Of a DNA stretch of 64,000 nt, positions 1 through 64,000 are shown one piece after another (position 1 is the stretch's first letter; the number at the start of each line of letters is the position of its first letter). The stretch spans positions 182,315-246,314 of the forward strand of contig JBAZGN010000001.1 of the NCBI GenBank assembly GCA_041652815.1. The letters are read 5' to 3'. The notes under the pieces are model-generated. The model saw only the letters and a list, made by a program, of their open reading frames with translations. It was not told where the DNA came from and made no database searches. This DNA comes from Candidatus Omnitrophota bacterium (GTDB taxonomy: Bacteria; Omnitrophota; Gorgyraeia; Duberdicusellales; 4484-171). Both the position numbers and the translations under genes were made by a program.

Positions 1-3000
1 TAACCTTTGAGGCTATGGTTAAAGAGCCGGTGGTATCAATATTGATATTTGCTGTACCGCTATAACCCCAGCTATCCACGCCTTCTAATCCGAAATTCTT
101 TACTGAATAACCCCACGTACCCGGGTCGATAAGAGTTAAATTGCCCTGATTTTTAATATTAATGTTGTAACTGTTAACTGAAGTGTCGCTCACTCTTGCG
201 GCAAGTTGGGAAACCTGGGTTTCCAAAGCATCTTCGCCCCATAAAGGATGCGAGCCAATTCCTAATGCTGAATCAAGAATTAATTTATTCGCCACTACAT
301 TCATTGCCGCGGCGTTATTATCAACGATTCTCCTATATTTACTGATAAGGGTGGCTGTGCCGGTTCCGGCATTAACATATCCAAGGCGTATATCGCCCCA
401 GGCAGTTAAATTAACGTCTCCGTTATTGGTTAAAATCTGCGCGCTACCGGATTGAACTATATTGCCATAAGCGTCTAAATCATTATAACCGCCTAATAAG
501 GTTATGGTTTTGCCGGCGAGAAGAGTTTGAATAGTTGTGCCGGTATTCTGAACGATGTCGTCTCCGGCGCTAAGAGTAATGTTTCCGTTGTTTGAGGTAA
601 TATTCGCATTGATGGTTAACCTATCCGCCAATGCAGGATAATCAGCAGTTTCTCCGGCGCTAAGGTTAATATCGCCGCTGGCAATCACATTAGCATTCAC
701 AGTTAATGGTGAAGCCGTTGAAATATTTACTGCGCCGTTTAAAGCATGAATCGCATAACCCCACGCAGCAGGATCAACAAGACTCAAATCGCCCGTATTA
801 TTAATTTCTATATTTCCGTTTGTGGTTTGTGCGGATAAGTTGGAAACTTCTGTTTCAAGGGGATTACCTGTACCGATGCCATCTTGAGCGGAAAGAATAA
901 GACTGGTAGCAGTGATATTAAGGTTGACAACGGGTGGTCCTGTTGTATCATTGCCGTCAAAAATTGCTCCTGTAGCCCTTAAATCCACCAAAGCGCTTGT
1001 TCCTGTCGCGCTGATATTACCAATATATAAATCTCCGCCTGTAACGTCTACAAAAATATCTCCGTTATTGTTTGAACCGTTAAAATTTAAAGACGAATTA
1101 CCGTTCTGGTTGAAATTAATATTTCCGTTTGTGGTGTTTGCGGTTGTATTTACCGGAAGGCCATTGCTTGTCGTGTTGTCTACATTAATATCTCCGCCGG
1201 CATTATTTAAAGTAATATCGTTTGCGATGGTTTCAATTGCATTGCCTGCGCCGATACCGCTAAGTGCGTTAAGAATAACATTAGCAGCGCTAATATTGTT
1301 TAAACCCCCGTTTAAATCGATAATTGCACCAGCACTAGTAATTAATTTAACTGTGCCGATAGAATCAACCAGGCCAACAGAAATATCTCCTGTAGCGTCT
1401 ACCTCTATATTGCCCGCAGAATTAGTGATTAAGCCCGGGCTGTAAACTGTATTGGCAACAATCTTAAGGTCGCCTGAAGAAGTAGTAATTGTACCGTAAT
1501 TGTTCAAGTTATTGAGTAGATCAAGTACGTTGCCGTTTAAATCCAGGGTCTTGCCTGTTATCACATCTACATTATAAAAAGTTGTGGTGCCATAAAGATT
1601 AGAAGTACCTGTGCCGCCAAAAACAATTGTGCTATGTTTGGGGTCAAACGTGCCGTTGTTGGTCCAGTTACCAGTCACGGTTATAATTTCCCCATCTAAC
1701 GTTGTCAGGGAACTGCCTGGAGTTATAACAATATTATTAAAAGTAAGGTCATCGCCGGAAGCGCCGCTTGCTATGCTGTTGCCGTTAAAAGTAACCGTAC
1801 CGCCGTTGGCATTGAAGGTGGTGCCGTAGCCGTTTAATTGGAAGATGCCGGCGATATTCATATTGCCGGCAGGGGCATTAAGAGCATGGCCAATGGCAAT
1901 GTATAAATTATTAAATGATGGCTCGATAGAACCACTAATAGTGCTAGTGGTGCCGTCACCGTAGAATCTAACGCTTGCATTATTATGGTTAAAAGTACCG
2001 TTTTGAATCCAGTTTCCGGATACCTTTATTTCATTGACAGGGGCAGTAAGGCTGGTGCCCGCACCGATAGTCAAGTCACCGGTGATATCTAAAGTAATTG
2101 TGCTGCCGCCTACACTTAAAGCGCTAGTGCCGGCAGTAATAAGATTATGGAAAGCTTGCGTATAAGGCGTGCCGTTAATCTGCTGACTGCCCGCACCGTT
2201 AAAAATAACCGTACCGCCGTTGGGATTAAAGGTGCCGCCGTTATTGGTCCAGTTACCTGAAATATTAGTATTTGCACCTGCGCTAAAGGTAGCTCCGCTC
2301 TCAATAATTAAACTCTTAGCAGTTACATCATCTCCCGGAGTAAAAGTTTTCCCTGCCCAAATCAACAGGTCGCCGTTTACATTCAAGGGACTGGAAACGC
2401 TATAAATTATATCCGGGTCGGTTAATCCGCCTTTAGCAGCGGCTAAGATTGCGTTGGTAATCGCTCCGGCAGCTTCATGCCTTAAAATTAAAGTTCCGCC
2501 ATAAATATTTAAACCAATTATATCCGCTGCTACGCCGGTAAGAGTTACGGTAGTTCCATGCACAACATTGCCGTCTATATAAACTAAAATAACAGAGCCA
2601 TCAGCATAATTTACATTGGCAAAGCTATAATTACCGTTTGTGGTAATAACAGGACTGCCGATAACGTTTCCGTTTATAACAAGAATTATATTTGCGCCAT
2701 CCGTAATCCGTGTTATGCCCTGGTCAAGATAAACAATACCGGAAATAGCGAAACCAGTTGGCACCGGAATCTGCCAAATAAAGCAAGGATAGCCATTATT
2801 TATGCTGGCATTAATCCCCCAAGTGTTAGTGAAATCCCATCCGGCGTTAGTAAACGTTGATTGGGTTTTCATGTCTGCGGTAGATTTTCCAGTCATGCCT
2901 GATGGATCGCTAGAACCATTACCAGCGCCTCTGGATATACCAGAAACGTCTTTATCCCAGAAATTTGCTGTATAATGAGCGCCGATATCGTTATATCCAA

Positions 3001-5833
3001 CTAAACCGCCAAAATATATTGCGGGGTGACTGGAACTGCCTGATGTACTGGCCGTAGCGCTTATATTACCAGCAAAATAAGATTTTTCGATAGTACCATA
3101 ATTTTGCCCTACTAAACCACCAATATACACGGTGGCATCGCTATCACTACCAGTTGTTGATGCTGTGCCAGACACATTTCCTCTAGCGTAACAGTTAGAA
3201 ATAGTACTGGAAGAGCTGACCTGGCCAACTAAACCACCAACGATAACGGTAACGGGATTATCATGCCCTGTCCTTGCCCACGTGCCAGTCACATTGGTAG
3301 TGGAATAGGATTTAGATATACTGCTTGAATGGCTGATATAACCAGCTAGACTTCCAACATAATTTCTACCTGTTATACTTCCGCCCTCTAAACCGACATT
3401 TTGGATTTGAGCACCATAGAGATAGCCAAAAAGACCAACATAGTCTGAAGAGCGGTTTATATAAAGACCTGTAATTTTGTGATAATCGCCGTCGAGACTG
3501 CCGGTAAAATTATTGGAACTGCTGCCTACCGACTCAAAGCCTTTGTTGCTATCCCAAGTAGAGGTTCCGGAAGCATCTATGTCTTTCGCGAGCTTAAAGT
3601 ATGACGAAAGGTGGCATTTCATTGCCTGTAGACCATAGATATCATATATAAGGTATGGGGTAGCTGAACTGCCAGTTCCGGTAAAGCGGTTAAAAGTGCC
3701 ACCCGGCAGAGTAAAACTGTTGGATACGCTAAAAACAATGGTTGGGTCAGACTGGAAAGTCCCGCTGTTTAAGATAAAATTAGCTACGCTAATCGCGTTA
3801 TTCTGTACAAATGTCGGATTTGAACCGGAATCAGACTCTCTTAAAGTAAGCGTTGCCACTCCGCTTATGGTGCGCAGCATGCAATTTTTTGGGCTCCCCG
3901 AAGAAAGCGCAGAGCTTCTTATGGTAAGATTATTGTTATTCCCAATAATAGAAGAACCAGGCCCCATGCTAAAAACACCCCAGCCGCCGGTATTATGATC
4001 TGCCCAGAAAGTAAGATCGCCGGTCATATTTATAACGGCATTGTCCGCGATATTAATGTCATCGTCATCATACCAGGGGCCGCTATAATTTCCGCTACCC
4101 CAGGTTATTGCATTGTCAAGATTATCTAGATATGCAGATTCGACTTCAGCTGTTCCGCTAACATAAAATGACGCGCCGTGCTCTAAAAGGGTCTTTGCCC
4201 TTAAAATGCCTGTGGCTTCAATGGGCCCCTGGGCTTCAAGAGTAACGGTTCCACTTGATAGAATTGTTCCGGTTATATTTATGCCTTGATTACTGGTTAA
4301 AGAAATGTTTTGAGCGGAAATTTCACCTGCGATTATGATGGTATAAGTGCTGGTAAGAGCAGGGTCGTACGGTAGGGTGGTCGCGAACACAACATTTGCA
4401 GCGTTGTAAGACGGTGGTGCGCGGCCGTTTAAGACGCCGTAAAAACCTAATTGATTAAAAGCATTTATTTCAAATGAACCAGCATCACCTTGTATACTAC
4501 CGGCTGATACATCAATTACCGCTCCGCTTAATACGTCTGTACCGCCGTTTGTTGACTTAACCAATATCTGGCCGCCGTTACCCACGGTAAACGGGCAAGC
4601 TGCACTGGTTACACTATTTGAACCTAAAACAGTTGAGCTCTGGGAAATAAGTTCGACTGACCCGGCTGTTCCACCTTCATATGCGTTTGCTGAAATTAAG
4701 CCATTCTGGAAGAGCATCGCGCTCAATAACGCAACTTGCCCTCCGTCAACTGCTGTGCTCGTTCCATCCGCGGTAATTGAACCGCTATTTATTAAAACTC
4801 CATTATCGGCAGTAACAGCGATAGTTGCCTCGCCTGAAACAGGGTTGCTTACACTAATAGTTCCTTCATTTATAATATTGCTTGTTGCATTAACAATCTT
4901 TATTTCTTTGCTTGCCTCTATAATGCCGGTTGCGGTATTTATAATCGGTGCGCCGCTGGCGGCAAGCTCGATAACTCCGTCGTGCTCGTTTAATGCTTTT
5001 GCCTGGATTACGCCTGAATTATTTATCGCGTAGTCAAAAACCTCATTTAAGACTTTAGCTGTTAGAATAATTTTTCCGCCGTTTGCAGAAATGGTGCCGC
5101 TATTTTTAATTGCGCTATCCATTCTCTGGCCGTCGGGTCCGATGATTTCTGACTGAACGGCTTCATCTATGACTACGGAAATTAAACTATTGTTGTCTAA
5201 GCCAACGGTAATTTTTTCACCGGCAGCCAAAGCAATCGTTCCTAAATTAGCTAAGGCATAAATTTCGCCCTGATTTTCTACTGCCTGGGAAAGAAGACAA
5301 ATGTATCCTCCGGCTTTGTTGGTTGAAAGCATTCCGTTGTTGATGACGTAAGCGTTCTTGCCGGCGACTTTAAAAAATTCATAGTTGCCTTTCATAAAAT
5401 TTTCGTTGGTGATATCAAGAGTTGAGGCAACTAACCCCGCGGCATTAACGTGGCTTCCTGAACCAAATAAAATTCCGTTTGGATTTACTAAAAAGATTTG
5501 CCCGTTTGGTGCGTTGATTGTCCCGAAGATACTGGAAGGGTCGGCTCCGGTTACGCGGTTTAAAGAAATAAAAGACGAATCGCGGTTATAGTTAACTGTC
5601 TTACCTGCGGCAACGTTATAACTGTTCCAATCAATAATGGATTTGTCGCTGCCAATATTTATGTCTACTGTGTTGGGGTTGGTATTGATTATGGCAGCAG
5701 AACCGTCTACGACTGTGCCGCCTTCGGGAAGACTTTGCGAAAAGCAATTCAAAGAGAGTGAAAAAAGAAAAATAGCCAGAAAGGCTATTTTGTAAATACT
5801 GATTTTTTTGCTAAATTTTTTAAACGACTCCAT
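1..5833 (-). CDS. Two-partner-secretion exoprotein TpsA (filamentous haemagglutinin / large adhesin family), 3' end beyond the window
   Basis: The minus-strand frame is open from ATG at 5833-5831 to the window edge; it is missing from the ORF track because its stop lies outside. My own translation of the first ~550 codons gives a signal peptide (MESFKKFSKKISIYKIAFLAIFLFSLSLNCFSQ) followed by a TPS secretion domain (NYNRDSSFISLNRVTGADPSSIFGTINAPNGQIFLVNPNGILFGSGSHVNAAGLVASTLDI), then long G/S/T/N-rich beta-helical repeats. Only one >=60 aa ORF is listed on the minus strand across 1-5833, consistent with a single uninterrupted frame. Confidence 0.75.
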   Translation of the reverse strand, partial: MESFKKFSKKISIYKIAFLAIFLFSLSLNCFSQSLPEGGTVVDGSAAIINTNPNTVDINIGSDKSIIDWNSYNVAAGKTVNYNRDSSFISLNRVTGADPSSIFGTINAPNGQIFLVNPNGILFGSGSHVNAAGLVASTLDITNENFMKGNYEFFKVAGKNAYVINNGMLSTNKAGGYICLLSQAVENQGEIYALANLGTIALAAGEKITVGLDNNSLISVVIDEAVQSEIIGPDGQRMDSAIKNSGTISANGGKIILTAKVLNEVFDYAINNSGVIQAKALNEHDGVIELAASGAPIINTATGIIEASKEIKIVNATSNIINEGTISVSNPVSGEATIAVTADNGVLINSGSITADGTSTAVDGGQVALLSAMLFQNGLISANAYEGGTAGSVELISQSSTVLGSNSVTSAACPFTVGNGGQILVKSTNGGTDVLSGAVIDVSAGSIQGDAGSFEINAFNQLGFYGVLNGRAPPSYNAANVVFATTLPYDPALTSTYTIIIAGEISAQNISLTSNQGINITGTILSSGTVTLEAQGPIEATGILRAKTLLEHGASFYVSGTAEVESAYLDNLDNAITWGSGNYSGPWYDDDDINIADNAVINMTGDLTFWADHNTGGWGVFSMGPGSSIIGNNNNLTIRSSALSSGSPKNCMLRTISGVATLTLRESDSGSNPTFVQNNAISVANFILNSGTFQSDPTIVFSVSNSFTLPGGTFNRFTGTGSSATPYLIYDIYGLQAMKCHLSSYFKLAKDIDASGTSTWDSNKGFESVGSSSNNFTGSLDGDYHKITGLYINRSSDYVGLFGYLYGAQIQNVGLEGGSITGRNYVGSLAGYISHSSSISKSYSTTNVTGTWARTGHDNPVTVIVGGLVGQVSSSSTISNCYARGNVSGTASTTGSDSDATVYIGGLVGQNYGTIEKSYFAGNISATASTSGSSSHPAIYFGGLVGYNDIGAHYTANFWDKDVSGISRGAGNGSSDPSGMTGKSTADMKTQSTFTNAGWDFTNTWGINASINNGYPCFIWQIPVPTGFAISGIVYLDQGITRITDGANIILVINGNVIGSPVITTNGNYSFANVNYADGSVILVYIDGNVVHGTTVTLTGVAADIIGLNIYGGTLILRHEAAGAITNAILAAAKGGLTDPDIIYSVSSPLNVNGDLLIWAGKTFTPGDDVTAKSLIIESGATFSAGANTNISGNWTNNGGTFNPNGGTVIFNGAGSQQINGTPYTQAFHNLITAGTSALSVGGSTITLDITGDLTIGAGTSLTAPVNEIKVSGNWIQNGTFNHNNASVRFYGDGTTSTISGSIEPSFNNLYIAIGHALNAPAGNMNIAGIFQLNGYGTTFNANGGTVTFNGNSIASGASGDDLTFNNIVITPGSSLTTLDGEIITVTGNWTNNGTFDPKHSTIVFGGTGTSNLYGTTTFYNVDVITGKTLDLNGNVLDLLNNLNNYGTITTSSGDLKIVANTVYSPGLITNSAGNIEVDATGDISVGLVDSIGTVKLITSAGAIIDLNGGLNNISAANVILNALSGIGAGNAIETIANDITLNNAGGDINVDNTTSNGLPVNTTANTTNGNINFNQNGNSSLNFNGSNNNGDIFVDVTGGDLYIGNISATGTSALVDLRATGAIFDGNDTTGPPVVNLNITATSLILSAQDGIGTGNPLETEVSNLSAQTTNGNIEINNTGDLSLVDPAAWGYAIHALNGAVNISTASPLTVNANVIASGDINLSAGETADYPALADRLTINANITSNNGNITLSAGDDIVQNTGTTIQTLLAGKTITLLGGYNDLDAYGNIVQSGSAQILTNNGDVNLTAWGDIRLGYVNAGTGTATLISKYRRIVDNNAAAMNVVANKLILDSALGIGSHPLWGEDALETQVSQLAARVSDTSVNSYNINIKNQGNLTLIDPGTWGYSVKNFGLEGVDSWGYSGTANINIDTTGSLTIASKV

Positions 5834-6025
5834 TCTACCCCGTGGATTTCGTGGATTTACTGATATTGTAACCGTTTTCAAATGTTCTTAAGATATAGCA
5901 TTTTAATCAAAGAATGTCAAGTCGAAAATTTAAGATTTTTGTAACTTACTAAGGTGCAGTAACTTATGAAGTAGGAATTTATGTGCGTTTAATTCAAAGG
6001 CTCTTTACCCCTTGCGCCCAGATAT

Positions 6026-6066
6026 CGTGTGAATTTTCTCGGCCTGCGGCCAGGAAAATTCACACG
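6026..6066 (-). promoter_or_regulatory. Perfect 13-bp stem / 15-nt loop hairpin in the tpsB-tpsA intergenic region
   Basis: cgtgtgaattttc-[tcggcctgcggccag]-gaaaattcacacg; the loop itself contains the palindrome ggcctgcggcc. No U-tract follows on either strand. Confidence 0.5.
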
Positions 6067-6085
6067 AAGCGCTGCGGGGTTAATT

Positions 6086-6128
6086 CACACTATTATTTTT
6101 TCGGTGTGCACGCCGAAAAAATAATGTG
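6086..6128 (-). promoter_or_regulatory. Second imperfect hairpin immediately 3' of the tpsB stop
   Basis: cacactattattttttcgg-tgtgcac-gccgaaaaaataatgtg. The arms are complementary apart from a 2-nt bulge; the element sits 5 nt downstream of the tpsB stop codon. Confidence 0.4.
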
Positions 6129-6132
6129 CTCA

Positions 6133-7842
6133 TTAAAACCGCCAGCTGAACTCAACCCAAGGATGCGCACGGTTGCCATCCGAAGGAAGCTTGCCGAGCG
6201 GATAACCCATTTCAAATTTCAAAGATAAATCTTTTACGTTAAATCTTACGCCGTATCCCCAACCGCGAAGAGTGTCGCTCTTTTCTTCTCCGGCCTGAGG
6301 GTTGTTAAGGCGGCTGTTCGCCCAGTCATAAAAACAGACCAGCCTTACGGCATCATAAAGCCGGCTTCCGGTTGTAGGCACCATTATGCCTTTAGGCAAA
6401 CCATACACGGGAAACGACCACTCCGCAGAAGAATATATTCCCTTATCTCCCGCAAATTCACCCGGGCCGTAACCACGCACGCTTTGCGCGCCGCCGATTT
6501 GAAACTGCTCTGCCGCGGCTAAATTATAATTGGAAAGCTGCGCGGAATTTTTTAATAAAAGGGATGAAGAAAAAGGCATTGGCTGCAACCTGTAGAAGTT
6601 AAAAACTCCTTTAACGAACTGGCCGCCGGCACCAACGCGCGATGCCTTGGAGTCTTTCGCGGTTAAGCCGCCCCACATACGCGGTATGCCTACGTCTATT
6701 TCAGGAGTAATAATCGTTCTGCCAAACTTATCCGTAATATCAATGTCCAGGCCATTTTTGATAACCCGCATTTCGTCACGGGAAGATTCTGCGCCGGAAA
6801 GATAGTTTTTAATATCTTTATAATCAAAGCCGAAATTATATCGTAAATCAAGTATCCTGTTTTCAAATACGGCCCGGTTTACGAATATACCGGCGATATT
6901 GGCCTTGCCTACGGCACTTAAAGCGCGAAATTCCTTTCCCAGCACCAAACGGCTATAAGAATAATAACCGCCGATTTCTGTTTTTTCGTTTACCGGATAG
7001 ATATATCTTACGTTTTTTAAGCTATAAAGGCTTTTTTGCGACATTTGATATTTAAGGTACAACTTGTCATCAAATCCCAATAAATTATTATTTTCATAAA
7101 CAAATGCCCATCGGTTTTTTTCCATATAGCGGGAACCGAAATTATCATAGTCAAAACCTATATGTATGGGGAGCCTATCCTTTACCTCTATTACTATGTC
7201 GGTTGTGCCGGGCTCAACACCGGGGACTAAAATGGCTTTCGCCATTCTGTCGGGGTTTTCATTTATATAGGTAAGAGAATTTTGGAGGATATCGTAATCG
7301 AAGTAATCTTTCGGTTTAAGTTTAATTTTTTTTTCCAACAAAGATGTGCGGAAGTAGCGGTTTCCTTTAATATCGATTTTACCCACTTTGCCTTCAATAA
7401 TTTTTATTGTCAGAATACCGTCTTTAATGGTCTGCGGCGGAAGATAGGCGCGGGAAGTGGTATAACCTTTCTTTCTATAGCTTTCGGTTATTTTATCGGC
7501 AATCTTCTGCATTTCAGAAAGAGCCAGGTCTTTGCCTTCATATCCGGAAACTATACCTTTTAACTCCTTCTCTGAAAGCAAGGTAGCGCCTTCAACGACT
7601 ATTTTCTTTATCTGGACTTTTTTGGTATCTGCAGGCAGAGGCGCTTCCTTAACGGGTTCTTCTTTAATTTCCGGCTTTTTCTTTTTCGTTTGAATTTGCT
7701 GCTCGATTGCCTTTTGCTCTTCAAGGGCTCTGTCACGCTGTTCAGTAGCTCCTATTGTCTGCGACGGCGGCACTGTTTGGGCAAATGCGCCAAAAGATAA
7801 GATAATTATAGCAGTAAAAATTGAAGCGATTTTTAAGTTCAT
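6133..7842 (-). CDS. TpsB outer-membrane transporter of two-partner secretion (ShlB/FhaC/HecB family: POTRA + beta-barrel)
   Basis: 569 aa with a signal peptide (MNLKIASIFTAIIILSFGAFAQ), a K/E-rich linker and POTRA-like region, and a C-terminal barrel ending in an aromatic (WRF). It lies immediately upstream of the TpsA gene on the same strand. Confidence 0.75.
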   Translation of the reverse strand: MNLKIASIFTAIIILSFGAFAQTVPPSQTIGATEQRDRALEEQKAIEQQIQTKKKKPEIKEEPVKEAPLPADTKKVQIKKIVVEGATLLSEKELKGIVSGYEGKDLALSEMQKIADKITESYRKKGYTTSRAYLPPQTIKDGILTIKIIEGKVGKIDIKGNRYFRTSLLEKKIKLKPKDYFDYDILQNSLTYINENPDRMAKAILVPGVEPGTTDIVIEVKDRLPIHIGFDYDNFGSRYMEKNRWAFVYENNNLLGFDDKLYLKYQMSQKSLYSLKNVRYIYPVNEKTEIGGYYSYSRLVLGKEFRALSAVGKANIAGIFVNRAVFENRILDLRYNFGFDYKDIKNYLSGAESSRDEMRVIKNGLDIDITDKFGRTIITPEIDVGIPRMWGGLTAKDSKASRVGAGGQFVKGVFNFYRLQPMPFSSSLLLKNSAQLSNYNLAAAEQFQIGGAQSVRGYGPGEFAGDKGIYSSAEWSFPVYGLPKGIMVPTTGSRLYDAVRLVCFYDWANSRLNNPQAGEEKSDTLRGWGYGVRFNVKDLSLKFEMGYPLGKLPSDGNRAHPWVEFSWRF

Positions 7843-8023
7843 TTTCCCTCTCCTTTCTTATGCTGAGCTTTATTTTATGATTGGGCTTATTCTATAGTCA
7901 GGCAAAGACAATGTCAATATAATTTTTCCCTGCTCCTGAAAACTATTCCGTACACCGCAAAAGCGCAAAATGGCCGCAAGAACGCAAAACGCATGCTAAA
8001 AATTACCTGCTACAAGAAAAATA

Positions 8024-9184
8024 TTGACTATTGCATCGCTCTGCTTTATTGTAAATACAATGGAAGAAAAATTTGCCATAGCGTCCAGCGAAAAGAGAGG
8101 CGAAGAAGCTGCCAAAGAGCTTTCTTTAAAAATAAAGTCCGTTTTTCCTAAGGCCGTCAAGGACATATTTTTATTTTTTACGCCTCAATATAACCCGCAC
8201 GAAGCCTTAAAAACTATAAATTTTACTTTAAAGCCCCGGAAGATAATTGGCCTGCAAAGCCCGTTTCTTAATTTTGAAGACCGGATACTGGAAGAAGGCA
8301 TGGTTGCTTTTGCCATAAATAAAGAGAATACAGAGTTTACGGAAGTTTTTATAAAAGAAGATTCGACGCAAAAAATAGAATCAGAGCTTCGGATGTTTTT
8401 GAAAAAATATTCCCATGAAAAAGAAGTTATTTTTTCTTTCTTATCGCATAATTTTAATTATCGTAATTACCTGCGCGGGCTGGAGCTTGCAATAGGAAAA
8501 TCTTTTAACGTCTTTGGGGGAGGCTACATTAGAAAATATGCCACGAAGAATTATCAGATAGTAAATAATACGGTAACCGAAGGCCTGGTTAACATAATCG
8601 GCGGCGGCATACAAGAAACATCGTTAAGCATCGCCGGGTTTATCCCTTTGGGCAAGCCTTTTACAATCACAAAAGTTATGGCGCAAGAAAGCATAATAAT
8701 GGAAATAAACGGCAGGCCGGCCATAAATATATACAGGGATTATCTGGAAGATAAATTCAATACTTTCATAAAAAATTATCTTTTCTCGCTATATCCGCTT
8801 GGCGTCTATTATAATGACGATATACATTTAATAAACGTTATCGAATGTTTAAAAGACGGCTCTCTCGCCTGCATTGGGAATCTTAAGGAAGGCGTAAAGG
8901 GGCATATAATGTTTTTCCATCCACAAGCCCTGCTTGATGAGCTTAAGAAAAAACTTGGATTCATAAAGAGCCATGGAGAAGGTTTGGTATTTATGGTAAA
9001 CTCTATGTTGAGAAAGCGGGTATTGCGGGAATACGCATACGAAGAGAGCCGCGTTATCAAGCAGCTGCTCGGGGATAAATTCAAAATAATAGGCATATAT
9101 GCTGATTACTCTTTTTTCTCTGAAGCAGAGAGAAGAGAAATAAACCTTGAAGCCGGAAACATATTAATGACGTTATGGAAATGA
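8024..9184 (+). CDS. Putative FIST-type sensory domain protein (FIST_N + FIST_C); true start probably ATG at 8060
   Basis: About 375 aa, cytoplasmic, with no catalytic motifs. Conserved-looking blocks (FFTPQYNPHEAL...IIGLQSP, NVFGGGYI, GIYADYSF) resemble FIST sensors. It overlaps the downstream histidine kinase gene by 10 nt, an arrangement common for FIST-HK pairs. The 8024 start is a TTG; the MEEKFAIASS methionine at 8060 is the more plausible start. Confidence 0.45.
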   Translation: MTIASLCFIVNTMEEKFAIASSEKRGEEAAKELSLKIKSVFPKAVKDIFLFFTPQYNPHEALKTINFTLKPRKIIGLQSPFLNFEDRILEEGMVAFAINKENTEFTEVFIKEDSTQKIESELRMFLKKYSHEKEVIFSFLSHNFNYRNYLRGLELAIGKSFNVFGGGYIRKYATKNYQIVNNTVTEGLVNIIGGGIQETSLSIAGFIPLGKPFTITKVMAQESIIMEINGRPAINIYRDYLEDKFNTFIKNYLFSLYPLGVYYNDDIHLINVIECLKDGSLACIGNLKEGVKGHIMFFHPQALLDELKKKLGFIKSHGEGLVFMVNSMLRKRVLREYAYEESRVIKQLLGDKFKIIGIYADYSFFSEAERREINLEAGNILMTLWK

Positions 9185-10653
9185 ACACAACATTATCCTC
9201 TATGGGGCCCATTATAGGTTCGGCGATTTTTCTATGTTTCGTGATAGTTTTTCTTGTTATTTATATTATAAATAAGCTGCAATTTATAAATATCCTCAAA
9301 AGAAATATCGAACACCTTAATAAAACAATCCGGGAGCTTGATTATCAGGCAAAACTAATAATCAAGGGCGATATGGAGCTGAAGCTCTACCAGGAAGAAG
9401 TGGAAGATAAACTCAACAAGCTTACTCTTCTTAAAAATCTCATAATATCTTCACTGCACATTCTGGATAAAGAAAACCTTTTTTCGCAAGTAGACGATAA
9501 AACGATAAATGACCTGGGTTTTAAAAAGGGCCTGATACTCACAATGGAAGGCGAGGTAAAATTAAGTGTCGGCTTTGAACCCAAGGAAATAGATGCACTA
9601 AAAGATTTCGTAAAATATAAAAAGAACTTCATCCAGGCCATACCATTAATTTCATCCGATACCGAAGCCGGTGCGGAATTGATAACTACCCTTCAAACAA
9701 AAGATTTTCTAATCGCTCCGATAAAAGCGCGGGAGAAAATATATGCCGTGTTTGTTTTGGCCAACCTGGTTATGCCAACGGATGTCAGGCGCGCGGAAAA
9801 AGAAATTTTTTCAATTATCTGTATGTATCTTGGCCAGTGCCTCGACAACATTCAGCTTTTTGAAGAAATCTATAATGCAAAAGATGAGCTTGAGAAGAAA
9901 GTAAAAGAAAGAACCAATGAATTAGTTAAGAGCTTACGCGAGATAGAAGCAATTAGCCGGGCAAAATCGGATTTTATCTCCGGCGTATCGCATGAATTGC
10001 GCACCCCTCTTACTTCAGTAAAAGGTTTCTCTTCGCTCTTGGTTGCTGAAAAATTCGGAAAGCTCCCTGAAGAAGCCAAGAAGCGCCTTGAGACAATAGA
10101 TGAAAATGTTGATAAGCTTGTAAATATGGTCAATACTCTTTTGGACATCGCGCGTATCGAATCGGGGAAAACAGAAGTAAAAATAGCTCCTGCCGATATC
10201 GCAAAATCAATCAGGGATGCGGGCGAATTCCTCTCCCCTCAAATGCAGGCAAAAGCAATAAAATTAGTTTTGGATACACCGGAGACACTTTTGGTCTACA
10301 TGGATAAAAACCTTATTGACCAGGTATTTATAAACCTGCTTGGAAATGCCATTAAATTCACGCCCAACGGCGGGCAGATAAAAATAAGTGTTAAGGCAAC
10401 CGGCAATCAAGCTGTTGTTGCCGTAGCAGATACAGGCTATGGAATAGAGAAAGAAAATTTGGAAAAGATTTTTCAGGAATTCTTTAGGGCAGATAATGCA
10501 GTAAATGCTATGGCAAAAGGAACGGGGCTTGGCCTATCTCTTGTAAAAAGAATTATCGAAATACACAAAGAAAAAATATGGGTCGAATCAGAAATTGGAA
10601 AAGGCAGCACCTTTTATTTCACGCTTAAATTGGCGAAGGAAAAGAACATTTAA
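9175..10653 (+). CDS. Sensor histidine kinase (N-terminal TM helix, coiled coil, GAF-like region, HisKA, HATPase_c)
   Basis: H-box SHELRTPLTSVKGF, N-box LLGNAIKFTP, G-boxes DTGYGI and GTGLGLSLVKRIIE, and an N-terminal hydrophobic helix. Confidence 0.85.
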   Translation: MEMNTTLSSMGPIIGSAIFLCFVIVFLVIYIINKLQFINILKRNIEHLNKTIRELDYQAKLIIKGDMELKLYQEEVEDKLNKLTLLKNLIISSLHILDKENLFSQVDDKTINDLGFKKGLILTMEGEVKLSVGFEPKEIDALKDFVKYKKNFIQAIPLISSDTEAGAELITTLQTKDFLIAPIKAREKIYAVFVLANLVMPTDVRRAEKEIFSIICMYLGQCLDNIQLFEEIYNAKDELEKKVKERTNELVKSLREIEAISRAKSDFISGVSHELRTPLTSVKGFSSLLVAEKFGKLPEEAKKRLETIDENVDKLVNMVNTLLDIARIESGKTEVKIAPADIAKSIRDAGEFLSPQMQAKAIKLVLDTPETLLVYMDKNLIDQVFINLLGNAIKFTPNGGQIKISVKATGNQAVVAVADTGYGIEKENLEKIFQEFFRADNAVNAMAKGTGLGLSLVKRIIEIHKEKIWVESEIGKGSTFYFTLKLAKEKNI

Positions 10654-10724
10654 AATGGAAAAGGTTAAGGTTGAGGTTAAGCTATAATATACTCTTGACC
10701 TCAACCTTAACCTGAGTTTATATT

Positions 10725-11663
10725 ATGGTTAAATTAAAAATAATGGTCGTTGACGACGACCCTGATATTTTGGAACTTCTCAAGGCAACCCTGGAAGAAG
10801 AATACGAAGTTATCAGTGCCGCCCTTGGCAACGAAGCTATAGAAAAATTAAAAAGCCAGGTGCCTGACCTATTGGTTTTAGATTATATGCTTCCTGACAT
10901 TCAGGGGCCGCAAATATGTAATATTTTAAGAAAAGACCCGCTGCTTGTGCATTTGCCCGTGCTGATGCTGACCGGCAAAGGAGAAATCGAAGATAAGGTA
11001 AAAGGGCTTGAGTCAGGTGTTGATGATTATATGGTAAAGCCTTTTTCACCGCAGGAGCTTACTGCGAGAGTGCGAATGCTTATACGGCGGTCGAATATCA
11101 ATTTAGACGCAAACCCTTTAACGCGGCTTCCCGGAAACGTTTCAATAAACCGCGAACTGGATGAAAAGATAAAAAGCAAAGAAAAGTTTGCCGCGCTTTA
11201 TATCGATTTGGATAACTTCAAAGCGGTAAATGACTACTACGGCTTTGAAAGAGGCGACGAGGTAATAAAAGAAACCGCCCGCATTTTAATCGATGCCATT
11301 TCAAAAGAAGGCACCACAAAAGATTTCATCGGCCATATCGGCGGAGATGATTTCTTTATCATAACCTCTCCGGAAAAGGGCGAAGAAATAGCAAAAAAAA
11401 TAATAAGTGATTTCGATAAAGTATCTCCCAAATTTTTTGATGAAAAAGACAGGATAAAAGGCTTTATCGAAACAAAGGGGCGTGACAACGAAATACATAA
11501 ATTCGGATTTATTACTATCTCTGTGGGAATAATAACCAACTTATACAGAGAGTTCACGCATACCGCACAAATAAGCTCGCTCGGAGCAGAAGTTAAGGGG
11601 TTTGCCAAAAAATTCGCTCAAAGTAAATATATTTTCGACAAAAGAACCGAGCAGAAATACTGA
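10725..11663 (+). CDS. Response regulator: REC domain fused to a GGDEF-family domain with non-canonical GGDDF signature
   Basis: REC motifs (MVVDDDPDILELL, phospho-acceptor in LVLDYMLPD, MLTGKG, KPF). GGDEF-domain motifs are NPLTRLPGN, DLDNFKAVNDYYG, RGDEVIK, then GGDDF where GG(D/E)EF is expected. Confidence 0.8.
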   Translation: MVKLKIMVVDDDPDILELLKATLEEEYEVISAALGNEAIEKLKSQVPDLLVLDYMLPDIQGPQICNILRKDPLLVHLPVLMLTGKGEIEDKVKGLESGVDDYMVKPFSPQELTARVRMLIRRSNINLDANPLTRLPGNVSINRELDEKIKSKEKFAALYIDLDNFKAVNDYYGFERGDEVIKETARILIDAISKEGTTKDFIGHIGGDDFFIITSPEKGEEIAKKIISDFDKVSPKFFDEKDRIKGFIETKGRDNEIHKFGFITISVGIITNLYREFTHTAQISSLGAEVKGFAKKFAQSKYIFDKRTEQKY

Positions 11664-11754
11664 ATACGAATTACCACGAATTTGAAACGAATTGCCACTA
11701 ATTAAAACCTATTTAAATAGTTCCAAAAAATAAATATAGTTGTCAGAGTAACGG

Positions 11755-12525
11755 TTGTATGATATATATAATCTTCCTAAAAATAAACATAGTATGCCAA
11801 AATTAGAAGTTAACGATAATTTTTTCAAAAATTGGTCACCAGATATGGCTTATGTTTTAGGTTTGATTACCGCTGATGGATGCCTCATAAAACATAAAAA
11901 TGGCCATAGGAGTTTGGATATTACTTTAAAAGATAAAAGATTACTGGAAGATATTAAAAAACTATTAAATTCCGAGCACAAAATAGGTAAAAAAACCAGA
12001 GGATACCGTCTACAAATTAAAAACAAAACTTTGTATAATGATCTTTATAGCTTAGGGCTAACTCCAAGAAAATCTAAAACTATTAGGTTCCCTGCCGTAC
12101 CTCCGAAATATCTTTCTGATTTTGTACGAGGTTATTTTGACGGTGATGGCAGCGTTTGCGTATGGAAAGAAAAACGCTGGAAAAATAGTTTACAAATCAG
12201 AACAACTTTTGTTTGCGGGAGCTTACCTTTTTTAAAATCATTAAAAACCAATCTCTCTGAATATGGCGAACTAGATAAAGGTAAAATATGGGGAGGAAAC
12301 AAAAACAACAGAGCGGCTTATGAGCTTCATTACGGGATAAATGATAGCTTAAGATTGTTTAATTTTATATATAAACCTCAAAGCTTTCCCTATTTAAACC
12401 GAAAAAAACAAAAGTTTGAGTTCTTTATAAAATCAAAAAATAATTTTCCATCTGCGAGAGTGGCGGTCAACAACCTTTGCCAAAGGCAAAGCTTCTTTAA
12501 TGTTGTTGCCCGCATAAGCTATTAA
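11755..12525 (+). CDS. LAGLIDADG-family homing endonuclease, free-standing (two-motif, single-chain type)
   Basis: Two LAGLIDADG motifs at the expected spacing (LGLITADGCL and VRGYFDGDGSV). The protein is basic with a K/R-rich C-terminal half. The true start may be the internal Met of MPKLEVNDN. Confidence 0.8.
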   Translation: MYDIYNLPKNKHSMPKLEVNDNFFKNWSPDMAYVLGLITADGCLIKHKNGHRSLDITLKDKRLLEDIKKLLNSEHKIGKKTRGYRLQIKNKTLYNDLYSLGLTPRKSKTIRFPAVPPKYLSDFVRGYFDGDGSVCVWKEKRWKNSLQIRTTFVCGSLPFLKSLKTNLSEYGELDKGKIWGGNKNNRAAYELHYGINDSLRLFNFIYKPQSFPYLNRKKQKFEFFIKSKNNFPSARVAVNNLCQRQSFFNVVARISY

Positions 12526-12581
12526 ACTAAATAAATTTCTTGTAGAAGCAAAAAGTTTTTGACCAAACTGAAAACTATGTA

Positions 12582-12665
12582 GCGAGAGTGGCGGAATTGG
12601 CAGACGCATTAGCTTGAGGGGCTAACGGTAGCAATACTGTAGGGGTTCAACTCCCCTCTCTCGCA
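12582..12665 (+). tRNA. tRNA-Leu (anticodon GAG), type II with long variable arm
   Basis: Folded by hand. Acceptor stem gcgagag/ctctcgc with discriminator A. Anticodon stem ttagc/gctaa with loop ttGAGgg (U33, G37). Variable-arm hairpin cggta-gcaa-tactg. T stem agggg/cccct with loop ttcaact. CCA is not encoded. Confidence 0.85.
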
Positions 12666-12668
12666 TGT

Positions 12669-12745
12669 TTTATTTATTAACGTTTAGCGGGTAACGTATA
12701 GTATTGAATTACTAAACGCTCTACGCTAAACGTTAATAAAATGGT
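12669..12745. terminator. Dyad-symmetric element between convergent tRNA-Leu and rex (putative bidirectional terminator)
   Basis: ttaacgtttagcg ... cgctaaacgttaa, a perfect 13-bp inverted repeat, flanked by tgttttattta on the tRNA side and taaaatgg on the rex side. Confidence 0.45.
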
Positions 12746-12764
12746 TAAATAGTTTTCCTCGGTA

Positions 12765-13406
12765 CTACTGCAAGTTTACTCTTTCCAAAAGCTTCAATCT
12801 ATAGGTAAGATAAGTTAGCTGGCAAGAAAAATCCACATCCTTAAGGATAATGTCTTGCGGCAAAGCAAGTTTTACCGGTGCAAAATTTAAAATGGCGCGT
12901 ATTCCGCATCGATATAAATTATCTGAAATTTCTTTTGCATTTTCTTTTGGTACCGTTATTATCGCAATTCGGATATTTTCTTTCTTTATTATATTCTGAA
13001 GCTTCTCAAGGCCGTAAATTTTTATTCCGTTATAAGTTTTGTTTTGTTTATTTTTATCAACATCAAAGGCAGCCTTTATGCATATACCCTGGTCGCGAAA
13101 ACCTTTATAAAAGGAAAGGGCTCTGCCTAAATTGCCGAAACCCACAACGCAAACATTCCACTGCTGATTTAAACCGAGTATCTCTTTTATCCGGTCAATA
13201 AGCTCAAGGCAGGAATATCCCACGCCCTTTTTGCCGAAATGCCCGAAATAGGAAAGGTCTTTTCTTAATTGATGATGGCTTATTTTAAGAAAATCGGCGA
13301 GCTGGCGGCTTGATACTACTTTTTTCTTTTCTTCAAGAAAATAAATAAGGGCGCGCAGGTAATAAGATAGGCGTATGATGGTTTCTTCGGGAATTTTTTT
13401 GTCCAT
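12765..13406 (-). CDS. rex: Redox-sensing transcriptional repressor Rex (winged helix + NAD(H)-binding Rossmann domain)
   Basis: N-terminal IPEETIIRLSYYLRAL...SSRQLADFLKISHHQLRKDLSYFG. GxGxxG Rossmann motif VVGFGNLGRAL. The most plausible start is MDKKIPEE at 13406; the ORF-track extension to 13457 translates the upstream repeat element. Confidence 0.8.
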   Translation of the reverse strand: MDKKIPEETIIRLSYYLRALIYFLEEKKKVVSSRQLADFLKISHHQLRKDLSYFGHFGKKGVGYSCLELIDRIKEILGLNQQWNVCVVGFGNLGRALSFYKGFRDQGICIKAAFDVDKNKQNKTYNGIKIYGLEKLQNIIKKENIRIAIITVPKENAKEISDNLYRCGIRAILNFAPVKLALPQDIILKDVDFSCQLTYLTYRLKLLERVNLQ

Positions 13407-13410
13407 TGAT

Positions 13411-13575
13411 TTATTAAATAACCAATAACCAAGATACAAGATACAAACAATATTCAAATTCCAATAACCAATGACCGAACGGAAACATTGATTTTTGTTT
13501 GATTATTGAGATTTGGTTATTGGTCATTGTTTGGTTATTGTATCTTGGAGCTTGGTTATTTCTCCAGCTATTTTA
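13411..13575. repeat. Copy A of a ~150-bp palindromic 'ggttattg/caataacc' intergenic repeat family
   Basis: aataaccaataaccaagatacaagatacaaacaat ... attgtttggttattgtatcttggagcttggttatttctccagctat. The last ~45 nt are identical to copy C (32.2 kb). It lies between the hypE stop and the rex start. Confidence 0.7.
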
Positions 13576-13590
13576 ATTATTTATGGGTTG

Positions 13591-14601
13591 TTAGCATATG
13601 CGGGGCAAGTTAAACGAGTGTGAGAAATCAAGGATTCGCTCTCCTCCGGAAACTGTTTCAAGCACGACACCTTTTACGTTATCATCTATCTCTCCTATTA
13701 TTGATGCGGATTTGGAGGTTTTCTTTAAAAAATTTAAAACTTTCCTTGAAATTTTATCCGGCACAATAAGAACCGCTCTTCCTTCGCAGGCAAGATAATA
13801 AGGGTCTATTCCTAATATTTCGCAGGCAGCTTTCACGTCGCGCCGAACCGGTATATTTTCTTCGAAAATTCTTATTCCTTTTTTGCTTCCTAAATAGATT
13901 TCATTTAAAACGCTCGCGATTCCTCCCCGCGTTGGGTCACGCATAAAATTAATTTGCGGGAATTTCATCCATAGTGAAGTAACCAGCTTTTTTAAACTCT
14001 GACAATCGCTTTTTATGTTAAATTCGAAAATCTTTTTACGGCTGAGCATAACGCTTATTCCGTGCTCGCCGATTGAACCTGTAACAATTATCTTATCTTT
14101 ATTTTTTATATTTTTAAAAGAGGGGTTGGCATTCTGTATTTTTTCCCCTATGCCTGATGTGCTTATAAAAATTTTGTCTGCTTTTCCACGTTCAACCACT
14201 TTAAAGTCTCCGCTTACTATATCAACCTTAGATATGCGGGAGGCCAGATTTATTGAATTTACTATTCTTATAAGGTCGGATTTTAAAAACCCCTCTTCGA
14301 CAATCATGGCTAAACTTAAATATTTAGGGATTCCTCCACTAACACAAATATCGTTTACTGTGCCGAAGACGGAAAGTTTACCTATGTCGGAACCGGGGAA
14401 AAATATAGGGTCTACAGTAAAAGAGTCACAGCTATAAACAAATTTTCCTATGGTTGCTGCATCTGTTAACTGCGCAAGGATAGGATTAGAAAGTTTCTTT
14501 AGGAAAACTTCTCTAATTAAATTGTAGCTCGCTTTCGTGCCTTCGCCGTGTTTTAGGGTTATAATTTCTTCGTTCATAATATTTATAAGTAGAAGGAGCA
14601 A
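13591..14601 (-). CDS. hypE: [NiFe]-hydrogenase maturation factor HypE
   Basis: PurM/AIR-synthase-like fold. The C-terminus ends in PRIC, the HypE carbamoyl/cyano-carrying cysteine motif. Confidence 0.85.
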   Translation of the reverse strand: MLLLLINIMNEEIITLKHGEGTKASYNLIREVFLKKLSNPILAQLTDAATIGKFVYSCDSFTVDPIFFPGSDIGKLSVFGTVNDICVSGGIPKYLSLAMIVEEGFLKSDLIRIVNSINLASRISKVDIVSGDFKVVERGKADKIFISTSGIGEKIQNANPSFKNIKNKDKIIVTGSIGEHGISVMLSRKKIFEFNIKSDCQSLKKLVTSLWMKFPQINFMRDPTRGGIASVLNEIYLGSKKGIRIFEENIPVRRDVKAACEILGIDPYYLACEGRAVLIVPDKISRKVLNFLKKTSKSASIIGEIDDNVKGVVLETVSGGERILDFSHSFNLPRIC

Positions 14602-14612
14602 CTAATTGATCC

Positions 14613-14683
14613 TAGATGCCAGATGCTGGATGCTCGTTGTCCTTGTTTTTTACGAGTATCAAGCATCTAGCATCAAGCATCTA
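14613..14683. repeat. Intergenic dyad element built from 'agatgc' words
   Basis: tagatgccagatgctggatgctcg - ttgtccttgttttttacgag - tatcaagcatctagcatcaagcatcta. Confidence 0.5.
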
Positions 14684-14686
14684 TAT

Positions 14687-15355
14687 TTAAACCTCTCTTC
14701 CTTTTACTCTTTTAAGGGCCTCCACAGAAACCCCTATATCCGCCACATATATTTTACCACAAAGCTTTGGCCCATCATTTAACAAAAATCCTTTTTTCGG
14801 GGCGATAAAAGTGATTGTATAGTCTGCTTTTACTGCCTCTCCTAATATAACTCCGCTATCCGGGGACAACCCCGAAGGAATATCGCAGGAAATTATTTTC
14901 TTTCCGCTTTTATTTATATCGCGGATTATTTTTTTAAGGAAAGTAGAAAGCTCGCCCTTTGTACCTATTCCCAATATACCGTCTAAAATAAAATCAGAGG
15001 CTTTGAGGTATTTTTTAAATTCTTCTACGTTAGCCGGGTCAATTACGTATACAGGGATTTTTATTTTATCTAAAAGTTCTTTCTGAAATTTTACCTCCGC
15101 ATTAAAATCTTTTTCTTTCAAAACTACAGCGTAAACTTCGTAATTTTTGGCGGCGAGCTTTCTTGCACAGGCAAGCGTATCCGCGCCATTATTTCCTCTA
15201 CCCGCAACCACACATACGCTTTTACCCAGCTTCAAATTATCTATTATAGCCGCTAGATTGCTGGAAGCATTTTCGATAAGAAGCCTTTCGTTAAGGCCAA
15301 TCTTTTTGGCAGCTTCTTCCAAATGCCTTATTTTTTTTACAGAAAGCCCTTCCAT
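14687..15355 (-). CDS. NAD(P)H-hydrate epimerase, YjeF N-terminal domain protein
   Basis: VCVVAGRGNNGADTLACARKL matches the YjeF_N GxGNNGGDG motif. No C-terminal kinase (dehydratase) domain is present. Confidence 0.65.
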   Translation of the reverse strand: MEGLSVKKIRHLEEAAKKIGLNERLLIENASSNLAAIIDNLKLGKSVCVVAGRGNNGADTLACARKLAAKNYEVYAVVLKEKDFNAEVKFQKELLDKIKIPVYVIDPANVEEFKKYLKASDFILDGILGIGTKGELSTFLKKIIRDINKSGKKIISCDIPSGLSPDSGVILGEAVKADYTITFIAPKKGFLLNDGPKLCGKIYVADIGVSVEALKRVKGREV

Positions 15356-15460
15356 TATTTATCGCGGGTTCTAAGTTAAAAATGGCGGTTAAATTTTCTC
15401 TATTTGTAATTTTGGTTATTGTAAATTGTTTGTGGTTTGGAATTTGTGATTTGTAATTTT

Positions 15461-16453
15461 TTAATGAGATTCTTCTTTTCTATCTTTCTTCTTGAAGAGG
15501 TCAAGGAACTTATCTTCATATTCTGTATAAACATTCCAATGGTCAAGCTCGTCTTTAAGCTTTGTGGCTTTGGTTATATCTTTTTGCGATTCCTTGAAAA
15601 GCCCCTCTATTTTTTCTCTGGCAGACTGCGGAAGCTTACTGTAAGCAGCTAAATCTTTTTTAAGTTTTTCTATATCCTCTTCGCTTAAAGGAGTTGAAGT
15701 CGGCTCAGGGACTTCTCCCTTAAGGTAACTTATCAGTTTATCTATTTCTGTTTCGATAAATTTTGCTCTGTCAGTTAAAGGCAAAAGGCTTAAGTTTAAA
15801 CCAAGATAGTCATTTATAATTTTTAAAATGCTTGCGCTGGCTTTTGGATTTTCTATCTGCACGGTATAAAAAGGAATTTCCCCCAAAAGACAAGCACCGC
15901 GAAGGCCGCGGCCTTTTGCAACGCCAAGGATAAGCCCGTTAAGCCCGCTGATTTGGCCTTCTTTCAGGGGCTTGACGCCAAATTTAGCAAATTCTTTTAA
16001 TATTTCGTCATGTGTTGCCACAATTCTTACCGAAGACGGCGTTTTGTGGTCTATAGCTTCAGGCTTTGCGGCGAAAGTAAGTATAAATTTAGCTTTATAT
16101 TTTTTGACAAAATCAATTATAGCGCAAGACAATTCTTCTGCGCGTTCAAGGGGCGGCTGCACTTCCCCCATGAAAAGAATTATGTCCGGTGATTTTTTAC
16201 CTTTTACGTAATAGAAAAATCCGGCAGGCATTGAAGGCAATTCCAGTATCCCCTTTTCAACAACCACCGCGGCGGGCTTAAAGAATTCTCCGGATTCAAG
16301 CTTAGCAAACATCTTAAAACCCATTACTTCACGAAGAAATAATACGCTTCTGTAGGCTACCTCTCCCATCCCAGGCCAGGCAGCAATAAAAATTGGGTTC
16401 TTTAATTTTGGAGTTGCTACTTCTTTAATCATTTTTGTTGCACAGATTAGCAC
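15461..16453 (-). CDS. PAC2-family (proteasome-assembly-chaperone-like) protein
   Basis: The N-terminal block IFIAAWPGMGEVAYRSVLFL and overall length and composition resemble PAC2/DUF75 proteins. The C-terminus is acidic and coiled-coil. Confidence 0.45.
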   Translation of the reverse strand: MLICATKMIKEVATPKLKNPIFIAAWPGMGEVAYRSVLFLREVMGFKMFAKLESGEFFKPAAVVVEKGILELPSMPAGFFYYVKGKKSPDIILFMGEVQPPLERAEELSCAIIDFVKKYKAKFILTFAAKPEAIDHKTPSSVRIVATHDEILKEFAKFGVKPLKEGQISGLNGLILGVAKGRGLRGACLLGEIPFYTVQIENPKASASILKIINDYLGLNLSLLPLTDRAKFIETEIDKLISYLKGEVPEPTSTPLSEEDIEKLKKDLAAYSKLPQSAREKIEGLFKESQKDITKATKLKDELDHWNVYTEYEDKFLDLFKKKDRKEESH

Positions 16454-16569
16454 AGATTTTGAAGCGGATGATCACAGATATTAATCTGTTATCTGTGTTG
16501 TATAATCTATCATAAACTACTCAAAAAACAAGGACGATTTACTTCAGGCTGATAGCTGACGACTGACAG

Positions 16570-17814
16570 CTATTTGTTCCTGCGTAAACTCTCCAGAAAT
16601 TCCTTTAATTTCTTTTCTTCGCCTACATCCTTAGGGAAATAATATTTAGCTTTTGCTCCATAATCTTGCTCAACGAAACCGCCAAAGGAATGAGGGTATT
16701 TGTAATCTTTGGAGTGTGTTTTGATGTGCTTCGGCACCTCTTTTGTTTCCTCAGAATCAATATCTTTTTTCGCACTATCTATCGCGAGATAAGCTGAATT
16801 TGATTTTGGGGAGCACGCGAGATAAATTGTCGCCTGGGCTAAAATTAAATCTGACTCAGGCTTACCTATAAATTCAACGGCTTTAAAAGCGCTGGTCGCT
16901 AAAACGAGCGCAAAGGGGTTTGCATTGCCGATATCTTCCGAAGCTAAAATTACAATCCGCCTGGCGATAAAACGCGGGTCTTCCCCGGATTTAATCATTT
17001 TCGCAAGCCAGTAAAGCGCGGAGTCAACATCGCTTCCTCTTACTGATTTTATAAATGCGGAAATAGTATCGTAATGGTACGAATCTTTTTTATCATAAAA
17101 TATATTTTTCTGGATACTTTCACGAGCGGTATTTAAATCGAAATTTATCTTTCCCGATGAATCTTCCTTTGTGCTGAGTATTCCTATTTCTAAAGAGCCA
17201 AGTGCCTTTCGTGCATCTCCTGCCGACAGTACGGCTATATGCTCAAGAGCTTCTTCGCTGCAGGTAATATTCATATTTCCTAAACCGTTTTCCTTATCGG
17301 AAATTGCGCGTTTAAGAATTATCATGATATCTTCTTTGGTTAGAGGCTTAAATTCAGCGACAATCGCCCGCGAGATAAGCGATGGTATAAGGTAATAATA
17401 AGGGTTATATATGGTTGCGCCGATAAGGTTAATATTCGCGCTTTCGGTATCCGGCACGAGAGATTCCTGCTGTAATTTATTAAACCGGTGGATTTCATCT
17501 ATAAAGAGAATGGTTTTTCTACCCTTATCTGCCAATGTTTTTTTCGCATTAAGGATGATTTTCCTGACCTCAACCGAAGAAGTAAAAGAGGCATTCAGAT
17601 ATATAAAATCAGCCTCTATACTTTGAGCAACAATAAGGCCAAGGGTAGTTTTTCCGCATCCGGCAGGCCCGTGAAAGATAAGCGAAGGAAGCCTTTTGGC
17701 GATAATTGAGCGTTTTAAGAGCTTTCCTTCTCCTAAAATGTGTTTTTGGCCGATAAATTCTTCAAGGGTTTTGGGACGTAATCGCAGAGCAAGAGGTGCA
17801 TCATTTTGAGACAT
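16570..17814 (-). CDS. rarA: Replication-associated recombination protein A (RarA/MgsA AAA+ ATPase)
   Basis: Walker A GPAGCGKTT, Walker B LFIDEIHRFNK, sensor motifs, and MgsA-like C-terminal domains. Confidence 0.85.
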   Translation of the reverse strand: MSQNDAPLALRLRPKTLEEFIGQKHILGEGKLLKRSIIAKRLPSLIFHGPAGCGKTTLGLIVAQSIEADFIYLNASFTSSVEVRKIILNAKKTLADKGRKTILFIDEIHRFNKLQQESLVPDTESANINLIGATIYNPYYYLIPSLISRAIVAEFKPLTKEDIMIILKRAISDKENGLGNMNITCSEEALEHIAVLSAGDARKALGSLEIGILSTKEDSSGKINFDLNTARESIQKNIFYDKKDSYHYDTISAFIKSVRGSDVDSALYWLAKMIKSGEDPRFIARRIVILASEDIGNANPFALVLATSAFKAVEFIGKPESDLILAQATIYLACSPKSNSAYLAIDSAKKDIDSEETKEVPKHIKTHSKDYKYPHSFGGFVEQDYGAKAKYYFPKDVGEEKKLKEFLESLRRNK

Positions 17815-17836
17815 ATATTCACCACGGATTGATTTG

Positions 17837-18289
17837 CTATTTGAATCGATCTTTTATTGCGGGAGAAATAAAATAAATAAACAAGAATAGACCAAATAAA
17901 AACGGTATCAACATTGGGCACATATTTTCCGGCCAGCTTCCAGTTTTGATTGTAAATTTAATTTTTTCAATATTATTAAATCCTAAAAGATAAAAATAGC
18001 GGATGGGTTGAAAAATGCAATAAAATGGTACTAATATAAATAAAGTTAGATTTCTAGCCCAGGATTTTAATTTTTTCAAACCTATTCCAACAATAAGCAA
18101 AAATAAACTATAAGGCAGTCCGGCAAGCAAACTAACTAGAATGTCCACACCCATTGGATACGGGCCTTTACGGCCTCCATAATGGATGGTAATCATACTT
18201 TCAAAATAACCAAGAACCGCGGATAAAATTCCCCAAATAATTAAAAGCCATCCGAATATTATTGCTCTTTTTAATTTTTTTTCAGCCAT
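17837..18289 (-). CDS. Small integral membrane protein (4 predicted TM helices), function unknown
   Basis: Hydrophobic segments only. Confidence 0.4.
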   Translation of the reverse strand: MAEKKLKRAIIFGWLLIIWGILSAVLGYFESMITIHYGGRKGPYPMGVDILVSLLAGLPYSLFLLIVGIGLKKLKSWARNLTLFILVPFYCIFQPIRYFYLLGFNNIEKIKFTIKTGSWPENMCPMLIPFLFGLFLFIYFISPAIKDRFK

Positions 18290-18329
18290 AAAATTTACAT
18301 TATTTTATTTAAATCCAATAACAAACCCT

Positions 18330-18680
18330 CTGTAATATATTATCACAGAGGGTTAAAAAGGCAAAGTGGGGTGTTGGAAATTGGTTGGTGAAGTTAATTA
18401 CCCCTCGCGCCTGAATATCGTATAAATTTTCCACGCTTGTTTCACAAGCAGGAAAATTTATACGAAGCGCTTCGGGGGTGTTTTTTTGCTGCCCGAAGGA
18501 CAGCAAAAAAACACCCTGCCATCAGTCCGTCTCAGGCTTGCTGCATACAGTCCGTTTCTCATACAAGTGGGTGCTTCATCCTATTCGCCTCAGCGAAAGG
18601 AAATTCAGCTCCCGTGTATTAGGTGTTGGCTGTAGCACTTTAACCTGTTGACGCAACAGGCAGGGTTAATTTTCCCTTTC
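18330..18680. ncRNA. GC-rich, highly structured non-coding island (candidate small RNA or leader; identity unknown)
   Basis: 490 bp without a credible ORF in an otherwise densely coding, AT-rich context. Nested perfect hairpins: aaccctctgtaatatattatcacagagggtt; cgtataaattttcc-[acgcttgtttcacaagcag]-ggaaaatttatacg; mutually exclusive cttcggg/cccgaag versus gggtgtttttttgctg/cagcaaaaaaacaccc. On the minus strand, the segment from ccctgcctg to caggg (~150 nt) closes on itself. Confidence 0.35.
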
Positions 18681-18779
18681 TTCCACCTTAGTATAACATT
18701 CGCTTAACCCTATTTCAAGGCAATCAGCCAATCTTTGTGAAAACGCTTACACAATTGCGAGCATTGCGCAATCAAAGAG

Positions 18780-19154
18780 CTACCAGATTCCTTCTTCAAC
18801 CATAAAACAGGCGTTTGAGGTAACTTCGATACCGTAATTTTTAGCTTTCTCTATGGCTATACTTGACTCTGAACCCGGCTGCATCCAAATTTCTTTAATG
18901 CCCAGCTCATTACATTCATCAACTATACGCTCAGTAACGCGCGCGGGCACAACTGTAATTACCAAATCTATCTTAGTGTTGATTTCTTTTAGGCTCCGGT
19001 AGATTTTTCTTCCGGAAATTTCTCCATCGGTTGGATTTATGCCTACGACATTAAAACCGTTTTGCACAAGGTCATTGAATATTCTAAATCCAAATTTATT
19101 TTCTTTGTGCGAAACTCCTACTACGGCCATTATTTTTTTCTTTATATCCTGCAT
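18780..19154 (-). CDS. CoA-binding domain protein (YccU/YneT-like)
   Basis: 124 aa with the Rossmann-like start IMAVVGVSHKENKFGFRIFNDLVQNGFNVVGINP, typical of the CoA_binding_2 family. Confidence 0.6.
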   Translation of the reverse strand: MQDIKKKIMAVVGVSHKENKFGFRIFNDLVQNGFNVVGINPTDGEISGRKIYRSLKEINTKIDLVITVVPARVTERIVDECNELGIKEIWMQPGSESSIAIEKAKNYGIEVTSNACFMVEEGIW

Positions 19155-19224
19155 TACTTTTCTATTTTCTTAAACACCGCTCCAGCAGAAATTTCTACTT
19201 ATAGCGATATGGTTATCCACATAA

Positions 19225-20256
19225 TTAACTTTTAACAAATTTTTCTATTGCTTTGACTGCAAGTTCAATCACCGCATTCAAATCATCTGTGCAAAAAACA
19301 CCCGTAGGGGAATGCGCATAGCGGCTGGGCACACTTAATACTCCGGCAGGAATACCTTCTCTGTTCATATTAATCATTGCTCCGTCGGTCATTCCTCCCT
19401 CAACTACATCAAGCTGGTATTTTATTTTATTTGTTTTGGCTGTCTCGATAAAAAGATTTTTTATTTTTTCGCTGACAATAATCCCTCTTCCCGCAGCTTC
19501 AATCATGGTAATGCAGGCACCATACCCAAGCTTAAGATTTGATTCATTTTCCTTTATCATCGGGGTATCCCCGGCGCTGGTTGTATCTATCGCGATTGCG
19601 AAATCCGGATTTATCTTAAAAGAAGAGGTGCGTGCCCCCTTTAAGCCAACTTCTTCCTGCACCGTGCTAACTGCATAAATTTGCGCATTGATTTTTAACC
19701 TTTCCAAAATTTTTATCAAAGCAAAGCAGCCTACCCTGTCATCTATGGCTTTTCCGTAAATGAGGTTTCCGGAAAGTAAGCCTGCGTTTGGTTCAAAAAT
19801 AACTGAGTCAGCTATGGAAACTCTTTTCTCTGCCTCCTCTTTTGTCCTTGCTCCGATATCGATAAACATATCAGTATATTTTATCGGATTTTTCCTTTCT
19901 TCTTCTTTGACGAGGTGCGGCGGTTTCATTCCGATAATCCCGAAAGCATCTCCTTTTTTTGATTTTACAACAACACGCTGGCCAACAAGCACTCTGTCAT
20001 CTATCCCGCCGATTTTAATAAAATTAAGGTACCCATCTTTGGTTATATATTTCACAAGAAGGCCTATTTCATCCATATGCGCGGCAACCATAATTTTTTT
20101 TACGCCTTTTCCTTTACGTGCTATCACATTCCCGAAACCGTCGATTTCTACTTCTTTTGTAATTTTCTTGAACTCATCATACATTATTTTTGTAATCTCG
20201 CTTTCATACCCTGAAACGCCTGCGGCATTGATTACTTTTTTAAGTAATGGGTCCAT
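19225..20256 (-). CDS. M42-family metallo-aminopeptidase (FrvX/YsdC-like)
   Basis: N-terminal VSGYE; His/Asp/Glu metal-ligand blocks (HMDEIG, DDRVG, EEVGLKGA) in the M42 order. Confidence 0.8.
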   Translation of the reverse strand: MDPLLKKVINAAGVSGYESEITKIMYDEFKKITKEVEIDGFGNVIARKGKGVKKIMVAAHMDEIGLLVKYITKDGYLNFIKIGGIDDRVLVGQRVVVKSKKGDAFGIIGMKPPHLVKEEERKNPIKYTDMFIDIGARTKEEAEKRVSIADSVIFEPNAGLLSGNLIYGKAIDDRVGCFALIKILERLKINAQIYAVSTVQEEVGLKGARTSSFKINPDFAIAIDTTSAGDTPMIKENESNLKLGYGACITMIEAAGRGIIVSEKIKNLFIETAKTNKIKYQLDVVEGGMTDGAMINMNREGIPAGVLSVPSRYAHSPTGVFCTDDLNAVIELAVKAIEKFVKS

Positions 20257-20280
20257 TTTGCCTCCTTATTGATTTGCGAT

Positions 20281-20550
20281 AACGTCTCTCGGTTACGGTT
20301 ACGATGCCCGTTTCGTCTTACGGTTACGTTTTACGTTTCAATTAAAATAACCAATAACCAAGGTACAAGATACAAACAATATCCAAATTCCAATTACCAA
20401 TAACCAAACAAAAACGTTTGGTTATTGAATTTTGGTTATTGCTCATTGTTTGGTTATTGTTTCTTGTATCTTGGTTATTTATTTCCATAGGCGTTACCGC
20501 TAAACGTAACCGAAACGGGCTTCGTTGCCGTTACCATAGCCGCTATCAAA
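20281..20550. repeat. Copy B of the 'ggttattg' palindromic element, nested inside an outer 'cggttacg' inverted repeat (total ~270 bp, near-perfect dyad)
   Basis: Outer arms are cggttacggttacgatgcccgtttcg and cgaaacgggcttcgttgccgttacc. The inner part is aataaccaataaccaaggtacaagatacaaacaat ... attgtttggttattgtttcttgtatcttggttatt. Confidence 0.7.
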
Positions 20551-20554
20551 ATTT

Positions 20555-20998
20555 TCATTTTTTAGCCATATTCAAATTAGCATGCGCAAGCCACTGCCAG
20601 CCTTTTTCTGTTTTAATCCATACGCTAAGCCTGGGTGTAGGCGTATCCGATAACTGCGTACCGCCAACGGTTTCTTTGGATATCTGCGCTAAATAAGTAA
20701 CTACTATGGTATCTGCCTGCCTGGTAACATCGAATTTACTTAACTTATAATCGCCCAAACCTAAATCTTTTATCAACTTAATTTCCTGGCCTCTGCCGCG
20801 CATCCCGTCTTCGTGAATTGATTGAAATGCATCGGCTATTTTTGGTTCATACATTTCGGTTTTACCTGTTTTCATGTCTTCCCACATCTGCCTTTCGAGC
20901 ATTTCCCCAACACTCATATCGCTCTCGGCATAAATACCGGCAGAGAAAATTATGGATATGGCAATAACAACTATTGTGACGATTATATTTTTTTTCAT
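20555..20998 (-). CDS. Secreted NTF2-like (DUF4440/SnoaL-like) protein
   Basis: Signal peptide, then about 120 aa with W/E-rich motifs typical of NTF2-fold proteins. Function unknown. Confidence 0.35.
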   Translation of the reverse strand: MKKNIIVTIVVIAISIIFSAGIYAESDMSVGEMLERQMWEDMKTGKTEMYEPKIADAFQSIHEDGMRGRGQEIKLIKDLGLGDYKLSKFDVTRQADTIVVTYLAQISKETVGGTQLSDTPTPRLSVWIKTEKGWQWLAHANLNMAKK

Positions 20999-21063
20999 AC
21001 CATCTCCTTTTCAATGAGCACAGCATTTTTTCGAGCCGCCCTGGCGAAGAAAAAATGTTGGCT

Positions 21064-21528
21064 TCATTTACGTTCTATCTCGTATATATTTATAAGTTGC
21101 TTCCTGGTAACCTCAAGCCTCTGGGTAAACACGCCGGCAAGGCGCTTAAGCAGTTCGTAGCCTAAATCGTGATTTTCTTCGCATTTATTTCTTAAACATT
21201 TTCCATCCAAAATAATTGCGCGAGTTTCTTCAATCGCGCGGCAGGTAAATCGGTAAAAATGAGGCGGTATGAGCCATGACCAGCCAAGTATATCGCCGCC
21301 TGCGACTGTTTGAACTGTAATTGGCTCGTGTTGTGGAATATTTATTTCCAAGGCAACTTTTCCTTCGCGCACAAGAAAGAATTTATCTGCTGCGTCTCCT
21401 TCCCGAAGAATTATTTCTCCTTCCTTAAAACGCACGTTCGAAGCGCAGCCTACTATAAAATTGAGATATTCTGCTTTTAGCCCTTTAAAAAACGGGTGTT
21501 CTTCCAAAACCGGTTTAAGGTCATGCAT
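21064..21528 (-). CDS. Cyclic-nucleotide-binding domain protein (stand-alone cNMP-binding, no HTH)
   Basis: FKGL...FKEGEIILREGDAADKFFLVREGKVALE and GGDILGWSWLI match the CAP-family cNMP-binding jelly-roll. The protein is only 154 aa and lacks a DNA-binding domain. Confidence 0.7.
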   Translation of the reverse strand: MHDLKPVLEEHPFFKGLKAEYLNFIVGCASNVRFKEGEIILREGDAADKFFLVREGKVALEINIPQHEPITVQTVAGGDILGWSWLIPPHFYRFTCRAIEETRAIILDGKCLRNKCEENHDLGYELLKRLAGVFTQRLEVTRKQLINIYEIERK

Positions 21529-21634
21529 TTTAAACCTCCTCTATTATAGAAACGGATATACACGGGAATCTGTTTCTATCTTACTGCTAGATAATAACTT
21601 TTTCAATAAGTTACGGTTTTGTAACCTTAACTTC

Positions 21635-23005
21635 TTATTCAACTAAACGTATATTCGTAATGCGCGAGATTAAAGACCCTTTCTTGGAACCTTCACCAAG
21701 AGATAAATCACTGACAATTACCCGGTTTACAACCCGGCTGATATTTTCTGAACCACTCATTTGGCCATAACCGTGTGTTTCATGAATTACATATGGAGTA
21801 TTTTTATGCATACCTATATATAAAACTATATGCCCTTTCATTTGTAAAATTGTCGCGCCGGGAATTGCTTCTTGTTTAATTATTTTTAATTTTTCCTCTG
21901 TTTCGCTTCCAGCCTTAACCAAAGGTATACCGATTTTAGCTTGAGCCGAAGAGTTGCGTGGTAAAGTTATTCCTACAGTCATAAATATTTCCTGTATATA
22001 GCTTGAACAATCTTGTTCGCCATCCATACCACCCCAACCATAAGGGCTGTTTAACAATTTAAATGCCTGCTCAATAATATTTCTTGCGGTATAAGGTAAA
22101 TATCCTATGTTTGCATCCTGTTTTTTAATATAAGCTTTTTGCGCAGAAAATTTTCCATCTTTCGCCCTTAAAGGAATTGTAATTTCAAAGGCTCGGGGGT
22201 TACCTGTTTCGTTGAACGTGAATTTAGCACCCATTCTTACGTAATCGTAATACTTAGTTAAGCTTTCATCCAAAAAAATATCTGCTTTGGCAGATGTAAT
22301 TACAACGAAATTTTCCTCCGACAATAAATCCTTAAGCTCAGAAGGCTCACAAAAGGCTACTCTTTCCTTTTTAAACCAACCGCTGCTTGAAGGAGCATCT
22401 GCATATATCCAAAGGCCGTCTTTGCTTTCATGTAAAATAACAAGTGGCGTTCCTACGTCTAAAGAGCTATTTTGCAATTCATCGAACTCCAAATCACCCG
22501 GCTCTTTAGTCAATAATTCATCCGTTGGGATAAGCCGCTGGTTGTCATAATGCGCTAAAAATCCATAACCGACATTAAACTTATCGGGCATTTGGGATAA
22601 ATTCATATTCTGTTTGATAGGCGCATAGAAAGTTTCATCGGCTAACTTTCCGTCTGCAGTGTAAAGTTTTTGTTTAGAAAAATTTTCTATTTCCTTTTGC
22701 AAATCGCTTTTTAATCTTTTTCCGTTGTAGCGCAAAGATTCCTTCAAGGGATTGATTATCAAATTTAATTCTTTTTCTATTTTCGTATTTAATTCATCAA
22801 TGCCTTTCGCATCGAGAATAACTTTGTCGGGATTTTCTATTTTGGCTATCCAGAAACCCGCGGTCTTCATTTCTCTTATGGTGTCAGGAATGCTTACGGG
22901 GGCTGGAAGGCTAGTTCTTTGTTGCACGTTGCAGCAGCCAGAGCTAAACAATAAACAAAAAATTAATATGTAATAAGAGTTTTTCATTATGCAAACAAAC
23001 GGCAT
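21635..23005 (-). CDS. NlpC/P60-family peptidoglycan endopeptidase lipoprotein with N-terminal SH3b-like domains (YkfC-like)
   Basis: Lipobox-like LLFSSGCC. C-terminal catalytic motifs PYGWGGMDGEQDCSSYIQEIF (Cys) and GHIVLYIG (His), with a terminal His. Confidence 0.7.
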   Translation of the reverse strand: MPFVCIMKNSYYILIFCLLFSSGCCNVQQRTSLPAPVSIPDTIREMKTAGFWIAKIENPDKVILDAKGIDELNTKIEKELNLIINPLKESLRYNGKRLKSDLQKEIENFSKQKLYTADGKLADETFYAPIKQNMNLSQMPDKFNVGYGFLAHYDNQRLIPTDELLTKEPGDLEFDELQNSSLDVGTPLVILHESKDGLWIYADAPSSSGWFKKERVAFCEPSELKDLLSEENFVVITSAKADIFLDESLTKYYDYVRMGAKFTFNETGNPRAFEITIPLRAKDGKFSAQKAYIKKQDANIGYLPYTARNIIEQAFKLLNSPYGWGGMDGEQDCSSYIQEIFMTVGITLPRNSSAQAKIGIPLVKAGSETEEKLKIIKQEAIPGATILQMKGHIVLYIGMHKNTPYVIHETHGYGQMSGSENISRVVNRVIVSDLSLGEGSKKGSLISRITNIRLVE

Positions 23006-24153
23006 AACTGTCCTGTTATGATTCCAAGATAAGTACCTACAATATTTCCCAGTATCGCAAGCAATAACCCGACTGAAGCAAGCCCCGGCTCATAAATTGC
23101 GGCAACGATCGGCGCTGAAGCAACTCCGCCGATATTTGCCTGGCTGGCAACTGCGACTAAAAACATAGGCGCCTTCATGAGGCGCGAGGCAAAAAGAAGC
23201 ACAATTGCATGCAGAATAACTATGAGAAAACCGGCGGCAATAAGAATAAGGGTAGCGTTGATATGCGAAATATTCGACCGCGCGCCTATTGAAGTTAAAA
23301 CGAAATATAATATGAAATAACCTATTTTTTCCGAGCCGAAATTTTCAAGTTTTTTAAGCGGCGTTAGCGAAAAAGAAATTCCTAAAAGAGAAATAATTAT
23401 AATTGCCCAGGTATAATTTGAGATAACATTTTTTATTGCCGGTAATTTATTGGCAATATAGATTGAAACAATGCCTGCTACAACAGCAATAATAAATATA
23501 AGGCATATTTTTTGTAAGCTAAAATGTTTTTCTTTGCTGCAATTGACGCCTGAAACATGGCAGCTTAATGTGTTAATAATTTCTCTATTTGAACGGTTCC
23601 ACTTGTCATATATTGGCTGTAAAGTTACGGCTGCAACCAGTATTCCCATCCAGGCATAAGGAACGATTGTATCAACGATAACCATGGGAGTAAAAACGGC
23701 GTCAGGCGTGCCTAAGGCTTCTTTTGCCGCAATCATATTGCTGCTTCCGCCTGTCCAGGAAGCTGACAAAGCCCCAAAACCTGACCACATTTGAACGCCA
23801 ACCCACTGTTTAACAAGATAAAACACAAAAGGTGTAGCTATCATAATGCCAAGGCTTCCTGCGAGCATCATTATAAGAGCTTGTTTCTCAAGCTTTAAAA
23901 TCGCTCTAATGTCTGAGCTGAGTAACAAAAGTACAAGCGCTGACGGAAGCAGATAAAAAGAGATGGTTTGGAAAATTGGGCTTTTTGAATCAATTAAACC
24001 AAAACTTGAGGAAAGCATCGGCAGGAAATATATCCAAAACACTGCCGGGATAAATTTAAAATATTTTTTAAATTTTGGGTGGCTTGATACAGAAAGCACC
24101 AAAGTTTCAATTGCCAGAAGAAAAACAATTATCGCAAAGCTGTTGGTTATCAT
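22987..24153 (-). CDS. Polytopic membrane protein (DUF819-like), possible transporter linked to the peptide-recycling genes
   Basis: About 11 predicted TM helices. It overlaps both neighbours by a few nucleotides, indicating translational coupling. Confidence 0.4.
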   Translation of the reverse strand: MITNSFAIIVFLLAIETLVLSVSSHPKFKKYFKFIPAVFWIYFLPMLSSSFGLIDSKSPIFQTISFYLLPSALVLLLLSSDIRAILKLEKQALIMMLAGSLGIMIATPFVFYLVKQWVGVQMWSGFGALSASWTGGSSNMIAAKEALGTPDAVFTPMVIVDTIVPYAWMGILVAAVTLQPIYDKWNRSNREIINTLSCHVSGVNCSKEKHFSLQKICLIFIIAVVAGIVSIYIANKLPAIKNVISNYTWAIIIISLLGISFSLTPLKKLENFGSEKIGYFILYFVLTSIGARSNISHINATLILIAAGFLIVILHAIVLLFASRLMKAPMFLVAVASQANIGGVASAPIVAAIYEPGLASVGLLLAILGNIVGTYLGIITGQLCRLFA

Positions 24154-25226
24154 TTAGGATTAATACCTATGCCTGCTTTTACCTTTGTTAAATCATAAAT
24201 GCCGCGTGAATTTAAATAAGGATTTTTTACGCCTTCTTTTAGAAAAAATGGCGTATCAAGGTCTACATACTTAAAACAGCCAAGCCCTGCTGCAAAGTGC
24301 GCTGAAGCTGTCATAGCCAAAGAACTTTCAAGCATTCCTCCAATCATTAAATTAAGCCCTGCTTGATGCGCAAGGCGTGCTATTTCCCTTGCCTGTATCA
24401 AGCCTGATTTCATAAGTTTTATGTTTACAGCGGAAACTGCTTTTTCTTTTATCGCCTTTATGCAATCATTAACGGTGCTTACGCTTTCATCAGCGCAAAC
24501 AGGCACCTTTGAATCTCTTGTAACTTTACCTAAACCTTGCCAATCATCTTTTTTGACCGGTTGTTCGATTAAATCAGGAATTATGTTTACTTTTTTGAGC
24601 AAGTTTAAAAAATAAAGTGTTTCTTTCGCGTTATAACCCTGATTTGCATCAAGATAAATCCTGGAATTTTTTGCAATCTTTTTAACGATACACACTCTTC
24701 TAAAATCAAGGCCCATATTTTTACCGATTTTAACCTTAAAAGCACGAAAGCCCTTTTGATAAAAATTTTTTATTGATTTTTCTGTTTCTGCCAAATCAGA
24801 AATCACAATCGTAATATCTGTTGAAAGTTTTTTTGCTGAATTTCCGAAAAAATTCCATAGAGGAATTTTCATTTTTTTGGTTAAGGCATCAAGCAGCGCC
24901 ATTTCAATAGCAGCTACAGCGCTTTTATTGCGGGGCAAGCTATTGTTGAGTTCTGCGGAGATAAAAAGATAGTCACAAATGCTTTTCCCTATTAGGCTAT
25001 TACCTGCAACCTTTAAATTTTTTGAAGTCTCCTCTATAGTTTCTCCTGTAATATGCGTGGCTATACCTGCTTCGCCGTAACCTTCTATCCCGTTTTCTAA
25101 TTTAAGCGTGAATAAAATATTTTCTAAGTTCTTATGCTCGCCCAAAGAGGTGCGGAAAGGACAAATCAGCCCTTTTTTCAAAATACTTACTGAAAAGCTT
25201 GAAATGCGCAGACTTTTATCGGACAT
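24150..25226 (-). CDS. Dipeptide epimerase (L-Ala-D/L-Glu epimerase-like), enolase superfamily
   Basis: MR/MLE motifs KVKIG, DANQGY, IEQP, ADES and the overall length match the pattern. The NlpC/P60 neighbour mirrors the ykfB/ykfC arrangement. Confidence 0.7.
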   Translation of the reverse strand: MSDKSLRISSFSVSILKKGLICPFRTSLGEHKNLENILFTLKLENGIEGYGEAGIATHITGETIEETSKNLKVAGNSLIGKSICDYLFISAELNNSLPRNKSAVAAIEMALLDALTKKMKIPLWNFFGNSAKKLSTDITIVISDLAETEKSIKNFYQKGFRAFKVKIGKNMGLDFRRVCIVKKIAKNSRIYLDANQGYNAKETLYFLNLLKKVNIIPDLIEQPVKKDDWQGLGKVTRDSKVPVCADESVSTVNDCIKAIKEKAVSAVNIKLMKSGLIQAREIARLAHQAGLNLMIGGMLESSLAMTASAHFAAGLGCFKYVDLDTPFFLKEGVKNPYLNSRGIYDLTKVKAGIGINPK

Positions 25227-25389
25227 AACAGAAATTATGTTACCGCTTCGGCTTTAGATTTGCAACGAGAAAGTATCACGTATCAGGTAACACGCAACAG
25301 GCCTTTAAAAACGTGATACGTCCACTCCAAGTGGACTCGCCTAAATGTTTTTATATGGTGGCGAGGTTACGTGCGACGTGATACCTAAT

Positions 25390-26541
25390 TTATAATCTGC
25401 GCAATAACACAAGCGTTTCAAGGTGAGGAGTGTGCGGAAAGAAATCAAATGGCTCAATGAATTCCGGCTTGTAGGCGACGGACAATTCTTTAAGGTTTGC
25501 AAAAAGCGTATCGGGGTTACAGGAAGAATAGAATATGGTTTTAGGATTCAGCCGTAAAACCGCTCTTATTATTTTGTTGGATAAACCGGGGCGCGGAGGG
25601 TTAATGATTAAAACATCTATATCCTTATAAAAAGTGCCTTGGGTGTTTAAAAAAGCTCTCGCGTCAGCGGTAAAGAAAGAAATATTTTCGATATTGTTTT
25701 CTTTGGCATTCTGCCAGGCGCAGTCAATTATCGCCTGTGAAACCTCTACTCCCCAGACGAACTTTGCCATACCGGCAAGAAAGATGCCTATCGAGCCGCC
25801 GCCGCAAAAAAGGTCCAAAACTTTTTCTTCTTTGCTAAGCTTAGCGTAATCTCTTATTTTTCCATAAAGATTTCTTATCGCCAGCGGATTGACCTGGAAG
25901 AATGAGTCAATTGCGATTTTGAATTTGAATTCATCCAGTTTTTCTTCGATGAAAGGTTCTCCAAAGAGTAACTCCTTCTTTTCGAATATAACTGCATCAG
26001 AAATAGAATCATTAACGATACGATAAACTGATTTTAGGGTTGAATTGAGGTTTAACCTTTTAAGCATACTAGTAAAACCATCTTTATCCAATTCTTCGCT
26101 GCTTGTCGTAACCAAGCCAAGCATCAGTTCATTTGTGAATTTGGTTTCCCGCATAACGAGGTTTCTTAAGAAACCTTTATGTGAAAACTTGTTATAAACG
26201 GAATTCCCTTTCATTGTAAAGAAATCTTTGACTGCTTTTAGCACGATTCCGGCATCCTTTGAAAAAATAAGGCATTCGGAAACATCAATCAATTCTCCAT
26301 GGCTTCCTTTTTTATATAAACCACAAGTAATCCCTTCGTTTCTCCCGAAGCTAAATTCCATTTTATTGCGGTAGAACCATTCTTTATACGAATTAATCGG
26401 TTTTAATTCACAGTTAATTCCATATGCCAACATTAACTCTCTTATGCTTTCCTCTTTACAAAGCATTTGCACAGAATAGGAAATATCCTGAAAACTGCAT
26501 CCACCGCATTGCCCAAAATGTTTGCATATGCCTGTTCTCAT
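25390..26541 (-). CDS. 23S rRNA (uracil-C5)-methyltransferase, RumA/RlmD family (no TRAM domain)
   Basis: N-terminal Fe-S cysteine cluster CKHFGQCGGC, SAM-binding DLFCGGGSIG, and the catalytic region PPRPG...SCNP. Confidence 0.75.
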   Translation of the reverse strand: MRTGICKHFGQCGGCSFQDISYSVQMLCKEESIRELMLAYGINCELKPINSYKEWFYRNKMEFSFGRNEGITCGLYKKGSHGELIDVSECLIFSKDAGIVLKAVKDFFTMKGNSVYNKFSHKGFLRNLVMRETKFTNELMLGLVTTSSEELDKDGFTSMLKRLNLNSTLKSVYRIVNDSISDAVIFEKKELLFGEPFIEEKLDEFKFKIAIDSFFQVNPLAIRNLYGKIRDYAKLSKEEKVLDLFCGGGSIGIFLAGMAKFVWGVEVSQAIIDCAWQNAKENNIENISFFTADARAFLNTQGTFYKDIDVLIINPPRPGLSNKIIRAVLRLNPKTIFYSSCNPDTLFANLKELSVAYKPEFIEPFDFFPHTPHLETLVLLRRL

Positions 26542-26579
26542 TGCTGAAATACCCCTTCAATTATGAATAACTACCTTTT

Positions 26580-26613
26580 ATATTCCTCTTATTCGTGCGA
26601 ATAAGAGGAATAT
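26580..26613. repeat. Perfect 15-bp hairpin between the rumA start and the nitroreductase stop
   Basis: atattcctcttattcg-tg-cgaataagaggaatat. Confidence 0.5.
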
Positions 26614-26620
26614 CTCTACA

Positions 26621-27112
26621 TTAAATTACTAAACTGTTTATATTTTTTCTTCTGCCTTTTATGGAATAGGTGATTGGTTTACCTATAGCTATCACTGATT
26701 CCAATTGTAAATTTTTGGGGAGATTAAAAAGTTTATGGATATCTTTGCGTTTATTTAAAATTTCACCGAGCCAGCAGGCACCGAGTTTAAGCGAGTGAAT
26801 ACATAAAAGCATATTTTGAATACAGGCGCCGAGCGCCATTAAATCTTTCTCTAAGTTATAAGAAGAATTTTTATCTAAAAAAACCAGGATAATCTTATCT
26901 GCGCCTTTTATTATATAGCTATAATGCGTAAATTTTGCTAGTGCGTCTTTGCTCTCTCCTTCCAAAACCATAAACCGCCAAGGCTGGTTGTTTAATCCTG
27001 ACGGTGCCCATCGGCCTGCTTCTAAAATTTTTTCTATGATTTTAGAAGGAATGTTGACTTTTTTAAATTTTCGAATTGAACGGCGGGATTTGATTAAATC
27101 TAATACGCTCAT
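26621..27112 (-). CDS. Nitroreductase-family flavoprotein
   Basis: RRSIRKF...WAPSGLNNQPWRF is the classic nitroreductase N-terminus. Confidence 0.75.
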   Translation of the reverse strand: MSVLDLIKSRRSIRKFKKVNIPSKIIEKILEAGRWAPSGLNNQPWRFMVLEGESKDALAKFTHYSYIIKGADKIILVFLDKNSSYNLEKDLMALGACIQNMLLCIHSLKLGACWLGEILNKRKDIHKLFNLPKNLQLESVIAIGKPITYSIKGRRKNINSLVI

Positions 27113-27130
27113 AAGACGGAATAATTTTTG

Positions 27131-28234
27131 CTATGTAAGCCAGTAACCGAGTTCTTGGAGTATCCTTGGTTTATCCTGCCAATCCCTTAAGACTGTTACC
27201 CAGATATCCAGAAAAACTTTTTTATTGAAAATTGCTTCTATTTCCTTGCGTGCTTCTCTGCCAATTTCTTTTAAAAGTTCTCCCTTGGCACCGATTACTA
27301 TCTTTTTCTGCGAGGGGCGGTTTACATAAATATTTACCCTTACATGAACGAACCCGGTTTTTGCAAGGCCTTGCGGAACGCTTAATGCAGAAAGCAAAGA
27401 ATCTTCGCTTTCTTCAATTCCTTCAGCTTCAATCTCTTCTTCCTCAGGCGCTTCCTGCAGGTCATCTTCTATTTCTTCTTCTATTCCCACCTCTCCGCCA
27501 GCTTCATATGTTTCTTCTGTCTCTTCAATCTTGCCGCCTTGAGGCATATCCTTAATTGCCCTAACTTCAACAGCTAACGAGTGTGGTAATTCTTTCGCTA
27601 ACACAAGAAATAATTTTTCCCTTACGATATCGGCTATACGGAATTTAAGCGGGAAATCAGTCAATGTTTTATTGTCGTAAAAAGGCACTTGCCCTGGAAG
27701 ATTCTCTACAATCACGTCGCGAAGAACATCGATATTTTTATTTAATTTTGCCGAAATAGGCAGGTAATAAACCAAGGGGTCGTCTTTTATGCCTTTGTTG
27801 CTTATTATTTTTCTCCAGCAGTCTATATATTCATTTAGAGCCTTCGTTCCCAAATCAAGCTTATTTAACACCATTATGGTTTTTATGTTCTGCTGGGTAA
27901 GAAAATTCACTATCTCGAGTTCCTCTTTTCCGAAAACGCGCGAGATATCAACTACGTACAAAATCAAATCGCAGCCTTCAATTGACTGCTTGGCAATTGT
28001 ATTTAGCTGGGTGGCAAGATTATCCTTAAATGAGTGTATACCGGGAGTATCGACAAAAACAACTTGCGCGGCTTTTAAATTCAAAATGCCTTTTATTTGG
28101 TGACGGGTAGTTTGGGGGATAGGCGAAACAATGCTTATTTTCGTTTTCAATAACGCATTAAGCATTGTGGATTTACCGACATTGGGCCGGCCCATAATTG
28201 CTACGAAACCTGACTTAAAGTTTTCGTTGATCAT
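27131..28234 (-). CDS. era: GTPase Era with a ~50-aa poly-acidic insertion before the KH domain
   Basis: G1 GRPNVGKST, G3 DTPG, G4 NKLD, and a C-terminal KH fold (VIGAKGELLKEIGREARKEIE). The insert reads ETEETYEAGGEVGIEEEIEDDLQEAPEEEEIEAEGIEESED. Confidence 0.85.
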   Translation of the reverse strand: MINENFKSGFVAIMGRPNVGKSTMLNALLKTKISIVSPIPQTTRHQIKGILNLKAAQVVFVDTPGIHSFKDNLATQLNTIAKQSIEGCDLILYVVDISRVFGKEELEIVNFLTQQNIKTIMVLNKLDLGTKALNEYIDCWRKIISNKGIKDDPLVYYLPISAKLNKNIDVLRDVIVENLPGQVPFYDNKTLTDFPLKFRIADIVREKLFLVLAKELPHSLAVEVRAIKDMPQGGKIEETEETYEAGGEVGIEEEIEDDLQEAPEEEEIEAEGIEESEDSLLSALSVPQGLAKTGFVHVRVNIYVNRPSQKKIVIGAKGELLKEIGREARKEIEAIFNKKVFLDIWVTVLRDWQDKPRILQELGYWLT

Positions 28235-28414
28235 AATTTTTTTGCACAGATAAAGGTTGCGTTAATCGGTTGCGGTTACGCTACTCGTTACGTCCATCGT
28301 CAATCGGTTGCGTTTGGAAGACGATAGACGATTAACGCAGCCGAAACTAGTGGCGCAACCGCAAGACGTATGACGATATGCTGAATCTATGATCATCTGC
28401 TATCTTACCTGCGA

Positions 28415-29548
28415 TCATCTGTTTCTAAAATATTCATCCAGCCCTCTAACATACTCTTCCAAAACTTTTATGCCTTTATCCAGATTAGCTATTTTAACTG
28501 ATTCATTTTTTGCGTGGGCGTTTCCTTTTGAGCCGAAACCGAAAGCAAAAGATTCAATCCCGATATCTTTTAAGAAGGTTATTACAGTTGCGCCAAAACT
28601 TGGGGCTATTTTTCCTTCTATATTATTTTTTTTAAGAACGCTGCGCAATATCTTAATCACCGGAATATTTTTATCTATCTCAAGCGGGCTTTGATGAGCC
28701 AATATTTTTATTTTATATTTTATTTTCTGCTTCTTTATTATTTTTTCTATATTCTTTATAATCTCTTTCTCCTTCATTTTCGGCAGGTATCTTATATCTA
28801 TATCGAAAAAAGCGTAGCCGGCAACTATATTTACTTTATCTCCTCCGACGAACCTTCCTATATTTAAAGTGGGTTTCTTTAATAAAGTATGCGTAGCAAA
28901 CGGAAACTTTCTTTTTAAAATCTCATTTAGTATAAATACTCCTTTCTCTACTGCATTTATTCCTCTCTCCGGATATGCTCCGTGCGCCTCGCGTCCAGTG
29001 AGTTCAACTCTCAGATGCAGGAGCCCTTTTTGTGCAACAACAATATCAAACTCGTCAGCATCTAACACAATTGCATAGTCCGCTCCTTTTAGATGTTTCA
29101 CAAGCGGAATTATACCGTTGTGGCTGCCGGTTTCTTCATCGCCGGTAAAGGCAAAAACCAAATCGATGTTTTTGAGAGTTGTTTTTTCTTCTTTTAGTTT
29201 TTTTATGAGATAAAGCGCAGCTGCCACATTAATTTTACAATCAGTTGCGCCTCTGCCATACATTCTTCCTTTATATATTTTTGCAGAAAGCGGAGGCACG
29301 TGCCATTTACCGTTTGCCGGCACTGTATCAACGTGAGGAGTAAACAGAATCTTTTTCTTTGGATTTTTTGAAGTTAATTTACAGACTAAATTGAGCCTGT
29401 CTTTTTTAAATTCATAAATTTTAGAAGCAATACCCAAGCTTTTAAGATAGTTACGGATGAAATAAATTATCTTTCTTTCGTTACCCGGGGGGTTTTGTGA
29501 ATCTATCTTAATTAGTTTTTGAAGCAAATTTATCGGGCTCTGTTTCAT
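28415..29548 (-). CDS. M20-family metallopeptidase (ArgE/DapE-like deacylase)
   Basis: HVDTVP, GRGATDCK, a dimerisation domain, and a C-terminal metal-ligand block. Confidence 0.75.
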   Translation of the reverse strand: MKQSPINLLQKLIKIDSQNPPGNERKIIYFIRNYLKSLGIASKIYEFKKDRLNLVCKLTSKNPKKKILFTPHVDTVPANGKWHVPPLSAKIYKGRMYGRGATDCKINVAAALYLIKKLKEEKTTLKNIDLVFAFTGDEETGSHNGIIPLVKHLKGADYAIVLDADEFDIVVAQKGLLHLRVELTGREAHGAYPERGINAVEKGVFILNEILKRKFPFATHTLLKKPTLNIGRFVGGDKVNIVAGYAFFDIDIRYLPKMKEKEIIKNIEKIIKKQKIKYKIKILAHQSPLEIDKNIPVIKILRSVLKKNNIEGKIAPSFGATVITFLKDIGIESFAFGFGSKGNAHAKNESVKIANLDKGIKVLEEYVRGLDEYFRNR

Positions 29549-31481
29549 ATGTTTCCTTTAAAGATAAGCTTAAGAATTCTCCTTTTAGAGGATTATACCC
29601 TAAATAAGCAATAAGAAAATAGGCTGAAGAAGAAAGGGAACCAGTTTTGTCTCCGCCTGGAGTGCGCCAGCCATGGCCGGTATCAACCTGCGCGCTCGAT
29701 GCGTAAGGCAGGCACGGGTCTTCCACCCCTATTTTTGAGGCAGAGGTAATAAGCATCTTCTGCAACTCGTTGGAATAGAAAACAGATTTATTTAAGTAAT
29801 CCCTAGATTTACCGGGATCCTTCAATTTATAGTAGTCTGCCATTATTTCGAAAGAAAGAATCATCTGCGCGGTCCACTCGCAAGATATAATTCCTCCGCG
29901 CGCGCAGTTCCTGAATTTAGCGAAGTCGAAACCCCTTACAAAAATTTCTCCTTCTTTGCGTTTAAAGTTTGCGGCTACCTCGCAATTTTCAACTGCAAAT
30001 TCAAGTATCCTTTCTGGGTTCATCTTTAAAGATATAAGTTCATCCACGCCAAAAGCCGTAACCGACCAAGCATAGGTGTCAGTTGCTATCGTGCTATCAC
30101 CCTTGCCTCTATTAACCGGCGGGCCGTAGCTGGTATATGCATATTTAGAAATCCATTTTTTTATTTTCCCGGCAGCATCACGGTATTTATTATTTTTGGT
30201 TATTTTGTAAAAAGAATCAAAAAAAGCAAAAGCATCGAGATTGTGTTCCGTAGAATACCACTCAACTTCCGGGCCGCCCCTTATGCCACCTTCACGATCC
30301 ATCATTTCCAAAAGAAAATCAGAAACTTTTTCAGCAATGGGAAGGTATTTTGCATTCTTGGTTTCTTTATAATAATTGAGGACAGCTATGCCTATCCAGG
30401 CATTCGGCCCGCTATGGACAACATATTCTGCGCAATCACCCTGGGTATAATACGCATTGAATATGTTTTCCCTTTTATTTATTTTGTTTAAATAAAAATC
30501 AAAAATCTTTTCTGCCCGGGGCTTGTCGTTTAAAATGACAAAGGTAATTGCGGCAAGTGCCTGGTCATAGGTAAAACTTATCTTTTTAAGGCTTTCGTCG
30601 CCTTCGTAGCTTAAGACAAGGCCGCTTACCAGGTCCTGGCGGTTTTTTATCCAGGAATATATGCCTTTAATTACTTTATCTTTTGCGTATATTTTTTCAC
30701 GCTCTAAATCTTTGAATTCTCTTTTTAGGCCAATAGCTGCTTCGTTATATTCTTTTTGTTTTACCTTTAAAAAATCGCTTTCTTTGCGTAAAATCTCGAT
30801 TTCTTTCTGCGTAGAATTTATTTTCTCGCTGAATAAACCTGAACCGTTATTTTCTTCTTTGGTATATTCTTTGAGCTGAGCTTCCAATAGAGTTATTTTT
30901 TCGTTTAAATCTTTCTGGCTTTCACCGAAAGAAGCGTTTTTAGTTTTTTCGTTGTCAATAAATTCCTTGAGGCCGCTGCTACGGTTTAAGATATTAACGT
31001 AATTTTTAACCAGGGACCTGTTTTCAACGGTAAGTATATGGGATTTCAAAAAGAAGGCTGACGCAAAAAGAAAAAGCGCAACCATTGCGCCGGTTGCGGC
31101 CAATGGGGTAAGTTTATGGAATAGTGCATAATAAAATAATTTTTTGGCGTCTTCGTCTTTTGCAAATAATTGAAGGCCTATTACATATCTATAGAAATCT
31201 TTTTGTCTCTCCTGGCAAGTCCAGGCTACTTTTGCGGATGATTCTATGGTTTGTTTTTTAAATGGTATGTTTATGTGCAGCAATAATTTGGCATCTCTGG
31301 TTTTAAGCTTATCCCAGAAACCCCACCAGAGGTCATTTATCAAAAGGCACAAGCCACCCCTGCCGATGTCATGGGTAAACCCCTGCAGCCAGGGAGTTAT
31401 TCGTTTATTCTCTTCGTCAATAATGCAAAATTCAATCGGTACAACAGTTGAAATCCTTATGTATTTTCTTCTATTATCCAT
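29508..31481 (-). CDS. PilZ-domain membrane protein fused to a C-terminal (alpha/alpha)6-barrel glycoside-hydrolase-like domain
   Basis: N-terminal PilZ motifs RRKYIR (RxxxR) and DIGRGGLCL (D/NxSxGG-like). One TM helix (ATGAMVALFLFASAFFL), a ~150-aa coiled coil, then a ~380-aa W/Y/G-rich domain (WIGIAVLNYY, DTYAWSV, GHGWRTPGGD) typical of six-hairpin glycosidases. Confidence 0.5.
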   Translation of the reverse strand: MDNRRKYIRISTVVPIEFCIIDEENKRITPWLQGFTHDIGRGGLCLLINDLWWGFWDKLKTRDAKLLLHINIPFKKQTIESSAKVAWTCQERQKDFYRYVIGLQLFAKDEDAKKLFYYALFHKLTPLAATGAMVALFLFASAFFLKSHILTVENRSLVKNYVNILNRSSGLKEFIDNEKTKNASFGESQKDLNEKITLLEAQLKEYTKEENNGSGLFSEKINSTQKEIEILRKESDFLKVKQKEYNEAAIGLKREFKDLEREKIYAKDKVIKGIYSWIKNRQDLVSGLVLSYEGDESLKKISFTYDQALAAITFVILNDKPRAEKIFDFYLNKINKRENIFNAYYTQGDCAEYVVHSGPNAWIGIAVLNYYKETKNAKYLPIAEKVSDFLLEMMDREGGIRGGPEVEWYSTEHNLDAFAFFDSFYKITKNNKYRDAAGKIKKWISKYAYTSYGPPVNRGKGDSTIATDTYAWSVTAFGVDELISLKMNPERILEFAVENCEVAANFKRKEGEIFVRGFDFAKFRNCARGGIISCEWTAQMILSFEIMADYYKLKDPGKSRDYLNKSVFYSNELQKMLITSASKIGVEDPCLPYASSAQVDTGHGWRTPGGDKTGSLSSSAYFLIAYLGYNPLKGEFLSLSLKETYETEPDKFASKTN

Positions 31482-31490
31482 ATTTTAAAC

Positions 31491-31567
31491 ACGAATCACC
31501 ACGAATTTGGAACGAATTGCCACGTCCCGCCCTTTAATATTTTTATTAGCGTGACGTGGCAATTCGT
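31491..31567 (-). promoter_or_regulatory. Phased ACGAAT x3 direct-repeat array merging into a 15-bp-stem hairpin, immediately 5' of the PilZ-fusion start codon
   Basis: ACGAATcaccACGAATttggaACGAATtgccacgtc-[26 nt]-gacgtggcaattcgt. The repeat spacing is 10 and 11 bp. The start codon is at 31481. Confidence 0.45.
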
Positions 31568-31569
31568 GT

Positions 31570-31749
31570 CCTAAGCTTTATATAACAGATTTTTTGCGAA
31601 TATGCAAACTTACCCGCGAATCAGTCCCGAGGTAACGTCGTGACGGTTCAGCCACCAAACCAGACCGAAGGTCGATTTAGGGCTGCCCTGAACCGAATTT
31701 ATTCTGGTTTAGGGCGGGGTTACGTCCATTACTACCAAGCAATAGAGCT
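31570..31749 (-). ncRNA. GC-rich structured 5' leader of the PilZ-fusion gene; candidate riboswitch (c-di-GMP-I/GEMM-like similarity noted, unverified)
   Basis: A 268-bp gap between co-directional genes with locally elevated GC. Read on the minus strand, GGACGUAACCCCGCCCUAAACC resembles the GGACGCAAAGCC...CCUAAACC core of GEMM-I aptamers (Vc2-type); this is recalled from memory, not searched. Confidence 0.3.
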
Positions 31750-32133
31750 TCATATCTGGCTGGATGACTTAAGTTTTTTAAGTTTACTTAGAAACGCGGT
31801 GAATTTCTGGTGCTTTCTTAAGTTTTCAAGGTCCGGGTCTTCAAGTATGTAAGAAAGGTCGTCATAGCCGAAAAGAATTGCCTTCTTGAGCTCTTTGAAT
31901 GCTTCCTCTATTTCTCCCATCAAAGAAAGGCTGCAGGCAAAATTATAGCGGGCAACAGGGTCTTCTGGCTTTAAGCTGACTAACTTTCTATCAACCTCAA
32001 GGCCTTCTTCGTAAAAGCCTTTTCTGGTATAGGCGTCGCCGAGGGTAGCAAGTGCGTGGAAAAAGTTAGGGTTTTTTGAAAGCAGGCCTTCGTAAAATCT
32101 GATTTCGAAATCTTTTCTTTTCCTTTTTGCCAT
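31750..32133 (-). CDS. TPR-repeat protein
   Basis: Three or more TPR-like helical repeats (ALATLGDAYTRKGFYEEGLE...). Confidence 0.55.
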   Translation of the reverse strand: MAKRKRKDFEIRFYEGLLSKNPNFFHALATLGDAYTRKGFYEEGLEVDRKLVSLKPEDPVARYNFACSLSLMGEIEEAFKELKKAILFGYDDLSYILEDPDLENLRKHQKFTAFLSKLKKLKSSSQI

Positions 32134-32174
32134 GTCGCCTCACTCCATTACACAGATTACACAGATGTTTTATA

Positions 32175-32320
32175 AAATAATCAATAACCAAGATACAAGA
32201 TACAAACAAATCTCAATATCCAATAACCAAACGAAGATGTTGGTCATTGTTTGGTTATTGAGATTTGATTATTGGTCATTGTTTGGTTATTGTATCTTGG
32301 AGCTTGGTTATTTCTCCAGC
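32175..32320. repeat. Copy C of the 'ggttattg' palindromic repeat family
   Basis: aatcaataaccaagatacaagatacaaacaa ... attgtttggttattgtatcttggagcttggttatttctccagctat. The 3' end is identical to copy A. Confidence 0.7.
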
Positions 32321-32325
32321 TATCG

Positions 32326-34692
32326 CTAATAACTATTTGTGATTATCTGTGTTTTTTCCAAAATCGCTTCTTCCTTTAAAAGATAAAATATTTCTTCCAT
32401 ATTCTTCTTAAATTCTTTATATTCAGCCGGCTCGATGAACCTTTTAATTACATCAAACTCCCTGTATATATCTATTGAATTTTCATTTTGACTGCATACG
32501 GATTTGAACTTAAACCATGGGGTATTGATTTCTTTGCTTGTAGGAAGAAATTTTACCTGTAAATTCTCCGGCAGGTTTATTTTTATTTTTGATGCTTTTT
32601 TAAATATACCTTCAAACTCTATCGGGAAATTCCTTTGTTCTTTACCGGCGTAGGAAGTATCTATGTCTATATCGTCAAAAAAAGGAAGTATTCTTAAGCC
32701 ATTCGCAGGGTTTAAAACTTTTTTGGCACTGAATGAATACTGTAAAGATGCGTCTTTATCAAAATCATCCACGTTACCCGCATTATATTTTATGAGTTTG
32801 GAAAACGGGCTTATCTGAACCATTCTTTTTTGTATGTCGTCTTTCAGGACGTCCGGATGCGTGTACTTTAAATAGTAACGCTGAATGCTCGCAAAAAAGC
32901 CCGTAGCTGTTATTTTTCTGTTAATTATGGCGTCTTCATTCCTGTCGATATCTATTTGCATCTCATAAAATACCTTGTTTTCTTCCAATACCGGCGTTGT
33001 CGTAATTTCATATTTGTTGTCTAAAATCACAAAGACATTTCTCTCCTGGTCCGAAAGCGGAATGTCCGAAAAACTAACAGTTGAAGCTGTCGCATCCATA
33101 AAAATCATTTTTCCTTCGTATAAAAGAACAGCTATTGCATGGTTAAAATTAACGCAGGGGAAATCTTTTTGCATTTGATAAATTTCTCTTGTCGAAATAA
33201 GAACCGGGTAAGCCTTAAGGCCAGATTCTTTCATCATCGCAACTAAAAGTATGGCTTTATCTTTACAATCGCCGTAACGGTTTACGAAAATATCATTTGC
33301 ATAATGCGGCTCGTAACCGCTTTCACCGTATTCAACGGCAACATAGCGCACATTACGGGAACAAAAATCATAGATTCTTTTTGCTTTTTCTAGGTCATCC
33401 TTTGCATCTTTTATGAGGTTTGCCGTAAATTTTTTTACTTCTTTATTCAAGACTATTTTGTCTTTATAAAGGCTGTGCCACCATTTATAAATTTCTTCCC
33501 AACTTGAAAAGTTAGATATGCCTATTGCCGGGTTAATAATGGAAATCGAAGGCATTGGCTCTTCCGGGATAATCGGCTCAAGCTCTTTGAATTTCCACGA
33601 ATAGATAATAGATTTTTCTGTTTCTTCTTTTACCGGCTTTAAATTTATTCCTTTAGCATACGCTTCGTTGAAGAACTTTAATTCTACCTTGTTTTTCCTG
33701 GGCACGGTAAGCTTAAAATTAGCTTTTGCCAAAGGATATGCTTCCCGCAGGCGGTATATAAAACTGAACTTGCCGTCAGTGATTAACTTTGACGAATAAA
33801 TTTTGAATTTATATTCTATTATAGAACCAATATCAACCGAAGGCATGGAAATTATAAGAGCCCTGGCATTGCTATAAAGAGGAAAATTAAGGTATTTGGT
33901 GACATCCCTTGTATTCTCATCTCCGGCATAAATTACTCGTCCGCTAGGGGTAATTGTCCGGGCATATTCAAGCTCAACTCTTTCGTAAGTTGAATCATAG
34001 CCGATTTCTACCTCTGCCAGGTCTTTCCCTTTTTCTTTTAAAACTTTCTGCGCCACATAAACGTTCGCTACAGAAGTATTATCATCTTTTATCTGGTGGT
34101 CTTCATCTACGAACAAAACCACTGCCTCTTCTTTGTCGATACTTGAAATAAATTTTTGCTCCTCCTGAAGAAGCGCCTTTAAAGATTGCGGCATTCCCTC
34201 TTCTACTTTAAGCCCTATTTTTGAAATACGCTTTTTTGCTTGCGGCTCAAATTCACCTTTAACCTTGCTGTAAATTGCAATCGCCTTTGGATAAAGATTC
34301 TTCGATTCAAGGGTTGCCGCGTACAAATACATATACTCGCTGTCAACGGTTTCTCCAACCTGGTCAAAGATATCTAAGGCGTTGGAATATTCTTTGAGGC
34401 TTGCGTATGCCTTGGCAAGCATGATTTTTGCTTTTACATCAGTTTCGTTTTTAAGCAACACAACCACCTTTTCAAAATCTTTGAAATCGTAATAAATTTG
34501 TGCTAATTTTATACGCAAGCTCAAATCCTTCGGGTTTTTGCTGATAAGTTCTTCATAATATCGAGTCTCTTTTTTATAAATTTCGTGCAGTGTCCCGGGC
34601 TCATATTTACAGCCGCAAAGAAAGATAAATAAAGATAGCCATAAAAATAGGCCTTGGGTTGGAACAGACGTTTTTTTTGTTATTACTTTCAT
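32326..34692 (-). CDS. Transglutaminase-like cysteine-protease superfamily lipoprotein with N-terminal TPR and DUF3857-like region
   Basis: Lipobox LFIFLCGCKY, TPR repeats, and the transglutaminase core YGDCKDKAILLVAMMKESGLKAYPV with the catalytic Cys. Confidence 0.7.
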   Translation of the reverse strand: MKVITKKTSVPTQGLFLWLSLFIFLCGCKYEPGTLHEIYKKETRYYEELISKNPKDLSLRIKLAQIYYDFKDFEKVVVLLKNETDVKAKIMLAKAYASLKEYSNALDIFDQVGETVDSEYMYLYAATLESKNLYPKAIAIYSKVKGEFEPQAKKRISKIGLKVEEGMPQSLKALLQEEQKFISSIDKEEAVVLFVDEDHQIKDDNTSVANVYVAQKVLKEKGKDLAEVEIGYDSTYERVELEYARTITPSGRVIYAGDENTRDVTKYLNFPLYSNARALIISMPSVDIGSIIEYKFKIYSSKLITDGKFSFIYRLREAYPLAKANFKLTVPRKNKVELKFFNEAYAKGINLKPVKEETEKSIIYSWKFKELEPIIPEEPMPSISIINPAIGISNFSSWEEIYKWWHSLYKDKIVLNKEVKKFTANLIKDAKDDLEKAKRIYDFCSRNVRYVAVEYGESGYEPHYANDIFVNRYGDCKDKAILLVAMMKESGLKAYPVLISTREIYQMQKDFPCVNFNHAIAVLLYEGKMIFMDATASTVSFSDIPLSDQERNVFVILDNKYEITTTPVLEENKVFYEMQIDIDRNEDAIINRKITATGFFASIQRYYLKYTHPDVLKDDIQKRMVQISPFSKLIKYNAGNVDDFDKDASLQYSFSAKKVLNPANGLRILPFFDDIDIDTSYAGKEQRNFPIEFEGIFKKASKIKINLPENLQVKFLPTSKEINTPWFKFKSVCSQNENSIDIYREFDVIKRFIEPAEYKEFKKNMEEIFYLLKEEAILEKTQIITNSY

Positions 34693-34734
34693 ATCTTTTT
34701 GTTTGAGGATTCTTCGAAAAATCGAAACTCTGAA

Positions 34735-35028
34735 TCAGGCGATTTTTCCTAGAACATCCTTTACTGGCTGGCCTTTTTTAATGCCTAATCTCGCTGCGGC
34801 AGAAGTACAGGAATGAACGCTTGCACATAGAGCGTCGTTTATGGTTCTAACCCCTACTATTTTTACGGCAACGTCATTAAATTTCTCGGCAACTTTTAAA
34901 TTAAGGTACCCGCACATTACATAACCGCGCCTGCCATGCAGAACAATTAAGTTTTTCGTCTTAAGCGGCATAAGTAGCGCGGTAATGTATTTTTTCCCAA
35001 CCCTAATCTTTTTGAAGAGAGCACGCAT
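34735..35028 (-). CDS. DUF1805 (YunC-like) small protein
   Basis: 97 aa carrying the GYVMCGYLN motif characteristic of DUF1805. Confidence 0.45.
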   Translation of the reverse strand: MRALFKKIRVGKKYITALLMPLKTKNLIVLHGRRGYVMCGYLNLKVAEKFNDVAVKIVGVRTINDALCASVHSCTSAAARLGIKKGQPVKDVLGKIA

Positions 35029-35031
35029 AAG

Positions 35032-36180
35032 TTATAATTTCTTCAGGAAACGTTCTATTCTTATTATTGCTTCTCTAAGATTATCCAGCGTATTGGCGTA
35101 AGAAATCCTGACATATGAGTCGTATTCTTTGCCAAAAGCTGTGCCCGGCACCAAAGCGACTTTCTCTTCAAAAAGCAAACGCTTTGCAAGCTCAAGTGAA
35201 CTTATCTTAAACTTTTTTACTGAAGGGAAACAATAGAATGCCCCCTCAGGCATAGGCATATTCATCCCTAACCTGTTTAATTCCTTAACGATAAAGTTTC
35301 TGCGCCGCTTATACTCATTGCGCATCTCTAAAACATCTTTCTGCGCTTTTAAAGCCTCAACCGCGGCAACTTGCGAAATAATCGGCGCACACATCATCGC
35401 GAAAGAATGAATCTTCGTCATCGCCTCAATGATTTGTTTGTTTGCGCAGGCATAACCCAACCTAAAACCCGTCATAGCATAAGCTTTTGAAAAGCCGTTT
35501 AAAAGTATTGTTCGCTCTCTGGCTCCTTCGTCAAGCGAGGGAAAAGATTTTGTTTTACCTTCATAGATAAGCTCATCGTAAACTTCATCGCTAATGACGA
35601 TTGTGTCCTTGCTTTTAATCTGTTCCCAAATTCTATAAAGTTCTTTCGCATCATAAGCAGCGCCTGTCGGGTTAGAAGGATTATTCAGAATAATCGCTTT
35701 AGGGTTCGTTTTAAGCGCTGCTTTTAATTTCTTAATGTCTATTTTAAAATTATTTTCCTGCGTGGTTGGGACATAAATCACGCTGCCCCCGGCAATTTCT
35801 ACCAGCGCCGGATAAGCGACAAAATGCGGGCTAATAACAATAACTTTGTCGCCTTTAGAAATAATAGAGCGGATAGCTAAATCAAGGCCCTCGCTCACCC
35901 CTACGGTAATTAAAACTTCTTCTTCCGGGTTATATTTTAAGGAGTGCCTTTTTTCCATAAAATTAGAAACCGCTTCCCTTAAAACAAAAAGGCCTTTGTT
36001 GGAGGTATAAGAAGTCATTCCCTCTTCAAGCGCGGTGATAGCTCTTTCTCTTATGCGCCAGGGCGTAACAAAGTCTGGCTCGCCCACGCCTAAAGATATA
36101 ACTTCGGGCATGCCGAGCACTAAATCAAAAAACTGCCTTATTCCTGAAGGCGCCAGGTTTTTAATGTGTTTTGAAATCAT
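35032..36180 (-). CDS. Class I/II PLP-dependent aminotransferase (aspartate/aromatic aminotransferase-like)
   Basis: NPSNPTG, SKAYAMTGFRLGY (the PLP lysine region) and overall fold-type I layout. Confidence 0.8.
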   Translation of the reverse strand: MISKHIKNLAPSGIRQFFDLVLGMPEVISLGVGEPDFVTPWRIRERAITALEEGMTSYTSNKGLFVLREAVSNFMEKRHSLKYNPEEEVLITVGVSEGLDLAIRSIISKGDKVIVISPHFVAYPALVEIAGGSVIYVPTTQENNFKIDIKKLKAALKTNPKAIILNNPSNPTGAAYDAKELYRIWEQIKSKDTIVISDEVYDELIYEGKTKSFPSLDEGARERTILLNGFSKAYAMTGFRLGYACANKQIIEAMTKIHSFAMMCAPIISQVAAVEALKAQKDVLEMRNEYKRRRNFIVKELNRLGMNMPMPEGAFYCFPSVKKFKISSLELAKRLLFEEKVALVPGTAFGKEYDSYVRISYANTLDNLREAIIRIERFLKKL

Positions 36181-36300
36181 GGTTTAGTTTTTAGTTCTAA
36201 GTTCTAGGTTCTAAGTTCTAGGTTTTAAGTTGTGGGTTATAAGTTTTTCCCAAATTTGTTAGCGTTGGGTTTACCTTAGAACTTACAACTTATCACTTAG
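36181..36300. repeat. Intergenic dyad element built from 'gttctag/gttctaa' words
   Basis: tagttctaagttctaggttctaagttctaggttttaagttgtgggttataag ... cttagaacttacaacttatcacttagaacta. Confidence 0.5.
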
Positions 36301-36302
36301 AA

Positions 36303-36788
36303 CTAATATGTTATTGCCAACCGTTCGTTTTTCTCTTTTTTTGTCAGGATTACTCCGTCTTCCTTATATTTCTTAAGCATAAAGTGGGTAACTGCTCCTT
36401 TTACCGAACTTAAGGGAGCAAGCTTCTCGGAAACAAAACTTGCTACTGTATGGATGTCTTTACCCTCAACTGTTAAAAGCAAATCATAGGTTCCTGAAAG
36501 AAGATAGCAGTTTTTTACTTCCGGAAACTTGAATATCCTTTCCGCTACCGCGTCAAAACCTACATCTTTTTGCGGCGTTATTCTTACCTCGATTAAAGCG
36601 ACTACACCGTTTGCACCTTTAAGTTTTTCTTTATTTATTACCGCTTTATATTTTACTATTATTCCTTTTTTCTCGTAATCCTTTATCGCCCTTTCAATTT
36701 CTTTTTTGCTTTTACCGGTAAGTTTTACTAAATCTTCCAAAGGAACACGTGCGTTAGTTTCCAATATTTCTAATATCTCATCCATATT
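36303..36788 (-). CDS. Lrp/AsnC-family transcriptional regulator
   Basis: HTH_AsnC N-terminus MDEILEILETNARVPLEDLVKLTGKSKKEIERAIKDYEKKGII and a RAM domain. The likely start is the internal Met at 36788. Confidence 0.8.
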   Translation of the reverse strand, partial: NMDEILEILETNARVPLEDLVKLTGKSKKEIERAIKDYEKKGIIVKYKAVINKEKLKGANGVVALIEVRITPQKDVGFDAVAERIFKFPEVKNCYLLSGTYDLLLTVEGKDIHTVASFVSEKLAPLSSVKGAVTHFMLKKYKEDGVILTKKEKNERLAITY

Positions 36789-36943
36789 AACCTCCGTTTT
36801 TGCACAGATAATCACAGGTACGAAACAGATGATCACAGATTGTTTAAAAAGTAGCACGTATTAAGTAACAGGTATCACGTTTTAAAAAACCTGTTACCTG
36901 TTACTTGCTACGTTTTACATAATCTGTGTATAATTGTATCAAA

Positions 36944-38056
36944 TTACGCGCCATATTCATAGTAAATTCTACAAGTGCCCTCAAAAGATACCATGCAAGG
37001 ACCAAGAGGGTTATCCACTGTGCAGCGTTTTTTAAATTGCGGGCACTCGGATGGGCTTATCTTTCCTTTTACTACATCCACACAGCGGCAATTGATATTT
37101 TTTATTTTTCCATGGGCTAACGGTTTATCTATTAGTTTTTCTGCGTCAAAATTCTTGTATCTTTCATTTATAAACAGGCCGCTTTTTTTTATCACGCCAA
37201 AACCGCGCCAAGCAGCATCTTTAATATCAAATACCTCGTTTATTAATTTCATAGCAGAAATATTGCCGCCTGGCTTAACTACTCTGTTATATTCATTTTC
37301 CAATTTATATTTTCCTTCGCTTATTTGAGAACAGATTTTATAGATGGATAAAACCATATCCAGCGGCTCAAAACCGCAAATTACGCAAGGGATGTTGTAT
37401 TTTTTTACAATTTCTCTATATGGCACTTCACCTATAATTACCGAAACATGCCCCGGGCAGAGAAAACCATCTACTTTTATTTCGCTGTCTTCACAAAGCA
37501 AGTTAAGAGCGGGGGGGATAACCCGGTGCGCAGAAAGTACAAAAAGATTATTAAGTTCATTTTTTTGGGCTTCTTTTAATATGGAAGCTGTAAGCGGGGC
37601 TGTTGTCTCAAAACCCACAGCCAAAAAAATTATTCTTTTTTGCGGATTTATTTTCGCAAGCTCTAAAACCTCGCTTGGGGAGTATATTACCGATATATTT
37701 GCGCCATATGCATGGGCTTCTTCTAAGCTCGATACCGTACCTTTTACTTTTATAAGATCGCCGAAAGTAGCTATGATATTTTGCTTATCTTTACACAGAA
37801 AAAGCGCCTTATCTATAAAGCTATCTTCGGTTATACAAACCGGGCATCCTGGCCCAGAAATTAAATTTATATTATCGGGAAGCAGTTTCTTTAGCCCGAA
37901 TCTGAAAAAAGTATAAGTATGCGTTCCGCATACTTCCATTATGTTTATCTTTTTTTTCAATCCCAGGCTTTGGATTGCGCGGATAATTCTTCGTATTACT
38001 TTTTTATTTCTTAGAAGATTTTCGGTAAGCACTTTTATACTCCTTAAAACCATCAA
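36944..38056 (-). CDS. hypD: [NiFe]-hydrogenase maturation factor HypD
   Basis: MEVCGTHT (CGxH), GPGCPVC, GFETTAP and CPGHVSVIIG, the canonical HypD motifs. Confidence 0.85.
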   Translation of the reverse strand: MMVLRSIKVLTENLLRNKKVIRRIIRAIQSLGLKKKINIMEVCGTHTYTFFRFGLKKLLPDNINLISGPGCPVCITEDSFIDKALFLCKDKQNIIATFGDLIKVKGTVSSLEEAHAYGANISVIYSPSEVLELAKINPQKRIIFLAVGFETTAPLTASILKEAQKNELNNLFVLSAHRVIPPALNLLCEDSEIKVDGFLCPGHVSVIIGEVPYREIVKKYNIPCVICGFEPLDMVLSIYKICSQISEGKYKLENEYNRVVKPGGNISAMKLINEVFDIKDAAWRGFGVIKKSGLFINERYKNFDAEKLIDKPLAHGKIKNINCRCVDVVKGKISPSECPQFKKRCTVDNPLGPCMVSFEGTCRIYYEYGA

Positions 38057-38240
38057 GTATATCTTTAACCTTGCTTGAGTCGAATTTCTCTATGGCAAAA
38101 CCTGCATGAACCATTACAAAATCTCCCTTTTGGGCATTTTTAAGAAATTCGATATTAACATCCCTTTTAATTCCTTCGGCTTCAACGGACGCGTGAGTGC
38201 CTTTTATTTCAATTATTTTCATCGGATACGCTAAGCACAT
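38004..38240 (-). CDS. hypC: [NiFe]-hydrogenase maturation factor HypC
   Basis: Starts MCLAYP, the conserved HypC N-terminus with Cys2. About 78 aa, overlapping the hypD start. Confidence 0.8.
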   Translation of the reverse strand: MCLAYPMKIIEIKGTHASVEAEGIKRDVNIEFLKNAQKGDFVMVHAGFAIEKFDSSKVKDILDGFKEYKSAYRKSSKK

Positions 38241-38424
38241 ATTTACTCCTAATGAGCACATCATTTTTCCAAGCTGCCTGTCCAGACAGGCGCGCAGAAA
38301 AAATGATAGTGCGAATTATCCCGAAGTGCTCTCAAAAAATATCGAACGAGTACTTGCGTAGAGAGATTTTTTGAGTATACAGGCACTTCGGGATTTTTCA
38401 TATCCCCAACAAAAATTCTTAACC

Positions 38425-40728
38425 TTAACCTGTTTTTTCATTCGCAACAACGGCTTGCCCCACAGATACTCCCGAATCGTTGGTTGGGATTCGTTTATGA
38501 TAATGGACACAGAACCCTTTTTCTTTAAGTAACTTAACCGTTAAGTCTAAAAGCAGTATGTTCTGAAATACTCCACCGGAAAATGCTACATCATTTATGC
38601 CGTAGTCGCTTCTTAAACGAATGGACATTCCCCTTATAATCTTTGCGCAGGTAAAATGAAATTTATACGCGATAGATTCTTTATTTTTTCTTGCTTTTAA
38701 ATCCCTGATAATTCCCGAAAAAATATCCTGCCAGTTTATTATATAAACACCCTGTTCCTTATTGATTGAAAAATCAAAACAACTATCACTTGGCTTTGAT
38801 TTACCTGCTGCCATTTCCAAAGAAACAGCTGCTTCTGCCTCATAACTAATTGAGTGTTTTATATCTAAAATGCTTGCAACGGCATCAAACAGCCGGCCTG
38901 CTGATGAGGTCATAATAGTTTCTTTGTTTTTTATGAGCCTGCAAAAAATATTTTTCTCTATTTTTTTAAAATAATTTACGCAAGCAAGGTTTAGTTTAAA
39001 TAAATTTTCACCGTATATATCATAGAGCGTATAAAATGCTACTCTTGCCGGGGTAACAGCCGCCTTATCTACTCCGAGCAAACCAAAGTATTTAAAATGC
39101 CCGGCGCGCTTAAAACTACATTTATCTGTCACAAAAAATTCTCCTCCCCAAATAGCATTATCAAGCCCCAAGCCTGCTCCATCGAAGCAAACCCCGATTG
39201 CCTTTTTCTCCACATTATTTTCCAAAAGGCAGCCTGCCAAATGCGCATGATGATGCTGCACAGCTATTTTTTGAACCCGCTTCAACGAAAGCGCATACTG
39301 GGTTGAAAGATAATCCGGGTGCAGGTCGTGGGCAACAACTTCGGGTTTAAAATTCAATATTTTCTCGTAATGCGAAAGTGTTTTAAGGTACGCTGCGTAA
39401 TTTGCGTAATTTTTCAAATCGCCAAGATAAGGCGAACTTACGATACGACCGCGCGCTGCCAATGAAAATGTATTTTTCAGCTCTGCTCCGCAGGCAAGAA
39501 TTTCTTTTTTATGCGTGAAATTTATAAAATCAGGGGTGTAACCCCTTGCTTTTCTTATGATAATTTCTTTATTTTGAAACACTCTTGCTATAGAATCGTC
39601 ACATTTTATTTGTATGATTCTATTATGCACAAGAAAATAATCTGCATATTTTTCAATTTGGCAAAGTTCCTTTTCAGAAGCGACCAAAGGAAAATCACCC
39701 TTATTAGCAGATGTCATAACCAGCGCAGGAAACCTTTGAAACTTTTTAAGGTAATGAAAAAGAAGATAATGCAAGGGCGCATAACAAAGCATTACTCCTA
39801 GAAAATTTTGCGAAGGCGCAGCTTCGGCAATCCAGGAAGTATTTTTCTTTATCTCTAAGAGAGTTATTGGCCTGGCGAGGCTTTCGATAAGCTTTTTTTC
39901 GCTGCTTGCGATAGCGCAAATTTCGGATACTGCCCTTAAATCTTCAACCATTATTGCGAAAGGCTTTGCAGGCCGGCTTTTAAGGCGCCGTAGGCGCCTT
40001 ACAGCGCTAATGTTTTTTGCATCGCAGGCTAAATGGTAGCCGCCAATCCCCTTTACAGCAATGATTTTTCCGCCTGCTATCAGCCTTGCTGTTTTTCCCA
40101 ATATTTCCTGCACGTTTGAAGAAAAAACTTTTTCTTTTTTTATTTCTTTCAGGCTTTTAAAAAGTTTTATCTGCGGGCCGCAGGAAAAACACGCATTCGG
40201 TTCAGCATGAAACCTGCGATCTGCCGGATTAGTGTATTCCTTAGAACACAATTGGCACATTTTAAAATGTTTCATCGTTGAATTTTTCCTGTCATACGGA
40301 ATATCTTCGATTATGCTAAATCGCGGCCCGCAATTAGTGCAGTTTATAAAAGGGTAAAGGTAGCGGCGGCAATTTTCGTCAAAGAGTTCGCGGAGACAGT
40401 CTTTACATATTGCGATATCTGCGGGGAAAGAAGCAATTCTATTTTCTTTACAACGGCTTTCTATTATGTTGAATTTTTCTTCTCCGGCTAAAGGAATCTG
40501 TTCCTTCCTTATTTTATTTATGCTGCTAATTGCCGGCGCGGTTATTCTAAGCTCATCTATAAAATCTTTTATTCGGCTACTTTCTCCCTCAAGCTCAACA
40601 GTCACACCCCTTGAATCATTAAATACACACCCGCCGAGCTTAAATTTCCTGGAAAGCCTAAACACGTGCGGCCGGAAACCCACCCCCTGGACAATCCCTC
40701 TTATGTGAAGTTTTATTCGTTGCTTCAT
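38425..40728 (-). CDS. hypF: Carbamoyltransferase HypF
   Basis: Acylphosphatase domain (VQGVGFRPHVF), two Zn-finger pairs (CKDCLRE...CTNCGPRFSI; CQLCSKEY...CFSCGP), and YrdC and Kae1-like domains. Confidence 0.9.
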   Translation of the reverse strand: MKQRIKLHIRGIVQGVGFRPHVFRLSRKFKLGGCVFNDSRGVTVELEGESSRIKDFIDELRITAPAISSINKIRKEQIPLAGEEKFNIIESRCKENRIASFPADIAICKDCLRELFDENCRRYLYPFINCTNCGPRFSIIEDIPYDRKNSTMKHFKMCQLCSKEYTNPADRRFHAEPNACFSCGPQIKLFKSLKEIKKEKVFSSNVQEILGKTARLIAGGKIIAVKGIGGYHLACDAKNISAVRRLRRLKSRPAKPFAIMVEDLRAVSEICAIASSEKKLIESLARPITLLEIKKNTSWIAEAAPSQNFLGVMLCYAPLHYLLFHYLKKFQRFPALVMTSANKGDFPLVASEKELCQIEKYADYFLVHNRIIQIKCDDSIARVFQNKEIIIRKARGYTPDFINFTHKKEILACGAELKNTFSLAARGRIVSSPYLGDLKNYANYAAYLKTLSHYEKILNFKPEVVAHDLHPDYLSTQYALSLKRVQKIAVQHHHAHLAGCLLENNVEKKAIGVCFDGAGLGLDNAIWGGEFFVTDKCSFKRAGHFKYFGLLGVDKAAVTPARVAFYTLYDIYGENLFKLNLACVNYFKKIEKNIFCRLIKNKETIMTSSAGRLFDAVASILDIKHSISYEAEAAVSLEMAAGKSKPSDSCFDFSINKEQGVYIINWQDIFSGIIRDLKARKNKESIAYKFHFTCAKIIRGMSIRLRSDYGINDVAFSGGVFQNILLLDLTVKLLKEKGFCVHYHKRIPTNDSGVSVGQAVVANEKTG

Positions 40729-40877
40729 TTTGCTTTTTTATTACGCAGATGATCGCAGATGCAAAACAGATGATCGCAGATAAGAAGATAGAAATACAAT
40801 TGTATATCTACTGTATTTCCACCGTATTTCTATCGTATATCAATTACAGTGAAATTTATCTGTGAACATCTGTGTTA
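40729..40877. repeat. Intergenic dyad element built from 'cagatgatcgcagat' words
   Basis: acgcagatgatcgcagatgcaaaacagatgatcgcagataag ... atctgtgaacatctgtgttatc. Confidence 0.5.
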
Positions 40878-41696
40878 TCAAACGATTTCCACATCAAGAA
40901 TGCGGTTTAAGCTAATGCGGATATTTTTACCCTGTTTACTTTCATACCACAGAAAAAAACTTTTGTTTTCCTGGGAAAGATTAAGCGGCTTTATCACATC
41001 GCTTTCCATCATATTTTGATGAGAAAGATACCTTGCTTTTAGAGACAATTTCCCTTCAATCGCTTTTTTAACCAGATGGAGTTTTGGCTCTTCTTTAATT
41101 CTAAAGATTTCGTTGTTCAAGCCATAAAGCGATATAAAATCTTCCAAATTGTCCAGGCTACTTTCTTTTAATATGTCTCTTAGCTTAAAAAATGCTTTTG
41201 AGGCGACATAAGCATCGTCCATAGCGCGATGCAATTTACCTGGACATTCTATATTAAAGTATGAAACAATTTCGCTTAAGTTGTATCTAGGTAAACGCAA
41301 AGTCTTTCTTGCCATGCAAAGTATGTCTATGGCAGGAAGCTCCAGCGGCTGCTTGTTCATCTGCTTTAATCTGTAATTTATAAATCCCAGGTCAAAATCA
41401 ATATTGTATGCCAGGATTATTGAATCTTTCAAAAAATCAACGAATTTGTCCGCGATATCTTCGAAATAAGGTGCGCCCTTTAAGTCTTCATCGCAAATCT
41501 GATGTATTCTGAAAGCTGTCTCAGGCATGCTTTTTTTGGGATTTACAAGGCTGTGAAATTTATCTATAGCCTCGCGGCCTTTTATTTTAAGAGCACCTAT
41601 CTCGCAAATAGAGTCTCCGGCAAGCACATCAAGCCCGGTTGTTTCTAAATCGAAAAATACAAGATTAAAATCTTCTATGTTCTTCTTTAAATCCAT
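40878..41696 (-). CDS. DEDDh 3'-5' exonuclease domain protein (DnaQ-like) with a C-terminal extension
   Basis: Exo I FFDLETTGLD, Exo II and Exo III HRAMDDAY. Confidence 0.65.
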   Translation of the reverse strand: MDLKKNIEDFNLVFFDLETTGLDVLAGDSICEIGALKIKGREAIDKFHSLVNPKKSMPETAFRIHQICDEDLKGAPYFEDIADKFVDFLKDSIILAYNIDFDLGFINYRLKQMNKQPLELPAIDILCMARKTLRLPRYNLSEIVSYFNIECPGKLHRAMDDAYVASKAFFKLRDILKESSLDNLEDFISLYGLNNEIFRIKEEPKLHLVKKAIEGKLSLKARYLSHQNMMESDVIKPLNLSQENKSFFLWYESKQGKNIRISLNRILDVEIV

Positions 41697-41708
41697 ATTC
41701 TTTGCTGG

Positions 41709-42125
41709 CTAATTTATAATCTTTACCACTATTTCTCGTTCGCGTGGACGCGTATCAAAATCTATTAAAACAACCTGCTGCCAGGTGCCTAAATCAAGCT
41801 TTCCATCGGTTACCGAAATAAAAAAGTTTGTTTTAACCAATGAGCTGCGCAGGTGCGAATGGCCGTTGGCATCATTCCAGGTAAGGTTATGCGCATAATT
41901 TTTATTAAAGGGTATGGTTTTTTCAAAAATTTCTTTTAGATCCCTTACCAACCCAGGCTCATATTCCATAGTAGTTATTGCCGCGGTTGAACCAATAACC
42001 GAAAGAAACATTACTGCGTCTTCTAAGCCTTCTTCCTCACGAATTTTTTCCAGCTGTTGCGTGATATCAATTATGTCGGTGTTTCCCTTGGTGCTTATCC
42101 TTATATATTTAGTCAGCATAGGCAT
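41709..42125 (-). CDS. YjbQ-family (UPF0047) secondary thiamine-phosphate synthase-like protein
   Basis: 138 aa with a YjbQ-like pattern (ITTMEYEPGLVRDL ... NGHSHLRSSLV). Confidence 0.65.
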   Translation of the reverse strand: MPMLTKYIRISTKGNTDIIDITQQLEKIREEEGLEDAVMFLSVIGSTAAITTMEYEPGLVRDLKEIFEKTIPFNKNYAHNLTWNDANGHSHLRSSLVKTNFFISVTDGKLDLGTWQQVVLIDFDTRPREREIVVKIIN

Positions 42126-42445
42126 TATTTTATGAAACTGCCCGGAGAAACCTCCCTGTCTGCCGTAAGGATTACTATTTTATCCTCTGAGTGTGCAGCA
42201 AGAAGCATTCCGTTTGATTCAACTCCTCTTAGTACCTTCGGCTCTAAATTTACAACAATTATGACTAATTTGCCGATTAGCTCTTCCTTGGTGTAGTAAT
42301 TTTTTATTCCGGCAACAAGCTGAACTTGCGTTGCGCCTAAATCCACCTTTAAAACATAAAGCCTGTCAGCATTGGGATGGTCGTTTGCCTCTAAAACCTT
42401 GCCAACTTTTAACTCCAACTTCGAAAAATCCTCATAAGTTATCAT
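42125..42445 (-). CDS. tRNA-binding protein CsaA/Trbp111 family (OB-fold, MetRS C-terminal-like)
   Basis: FSKLELKVGKVLEANDHPNADRLYVLKVDLG...SNGMLLAA is typical of the tRNA_bind domain. Confidence 0.75.
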   Translation of the reverse strand: MITYEDFSKLELKVGKVLEANDHPNADRLYVLKVDLGATQVQLVAGIKNYYTKEELIGKLVIIVVNLEPKVLRGVESNGMLLAAHSEDKIVILTADREVSPGSFIK

Positions 42446-42807
42446 TTTTACCTCCTCTTGTTAGTCCACAGTCCATAGAGAGCGAAGCCTCCCCGCAGGG
42501 GACCATAGTCCATAGTTTTAAATCTGTGGGCTATCGACTGTCGACTATGGACTATTTTTAGAATAGGCAATATTTTAACAACAGTGGGGTTTAAAGTAAA
42601 TAGAATTATTTTGTGGCTTTGGAATCAACTGTCCCTGTTTTTAATATGACTTGCTATGGCTTAAAATGTTATAAAAATTAGTAAAGATGAGTTTTTAGGT
42701 CTCGCGGGTTTTTTATTTGCCCCTCGCAGGGCAACAGCCCTTTCCATCATTTGCCTGCAGGCATAGCCTCATCCGCCGGAAGCGGGCAGGGAATTCTGAC
42801 AAAGAAG

Positions 42808-43728
42808 TTAAAACTCTTTTATAAAGTCTATTTTTTCAATATTCTGCAATGGTTGTATTCTTATTCTAAGTTCATCAAGGTAAATATCTGTATTTCTTGG
42901 GTCTATTTTAAATTCATAAACATCCAATTCCCCTGTAGACTGTAATTTTTGAAAGCGGGCGAAAAGAACTTCGTTTTTGTACAATAGGACTTGTCTGTTT
43001 TCTGATTTTTGCAGGTAAACTCTTAAAGTTAAAGGAAAGCTGCTATGGCCGAAACCATACTTTTTAAAATCGAATACTGGCCCTTCCCCCTCTGTCTGAA
43101 AAAGCAATCCAGTTCCCCATAAAGAAAAATTAATATGATTTTTGATGTCTTCCTTTAACCTAACCATGACATTCCACCCTCCTAAATTTTTTCCGTAATA
43201 AAGAGCTAAAAGCATATTAACAAAAGCTTTTTTATCATCATTGTTCATCAAATAATATTTAGAAAGATATATGTAATTACGGTAATAAACAGGGAAAAGA
43301 CTGATTGCTTTTTCAATTTCATCTTCAGCTCTTTTATCCTTCGTCTGCGCATAAAACCAGCCAAGTTTTAAATGATATTCAAAATCTATTGGGTTTAGTT
43401 TTATTGCTTTTATGTATAACTTTTCAATATCCTCTTTATCGCCGAATAATGTTTCTTTAAAGTTTTCATTGAATGCACATGAAAGCAAATCTGCTTTTAA
43501 AACTAAATATTCGGCATTAGCTTTATTTAAATTTATTGCTTTTGAAATTAAATTTAAAGAGTCCATATAATAGTTAATTTCCCCTACTTTTGTTGATGGA
43601 AATTTAGTTTTTAATATTTTTTCGTAAAGTATATCTGCTATTAAATTAAAGGACAGAAATATTATAACCATAAATATGCTTATTGTTGCAAAAAGCAAAA
43701 ATTTGCTACTGATATTTTTTTCTTGCAT
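42808..43728 (-). CDS. Membrane-anchored TPR-like protein, function unknown; first gene of the polysaccharide locus block
   Basis: N-terminal TM helix, then helical repeats. Confidence 0.35.
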   Translation of the reverse strand: MQEKNISSKFLLFATISIFMVIIFLSFNLIADILYEKILKTKFPSTKVGEINYYMDSLNLISKAINLNKANAEYLVLKADLLSCAFNENFKETLFGDKEDIEKLYIKAIKLNPIDFEYHLKLGWFYAQTKDKRAEDEIEKAISLFPVYYRNYIYLSKYYLMNNDDKKAFVNMLLALYYGKNLGGWNVMVRLKEDIKNHINFSLWGTGLLFQTEGEGPVFDFKKYGFGHSSFPLTLRVYLQKSENRQVLLYKNEVLFARFQKLQSTGELDVYEFKIDPRNTDIYLDELRIRIQPLQNIEKIDFIKEF

Positions 43729-43740
43729 GTGGATAATTAA

Positions 43741-45033
43741 CTATTTCTCATCTGCGGGATTTCCGGAATGAAAATGTGTATATGCACATTTATATATTAA
43801 ACCTAAAAGCAACCAAAACAAAAAAGTTACTGCTGGGATATGGAAATTGAAATCAATAAAGCTATGTATTACCGTGCCGGCTATGCCGCAAAAACCGCCG
43901 ATAACTATATTTTTAACAAAAGGATCGTGCCGGTTGCTTGTTTCGTTTAAAATAGCTTTAAATAAACTAAAGAAAAAAACCAATAACAAAACTGCGCTAA
44001 TTAAACCGGCCTCAAAAAGAAACTGGAGATAGTCATTATGTAAATAATCGTAATAAGCTACGAACTTACTTCTTTGATATAGAGTAAATATATCACTAAA
44101 GTTACCTAACCCGACACCAAAAATGGGAAAGTTTTTAAAAATTGTAAATGCATCAGCAACAATTGTCCATCTATCCATTAAGCTATTCCACACGAAACTC
44201 ATTCTGTTACTAAGGGGGCCAAAGCCTGATATGGAGACAAGTACCAAAGCAAAGATAATCACCCCCATAATTATCCAATGTTGGTTTGTTTGCACTTTTT
44301 CTTTGGCTAACAAACAAGACATCATAATTAGTGCTATTATCAAACTGATCGATCCTCCTCTGGACAGCGAAAGAAAAACGCTTGCGCAGATTATAGCTGC
44401 TATAAAGCTAAAAATAATTTTCTTATATTTGTTCTTACAGTATAGGGCATAGGCGACGGAAACGTTTGAAATCATTATCATATATGCGGCAAAATGGTTT
44501 TTATTCCCAAAGGTGCTGAAGGAATAGGAACTTTGCCTTTGGAGAACGAAATATTTCTTTACAACTCCGTAAAGTGCCAGAGATAATCCAATAAAGATAA
44601 GAATCAATAGCATCCGCTCAAATTGTTTTTTTGTTGTAAAAATATTCAATACACAGATAAAAATAAGGAAAAAAGATACAAATTTTACTAGCTCCTCCAG
44701 CGTCACAATAGAATAGAACGATAATTGGCTAAAATTAGTAAAATAACCTCCGTATTGCTGTTTTAAAAGATAAGTGTTTGGGGAAATTATTTTTAAGAAA
44801 AAGACAGGAAAATATATTATTTGCAGGAACGTAATAGATAGAAAGATTATAAAAAGATTTATCTTGGCAGGATAAATTAATTTTTGATTATATTTTTTTG
44901 TTAGAAAAAGCAGGAACAAAAATATAAATAATGCAACCACCTCAATTACAAAAAGAGGTATTTTTTCAACTGACCCGTAAAAAAATGGACTGAGGATTGT
45001 AAGGAAAATTAAAAATAACTCTAAGGCTTTCAC
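43741..45033 (-). CDS. O-antigen ligase / Wzy_C-family polytopic membrane protein
   Basis: Ten or more TM helices and the Wzy_C signature YDYLHNDYLQFLFEAGLISAV in a periplasmic loop. Confidence 0.65.
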   Translation of the reverse strand: MKALELFLIFLTILSPFFYGSVEKIPLFVIEVVALFIFLFLLFLTKKYNQKLIYPAKINLFIIFLSITFLQIIYFPVFFLKIISPNTYLLKQQYGGYFTNFSQLSFYSIVTLEELVKFVSFFLIFICVLNIFTTKKQFERMLLILIFIGLSLALYGVVKKYFVLQRQSSYSFSTFGNKNHFAAYMIMISNVSVAYALYCKNKYKKIIFSFIAAIICASVFLSLSRGGSISLIIALIMMSCLLAKEKVQTNQHWIIMGVIIFALVLVSISGFGPLSNRMSFVWNSLMDRWTIVADAFTIFKNFPIFGVGLGNFSDIFTLYQRSKFVAYYDYLHNDYLQFLFEAGLISAVLLLVFFFSLFKAILNETSNRHDPFVKNIVIGGFCGIAGTVIHSFIDFNFHIPAVTFLFWLLLGLIYKCAYTHFHSGNPADEK

Positions 45034-45034
45034 G

Positions 45035-46867
45035 CTATTTCTCTGTTGGATAATAATGGTAGTAATAGTAGCGGTCTTGCCCTATCTTCGCGTCATTTAA
45101 AACTGTGCCTATTATCTTTACACGTGTATCAATGACCTTTTTAGCCTCCAGGATATACCCTATTTGTGTATGCCCTGATCTTATAACAAATATTATGCCA
45201 TCACATTTATCTCCCAAAATTAAAGCTTCTGATACATTCAATATTGGCGTTGAGTCTATGATTATTCTCTGAAATTTTTTTTCTAATTCTCGCAAAATCG
45301 TAGGTAATTTTTCAGAACTGAGCAATTCAGTGGGGTTAGGAGTATATGGGCCGGCTGGCAGCATAGATAGGTTAGGTATAGAAGTAGGGGTTATAGCTTC
45401 ATCGATGGAACACATTCCGGCCAGTAAATTGCTTAACCCATTCTTTGGTTTTATTCCGAAACTTTGGTGTAGATTTCCTTTACGCATATCAGCATCAATT
45501 AACAAAGTTGGCTCTTTTGTTTGAGCAAATATTATGGAAAGGTTTGAAGAAACAAAACTTTTGCCTTCTTGAGGCACAGAACTAGTAACAACAACTGTCC
45601 GCAAAGGTTTATCCTGCGGAAAAGAAAAAAGCAACGAAACTTTAAGGTTTCTAAAAACTTCAGCCAGTCTTGAACGAGGTTCGTTGAAAGAAAATAGAAA
45701 ATTGTTGTCGTTCTTTTTCTTCGATTCTCTTCTTAGGGAAGGTATGTAACCTAAAAATGGTAATTTTACAAAAAATTCAACCTCATCGGAAGTCTTTAAA
45801 GTTGAGTCTAATCTCTCTATCAGAAAAGCTACAGACACACTTAACAAAAAACCTAAGATAATGGCAATTGGGATATCTTTCTGTGGACTAGGTCTTATGG
45901 GGCTTTTTGGTTCTTCTGCCGGATCAAGCAACCTTATGTTTGAAAGTGTTAATTCCTTAGAAACATCCAATTCTTTTGCTCTTTTTAAAAAATCATCATA
46001 GAGAGAATTATAGGTGGTAACTTTTCTTTTAAGAATACCATATTCGGCCATTTTTTCCTGTAGAGCAAGCCTTTTATTTATTTCCTCGCTTAATTTTTCA
46101 TCAACCGTTCTTAGCTTGGTAACAAGAGAAATCATCTCAGGATGTTTCTCTTTATATCTCTGCGATGCCTCAGCAACTTCCTTTTCTAATTGTGCCTTTT
46201 GTTCTTTTAAACTTTCTATCAATGCTTCTGATTTTGTTTCAATATCTGGGATAGCAACTATCCGATTATCTTTTATGAAAACATTTAACGCTTTTTCTGC
46301 TTCACTTAAGCTTTTAAGTGTGTCGTTTAACTGGCTTTCTAAAAAAGTTATGCCATACTTGGCAGTTCCTACTTTTCGTTCAATATCCTGATATATAAAT
46401 TCCCGCACCCATGCATTTGCAATTGCCGTAATCTTTATAGGATCTTTTCCCGTAACCGAAATTGTTGCAGTAGAGCCCTGACGTGCAGGTTCAATTTTTA
46501 CCATAGAAAGAAGCTGGCCTGATGGGTCCTTTGAGTTGATGAATTCTGGATCTTTATCTAAACCTAAATTTTTAATAATCCGCTCTGCCAGAGAACGCGA
46601 CATAGCAATATTGATTTGGGTTTGATAATACTCTTTTTCTGTGGTTTTTTGTTCATAAACATCTTCGATTTTACCTGCAATTTTTGTCTTTTCTACCTCT
46701 AAAACAATTGAAGCCTGAGCACGGTATATTTTTGGAGAAGAAAAATCATAAAATATAACAGTTCCTGTTATAACTATTAAAACTGTAGATATAAATAAAG
46801 TATGTTTTTTCAACAAGTCAAAATAATCTTTTATTGTTAATTCTTTTACTTCCGCTGGAGGTATCAT
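45035..46867 (-). CDS. Polysaccharide co-polymerase / tyrosine autokinase (Wzc-like: Wzz domain + CpsD-type ATPase + C-terminal Tyr cluster)
   Basis: Two TM helices flanking a coiled-coil periplasmic domain; Walker A SSVPQEGKSFVSSNL; C-terminal RYYYYHYYPTEK. Confidence 0.8.
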   Translation of the reverse strand: MIPPAEVKELTIKDYFDLLKKHTLFISTVLIVITGTVIFYDFSSPKIYRAQASIVLEVEKTKIAGKIEDVYEQKTTEKEYYQTQINIAMSRSLAERIIKNLGLDKDPEFINSKDPSGQLLSMVKIEPARQGSTATISVTGKDPIKITAIANAWVREFIYQDIERKVGTAKYGITFLESQLNDTLKSLSEAEKALNVFIKDNRIVAIPDIETKSEALIESLKEQKAQLEKEVAEASQRYKEKHPEMISLVTKLRTVDEKLSEEINKRLALQEKMAEYGILKRKVTTYNSLYDDFLKRAKELDVSKELTLSNIRLLDPAEEPKSPIRPSPQKDIPIAIILGFLLSVSVAFLIERLDSTLKTSDEVEFFVKLPFLGYIPSLRRESKKKNDNNFLFSFNEPRSRLAEVFRNLKVSLLFSFPQDKPLRTVVVTSSVPQEGKSFVSSNLSIIFAQTKEPTLLIDADMRKGNLHQSFGIKPKNGLSNLLAGMCSIDEAITPTSIPNLSMLPAGPYTPNPTELLSSEKLPTILRELEKKFQRIIIDSTPILNVSEALILGDKCDGIIFVIRSGHTQIGYILEAKKVIDTRVKIIGTVLNDAKIGQDRYYYYHYYPTEK

Positions 46868-46924
46868 ATTTTTTAATTATCTAAAATTATAGCAAGCAAT
46901 CTCAAGCTTTGGTTGTTAAAACCC

Positions 46925-47773
46925 TTAAAAGAAAGACTCTGGAACAGAGATTATATCATTTTCTTTTAATTCCACATCCCTTGATTTATCACCGCTTTTA
47001 AGAATATGCGCAATAGGCACATTAAATGTTTCTTTTTTGTCTTGGCCAGGTGCTCTTCTTATCACTTTAACTGCATTCTGATCTGCAATGTCAGTGAACC
47101 CCCCAGCTAAAGCTATGGCTTCAATGGCCGTCAAACCTTTACTATACTTGTAACTCCCAGGCTTTCGTACCTGGCCTAAGACTGCTATGTCACCATATCC
47201 TTTCACAATTATTCTATCCAAGGGTTGTAATAAAAAATCTCTACCATGTTTGTTAAAATCTACTATATATTCTTTCTCTTCATTGCCAACTTTACGTATA
47301 ATCTTTATGTTTGTCAAATTGGCATTTTGCTTTGCGCCATCGGCAAGCGCTAAGGCTTCCAAAAGAGATAAGTTGCCTATTAATTCATAGCTGCCTTCGC
47401 TGTTTATTGCTCCGATAATAAAAAATTTAGCATATTCTTTTATAAAAATATTTACTTGCGGATTAACAAAATAATCTTTCTTGAGAAGATTTTCTATTTT
47501 AGCAGTTGCCTCTTTTGTGGTTAAATTTCCAATAATAATCTCTCCTATAAATGGATAAATTATCTTTCCTTCCTCGGACACCTTAACCGTTTTAGTCAAA
47601 TTGGGCTCTCCGTATACTGAAATTTCGATGGTATCCCCAGGCTTTATACGATAAACATAATTACCATCTTCCGAGGCAACAGCCTGCTTATCAACTTCTT
47701 TATTTGCCTGAGGATAAGCCATAAAAATGATAATAGAAAAAGTTATTAATAGAAATATTTTTTTTATCATCAA
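46925..47773 (-). CDS. Polysaccharide export protein (Wza-like, Poly_export + SLBB domains)
   Basis: Signal peptide; YRIKPGDTIEISVYGEPNL is the Poly_export motif; tandem SLBB-like repeats. Confidence 0.7.
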   Translation of the reverse strand: MMIKKIFLLITFSIIIFMAYPQANKEVDKQAVASEDGNYVYRIKPGDTIEISVYGEPNLTKTVKVSEEGKIIYPFIGEIIIGNLTTKEATAKIENLLKKDYFVNPQVNIFIKEYAKFFIIGAINSEGSYELIGNLSLLEALALADGAKQNANLTNIKIIRKVGNEEKEYIVDFNKHGRDFLLQPLDRIIVKGYGDIAVLGQVRKPGSYKYSKGLTAIEAIALAGGFTDIADQNAVKVIRRAPGQDKKETFNVPIAHILKSGDKSRDVELKENDIISVPESFF

Positions 47774-49398
47774 AACTCCGAATTTACGCTTAAGCTAATT
47801 GTGTTACCTTTAAATTCCTGCAGTTTTGTTTTCGATGTTCTGTCTTCAAAAGTATATTTTAAACCAAATAGTAACCATTTTCTGAATCTATATTCTGGAT
47901 TAAATGATACTAAAAGATAATTATCGCGCGTTTGGTAGTCTGAACCTCTTTGATAATAGGAAACATCTCCATTTAATCTTATTTTTTTAAGAAAAGGCGG
48001 GAGATAACTGCACCCCAAAGAAATTCCTTGATATTTTGTTATATTCTCAGCAAGCAAGTTAATATCCCCCAACCCCTGTACTACGTTCAAACGATAATTC
48101 AAACGCGGGGAAGCCTTATATGTTAAATTTGCTGCGATAGTTTTCCCATTTAAGTCTTTGACGCTCTTCCTTTTGTTAGAACTATAACCTCCTTTAATTG
48201 TGCCTTCGAGCTTTTTAAAAATTTTTCCTTTTAAACCCACAATATATTTATCATAAGCAAAGTTTTGAGCTATATTTTTGTCATAATCTAACCACCCATG
48301 AGCGTATTCTACAAAAATCTTTGTTTTTGGTAGAATTTTTAAAGAGTTCCTTAAAGCAATTACATTACGGATATGGTTTGATGGCTTATATTCATCGCTC
48401 ACATAACTATACAGGCCTCTGTTATATTGTATATCAGTTTCAAGCTTGTTGAAATTAATTTTGAAGTCTTGTCCCATTTCATAAATCCAAGAATCAACAA
48501 ACCTCTGTACTTCTTGATTACCCACGTCGCTAGCAGTACCCCTCGTCCGCATTACAGATGCAGACGTAATAAAACCAAACTTACCCAGTCCATATTTAAC
48601 GAACCCTTTTCCGTATGGATTTGTGTGATCATTCTGGTCTTCAGTTGCATAGCGTAAAATCTGTAATCCTGCATTTAAATATAAATCAAATTTTTTTTGT
48701 GATGTTGACCGCTTGAATTCAAAGCCAGGATATAACTTTGTTACATAACTATTAACCGGGTCGGTTTTTGTCTGATACAAATTATTCGTAAATTCCCCTA
48801 TTCCGATTATATAAGGATGTATGTTTTTCAGCGTAGCCTTAAGGCGATTACTTTTTATGTCTCGTTTTTCTACCAACGTTTTATTTTTTGTTTCGTTTTT
48901 TAACCTATTTATTTTAGATAAAGAAATGTTTTCTCCCTGGGTCTTTTGCGGAATTTTTGAAAAAGACAACTTTGTTCCATAAGACGGTTTGCTTTCTTTA
49001 GCTGTTATCGCTTTAACTGAAAATATTTGATTGTTTATCGCTTCTTTTTCTTTAACTGTTTTTTTTGTAAGTTTTTGTATGTGGGGTAAGTCGTTTGAAT
49101 TTTCTTGTTTTTTCCCAGTATGTTTTATTCCTCCAAGACCTTGCTTTGAAGAAACTTTAGGTGTTGATAAAATTTTTTTTTGCTGCGTTATTTTTTTCAT
49201 TGAAGATGCTATTACTTTGGCTCTGCTAGTTTTTTCTTGTTTTTGTATACTTATTGTTGTATCTTCTTCCCGGGCCGATTTATCGTTCCGTTCTGTGTAA
49301 AAATCAAGAGTATAGGAAACAAGCTCTTTCCGTGACAATTCTGCATAAACCGAGTTGAACATTAGCAAATTTACGCAAAAAAATAAAACTATCTTCAC
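47770..49398 (-). CDS. Outer-membrane beta-barrel protein of the export module
   Basis: Signal peptide, a K/S/T-rich linker, alternating-polarity strands, and a C-terminal aromatic (SVNSEF). Confidence 0.5.
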   Translation of the reverse strand: MKIVLFFCVNLLMFNSVYAELSRKELVSYTLDFYTERNDKSAREEDTTISIQKQEKTSRAKVIASSMKKITQQKKILSTPKVSSKQGLGGIKHTGKKQENSNDLPHIQKLTKKTVKEKEAINNQIFSVKAITAKESKPSYGTKLSFSKIPQKTQGENISLSKINRLKNETKNKTLVEKRDIKSNRLKATLKNIHPYIIGIGEFTNNLYQTKTDPVNSYVTKLYPGFEFKRSTSQKKFDLYLNAGLQILRYATEDQNDHTNPYGKGFVKYGLGKFGFITSASVMRTRGTASDVGNQEVQRFVDSWIYEMGQDFKINFNKLETDIQYNRGLYSYVSDEYKPSNHIRNVIALRNSLKILPKTKIFVEYAHGWLDYDKNIAQNFAYDKYIVGLKGKIFKKLEGTIKGGYSSNKRKSVKDLNGKTIAANLTYKASPRLNYRLNVVQGLGDINLLAENITKYQGISLGCSYLPPFLKKIRLNGDVSYYQRGSDYQTRDNYLLVSFNPEYRFRKWLLFGLKYTFEDRTSKTKLQEFKGNTISLSVNSEF

Positions 49399-49414
49399 GT
49401 TTGCATTATATTGA

Positions 49415-49966
49415 TTAGTTATTTGTCCTTATTGTAATTAAACTTATGGCCATGGAGAAGAGTAGTAAGGTGTTAACGATATTCAACCATACTATTGCGC
49501 TAAAAAATATAGCAGGAATCAAGTTGAACTTTATCGATACTGCAATAATCCCGGCAATCACTCCTAAAAAAATAAAAATAGACGCAACAAACTTCATAAC
49601 ACCCTCCCTTGTTTTATCAAAGGTATTCGCTATCCTCTTATTTATAGTATTTTTGTAATCGTCTTTTAAATCCAAAAATTCAACAGCCACATCAAAACCG
49701 CCTATTTTCATGCTTTTTGAGCGCAAAACTCGCGCATTAACTTTAATGGCGTCAGGGGAAGAGGGAAAATTTATATTTAACTCTAATACACTTTTAGGTT
49801 TTATATATTCGGCTGAATGGAAAAGAACACCGCCGGCGCTGATATTACGCACAAAAGAAAGAACTCCTTCTTTATTCTTTTCATCGCCACATACCTTATA
49901 TTTAAGAAGGTGATAAGCCGTAAGCCTTAAAAACCGTCTTTTGTTTTTTGAAAATAAAATTGTCAT
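49415..49966 (-). CDS. Stand-alone PilZ-domain protein with C-terminal membrane anchor
   Basis: RRFLRL (RxxxR) and NISAGGVLF (D/NxSxGG), with two C-terminal TM helices. Confidence 0.6.
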   Translation of the reverse strand: MTILFSKNKRRFLRLTAYHLLKYKVCGDEKNKEGVLSFVRNISAGGVLFHSAEYIKPKSVLELNINFPSSPDAIKVNARVLRSKSMKIGGFDVAVEFLDLKDDYKNTINKRIANTFDKTREGVMKFVASIFIFLGVIAGIIAVSIKFNLIPAIFFSAIVWLNIVNTLLLFSMAISLITIRTNN

Positions 49967-51702
49967 TGCGCTTTATATCCTAATTTTAAGTCTATTTCTT
50001 TAAGATACCAAGAGGTTCGCCTAAATTTGGGTTGTAATGATTCTACTTTCATAAACTCTTTTCTTGCTTCTTCATAGTTTCCGAGGACAAAATAAATTAT
50101 TCCCAGGTTATAATAGGCTTCTGTGTAATTTGAGTTTAACGCTGTCGCTTTTTTTAAGCTATCCTTGGCCCCATTATAGTTACCTTGCGCCCATAACACA
50201 TATCCTAAATTATTATAAGCATAATTATATCTAGGATTAATATTCAGTGCTTTCCTGAAATAAATTCTCGCAAGATTATAATTTTTATTAAAAATATAAA
50301 GTGTCGCTAAATTATAATTAAAGATGTAGGAAGCAGGATAGATATTGATTGTTTTTCTATATTGCTCAATAGCCTCATCCACTTTATTAAGATTAAAATA
50401 TATGAAACCTAAATTGGCAGTTGCCTCGTAATCGCGGGGATTAATGTTTACGGCCTTTATACCTTCTGCTATTGCATCATCCGGTCTTTTTAAAAAATAA
50501 AAACATAAAGCTTTACCTATGTATGATGTGCTGTGTTTTGGATAAACACCAAGAGCTAAATCAAATTTTCCTAACGCATCTACATATTTTTGGTCCAAAG
50601 ACATTTTAAATCCTGTTTCAAGTAGCTGAAATCCTTCTTTACAATACTGCCAAGCCATATCAGGATTAATTTTATGTTCAATATAGGGGCTAAGATCTGA
50701 GAATGGTTCATTCTTTTTTATCTTAAGAAAAGCTTCTTGCGCTCTTGCGGGTTCTTTTAAATCATATAAATAAGCATATGCTGCGCGAAATTGTGAAAGC
50801 TGTGGTATTTCTAAAGATGGTTCAAGTTTAAAAAGCTCTTCAAACAAAGCTATCGCCTTATCTATCTGTCCAGATCTATACAAACAATCAGCTTCCTGGT
50901 AATAAGCAAACGATCGCCATTGCCCAGACAATTTATCTTTAATCTTGTTAAAAATTTCCGCTGATTTCTCAAACTCTTTTTTCGCCTTATAAAGAACGCC
51001 TAAAAAGAATTCTGCTTTTATCGTTTTATCGTTTTCTCGATTGAGCTCTATTGCCTTATTAAAATATTGTTCCGATAAATCCCAATCTTTTAGCAATAAA
51101 TATTGTTTAGCTATCTCTATATATTTATCCTGTAACTTTTCATCTTTGTATTTATGCAAATTTTTCTCAAGCTTCGCAATTCGAGATTTTAATAGGCCGA
51201 CATTGGCTGCCCTTTGACCCGGAAATAATTTTATAGCTATATCCTCGAGAAAAGAAAAAATAATGGGGCGGTTTTTTATTTCTTTATTAATAGCTTCTTT
51301 AATGAAATGTTTTATATCGCTAATTTGGGTGTCTGTTGAGATTTTTTCAGCAATCACAGCTGCAAAATCTATATTAGTAGCAGATGTTAGTTCGAACGTG
51401 TATCCTTTAGCTTGGATATTTTCTTTTAACCCCTGATCAATGATTAGCTGGGAAATTCCTACTTTTGCAGAAAAAGCAAGGTCAAAATCTCCCTTGACTA
51501 ATTCATCAAGGAAAGAATCGTCTAAAATAGACGTTAGTTTTTTTACGTCATTTAAAGTAGTTGCTTTATCTAAATCATTGAGGCATATTTTAAGATTAGC
51601 CAAAGATGCATCCAACAGATAATGGTTATAGCCTAGAAAAAAAATAAATGCAGCAAAAAAAGTAATAAATAATGGGACGAAATGACGAAATATTTTTTTC
51701 AT
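49963..51702 (-). CDS. Multi-TPR repeat protein with N-terminal TM helix
   Basis: Ten or more TPR units in the C-terminal half (AYYNLGIIYFVLGNYEEA...). Confidence 0.7.
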   Translation of the reverse strand: MKKIFRHFVPLFITFFAAFIFFLGYNHYLLDASLANLKICLNDLDKATTLNDVKKLTSILDDSFLDELVKGDFDLAFSAKVGISQLIIDQGLKENIQAKGYTFELTSATNIDFAAVIAEKISTDTQISDIKHFIKEAINKEIKNRPIIFSFLEDIAIKLFPGQRAANVGLLKSRIAKLEKNLHKYKDEKLQDKYIEIAKQYLLLKDWDLSEQYFNKAIELNRENDKTIKAEFFLGVLYKAKKEFEKSAEIFNKIKDKLSGQWRSFAYYQEADCLYRSGQIDKAIALFEELFKLEPSLEIPQLSQFRAAYAYLYDLKEPARAQEAFLKIKKNEPFSDLSPYIEHKINPDMAWQYCKEGFQLLETGFKMSLDQKYVDALGKFDLALGVYPKHSTSYIGKALCFYFLKRPDDAIAEGIKAVNINPRDYEATANLGFIYFNLNKVDEAIEQYRKTINIYPASYIFNYNLATLYIFNKNYNLARIYFRKALNINPRYNYAYNNLGYVLWAQGNYNGAKDSLKKATALNSNYTEAYYNLGIIYFVLGNYEEARKEFMKVESLQPKFRRTSWYLKEIDLKLGYKAQ

Positions 51703-51902
51703 TAATATTACTATATCATTGTTTTGTCTAGTGTCAATATAAAGAGTCTCGTTAAGCGAAATATTTATAATACTACTTACGGTAATTGGTTTTTTGTGCT
51801 TCTATGTTTAAAAATGAGTTTTATCTAAGGTAATCAAACAAAGATAAAATACAGTAACGATAACTATTCTTAAGTGCTTGTGTTCCAATATGTTATAATT
51901 CA

Positions 51903-51931
51903 TTGACAATAACGGCTTTTTATGGTATCTT
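51903..51931 (+). promoter_or_regulatory. Sigma70-like promoter TTGACA-N17-TATCTT for the small secreted protein gene
   Basis: TTGACA at 51903-51908 and TATCTT at 51926-51931. A strong SD (AAGGGAGGGAG) sits 5 nt before ATG 51950. Confidence 0.4.
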
Positions 51932-51949
51932 TAAAAGGGAGGGAGTAAC

Positions 51950-52174
51950 ATGAGTAATAAAATATTACTTGTAAGTTGTTTATTAGTGATGCCTTTCTGT
52001 GGATTTGCTCAGCCTGTTGCAGACACAAGCGCTAAAGATGATACAGCTTCTCCTACTGTCCAAACAGACGAAAGAGAAATATCGGAAGGCGAGGGAAAAG
52101 TTTTGAAAGATTTTGTTATTACTGCACCACAATTGCCATCCATCAAAACTACTGAAGAAAAAGAAAAGAAATAA
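51950..52174 (+). CDS. Small secreted acidic protein (74 aa, signal peptide), function unknown
   Basis: Signal peptide MSNKILLVSCLLVMPFCGFA/QP; strong RBS and candidate promoter. It is the only plus-strand gene in 30 kb. Confidence 0.45.
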   Translation: MSNKILLVSCLLVMPFCGFAQPVADTSAKDDTASPTVQTDEREISEGEGKVLKDFVITAPQLPSIKTTEEKEKK

Positions 52175-52181
52175 ATAATTA

Positions 52182-53498
52182 TCATATCGATTCAGCATCT
52201 TTTCTTTGATCTAAAACAAAACAACTACGTGCAAGTTTTTTTGCTTTCTTCTTAATTTCTGCAGCAATATTTGTAACTTCTGCATAGCTTGTTATAAGAC
52301 GATGTTCGTTGGTAACACCGGCCAAAGAGATAGTCATTATCGGAAATTCGTGTATTGCCCCATCGCGGCTTTGCGCTACGATAAATCCCCTTTCTAAATC
52401 TTCTGCATCATACAAAGAAAGGACTCGTTTGTCAAATTCTAAAGTGATATAATCTGCAATCAATTGGGCTTTATCGGGAGTTGTCAAGAGTATAAAATCG
52501 TCTCCGCCTTCATGACCGATAAAATCATTGTTATTACCTTTATTTTTTATAGCATCCTTAAACAATTGCCCTGTAAGTTTTATTGCATCATCTCCTTTTG
52601 CAATACCATACTTATCATTAAAAGCTTTAAAATTGTCTAAATCACAGTAAATTACCATGAATTTTTTATCTTCATTTATCCTTTTTTCGATTTCCTCACG
52701 TATGACTATATTACCGGGTAGTTTTGTTAATGGGTTTGCGTCTTCTGCCTTTGCTTTCATTTTCGCTAACTCTTCAGTCATAAAATTAAAAGTTCTGGCA
52801 AGCTGCTCCAGCTCATCATTCGTTGAAATATTAACCCTTAAATCCAAACGACCAGATGCAATAATTTTTGCGGCTGCATTAAAAACCTTTATCGGCACGA
52901 TGATTAATCGTGAAAAAAATATACCTAAAATAATATTTAAAAAAATAAATATTGCACCTATAGTAAATGCTGGTTGATAAACCTGCATATATGCACTGTG
53001 CATATCGCTTAGAGAAAAGGATAATTTAACTACATAATTATCGTTGTTGCTTCCTTTTAAGAAAACATATTTGAAAAAAAACTTAGCATTTTTATCGATA
53101 AATATTTCTTTCTCCGAAGTCACCCCTTTGTTTATTTTATCTACAACATAAATATCATCAAAATTGCCTTTCTGTCCTTGTAAAAAATTATTTGTTGAAA
53201 AAATAATTTTTGCTTCTTTATCTAATATGTAAGCCTGTGTTATTTCTTCCGATTCTTTTAGTTCTGTTAATTTTTTTTCTAAATAACTAAGCTGGTTTTC
53301 GGGAAGTAGATTAAAACCTATAATTTTTTCCCAAGTGTTTGTTAAAATTAACGAAACGATAGTTGCGCGGAAAGTATTAAACTTATTTATTATTTTTAAT
53401 TCATGGAAAAGTTGGACGCCAACGAATAATGTTATAGTTAATATAGTAAATGTTACAAGAAGGATAATGATTCTGTTTTTTAATGTCATGGTCCGCAT
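52182..53498 (-). CDS. Membrane sensor: periplasmic domain + HAMP + GGDEF-family domain with GGDDF signature
   Basis: Two TM helices flanking a ~150-aa extracytoplasmic domain, a HAMP linker (AAAKIIASGRLDLRV...LARTFNFMTEELAKMKA), then NPLTKLPGN, DLDNFKAFNDKYG and GGDDF. Confidence 0.75.
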   Translation of the reverse strand: MRTMTLKNRIIILLVTFTILTITLFVGVQLFHELKIINKFNTFRATIVSLILTNTWEKIIGFNLLPENQLSYLEKKLTELKESEEITQAYILDKEAKIIFSTNNFLQGQKGNFDDIYVVDKINKGVTSEKEIFIDKNAKFFFKYVFLKGSNNDNYVVKLSFSLSDMHSAYMQVYQPAFTIGAIFIFLNIILGIFFSRLIIVPIKVFNAAAKIIASGRLDLRVNISTNDELEQLARTFNFMTEELAKMKAKAEDANPLTKLPGNIVIREEIEKRINEDKKFMVIYCDLDNFKAFNDKYGIAKGDDAIKLTGQLFKDAIKNKGNNNDFIGHEGGDDFILLTTPDKAQLIADYITLEFDKRVLSLYDAEDLERGFIVAQSRDGAIHEFPIMTISLAGVTNEHRLITSYAEVTNIAAEIKKKAKKLARSCFVLDQRKDAESI

Positions 53499-53504
53499 AT
53501 GATG

Positions 53505-54641
53505 CTATTTAACATCTATTTTAATCGGATCAAAACTATTTTTTATTATTTTGAAAATTATGCCCAGCATATCTTTTGAAATATCGGGGGATTTTAAAAA
53601 TTCCCACAAGAGAGTCGTGTGGTTTTCAAAATCTCCCATTTTTTCTATTATATCAGTTTTTTTCTTGATAAAATTAAATATCTTTTCAATATCATTATCT
53701 GCTAACTTGGCAAAAATATTCCGCGCCTTTAAAGCTATGCCTATTTCTTTTCCGAACTTCTTCGTCCAAAGCGAATCGTAGTCGTTAAATCTCTCATTCA
53801 TGATACATTCGCAAAGTATTTCTGCAGCACGCATACCCATATATATTCCGCCGTATGTCAGCGGTTTTACCTGCGAAGCACTGTCGCCGACTAAAAATAA
53901 CCGTTCCTTAGATAATGAGTTAAAATGCGTTAAAGGAACAAGGCCGGCAAATTTTTCCAATATCTTACCCTTTAAGTTGATCTCCTTAACAAAATCAAGA
54001 AGATCCTGATAGGGATTTTTTGAAAGTACCCCCACACGAATAATTTCGGCTGATTCGGGTATAATCCAGTAAAAATATGGCCTTTTCACGTAAACTTCGA
54101 CCATATCGCTATAGCGGGGCCTAAGCTGCATACGAAACTGCACGCCTTTTAAATATTCCATATGATTGGGGCTGATAAAATCTCTAAGCGTAGATTTTGC
54201 TCCTTCGGCGGCAACTACAATATCAGCCTCTAAACATCCTTTGTCGGTTTCAATAAGATAGCTTTTATCTTTTTTTTCCAATCCCAGGAACCGATTGTCA
54301 AACATAATATCCAAGTTCTCTCCTAACTTTTTGTCAAATCTTTCTCTGTCGATAACATAGGCAACTTCTTTTCTTCTAAGAGGAATTTTATTCTTACCTA
54401 TATAAATAACTGCACCGTTAATGGTGTTAAGAATGCAATCTTGGGAAATAGGAATTTTTGTTTCTTCAAAAACTTTTTTACCAACCAATCCTGCGCAATG
54501 GACGGGTTTACCTATTTCCTTATGTTCTTCGATAAGCAAAGGCCGAATACCTTCTCTTTGTAAAAGTTGGCCAAGATAACAACCAATAGGGCCTGCGCCG
54601 ATAATAACCGTATTTTTCTGTTTTCTCATAATATAGAACAA
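53505..54641 (-). CDS. Geranylgeranyl-reductase-family FAD-dependent oxidoreductase
   Basis: N-terminal FAD fold VIIGAGPIGCYLGQLLQREG...CAGLV. Length and internal blocks resemble GGR/ChlP-type reductases. Confidence 0.6.
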   Translation of the reverse strand: MFYIMRKQKNTVIIGAGPIGCYLGQLLQREGIRPLLIEEHKEIGKPVHCAGLVGKKVFEETKIPISQDCILNTINGAVIYIGKNKIPLRRKEVAYVIDRERFDKKLGENLDIMFDNRFLGLEKKDKSYLIETDKGCLEADIVVAAEGAKSTLRDFISPNHMEYLKGVQFRMQLRPRYSDMVEVYVKRPYFYWIIPESAEIIRVGVLSKNPYQDLLDFVKEINLKGKILEKFAGLVPLTHFNSLSKERLFLVGDSASQVKPLTYGGIYMGMRAAEILCECIMNERFNDYDSLWTKKFGKEIGIALKARNIFAKLADNDIEKIFNFIKKKTDIIEKMGDFENHTTLLWEFLKSPDISKDMLGIIFKIIKNSFDPIKIDVK

Positions 54642-54658
54642 TGATTACGGAAATTTTT

Positions 54659-55306
54659 CTACAGTTCGCTTTCTACTTTCTTTTTAAAATTTATTAATAA
54701 ATAAGTAAATTTATTTCCCCTACGTTCCCACATACCCCTGAAAGTGACCAGAAAAGATATAAAAATGATATAGAGGTCCAACAAAAAACTCTGATGCTTA
54801 ATATACCATATGTCGTATTTAAACTTCTCGGTACGGTTGATGTCGCGCGCAGCTAATATTTGTGCTACGCCGGTTAATCCCGGCATAACCGATAGGCGTT
54901 GTTCAGCACCTTTGAATTCCCAGATGCTTCTCGGTGTTTTATCGCCTGCATCAATCTCAACCATCCTTAAAGCTTTGGGCCCGACAAAACTCATTTCACC
55001 TTTTAGTATATTGACTAATTGAGGCAATTCGTCTAAAGCGGTAGCTCTTAATATTCTGCCAAAACGCGTTATCCTTGTATCATTTTCTTTTGCTTGAAGC
55101 GGGCCAACTTCTTTGTCGGCATTAGTTACCATGGAACGAAATTTTATGATTTTAAAAATCTTACCATTTTTACCTACCCTTTCCTGAGAGTAAAAAATAT
55201 GATTTTCATCTTCTATCCAAATCAAGATACCGAAAAGGAACCAAATAGGCAAGCTGATTAATAAACCTGATAGCGCCAGAAAAAAGTCAAATAATCTCTT
55301 TGTCAT
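54659..55306 (-). CDS. Initiating phosphoglycosyl transferase (PglC/WbaP C-terminal-domain type, Bac_transf)
   Basis: One N-terminal re-entrant helix; KIIKFRSM; DELPQLVNILKGEMSFVGP. Confidence 0.8.
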   Translation of the reverse strand: MTKRLFDFFLALSGLLISLPIWFLFGILIWIEDENHIFYSQERVGKNGKIFKIIKFRSMVTNADKEVGPLQAKENDTRITRFGRILRATALDELPQLVNILKGEMSFVGPKALRMVEIDAGDKTPRSIWEFKGAEQRLSVMPGLTGVAQILAARDINRTEKFKYDIWYIKHQSFLLDLYIIFISFLVTFRGMWERRGNKFTYLLINFKKKVESEL

Positions 55307-55485
55307 AAACCAAATTTCAAAAATTTATGCCTTAATATCTGTAACAAAAAATTTGCCAACATGTTTGTTCATCTGTTGATTTATCAGATTCAACATCCAA
55401 CAATGTTTCGGGAAATTTTTGATTAAACACAATTAGGAAATTGCGCTTTTTAACAAAAAACAATGGCTCCTTTATAAATTAATTT

Positions 55486-56643
55486 CTAAATAGTTTTTCC
55501 TAAATATCTACGAATATAATATGGCGCTATCCGTAAAATGTGTTTAATATTTTTTACTGGCTTATATAATAACGAAGTTCTGTAATTAGCGCCAAAATCG
55601 CAGAAACAATTTCTGCATTCTCTAAAATATATATCACTCTTAAAAATCTTTTTATATTCTTCTGCTGCTTTTTTCCAGATGTTGGCGATATCGCCTTTTT
55701 CTATATTTTCTATCGGCCCGATATGGGTACATGCTAATATATCTCCATTATAATTAATATGAAGATAATTATACGGCGTGGAGCACATAAATCCTTTCAT
55801 AATTTTTTTAAAAAACAATTTATCGGTTTTTGCATATTTAAAATAATCCGTTATCCATAATCGCAAGAAAGGCAATGTTGTAGACATTCTGGCTTCCTTT
55901 GCTGTTCGTAGAGCGTCTGAAATATATGTAGTAAGTTCATCCAAATATGGCGTATCTATATAAAAGGAATCCTTTTCCATTTTTTCTGTCTTATAATCAA
56001 CAAAGATTGGATCAATGCATACTGGCTGAAAATTTATATGGCGTATTTTTTTAAGAGACACTGCCCATTTTATTAAAGCCGATAAATCCTTATAATTCTG
56101 TTTACTAATTACTGTTGACAAGCAATAATTTGTCTTTATGGCTTCCGATTTTTTGGAAGCCATAAATAATTCTATATCATGGAAAAGCCCTGCTTTGCCA
56201 CGGAAATTATCCTGCCTATTCGCGTCAGGATAATCTACAGAAATAATAATACGCCTTATGTTAGCCCGATTCAAAATAATTATTTGTTCATTGGATAATG
56301 TATTTAATGTGCTGCCATTTGTAGTTATGGCGCTAATGACTAATGAATTCCTATAACATAAGTCCAAAAGATACCATAAATTATGTGCCATGAAAGGTTC
56401 ACCGCCGGTAATATAAACATCCTTCACCTTCATCGTAATCATCGCTTCTACGATTTTATCTAATTGAGAAATAGATAATTCTTTATGGGGGTGAGTTTCG
56501 TTTTTAATATTTGAGATTCCGATATCACAAAATTTACATTTGAGATTACAATTATTTGTCAAATACAATATAACTTCAATCGGCGAAAAGGGTCTATAGA
56601 AATGGTTGACAAATGATTTAATTATCTTATTTACCTGCAACAC
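55486..56643 (-). CDS. Radical SAM enzyme with C-terminal SPASM/twitch-like cysteine cluster
   Basis: CNLKCKFC (CxxxCxxC) near the N-terminus, and C-terminal CTHIG...CRNCFCDFG cysteines. Confidence 0.75.
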   Translation of the reverse strand: MLQVNKIIKSFVNHFYRPFSPIEVILYLTNNCNLKCKFCDIGISNIKNETHPHKELSISQLDKIVEAMITMKVKDVYITGGEPFMAHNLWYLLDLCYRNSLVISAITTNGSTLNTLSNEQIIILNRANIRRIIISVDYPDANRQDNFRGKAGLFHDIELFMASKKSEAIKTNYCLSTVISKQNYKDLSALIKWAVSLKKIRHINFQPVCIDPIFVDYKTEKMEKDSFYIDTPYLDELTTYISDALRTAKEARMSTTLPFLRLWITDYFKYAKTDKLFFKKIMKGFMCSTPYNYLHINYNGDILACTHIGPIENIEKGDIANIWKKAAEEYKKIFKSDIYFRECRNCFCDFGANYRTSLLYKPVKNIKHILRIAPYYIRRYLGKTI

Positions 56644-56729
56644 TTTCTTCTTTATTTTTAATCAAATGTTTTAAGGAAACAACTAAAGTTTTTGGGTTCC
56701 CCAGCGCAAATTTAGCTAAATTGATTATG

Positions 56730-58121
56730 TTATAAATTTACAATATTTGTTCTTTGCGTTATTTTCCAATTTTGTATGGCTAAATTAAATGTTGCCATAA
56801 TAAAACTAATATGGAACCAAAACATATTTACTAAAAATTGGTCGTCTACTGTATTAATAAAAATAGAGACTACAAAGGCAGAAAACATACCGACTACGTG
56901 AGCATTAAGGCTCAGTGCAGTATTTCCAGAGAACCGTATTGCTCTAAAACCTAACGAAAAAATTCTTACTAACAGTAATATTATGGAAATTAAGCCTAAA
57001 ATTCCTATATCAGCTAATGAGCGTATAAAAATATTAGTTACCCAAAATTCTCCTTCAGCGGTACTTGGGCTACTCCCTATCAAGGGGTGTTCCCTCCACG
57101 CTCGAAAACCATAATCCCAAGTAGTCATACGCGCCTGCATAGTTTCTGTTTGAAAATTTATATCTTTAGAATAACGCTGAGTTAACATTTCCTTTATACC
57201 ACTATATTGATCTATGTCTTTGGTTATCAATGCATTGAATAGTGCAACAAAAATAAAACCGCCGATTACTAATCCCATGGATCTCCGCACAAAAACCACA
57301 GTTTTATTCTGAATAGATAAAATAAACCAGCTGAAACATAACGAAATAACTATACCCAGAAAAGCTGACCTTTTGAAAGATAATAACATTGCCACAATAA
57401 ATATAAGAAGAAATAAATATTTCTTTTTTACTGAAAGAAAGGTGGAACGAATATACAAATGATTAAGTATAATAATCGTAAAAAACATCATCTGTAAACC
57501 GAAATAGTCACCCGCTTCATGTTGCATACCGACTATCCGCCCACCCAAATCTGTACTGATTCCACCTATATTAATATTGAGCATAATGAATAAAATATAA
57601 GCAATCACCCCATATATTGCCGAAATTATCCCTAACCAAATATAATATTTTAAGATACGTTCATAAATTTCCCTGCTATTTAATAGGCCCATCACGGCGA
57701 AAATAGGGCAAAAAATCACAACAGAAATAAGAGTTGTCTGCAAACTACGGGAAACATTGGTTGAATTAAATATAGTAGAAATTAAACTAATGATGATAAA
57801 AAGTGATAACGGTAAAAATAAACGATTACTAAAAATTATGTGCTTATATTTTATGCTAAATAACCATTTAAAAAATAAAAGCAAGCCCATAATTTGGCTT
57901 GGTCTAATGCGAAAATTTGAAAATTCCCAAACAAAAGTATCCAAGAATAGAGAAAATATAAAAAGATATAAAAAAAATTCCGCCGGTAGGCTAATAAATA
58001 AACTTATGCTCAGTAAACTAACGATTACCCATAAAACTGCCGAAGTCTCCTTATCGTTGATAAAATAGATAATTAAAGACCCAATAACTAAAAAAACTAA
58101 AATGTATATTAAAATTTTCAT
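56730..58121 (-). CDS. Polytopic membrane protein, probable polysaccharide polymerase (Wzy/EpsG-like)
   Basis: Twelve or more TM helices with one large loop. No Wzy_C HN motif was found, so the assignment rests on topology and context. Confidence 0.4.
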   Translation of the reverse strand: MKILIYILVFLVIGSLIIYFINDKETSAVLWVIVSLLSISLFISLPAEFFLYLFIFSLFLDTFVWEFSNFRIRPSQIMGLLLFFKWLFSIKYKHIIFSNRLFLPLSLFIIISLISTIFNSTNVSRSLQTTLISVVIFCPIFAVMGLLNSREIYERILKYYIWLGIISAIYGVIAYILFIMLNINIGGISTDLGGRIVGMQHEAGDYFGLQMMFFTIIILNHLYIRSTFLSVKKKYLFLLIFIVAMLLSFKRSAFLGIVISLCFSWFILSIQNKTVVFVRRSMGLVIGGFIFVALFNALITKDIDQYSGIKEMLTQRYSKDINFQTETMQARMTTWDYGFRAWREHPLIGSSPSTAEGEFWVTNIFIRSLADIGILGLISIILLLVRIFSLGFRAIRFSGNTALSLNAHVVGMFSAFVVSIFINTVDDQFLVNMFWFHISFIMATFNLAIQNWKITQRTNIVNL

Positions 58122-58197
58122 TTTCTTATTTTGAAATGAATCTCCACGGGCTAAAGTCCGGGGATAATCGGTCTGAAATTACATTTAATAAAGAATC

Positions 58198-59019
58198 TCA
58201 AACCCATAACTGAATCAAAACAGGCCTTCTGGAATACTGTGTAATTCCTCTAAGTTGATACCTATATTCTGGAACAATCTGCCTTATGAAACTTATCATC
58301 TCTTTATATTCATTGTCTCGATGATATGCAGCAATTACCATTTTAGGTTTATATTTTGAAATGATACCCTTAGCACCAATTAACATTTTCATTTCCCAGC
58401 CCTCTAAATCAGCTTTTATGTAAGTTATTCTACCTTTATCTTTCAATAAATTATCGAGAGTAGTTACTTTCACGTCCCCTTTTATTGATTCGACAACACT
58501 ATTATTAATTCTGTTTCCGGTTGTTTCTGCAAAGGCATCTTTATCTCCTATCGCAGTATTAAATAATTCTATTTTCCTCGGAATAAAGGTCTTAAAAGTT
58601 TTTTCTAAAGCACGGAGAAAAAATTTGTTAGACTCAATAATAAAAATATTTTTACACCTATTGACTATTGAAAGAGAAAACAATCCTTCGGCGGAACCAG
58701 CATCAACCACAATATCGTCTTTACTAATCTGGGTAGGTCCATATTCGTAATTATGCCAGTCACTTATATCAAAAGTTTCAGCACAGACTTGATATAAATC
58801 ATTTAAATTATATTCGCAAGGCAAATATAATTTATCTTGTATCGACTTAAAAGATATTTCTATAAAATCTTCTAAATAAGTAATATTCTTTATAAAATTG
58901 CGACCTGTGGTTTTAACCTGTGGTTTTTTAAGAAAATTAAATAACTCTCTTATTGTGATATTATAGCGGTCTTCAAACAGCCAAGAATACAATATCTTAA
59001 TCCTTCTATTAAGAATCAT
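58198..59019 (-). CDS. FkbM-family SAM-dependent methyltransferase
   Basis: VVDAGSAEGLFSL (SAM motif I) and IKADLEGWE, the FkbM hallmark. Confidence 0.7.
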   Translation of the reverse strand: MILNRRIKILYSWLFEDRYNITIRELFNFLKKPQVKTTGRNFIKNITYLEDFIEISFKSIQDKLYLPCEYNLNDLYQVCAETFDISDWHNYEYGPTQISKDDIVVDAGSAEGLFSLSIVNRCKNIFIIESNKFFLRALEKTFKTFIPRKIELFNTAIGDKDAFAETTGNRINNSVVESIKGDVKVTTLDNLLKDKGRITYIKADLEGWEMKMLIGAKGIISKYKPKMVIAAYHRDNEYKEMISFIRQIVPEYRYQLRGITQYSRRPVLIQLWV

Positions 59020-59081
59020 TTTTGGCCTTTCCCTCTTTCAACGGATAGATTCATAATGCCCCCATCAACAAAGAGAATATT

Positions 59082-60293
59082 CTATGCTCTTTCTATCTTC
59101 GTTAACAAAAAATCTATAGCATTTGTTACTTCTTCGATGCTAATTATATCCATGCAAGCGCTTATACCATTTTTTGTATGTTTGCAATGAGACAAAGAGC
59201 AAGGGCGTTTACAAAAATAATCTTTTTTTACAATATAGACATTTTTTTGACAAGGGCCTGTAATATCGGGATCGGCAGGCCCGAAGATTGCAACGGTAGG
59301 CACAGAAGAAATACAAGCAAGATGCATTATGCTTGTATCTGGACAAACAAGTAAACTGGCTTTTCCTAGCAATATAGAAAGCTCGCTAATATTTAACCTA
59401 CCGCAAAGATTTATAACTTTATTGTTTTGCATTAGTTTAACAATTTTCTCTGTTAAGGGGGCTTCTTCTTTGCTCCCAGTCAATATAATATACCATGCAT
59501 ATTTGTTTTTTATAAAATCGGCCACCTTGGCATATCGGTTTAGTGACCATAATCTCTTATTTTGACTTGCGCCAGGGTGAATGATAGCGAAAAAATCGTT
59601 CTTTCTTAGGCCATAAGATTCGAAAACCTCTTCAGCTTTCTTAATGTCTTCACGACAATAATATATTTGAATTTTCTTATCAATTTTCTCAATACCGATT
59701 TGTTTGAGTAAATTAATTTTTCTTTGTATAATATGCAAAGATGCATCAAAAAACACCGGTTTGCTTAATAAATATGCTCCTCCTGTTCTATCGTAACTTA
59801 AAGTATATTTTACCTTTGGTAAAAAAAGAAAGAATATAATATTACGGATGTCCCCTCTCAAATCAATTCCCAGATCAAAATTTTTTGATTTTAATAGCTT
59901 AGATATCTCTTGGTAATGTTTCAAATATCGAAAACAATTAATTGCTTGCGAGAAATTTATCTGTTTAGAATATACCCAAGGACAACTCTCAACTATAATT
60001 TCGTCAATATAAGGATTGTTCTTTAAAATTTCACTGCCAATCGAGCTTACCAAAACCGACATACGAGCGGAAGGAAATTTATATTTTAATGCAGCGAAGA
60101 TTGGTATTGATATAATTACATCGCCTAACGGTTCTTCTTCTATAACAAGAATCTTTTGTGGATTGATTTTGGTTAACTCATTTTTTTTTATATCCCACAA
60201 ACCTAAAAATCTTCCAGAATAAAATATAATTTTACCGATGCAATCAAGGACTAATGCTATTTTTTTATTAACTGGGTTATCTATTTCAATCAT
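59082..60293 (-). CDS. Glycosyltransferase family 9 (heptosyltransferase-like) with a Cys-rich C-terminal tail
   Basis: ILVIEEEPLGDVIISIPIF is the GT9 N-terminus; C-terminal CKRPCSLSHCKHTKNGISAC. Confidence 0.65.
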   Translation of the reverse strand: MIEIDNPVNKKIALVLDCIGKIIFYSGRFLGLWDIKKNELTKINPQKILVIEEEPLGDVIISIPIFAALKYKFPSARMSVLVSSIGSEILKNNPYIDEIIVESCPWVYSKQINFSQAINCFRYLKHYQEISKLLKSKNFDLGIDLRGDIRNIIFFLFLPKVKYTLSYDRTGGAYLLSKPVFFDASLHIIQRKINLLKQIGIEKIDKKIQIYYCREDIKKAEEVFESYGLRKNDFFAIIHPGASQNKRLWSLNRYAKVADFIKNKYAWYIILTGSKEEAPLTEKIVKLMQNNKVINLCGRLNISELSILLGKASLLVCPDTSIMHLACISSVPTVAIFGPADPDITGPCQKNVYIVKKDYFCKRPCSLSHCKHTKNGISACMDIISIEEVTNAIDFLLTKIERA

Positions 60294-60385
60294 ATTAATA
60301 AATATCCAACAAAAAATTATTCTAATTTTACATACTCCAAAAATTTTTTGATGGGCATGTATCTATTTAATATATTGATCACTGT

Positions 60386-61534
60386 TTACTCTGGATTTAA
60401 GTAAATTCTTTTCTTCTTTTCCTTTTGGATCTCTTTATATACTTTAATTGTTTCTTTAGTAATCTTATCCCAATTATGCAAGTTGCGCACTGCTCTCGCA
60501 GCATTAAGCCCCACTTTTTTTACTATATCCTGCCGTTCTACGAGATATTTTAGCCGCTGGCTTAAATCATTTACATCATCAACTTTGAACGTAAAACCAA
60601 TAGTATAATCTTCTCCTATTTTACAATTCTGTAATATTTCAACATTAGCTGGGATATTGCTAGCTATAACACATCGACCAAACCACATAGCTTCTAATAA
60701 CGCTATACTCTGACCCTCTACGCGCGATGGATGAACATATAGAGCAGCATTAGCGTATAGAGTGGCTAATTCTTGACCAAAAACATATCCTGCAAAAACG
60801 GCTCTGTCTTTCCCAATCTCTTTAAGCTGTTGGATATAACTAAGGTGCTGTTTTGAATCCCCCACAACAGCTACTTTCAGTTTCTCCGGCAAACATTTTA
60901 CTGCTTTTAGAAGTATCTCTATCGCGCGATCTGGTATAATTCTACCTACAGTTAATATATAAAAACCGGCTTGTAAACCGTATCGTTCACATATATCTTG
61001 CCCACCTGGGTCAGGTAAACCCACGCCATTTGGGATAATGTAGGGTTGACGACCTGTAACGCGTTTAACTTCTAGGGCGAGGGGCGTAGATACAGCAATA
61101 AATCCGTCTGCTAAAGCAGCAGAGACTTTTAAACATAATCGGAGATAAATTCTCCCAAGGCTTCCCCATTGTGTTTCTTCCCAAGATGGAGCGTGAAGTG
61201 TACAAATCACTATAGGTTTAATCAAGGGGGACATTATTGCAAGCCATTGTATCCCCAAATTGTGTAAATGTATTATATCAAAATTGTCAAATTGAGCCAT
61301 CACAAATGAAATAAGAGAATGACTTATTGTTTCTAGATATCTAAAGGGGAACCTTGGAAGGCGAATTAATTTTACTCTTCCTAATCTTTCTTTTGATAAT
61401 GTATAATCATTTCGACAGAAGACCGTTACTTCATGCCCCTGTTCTGCTAATCTCCTGCTTAGATTCTCTACATGATGCTCAATGCCACCGTATTTTGCTG
61501 GTATACCTTTTAATCCCACAAAGGCTATTTTCAT
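60386..61534 (-). CDS. Glycosyltransferase family 4 (GT-B)
   Basis: EGQSIALLEAMWFGRCVIASN is the EX7E motif region. Confidence 0.8.
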   Translation of the reverse strand: MKIAFVGLKGIPAKYGGIEHHVENLSRRLAEQGHEVTVFCRNDYTLSKERLGRVKLIRLPRFPFRYLETISHSLISFVMAQFDNFDIIHLHNLGIQWLAIMSPLIKPIVICTLHAPSWEETQWGSLGRIYLRLCLKVSAALADGFIAVSTPLALEVKRVTGRQPYIIPNGVGLPDPGGQDICERYGLQAGFYILTVGRIIPDRAIEILLKAVKCLPEKLKVAVVGDSKQHLSYIQQLKEIGKDRAVFAGYVFGQELATLYANAALYVHPSRVEGQSIALLEAMWFGRCVIASNIPANVEILQNCKIGEDYTIGFTFKVDDVNDLSQRLKYLVERQDIVKKVGLNAARAVRNLHNWDKITKETIKVYKEIQKEKKKRIYLNPE

Positions 61535-62991
61535 GATTTACTCATTAACATCTTCAGAAATTTCAAGAACGTTGTCGCCTTATGCAAGCAATCTCCCGCT
61601 GAACGTATTTTCAATATCTGTCGAATAATCTTTTGGGGGCGACAATATTGATAAAAATAAGCCTTTTTCAAAAATTTCTTCATTTCCTCTCCACTAACAT
61701 TTGGCAGGGAAATTATTGCCTCCCTTGAATTATCAACAGGCATGAAATCGTTGGTGGGCGTAGTGAACCATCTGTTAGCTTTCACAATATCATAATATTC
61801 TGTATTTGGAAAAGGTAATATGATACCAAAATGGGTGAATCGAGTGTTTAGCTTGTTTGCTTCCCTAAGCGAATATGCTATATCCTCTTTAGTTTCCAAA
61901 GGCGATGCCCCCATAATTACCGATATCTCTGGCTCTATACCGCATTCTCTCAATGCATTGACAGCAATCTTAATATCTTCCGCTTTCATTTCCTTACGAA
62001 TATCATCGAGAATCGCCTGTCTAAAAGATTCGGTCCCCATATACACCAATTGACAACCTGCTTCTCGCATTGCTTTAAGTATTTCCTTATCATGCATTGC
62101 CGCTGCCCTCGCAAGACAAATCCATTGCAATCCTAAACCTTTTATCCCTTGGCAAATTTCCAATGTTCTTTCTTTGCCCCAAATAAATTGATTATCACAT
62201 ATCTCGACCCCTTTATAGCCCAATTTAGCGATATCTTTAAATTCCTCAATCACATGTTCTACTGAACGTAGACGAAGCGGCGGCCTGTTTGTGTATTTAA
62301 CTTGTCCTTTCTTATATTCTATTTCGATTGCCTGATCAATTGCGTTCGGTGCACAAAATTTACATCGAAAAGCACATCCGCGCGACACGCACATATTTGT
62401 TATCGGAAAAACATTTAGTCGATTGATTCTATATAATCCTTTATATAACCTTCGATCGGGTAGTGGCAAAGTATCTAAATTAACGAAACCTCTCGCTTTA
62501 TTATGATGCACCTCTCCATTTTTCAAGTATGAAATTCCACAAATATTCTGAAAATCTGGATTTTTAGTAGAAAAAAGTTCTTGGATAGTTCCCTCTGGCT
62601 CACCGCGAATGACTACATATCTTAAATCATATAAAAACATCTCTGGTTTCCATGTGGGTGAAGTTCCAGCAAAGACAAATTTTGTTTCGGGATAAAACTC
62701 CCCTATCATTTTAGCTGCCTTTAGATCATCTTCATTGGACAAATAGACTGTAAAAAAATAAACCCAGTCAAAAGCGTTTGTTCTAATGAAGTTTAAGAAT
62801 GCGTCTGTATTTATATTCTCAGCCCTACAATCCATAAGCCTGACTTCATGGCCTAATTGCTGTGCTACAGTTGCCTGACTTAACAAATGTACTGGGGGGG
62901 TATAGCCAAAACCATAATTGCAACCATAGGTCCGATCTGGAATGCCTTTCGGGTTAAAATCAACTGGCGGGACCAGAAATAATAGTCTCAT
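61531..62991 (-). CDS. B12-binding-domain radical SAM enzyme
   Basis: N-terminal Rossmann-like B12-binding-type domain (RLLFLVPP..., ...FVFAGTSP) and CVSRGCAFRCKFC (CxxxCxxC). Confidence 0.75.
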   Translation of the reverse strand: MRLLFLVPPVDFNPKGIPDRTYGCNYGFGYTPPVHLLSQATVAQQLGHEVRLMDCRAENINTDAFLNFIRTNAFDWVYFFTVYLSNEDDLKAAKMIGEFYPETKFVFAGTSPTWKPEMFLYDLRYVVIRGEPEGTIQELFSTKNPDFQNICGISYLKNGEVHHNKARGFVNLDTLPLPDRRLYKGLYRINRLNVFPITNMCVSRGCAFRCKFCAPNAIDQAIEIEYKKGQVKYTNRPPLRLRSVEHVIEEFKDIAKLGYKGVEICDNQFIWGKERTLEICQGIKGLGLQWICLARAAAMHDKEILKAMREAGCQLVYMGTESFRQAILDDIRKEMKAEDIKIAVNALRECGIEPEISVIMGASPLETKEDIAYSLREANKLNTRFTHFGIILPFPNTEYYDIVKANRWFTTPTNDFMPVDNSREAIISLPNVSGEEMKKFLKKAYFYQYCRPQKIIRQILKIRSAGDCLHKATTFLKFLKMLMSKS

Positions 62992-64000
62992 GCCTCTCCT
63001 TTCATTTTTGTCTTCATGTAGACTTCCTTAAAAACTCCTAATGTTTCTTTTGCTGCTTTTCTCCATAAAAACATCTCTGCGCGATTAAGTCCTTTTTGCT
63101 TAAGTTCTAATCTCAGATTATCATTTGATAAAACTTCATACATACCTCTGGCTATCTCCTCGACAGAAAAGGGGTTAACTAGTAAAGCTGCGTTCCCCGT
63201 TATCTCTGGTAGGGAAGAAATATTTGATGTTACTACAGGACAAGCGCAAGCCATAGCTTCTACCACAGGCAAACCAAAACCTTCGTAAATAGATGGGTAT
63301 ACAAAAATATCAGCCGCATTGTAAAAAAGGGGCAGTTCTTTCTCCGAAACATAACCAATAAATACTACTTCTTGCAGCAAATTTAAATCCTTAACTTTTT
63401 GAAGAACTTCATCATAACACCATCCTTTCGGACCGCATAAAACTAATTTGTGTTCAATAAGTTTCTCTTTTTTAAGTATATTAAAAGCGGAAATCAGCCT
63501 AATAAGATTCTTTCTTGGCTCTATAGTCCCCACATTTAAAATAAATTTAGGGAGTATATTGTATTTAATTTTAATCCAATTGATTTTATCAATATCGTTA
63601 ATTACTCTAAATATTCCCCTATTACAGCCATTGTAAACAGCTTTGATTTTTTTCGGGCTTATTTTTAATAATCTTGAAATTTCTTCTTTAGAAAAATTAG
63701 AAACGGTTAAAATCACCGTTGCCAATCTTTTTATTATGGGTATAGTGAGTTTTAAATAAATTAAAAAAAAAATCTGGACTGTTTCTGGATACCTAACGAA
63801 AGTTGCATCATGAATAGTAAAAATAACCGGGCATGGAGAAAATATTGGGCATAAGTATCCGGGGCAGAATAAAATATTTATTTTATCTTTTTTCAATAAA
63901 ATCGGTAAAGATATTTGTACCCAAAAAATAGTCCTTATCCAATTTAACAATATGATAAATATGTTTTTGCTATCTCCCAAAATAATTCTTTTCTTCTTTG
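62988..64000 (-). CDS. Glycosyltransferase family 4, 5' end beyond the window
   Basis: EGFGLPVVEAMACACPVVTSN. The frame stays open to the window edge; the ORF-track start is a TTG. Confidence 0.7.
   Translation of the reverse strand, partial: KKKRIILGDSKNIFIILLNWIRTIFWVQISLPILLKKDKINILFCPGYLCPIFSPCPVIFTIHDATFVRYPETVQIFFLIYLKLTIPIIKRLATVILTVSNFSKEEISRLLKISPKKIKAVYNGCNRGIFRVINDIDKINWIKIKYNILPKFILNVGTIEPRKNLIRLISAFNILKKEKLIEHKLVLCGPKGWCYDEVLQKVKDLNLLQEVVFIGYVSEKELPLFYNAADIFVYPSIYEGFGLPVVEAMACACPVVTSNISSLPEITGNAALLVNPFSVEEIARGMYEVLSNDNLRLELKQKGLNRAEMFLWRKAAKETLGVFKEVYMKTKMKGEA

What the first reader, a model, noticed from the sequence alone, without database searches (positions are those of the whole stretch)
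55486..56643. SPASM-type radical SAM and B12-binding radical SAM enzymes inside a glycan locus
SPASM/twitch rSAMs are best known for peptide maturation and anSME-type Cys/Ser oxidation. B12-rSAMs (61531-62991) typically catalyse C-methylation at unactivated carbons. Together with FkbM, this predicts unusual sugar chemistry, such as C-methyl branching or radical-mediated epimerisation or dehydration. Alternatively the SPASM enzyme may mature a protein component of the exporter.
Basis: partly seen in the sequence, partly recalled or inferred. Interest (0 to 1): 0.55.

Follow-up and report, generated by a model that had tools for sequence, protein, structure and literature searches.

The report
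Radical SAM enzymes tailoring a polysaccharide
Two uncharacterised radical SAM enzymes sit inside a surface-polysaccharide gene cluster of an uncultivated Omnitrophota bacterium, and their conserved pairing and occasional fusion with glycosyltransferases indicates that they modify sugars, by chemistry that is still unknown, rather than peptides.

Summary
55486-56643(-) encodes a 385-aa radical SAM protein with a Pfam SPASM hit. 61531-62991(-) encodes a 486-aa B12-binding-domain radical SAM protein. Both lie in a one-strand Wzy/Wza/Wzc-type glycan locus (about 42.8 kb to beyond 64 kb) of Omnitrophota MAG GCA_023227945.1.

Corrections and additions:
1. The "SPASM" enzyme lacks the canonical CX2CX5CX3C motif (0 of 24 relatives). 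It has C..GX4C..CX2CXC, which looks Twitch-like with one auxiliary cluster.
2. Its family is rare. In 7 independent loci it always sits in a glycan locus with a second radical SAM ("rSAM2") and one GT4 subfamily. One closer relative (30% identical) is fused to GT2.
3. In this window GT4+rSAM2 have been deleted. A frameshifted rSAM2 C-terminal remnant remains at 55306-55426.
4. The B12-type enzyme is nearest to HpnJ in sequence (below cut-off) and to AprD4 in fold, not to the methylases. It is always coupled to glycosyltransferases.
5. Its partner GT4b belongs to the same GT4 subfamily that elsewhere partners rSAM2. This suggests a swap of radical SAM partner within one GT sandwich.

No precursor peptide or RRE domain was found, and neither enzyme belongs to a housekeeping clade. 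I conclude that both are glycan-tailoring enzymes. C-methylation is possible but not favoured.

The parts
62988..64000 (-). GT4a glycosyltransferase, 5' end cut by the window edge; the real gene is 383 aa. It overlaps the B12-rSAM start by 4 nt.
   Evidence: Glycos_transf_1 E=1.7e-38. Full gene seen in L012 at 2505-3656. It scores 177 bits to the GT4 that lies upstream of rSAM2 in L006.
61531..62991 (-). HpnJ-like radical SAM protein (486 aa) with an N-terminal B12-binding-type domain. CX3CX2C is at C206/C210/C213.
   Evidence: PF02310 plus PF04055. HpnJ TIGR03471 scores 181.5 bits against a cut-off of 577.6, over the full length. All 21 relatives match HpnJ best. The model has pLDDT 92.2 and its nearest fold is AprD4 6fd2. 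More than 150 homologue clusters at 35-56% identity.
60386..61534 (-). GT4b glycosyltransferase, overlapping the B12-rSAM stop by 4 nt. It belongs to the radical-SAM-associated GT4 subfamily.
   Evidence: Glyco_transf_4 and Glycos_transf_1. It scores 137-228 bits to GT4s adjacent to B12-rSAM (L007, L008) and adjacent to rSAM2 (L001, L003, L005, L006, L015), against at most 73 bits to other GT4s.
59082..60293 (-). GT9 (heptosyltransferase-family) glycosyltransferase.
   Evidence: PF01075 E=2.1e-34. 64% identical to the syntenic gene in L001.
58198..59019 (-). FkbM-family SAM methyltransferase.
   Evidence: PF05050 and TIGR01444. 65% identical to the syntenic gene in L001. An FkbM gene also lies directly upstream of rSAM1 in the ENA contig.
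56730..58121 (-). Wzy_C-family polymerase/ligase-like membrane protein.
   Evidence: PF04932 E=4.5e-11. 57% identical to the syntenic gene in L001.
55486..56643 (-). rSAM1: Twitch-like radical SAM protein (385 aa). CX3CX2C is at C32/C36/C39. Conserved C-terminal cysteines are C287, C305 (GX4C) and C343-x2-C346-x-C348; C96 is also invariant.
   Evidence: Model pLDDT 86.5. Nearest folds are BlsE, SkfB, SuiB, anSME and DesII. About 24 close clusters among 5.8e9 proteins.
55306..55426 (-). Frameshifted remnant of the C-terminus of the partner radical SAM gene (rSAM2). GT4 and about 280 codons of rSAM2 have been deleted.
   Evidence: tblastn with L001 rSAM2: residues 281-305 match 55426-55352 (12/25 identical) and residues 307-320 match 55347-55306 (11/14), collinear and in two frames, E=7e-5. 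Scores are 78 and 53, against shuffle means of 27.8±3.9 and 23.2±2.9. The sequence is identical in two further assemblies.
54659..55306 (-). Short (215 aa) polyprenyl-phosphate glycosyl-phosphotransferase, the initiating enzyme.
   Evidence: Bac_transf E=2.8e-60. TIGR03025 scores 225 bits, below its 295.55 cut-off.
53505..54641 (-). Geranylgeranyl-reductase-family flavoprotein.
   Evidence: TIGR02032 scores 156.3 bits against a cut-off of 158.8. The L001 orthologue is 54% identical and scores 160.6 bits.
52182..53498 (-). HAMP-GGDEF membrane protein, a probable c-di-GMP input.
   Evidence: PF00990 and PF00672. Syntenic in L001.
42808..51702 (-). Export and regulation part of the locus: TPR protein (49963-51702), PilZ (49415-49966), BBP2_2 beta-barrel (47770-49398), Poly_export/SLBB Wza-like (46925-47773), Wzz/GNVR/AAA_31 Wzc-like (45035-46867), a second Wzy_C (43741-45033) and a TPR-like protein (42808-43728).
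   Evidence: The same order is seen in L001, L002, L012 and L013.

Best explanation
The window carries a Wzy-dependent exopolysaccharide or capsule locus of an Omnitrophota bacterium, probably regulated by c-di-GMP. Both radical SAM proteins are glycan-tailoring enzymes that work together with glycosyltransferases.

Shown:
- rSAM1 (55486-56643) belongs to a rare clade with a truncated, Twitch-like C-terminal domain. Five conserved cysteines are enough for one auxiliary [4Fe-4S] cluster, not two.
- This clade occurs only in glycan loci, normally next to a second radical SAM (rSAM2), one particular GT4 subfamily and the initiating phosphotransferase. One clade member (P0167, 30% identical to rSAM1) is fused to GT2.
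- The B12-domain enzyme (61531-62991) belongs to a larger family that is sister to HpnJ. It is always translationally coupled to glycosyltransferases, and here it is sandwiched between GT4a and GT4b.
- GT4b belongs to the same GT4 subfamily that partners rSAM2 elsewhere.
- The window has lost its own GT4-rSAM2 pair; only a remnant is left.

Inferred:
- The GT4a/B12-rSAM/GT4b cassette functionally replaces the GT4/rSAM2 pair. This would be a non-orthologous swap of radical SAM partner within one GT sandwich (compare L006: GT4a-like / rSAM2 / GT4b-like).
- Mechanistically, each enzyme would reductively cleave SAM and use the 5'-deoxyadenosyl radical to abstract a hydrogen from a sugar carbon. 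The substrate would be an early polyprenyl-diphosphate-linked intermediate or its nucleotide-sugar donor.
- The outcome would be an oxidation, epimerisation, dehydration or ring rearrangement, as in BtrN, DesII, BlsE, AprD4 and HpnJ. The neighbouring GT4b-type transferase would then extend the product.
- The FkbM enzyme would add an ordinary O-methyl group. The exact reaction is not determined.
For: - Domains and cysteine motifs.
- Conserved context of rSAM1 in 7 independent loci from two phyla. Every locus has rSAM2 and the GT4 subfamily, and six of the seven show a PGT (none in L001/L002 or in the genes scanned in L015).
- Synteny of L001 with the window at 54-66% protein identity.
- The rSAM2 remnant.
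- Fusions: P0167 is GT2 plus an rSAM1-like domain (274 bits). P0195, P0201 and P0216 are GT2 plus two rSAM-SPASM domains. L011 carries an rSAM-SPASM-GT4 protein of 802 aa. All named examples come from Omnitrophota.
- The B12-rSAM is adjacent to or overlaps a GT in all 4 contexts: window.
- The GT4 subfamily block scores 137-479 bits within the block against at most 85 bits outside it, with no split by partner type. GT4a resembles the GT4 upstream of rSAM2 in L006.
- Loci with rSAM1/rSAM2 lack the B12-rSAM, and vice versa; the window is the only exception.
- HpnJ is the best model for all 21 relatives.
- HpnJ and Cds are genetic precedents for radical SAM enzymes that remodel lipid-linked hexoses: PMC13459092.
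Against: - There is no biochemical evidence for any member of either family. I found no characterised precedent for radical SAM enzymes in Wzy-type polysaccharide assembly.
- Structural neighbours also include peptide maturases (SkfB, SuiB, anSME) with similar scores.
- The multi-domain fusions are distant, at 80-105 bits per domain. The closer GT2-rSAM1 fusion is seen once, on a 4.6-kb contig.
- The cassette-swap idea rests on few loci: 3 B12 contexts and 5-6 rSAM2 contexts.
- With its usual partner rSAM2 gone, rSAM1 could be an orphan on its way to loss, although the ORF is intact and keeps every invariant residue.
- Cobalamin binding and the number of auxiliary clusters are inferred from sequence only.
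Confidence: 0.6

Rival explanations
1. One reading: the B12-domain enzyme is a cobalamin-dependent C-methyltransferase that makes a C-methyl-branched sugar. FkbM would add a further methyl group.
For: The B12-binding Pfam domain scores above its cut-off. The fold also resembles the cobalamin methylases CysS, MgmA, TsrM and TokK (Foldseek E=1e-18 to 1e-16). From general knowledge, most characterised class-B enzymes are methylases.
Against: The best family match for all 21 relatives is HpnJ, followed by BchE and AprD4, none of which is a methylase. Methylase models score 55-66 bits against cut-offs of 600-650 (PhpK, HpnR). The nearest solved structure is AprD4, a diol dehydratase. As I recall, AprD4 does not bind cobalamin.
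Confidence: 0.2
2. The SPASM-type enzyme is a peptide or protein maturase (RiPP, anSME-like, or acting on an exporter component) that merely sits in the locus.
Against: No credible small ORF flanks the gene; the two ORFs in the 180-nt gap are the rSAM2 remnant read in its two frames. CX3CX2C begins at residue 32, so there is no N-terminal RRE-sized domain. No conserved small gene accompanies the family in the 7 loci. Family members are fused to GT2 and GT4. No sulfatase is in the locus. The 74-aa ORF is on the opposite strand, 3.3 kb away, has a signal-peptide-like N-terminus and only two Cys, both within that stretch.
Confidence: 0.04
3. The radical SAM enzymes modify the lipid carrier or a lipid anchor of the glycan rather than a sugar. 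They would act together with the geranylgeranyl-reductase-family flavoprotein.
Against: The reductase is absent from L003, L005, L006, L015 and the ENA contig, which all keep rSAM1, rSAM2 and GT4. The invariant partners are glycosyltransferases, including fusions to them. HpnJ itself is thought to act on the sugar head group, not the lipid (PMC13459092).
Confidence: 0.08
4. rSAM1 in this genome is a functionless leftover. Its obligatory partner pair (GT4 and rSAM2) was deleted, and only the B12-rSAM cassette is active.
For: rSAM2 accompanies rSAM1 in every other locus examined. Here it is reduced to a frameshifted remnant of about 40 codons.
Against: The rSAM1 ORF is full length and retains all 46 invariant columns of the family alignment. 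It is identical or near-identical in three assemblies. The remnant is about as diverged from L001 (23/39 identical) as intact orthologues are, so the deletion cannot be dated from it.
Confidence: 0.1

Closest known systems
BlsE (cytosylglucuronate decarboxylase, PDB 7VOB) and DesII (PDB 8HZY): radical SAM enzymes acting on sugar nucleosides and nucleotide sugars
   Different: Only 15-18% identity, and sequence similarity is confined to the core. Both are antibiotic-pathway enzymes rather than parts of polysaccharide assembly, and neither is linked to glycosyltransferase fusions. rSAM1 has five conserved C-terminal cysteines.
Twitch-domain radical SAM enzymes acting on sugars and cyclitols (BtrN dehydrogenase; HygY/NeoN-type epimerases, from memory)
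   Different: rSAM1 is much longer than BtrN, with an inserted helical region at 209-285. It has an extra conserved Cys348 and an invariant Cys96. There is no sequence-level family match, and cluster content is untested.
HpnJ (TIGR03471), hopanoid-associated B12-domain radical SAM
   Same: It is the best-scoring family for the 486-aa enzyme and for all 21 relatives, aligned end to end (residues 48-478 against model positions 45-466 of 472). Like HpnJ, which follows the glycosyltransferase HpnI, the enzyme sits beside glycosyltransferases. HpnJ is proposed to contract a lipid-linked glucosamine ring to a cyclitol ether (PMC13459092).
   Different: The score of 181.5 bits is far below the 577.6 cut-off. 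I detected no hopanoid genes in the window. The neighbours are GT4 or WecG-type transferases in polysaccharide loci. The HpnJ reaction itself has never been reconstituted.
AprD4 (PDB 6FD2), radical SAM 1,2-diol dehydratase of apramycin biosynthesis
   Same: It is the nearest solved structure to the 486-aa enzyme (Foldseek E=2.5e-22, TM 0.73-0.80; phmmer E=5e-17). It has the same two-domain layout and an aminosugar substrate.
   Different: 19% identity. The NF033070 model scores 77 bits against a cut-off of 500. It is an antibiotic-pathway enzyme acting on a free pseudodisaccharide.
SPASM maturases (anSME, PqqE, SuiB, SkfB)
   Different: The CX2CX5CX3C motif and the seventh Cys are absent in 24 of 24 close and 103 of 103 wider relatives. 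There is no RRE and no precursor. The genomic partners are glycosyltransferases.
Calditol synthase Cds (Sulfolobus), a radical SAM enzyme acting on a lipid-linked hexose
   Same: It is a genetic precedent for a radical SAM enzyme that remodels a sugar already attached to a lipid after a glycosyltransferase step (PMC13459092).
   Different: The substrate there is an archaeal membrane lipid head group, not a polymer repeat unit.

Membership tests
Radical SAM superfamily | CX3CX2C cluster motif and PF04055 core, with a GGE-type SAM-binding motif | tested here: met
   rSAM1: C32/C36/C39 and TGGEP at 79-83; PF04055 scores 61.9 bits. B12-type enzyme: C206/C210/C213; PF04055 scores 64.3 bits.
SPASM subfamily (two auxiliary clusters) | Seven-Cys motif CX9-15GX4C-gap-CX2CX5CX3C-gap-C (definition from memory of Haft & Basu 2011 and Grell et al. 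2015) | tested here: not met
   Only C287..G-x4-C305..C343-x2-C346-x-C348 is present. CX2CX5CX3C is found in 0 of 24 close and 0 of 103 wider relatives, and no conserved Cys follows the motif. The Pfam SPASM HMM itself is matched (33.8 against 21.5 bits).
Twitch subclass (one auxiliary cluster) | Truncated SPASM: beta-hairpin plus helix, with 3-4 Cys ligating a single auxiliary cluster | tested here: inconclusive
   The motif and the predicted hairpin (E293-296, E301-303) plus helix H319-335 fit. Cluster number cannot be determined in silico.
RiPP-maturing radical SAM enzymes | Adjacent precursor peptide gene and usually an N-terminal RRE (PqqD-like) domain | tested here: not met
   No conserved small ORF. 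Only 31 residues precede the cluster motif. No PqqD/RRE Pfam hit.
anSME / MoaA / HemN housekeeping clades | Score above the NCBIfam equivalog cut-off | tested here: not met
   MoaA 71.7 against 284.05. HemN 17.4 against 324.95. HemW 32.7 against 205.4. BchE 89 against 481.35. anSME is not among the 25 best of 70 hits shown.
HpnJ (TIGR03471) | Equivalog score of at least 577.6 bits and a hopanoid (shc, hpnH/I/K) gene context | tested here: not met
   181.5 bits. I detected no hopanoid genes among the window ORFs scanned. The neighbours are GT4 genes.
Class B (cobalamin-dependent) radical SAM enzymes | N-terminal Rossmann-type B12-binding domain preceding the radical SAM core | tested here: met
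   PF02310 36.3 bits against 32.1, at residues 30-139. The fold matches OxsB, TsrM, TokK, CysS and AprD4.
Class B (cobalamin-dependent) radical SAM enzymes | Actual cobalamin binding | not testable with these tools
   The nearest fold, AprD4, has the same domain but, as I recall, binds no cobalamin. About a third of homologue clusters lack a precomputed PF02310 hit.
B12-dependent radical SAM methyltransferases (PhpK, HpnR, KedN5, TsrM-like) | Score above the family cut-off | tested here: not met
   PhpK 65.9 against 600. HpnR 54.7 against 650. KedN5 32.6 against 700. Trp 2-C-methyltransferase 16.4 against 500.
Wzx/Wzy-dependent polysaccharide locus | Initiating phosphotransferase, glycosyltransferases, Wzy polymerase, Wza/Wzc export pair and a Wzx flippase | tested here: inconclusive
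   PGT, 4 GTs, 2 Wzy_C, Poly_export and Wzz/GNVR/AAA_31 are present. No Polysacc_synt flippase is in the window. An ABC_membrane+ABC_tran gene lies just upstream of the window.

The most novel reading that the evidence does not exclude
One GT4 subfamily is dedicated to a radical-rearranged sugar. Either rSAM2 or the HpnJ-like enzyme would convert a lipid-linked hexose or hexosamine, installed by the upstream GT4, into a carbocyclic (cyclitol-type) or otherwise skeleton-rearranged residue within a polysaccharide repeat unit, as proposed for HpnJ and Cds on membrane lipids. This would give ether-type linkages resistant to glycosidases and acid. rSAM1 would add a second radical modification. If so, this would be a widespread and unrecognised class of radical chemistry in bacterial surface polysaccharides, given that the rSAM2 family has about 3,000 clusters.
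Probability: 0.1. Interest if true: 0.85.

Novelty: new variant of a known kind. Interest (0 to 1): 0.55.

Why it matters
Radical SAM enzymes that tailor sugars are known from antibiotic pathways and from two lipid head-group pathways. I found no characterised example in Wzy-type polysaccharide assembly. I also found no description of a glycosyltransferase subfamily that is systematically paired, and sometimes fused, with radical SAM domains.

The partner family rSAM2 is very large (2,961 clusters at E≤1e-20) and highly conserved (59-67% identity among the 119 closest clusters listed, whose named members span several phyla). It occurs in at least one cultured bacterium, Geomobilimonas luticola. 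This makes the question experimentally approachable.

If the chemistry is new, for example carbocycle formation or radical epimerisation or dehydration on lipid-linked glycans, it would add a new type of sugar to bacterial surface glycans. It would also explain part of the glycosyltransferase/radical SAM domain co-occurrence noted in Omnitrophota proteins. If the chemistry is ordinary oxidation or epimerisation, the result is still a useful functional assignment for three unannotated families.

Tried and rejected
- Precursor search: all ORFs of at least 20 aa around rSAM1 gave only two overlapping ORFs in the 180-nt gap. Both turned out to be the two frames of the rSAM2 remnant.
- The 74-aa ORF at 51950-52174 has a positional homologue in L001 (29% identity, E=0.004). 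It has a signal-peptide-like N-terminus and no core motif, so I rejected it as a substrate.
- Housekeeping clades (MoaA, HemN, BchE, NirJ/AhbD) were rejected on scores.
- Sequence search of the PDB aligned only the radical SAM core, so it gave no information on the auxiliary domain.
- The promoter/terminator scan was at chance level: 62 against 53±8 promoter-like sites and 10 against 6.5±2.5 terminator-like sites. Operon structure therefore rests only on strand and gene spacing.
- Seven literature searches returned no paper whose title or abstract describes a characterised radical SAM enzyme of this kind in polysaccharide loci. This is absence from an open-access library only.
- The afdb50 fold library was unavailable.
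- P0001 could not be located by exact look-up. The source contig was found through cluster member P0310 instead.
- The GTDB pattern scan for rSAM1 found only 2 loci. Its sensitivity is limited by the two peptide patterns used.
- I could not obtain model coordinates, so I did not check whether the five cysteines cluster in space.
- I did not compare with the Cds sequence, because the paper and sequence were not held.
Full report
OBSERVATION. The two genes exist as described. ORF 55486-56643 (minus strand, 385 aa, GTG start) matches Radical_SAM (E=1.1e-16), Fer4_12 and the Pfam SPASM domain (E=4.1e-8), each above its gathering score. ORF 61531-62991 (minus, 486 aa) matches B12-binding (36.3 bits against 32.1) and Radical_SAM. 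Every gene from 42.8 kb to the window end is on the minus strand. In transcription order these are:
- GT4a (cut by the window edge)
- the B12-type radical SAM
- GT4b
- GT9
- an FkbM methyltransferase
- Wzy_C
- the SPASM-hit radical SAM ("rSAM1")
- a 180-nt gap
- a short Bac_transf phosphotransferase
- a geranylgeranyl-reductase-family flavoprotein
- HAMP-GGDEF
- (a small opposite-strand ORF)
- TPR, PilZ, a BBP2_2 barrel, Poly_export/SLBB, Wzz/GNVR/AAA_31, a second Wzy_C and a TPR-like protein.

GT4a/B12-rSAM and B12-rSAM/GT4b each overlap by 4 nt, read directly from the coordinates. The window is 99.995-100% identical to contig JALOCC010000001.1 of the Candidatus Omnitrophota MAG GCA_023227945.1 and to an ENA metagenome contig. 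Upstream of the window lie the rest of GT4a, a GT1, a GT2 and an ABC transporter. The rest of the window (1-42 kb) holds unrelated housekeeping genes, and I detected no hopanoid or cobalamin genes among the ORFs scanned.

WHAT rSAM1 IS. No curated family claims it. The best NCBIfam scores are about 72-74 bits (WgkB, AhbD, N-terminal Twitch family, MoaA), against cut-offs of 170-650. A search of 5.8 billion proteins found only about 24 clusters at E<1e-65, then a drop to E=5e-12; the named ones are Omnitrophota. A profile search of 1.84 billion representatives found 109 at E≤1e-30. A pattern scan of 185,579 GTDB species representatives found two loci, one in Omnitrophota and one in Thermodesulfobacteriota.

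The family alignment shows CX3CX2C (C32, C36, C39), an invariant C96, and the C-terminal cysteines C287, C305 (in GX4C) and C343-x2-C346-x-C348. The canonical SPASM block CX2CX5CX3C is absent from 24 of 24 close relatives and from 103 of 103 single-domain representatives of the wider clade. No conserved cysteine follows the motif. By the defining motif, as I recall it from the SPASM/Twitch literature, this is a truncated, Twitch-like domain able to hold one auxiliary cluster.

CONTEXT DECIDES THE SUBSTRATE CLASS. I examined seven independent loci that carry an rSAM1 relative: L001/L002, L003/L004, an ENA contig, L005, L006, L015 and the window itself. In all of them the gene lies in a polysaccharide locus. 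In every locus except the window it is accompanied within a few genes by two partners:
- a second radical SAM of 300-335 aa with its own Twitch-like motif ("rSAM2"; a 414-aa version in the ENA contig);
- a GT4 with weak DUF1972 similarity.

A Bac_transf initiating enzyme is usually present as well. L001, from another Omnitrophota MAG, is syntenic with the window at 54-66% protein identity from GT9 to PilZ.

Members of the wider clade are fused to glycosyltransferases:
- P0167 is GT2 plus an rSAM1-like domain (274 bits to the family profile).
- P0195, P0201 and P0216 are GT2 followed by two radical SAM/SPASM domains.
- An Omnitrophota Wzm/Wzt-type locus (L011) carries such a fusion together with an 802-aa radical SAM-SPASM-GT4 protein.

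A 2026 preprint independently lists radical SAM with GT1 and starch-synthase domains as a Pfam co-occurrence module in Omnitrophota giant proteins, without assigning a function (10.64898/2026.06.07.730766).

No small conserved ORF accompanies the family, and only 31 residues precede the cluster motif, so there is no room for an RRE. The peptide/protein-maturase reading is therefore unlikely.

A DELETED PARTNER. The 180-nt gap between rSAM1 and the phosphotransferase contains, in two reading frames, a collinear match to the last 40 residues of rSAM2:
- LIKNFPKHCWMLNLINQQMNKHVGK against L001 residues 281-305;
- LLQILRHKFLKFGL-stop against residues 307-320.

The combined E-value is 7e-5. The scores are 78 and 53, against shuffle means of 28±4 and 23±3. 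One cluster cysteine is already replaced. The lineage of the window has therefore lost about 2 kb carrying GT4 and most of rSAM2. The same sequence is present in two further assemblies. rSAM2 itself is a very large family: 2,961 clusters at E≤1e-20, with the 119 closest listed clusters 59-67% identical and their named members spanning several phyla. It includes the cultured Geomobilimonas luticola and is uncharacterised. rSAM1 is thus a rare add-on to a common rSAM2-GT4 module.

WHAT THE B12-TYPE ENZYME IS. Its best model is HpnJ (181.5 bits, end to end, cut-off 577.6). BchE (89) and ApyD and AprD4 (77 each) follow. The methylase models PhpK and HpnR reach 55-66 bits against cut-offs of 600-650. 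All 21 relatives tested behave the same way. The model (pLDDT 92.2) is closest to AprD4, the aminoglycoside 1,2-diol dehydratase (TM 0.73-0.80). The cobalamin enzymes CysS, MgmA, OxsB, TsrM and TokK come next.

The family has more than 150 clusters at 35-56% identity, in Omnitrophota, Sumerlaeota, Planctomycetota, Myxococcota and others. In the three other contexts read, the gene overlaps or abuts a glycosyltransferase:
- B12-rSAM/GT4 in L007;
- GT4/B12-rSAM/GT4 in L008;
- B12-rSAM/WecG in a Myxococcota genome.

According to a 2026 review, HpnJ is required for conversion of glucosaminyl-bacteriohopanetetrol to the cyclitol ether, and is proposed but not shown to contract the sugar ring. The calditol synthase Cds is a similar case (PMC13459092). 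The enzyme is not HpnJ, given its score and context. Its nearest relatives and nearest fold nevertheless point to non-methylating sugar chemistry.

ONE GT4 SUBFAMILY, TWO RADICAL PARTNERS. An all-against-all comparison of 20 GT1/GT4-type transferases from these loci gives one clean block. It consists of window GT4b, the GT4s downstream of the B12-type enzyme in L007 and L008, and the GT4s adjacent to rSAM2 in L001, L003, L005, L006 and L015. Within the block the scores are 137-479 bits; to any other GT4 they are at most 85 bits. B12-coupled and rSAM2-coupled members are as similar to each other as they are within each class.

Window GT4a is related (177 bits) to the GT4 upstream of rSAM2 in L006. 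L006 therefore reads GT4a-like / rSAM2 / GT4b-like, and the window reads GT4a / B12-rSAM / GT4b. Loci with rSAM1 and rSAM2 lack the B12-type enzyme, and vice versa; the window alone has rSAM1, the B12-type enzyme and a dead rSAM2. I infer a non-orthologous replacement of the radical SAM partner inside a conserved glycosyltransferase sandwich. This inference rests on few loci.

MECHANISM (INFERRED). Both enzymes would generate a 5'-deoxyadenosyl radical and abstract hydrogen from a sugar carbon. The substrate would be an early lipid-linked intermediate (the genes cluster with the initiating enzyme and second-sugar-type GT4) or its nucleotide-sugar donor. The GT4b-type transferase would then act on the product. 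Candidate outcomes are oxidation, epimerisation, dehydration or ring rearrangement. C-methylation by the B12-type enzyme remains possible, at about 0.2. FkbM probably O-methylates. The flavoprotein is lineage-specific and may act on the lipid carrier or on a sugar; I did not resolve this.

COMPARISON AND NOVELTY. The closest known systems are sugar-tailoring radical SAM enzymes of antibiotic pathways (BlsE, DesII, BtrN, AprD4) and lipid head-group remodellers (HpnJ, Cds). Neither window enzyme is a member of any curated family, and the full SPASM definition is not met. I found no characterised precedent for radical SAM enzymes in Wzy-type polysaccharide assembly, nor for the pairing with a GT4 subfamily. 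These searches covered an open-access library only. I classify the finding as a new variant of a known kind, with interest 0.55. It is real, coherent and testable, but the chemistry is unknown and all the evidence is comparative.

Noticed in passing
window 55306-55426 (-): Frameshifted remnant of a second radical SAM gene (rSAM2). Its stop codon abuts the start of the phosphotransferase gene. One conserved cluster cysteine is already replaced (NC..NCWM has become NFPKHCWM).
   Followed up: yes
L001 12305-13267; proteins P0312-P0431: The rSAM2 family is very large (2,961 clusters at E≤1e-20), with the 119 closest listed clusters 59-67% identical and their named members spanning several phyla, including the cultured Geomobilimonas luticola. 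It matches no curated NCBIfam model above cut-off. It was adjacent to the same GT4 subfamily in all 5 loci where I compared the GT4s.
   Followed up: partly
L011 10001-13540 and 19762-23540: An Omnitrophota Wzm/Wzt (ABC-transporter-type) glycan locus carries a 1,179-aa GT2 + radical SAM + radical SAM protein, a 299-aa rSAM2-like gene, a 371-aa protein whose only recorded Pfam hit is SPASM, and an 802-aa radical SAM-SPASM-GT4 fusion.
   Followed up: partly
window 53505-54641 (-): A geranylgeranyl-reductase-family flavoprotein (TIGR02032 at 156.3 bits against a cut-off of 158.8) sits inside the glycan operon and is conserved in L001/L002, but is absent from the other rSAM1 loci. It might saturate the polyprenol carrier or a lipid anchor.
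   Followed up: no
window 51950-52174 (+): A 74-aa opposite-strand ORF has a signal-peptide-like N-terminus. It is called as a gene in two assemblies and has a weak positional homologue in L001 that shares a K-x-LKDF-x-IT motif.
   Followed up: partly
L001 3137-4308: An IS element (HTH_Tnp_1 plus rve transposase) lies upstream of the GT9 genes in L001, close to where the window instead has the GT4a/B12-rSAM/GT4b cassette. This suggests a rearrangement hot spot. GC content is slightly higher at 60-64 kb (0.35-0.36) than at 50-60 kb (0.31-0.34).
   Followed up: no
window 43741-45033 (-) and 56730-58121 (-): The locus has two Wzy_C-family membrane proteins, and no Polysacc_synt (Wzx) flippase lies within the window. 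An ABC_membrane+ABC_tran gene lies just upstream of the window end (L012 1-68).
   Followed up: no
window 52182-53498, 49415-49966, 10725-11663: A HAMP-GGDEF protein and a PilZ protein are embedded in the glycan locus. A separate FIST / histidine kinase / receiver-GGDEF set lies at 8024-11663. Together these suggest c-di-GMP control of polysaccharide production.
   Followed up: no
window 29508-31481 (-): A 657-aa ORF has no Pfam match at E≤1e-5.
   Followed up: no
window 36944-40728 (-) and 6133-7842 (-): HypD is confirmed by Pfam. The adjacent 767-aa ORF (38425-40728) was not scanned; it resembles the hydrogenase maturation factor HypF by eye only. A ShlB/FhaC-type two-partner-secretion transporter lies at 6133-7842. 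None of these is related to the finding.
   Followed up: no
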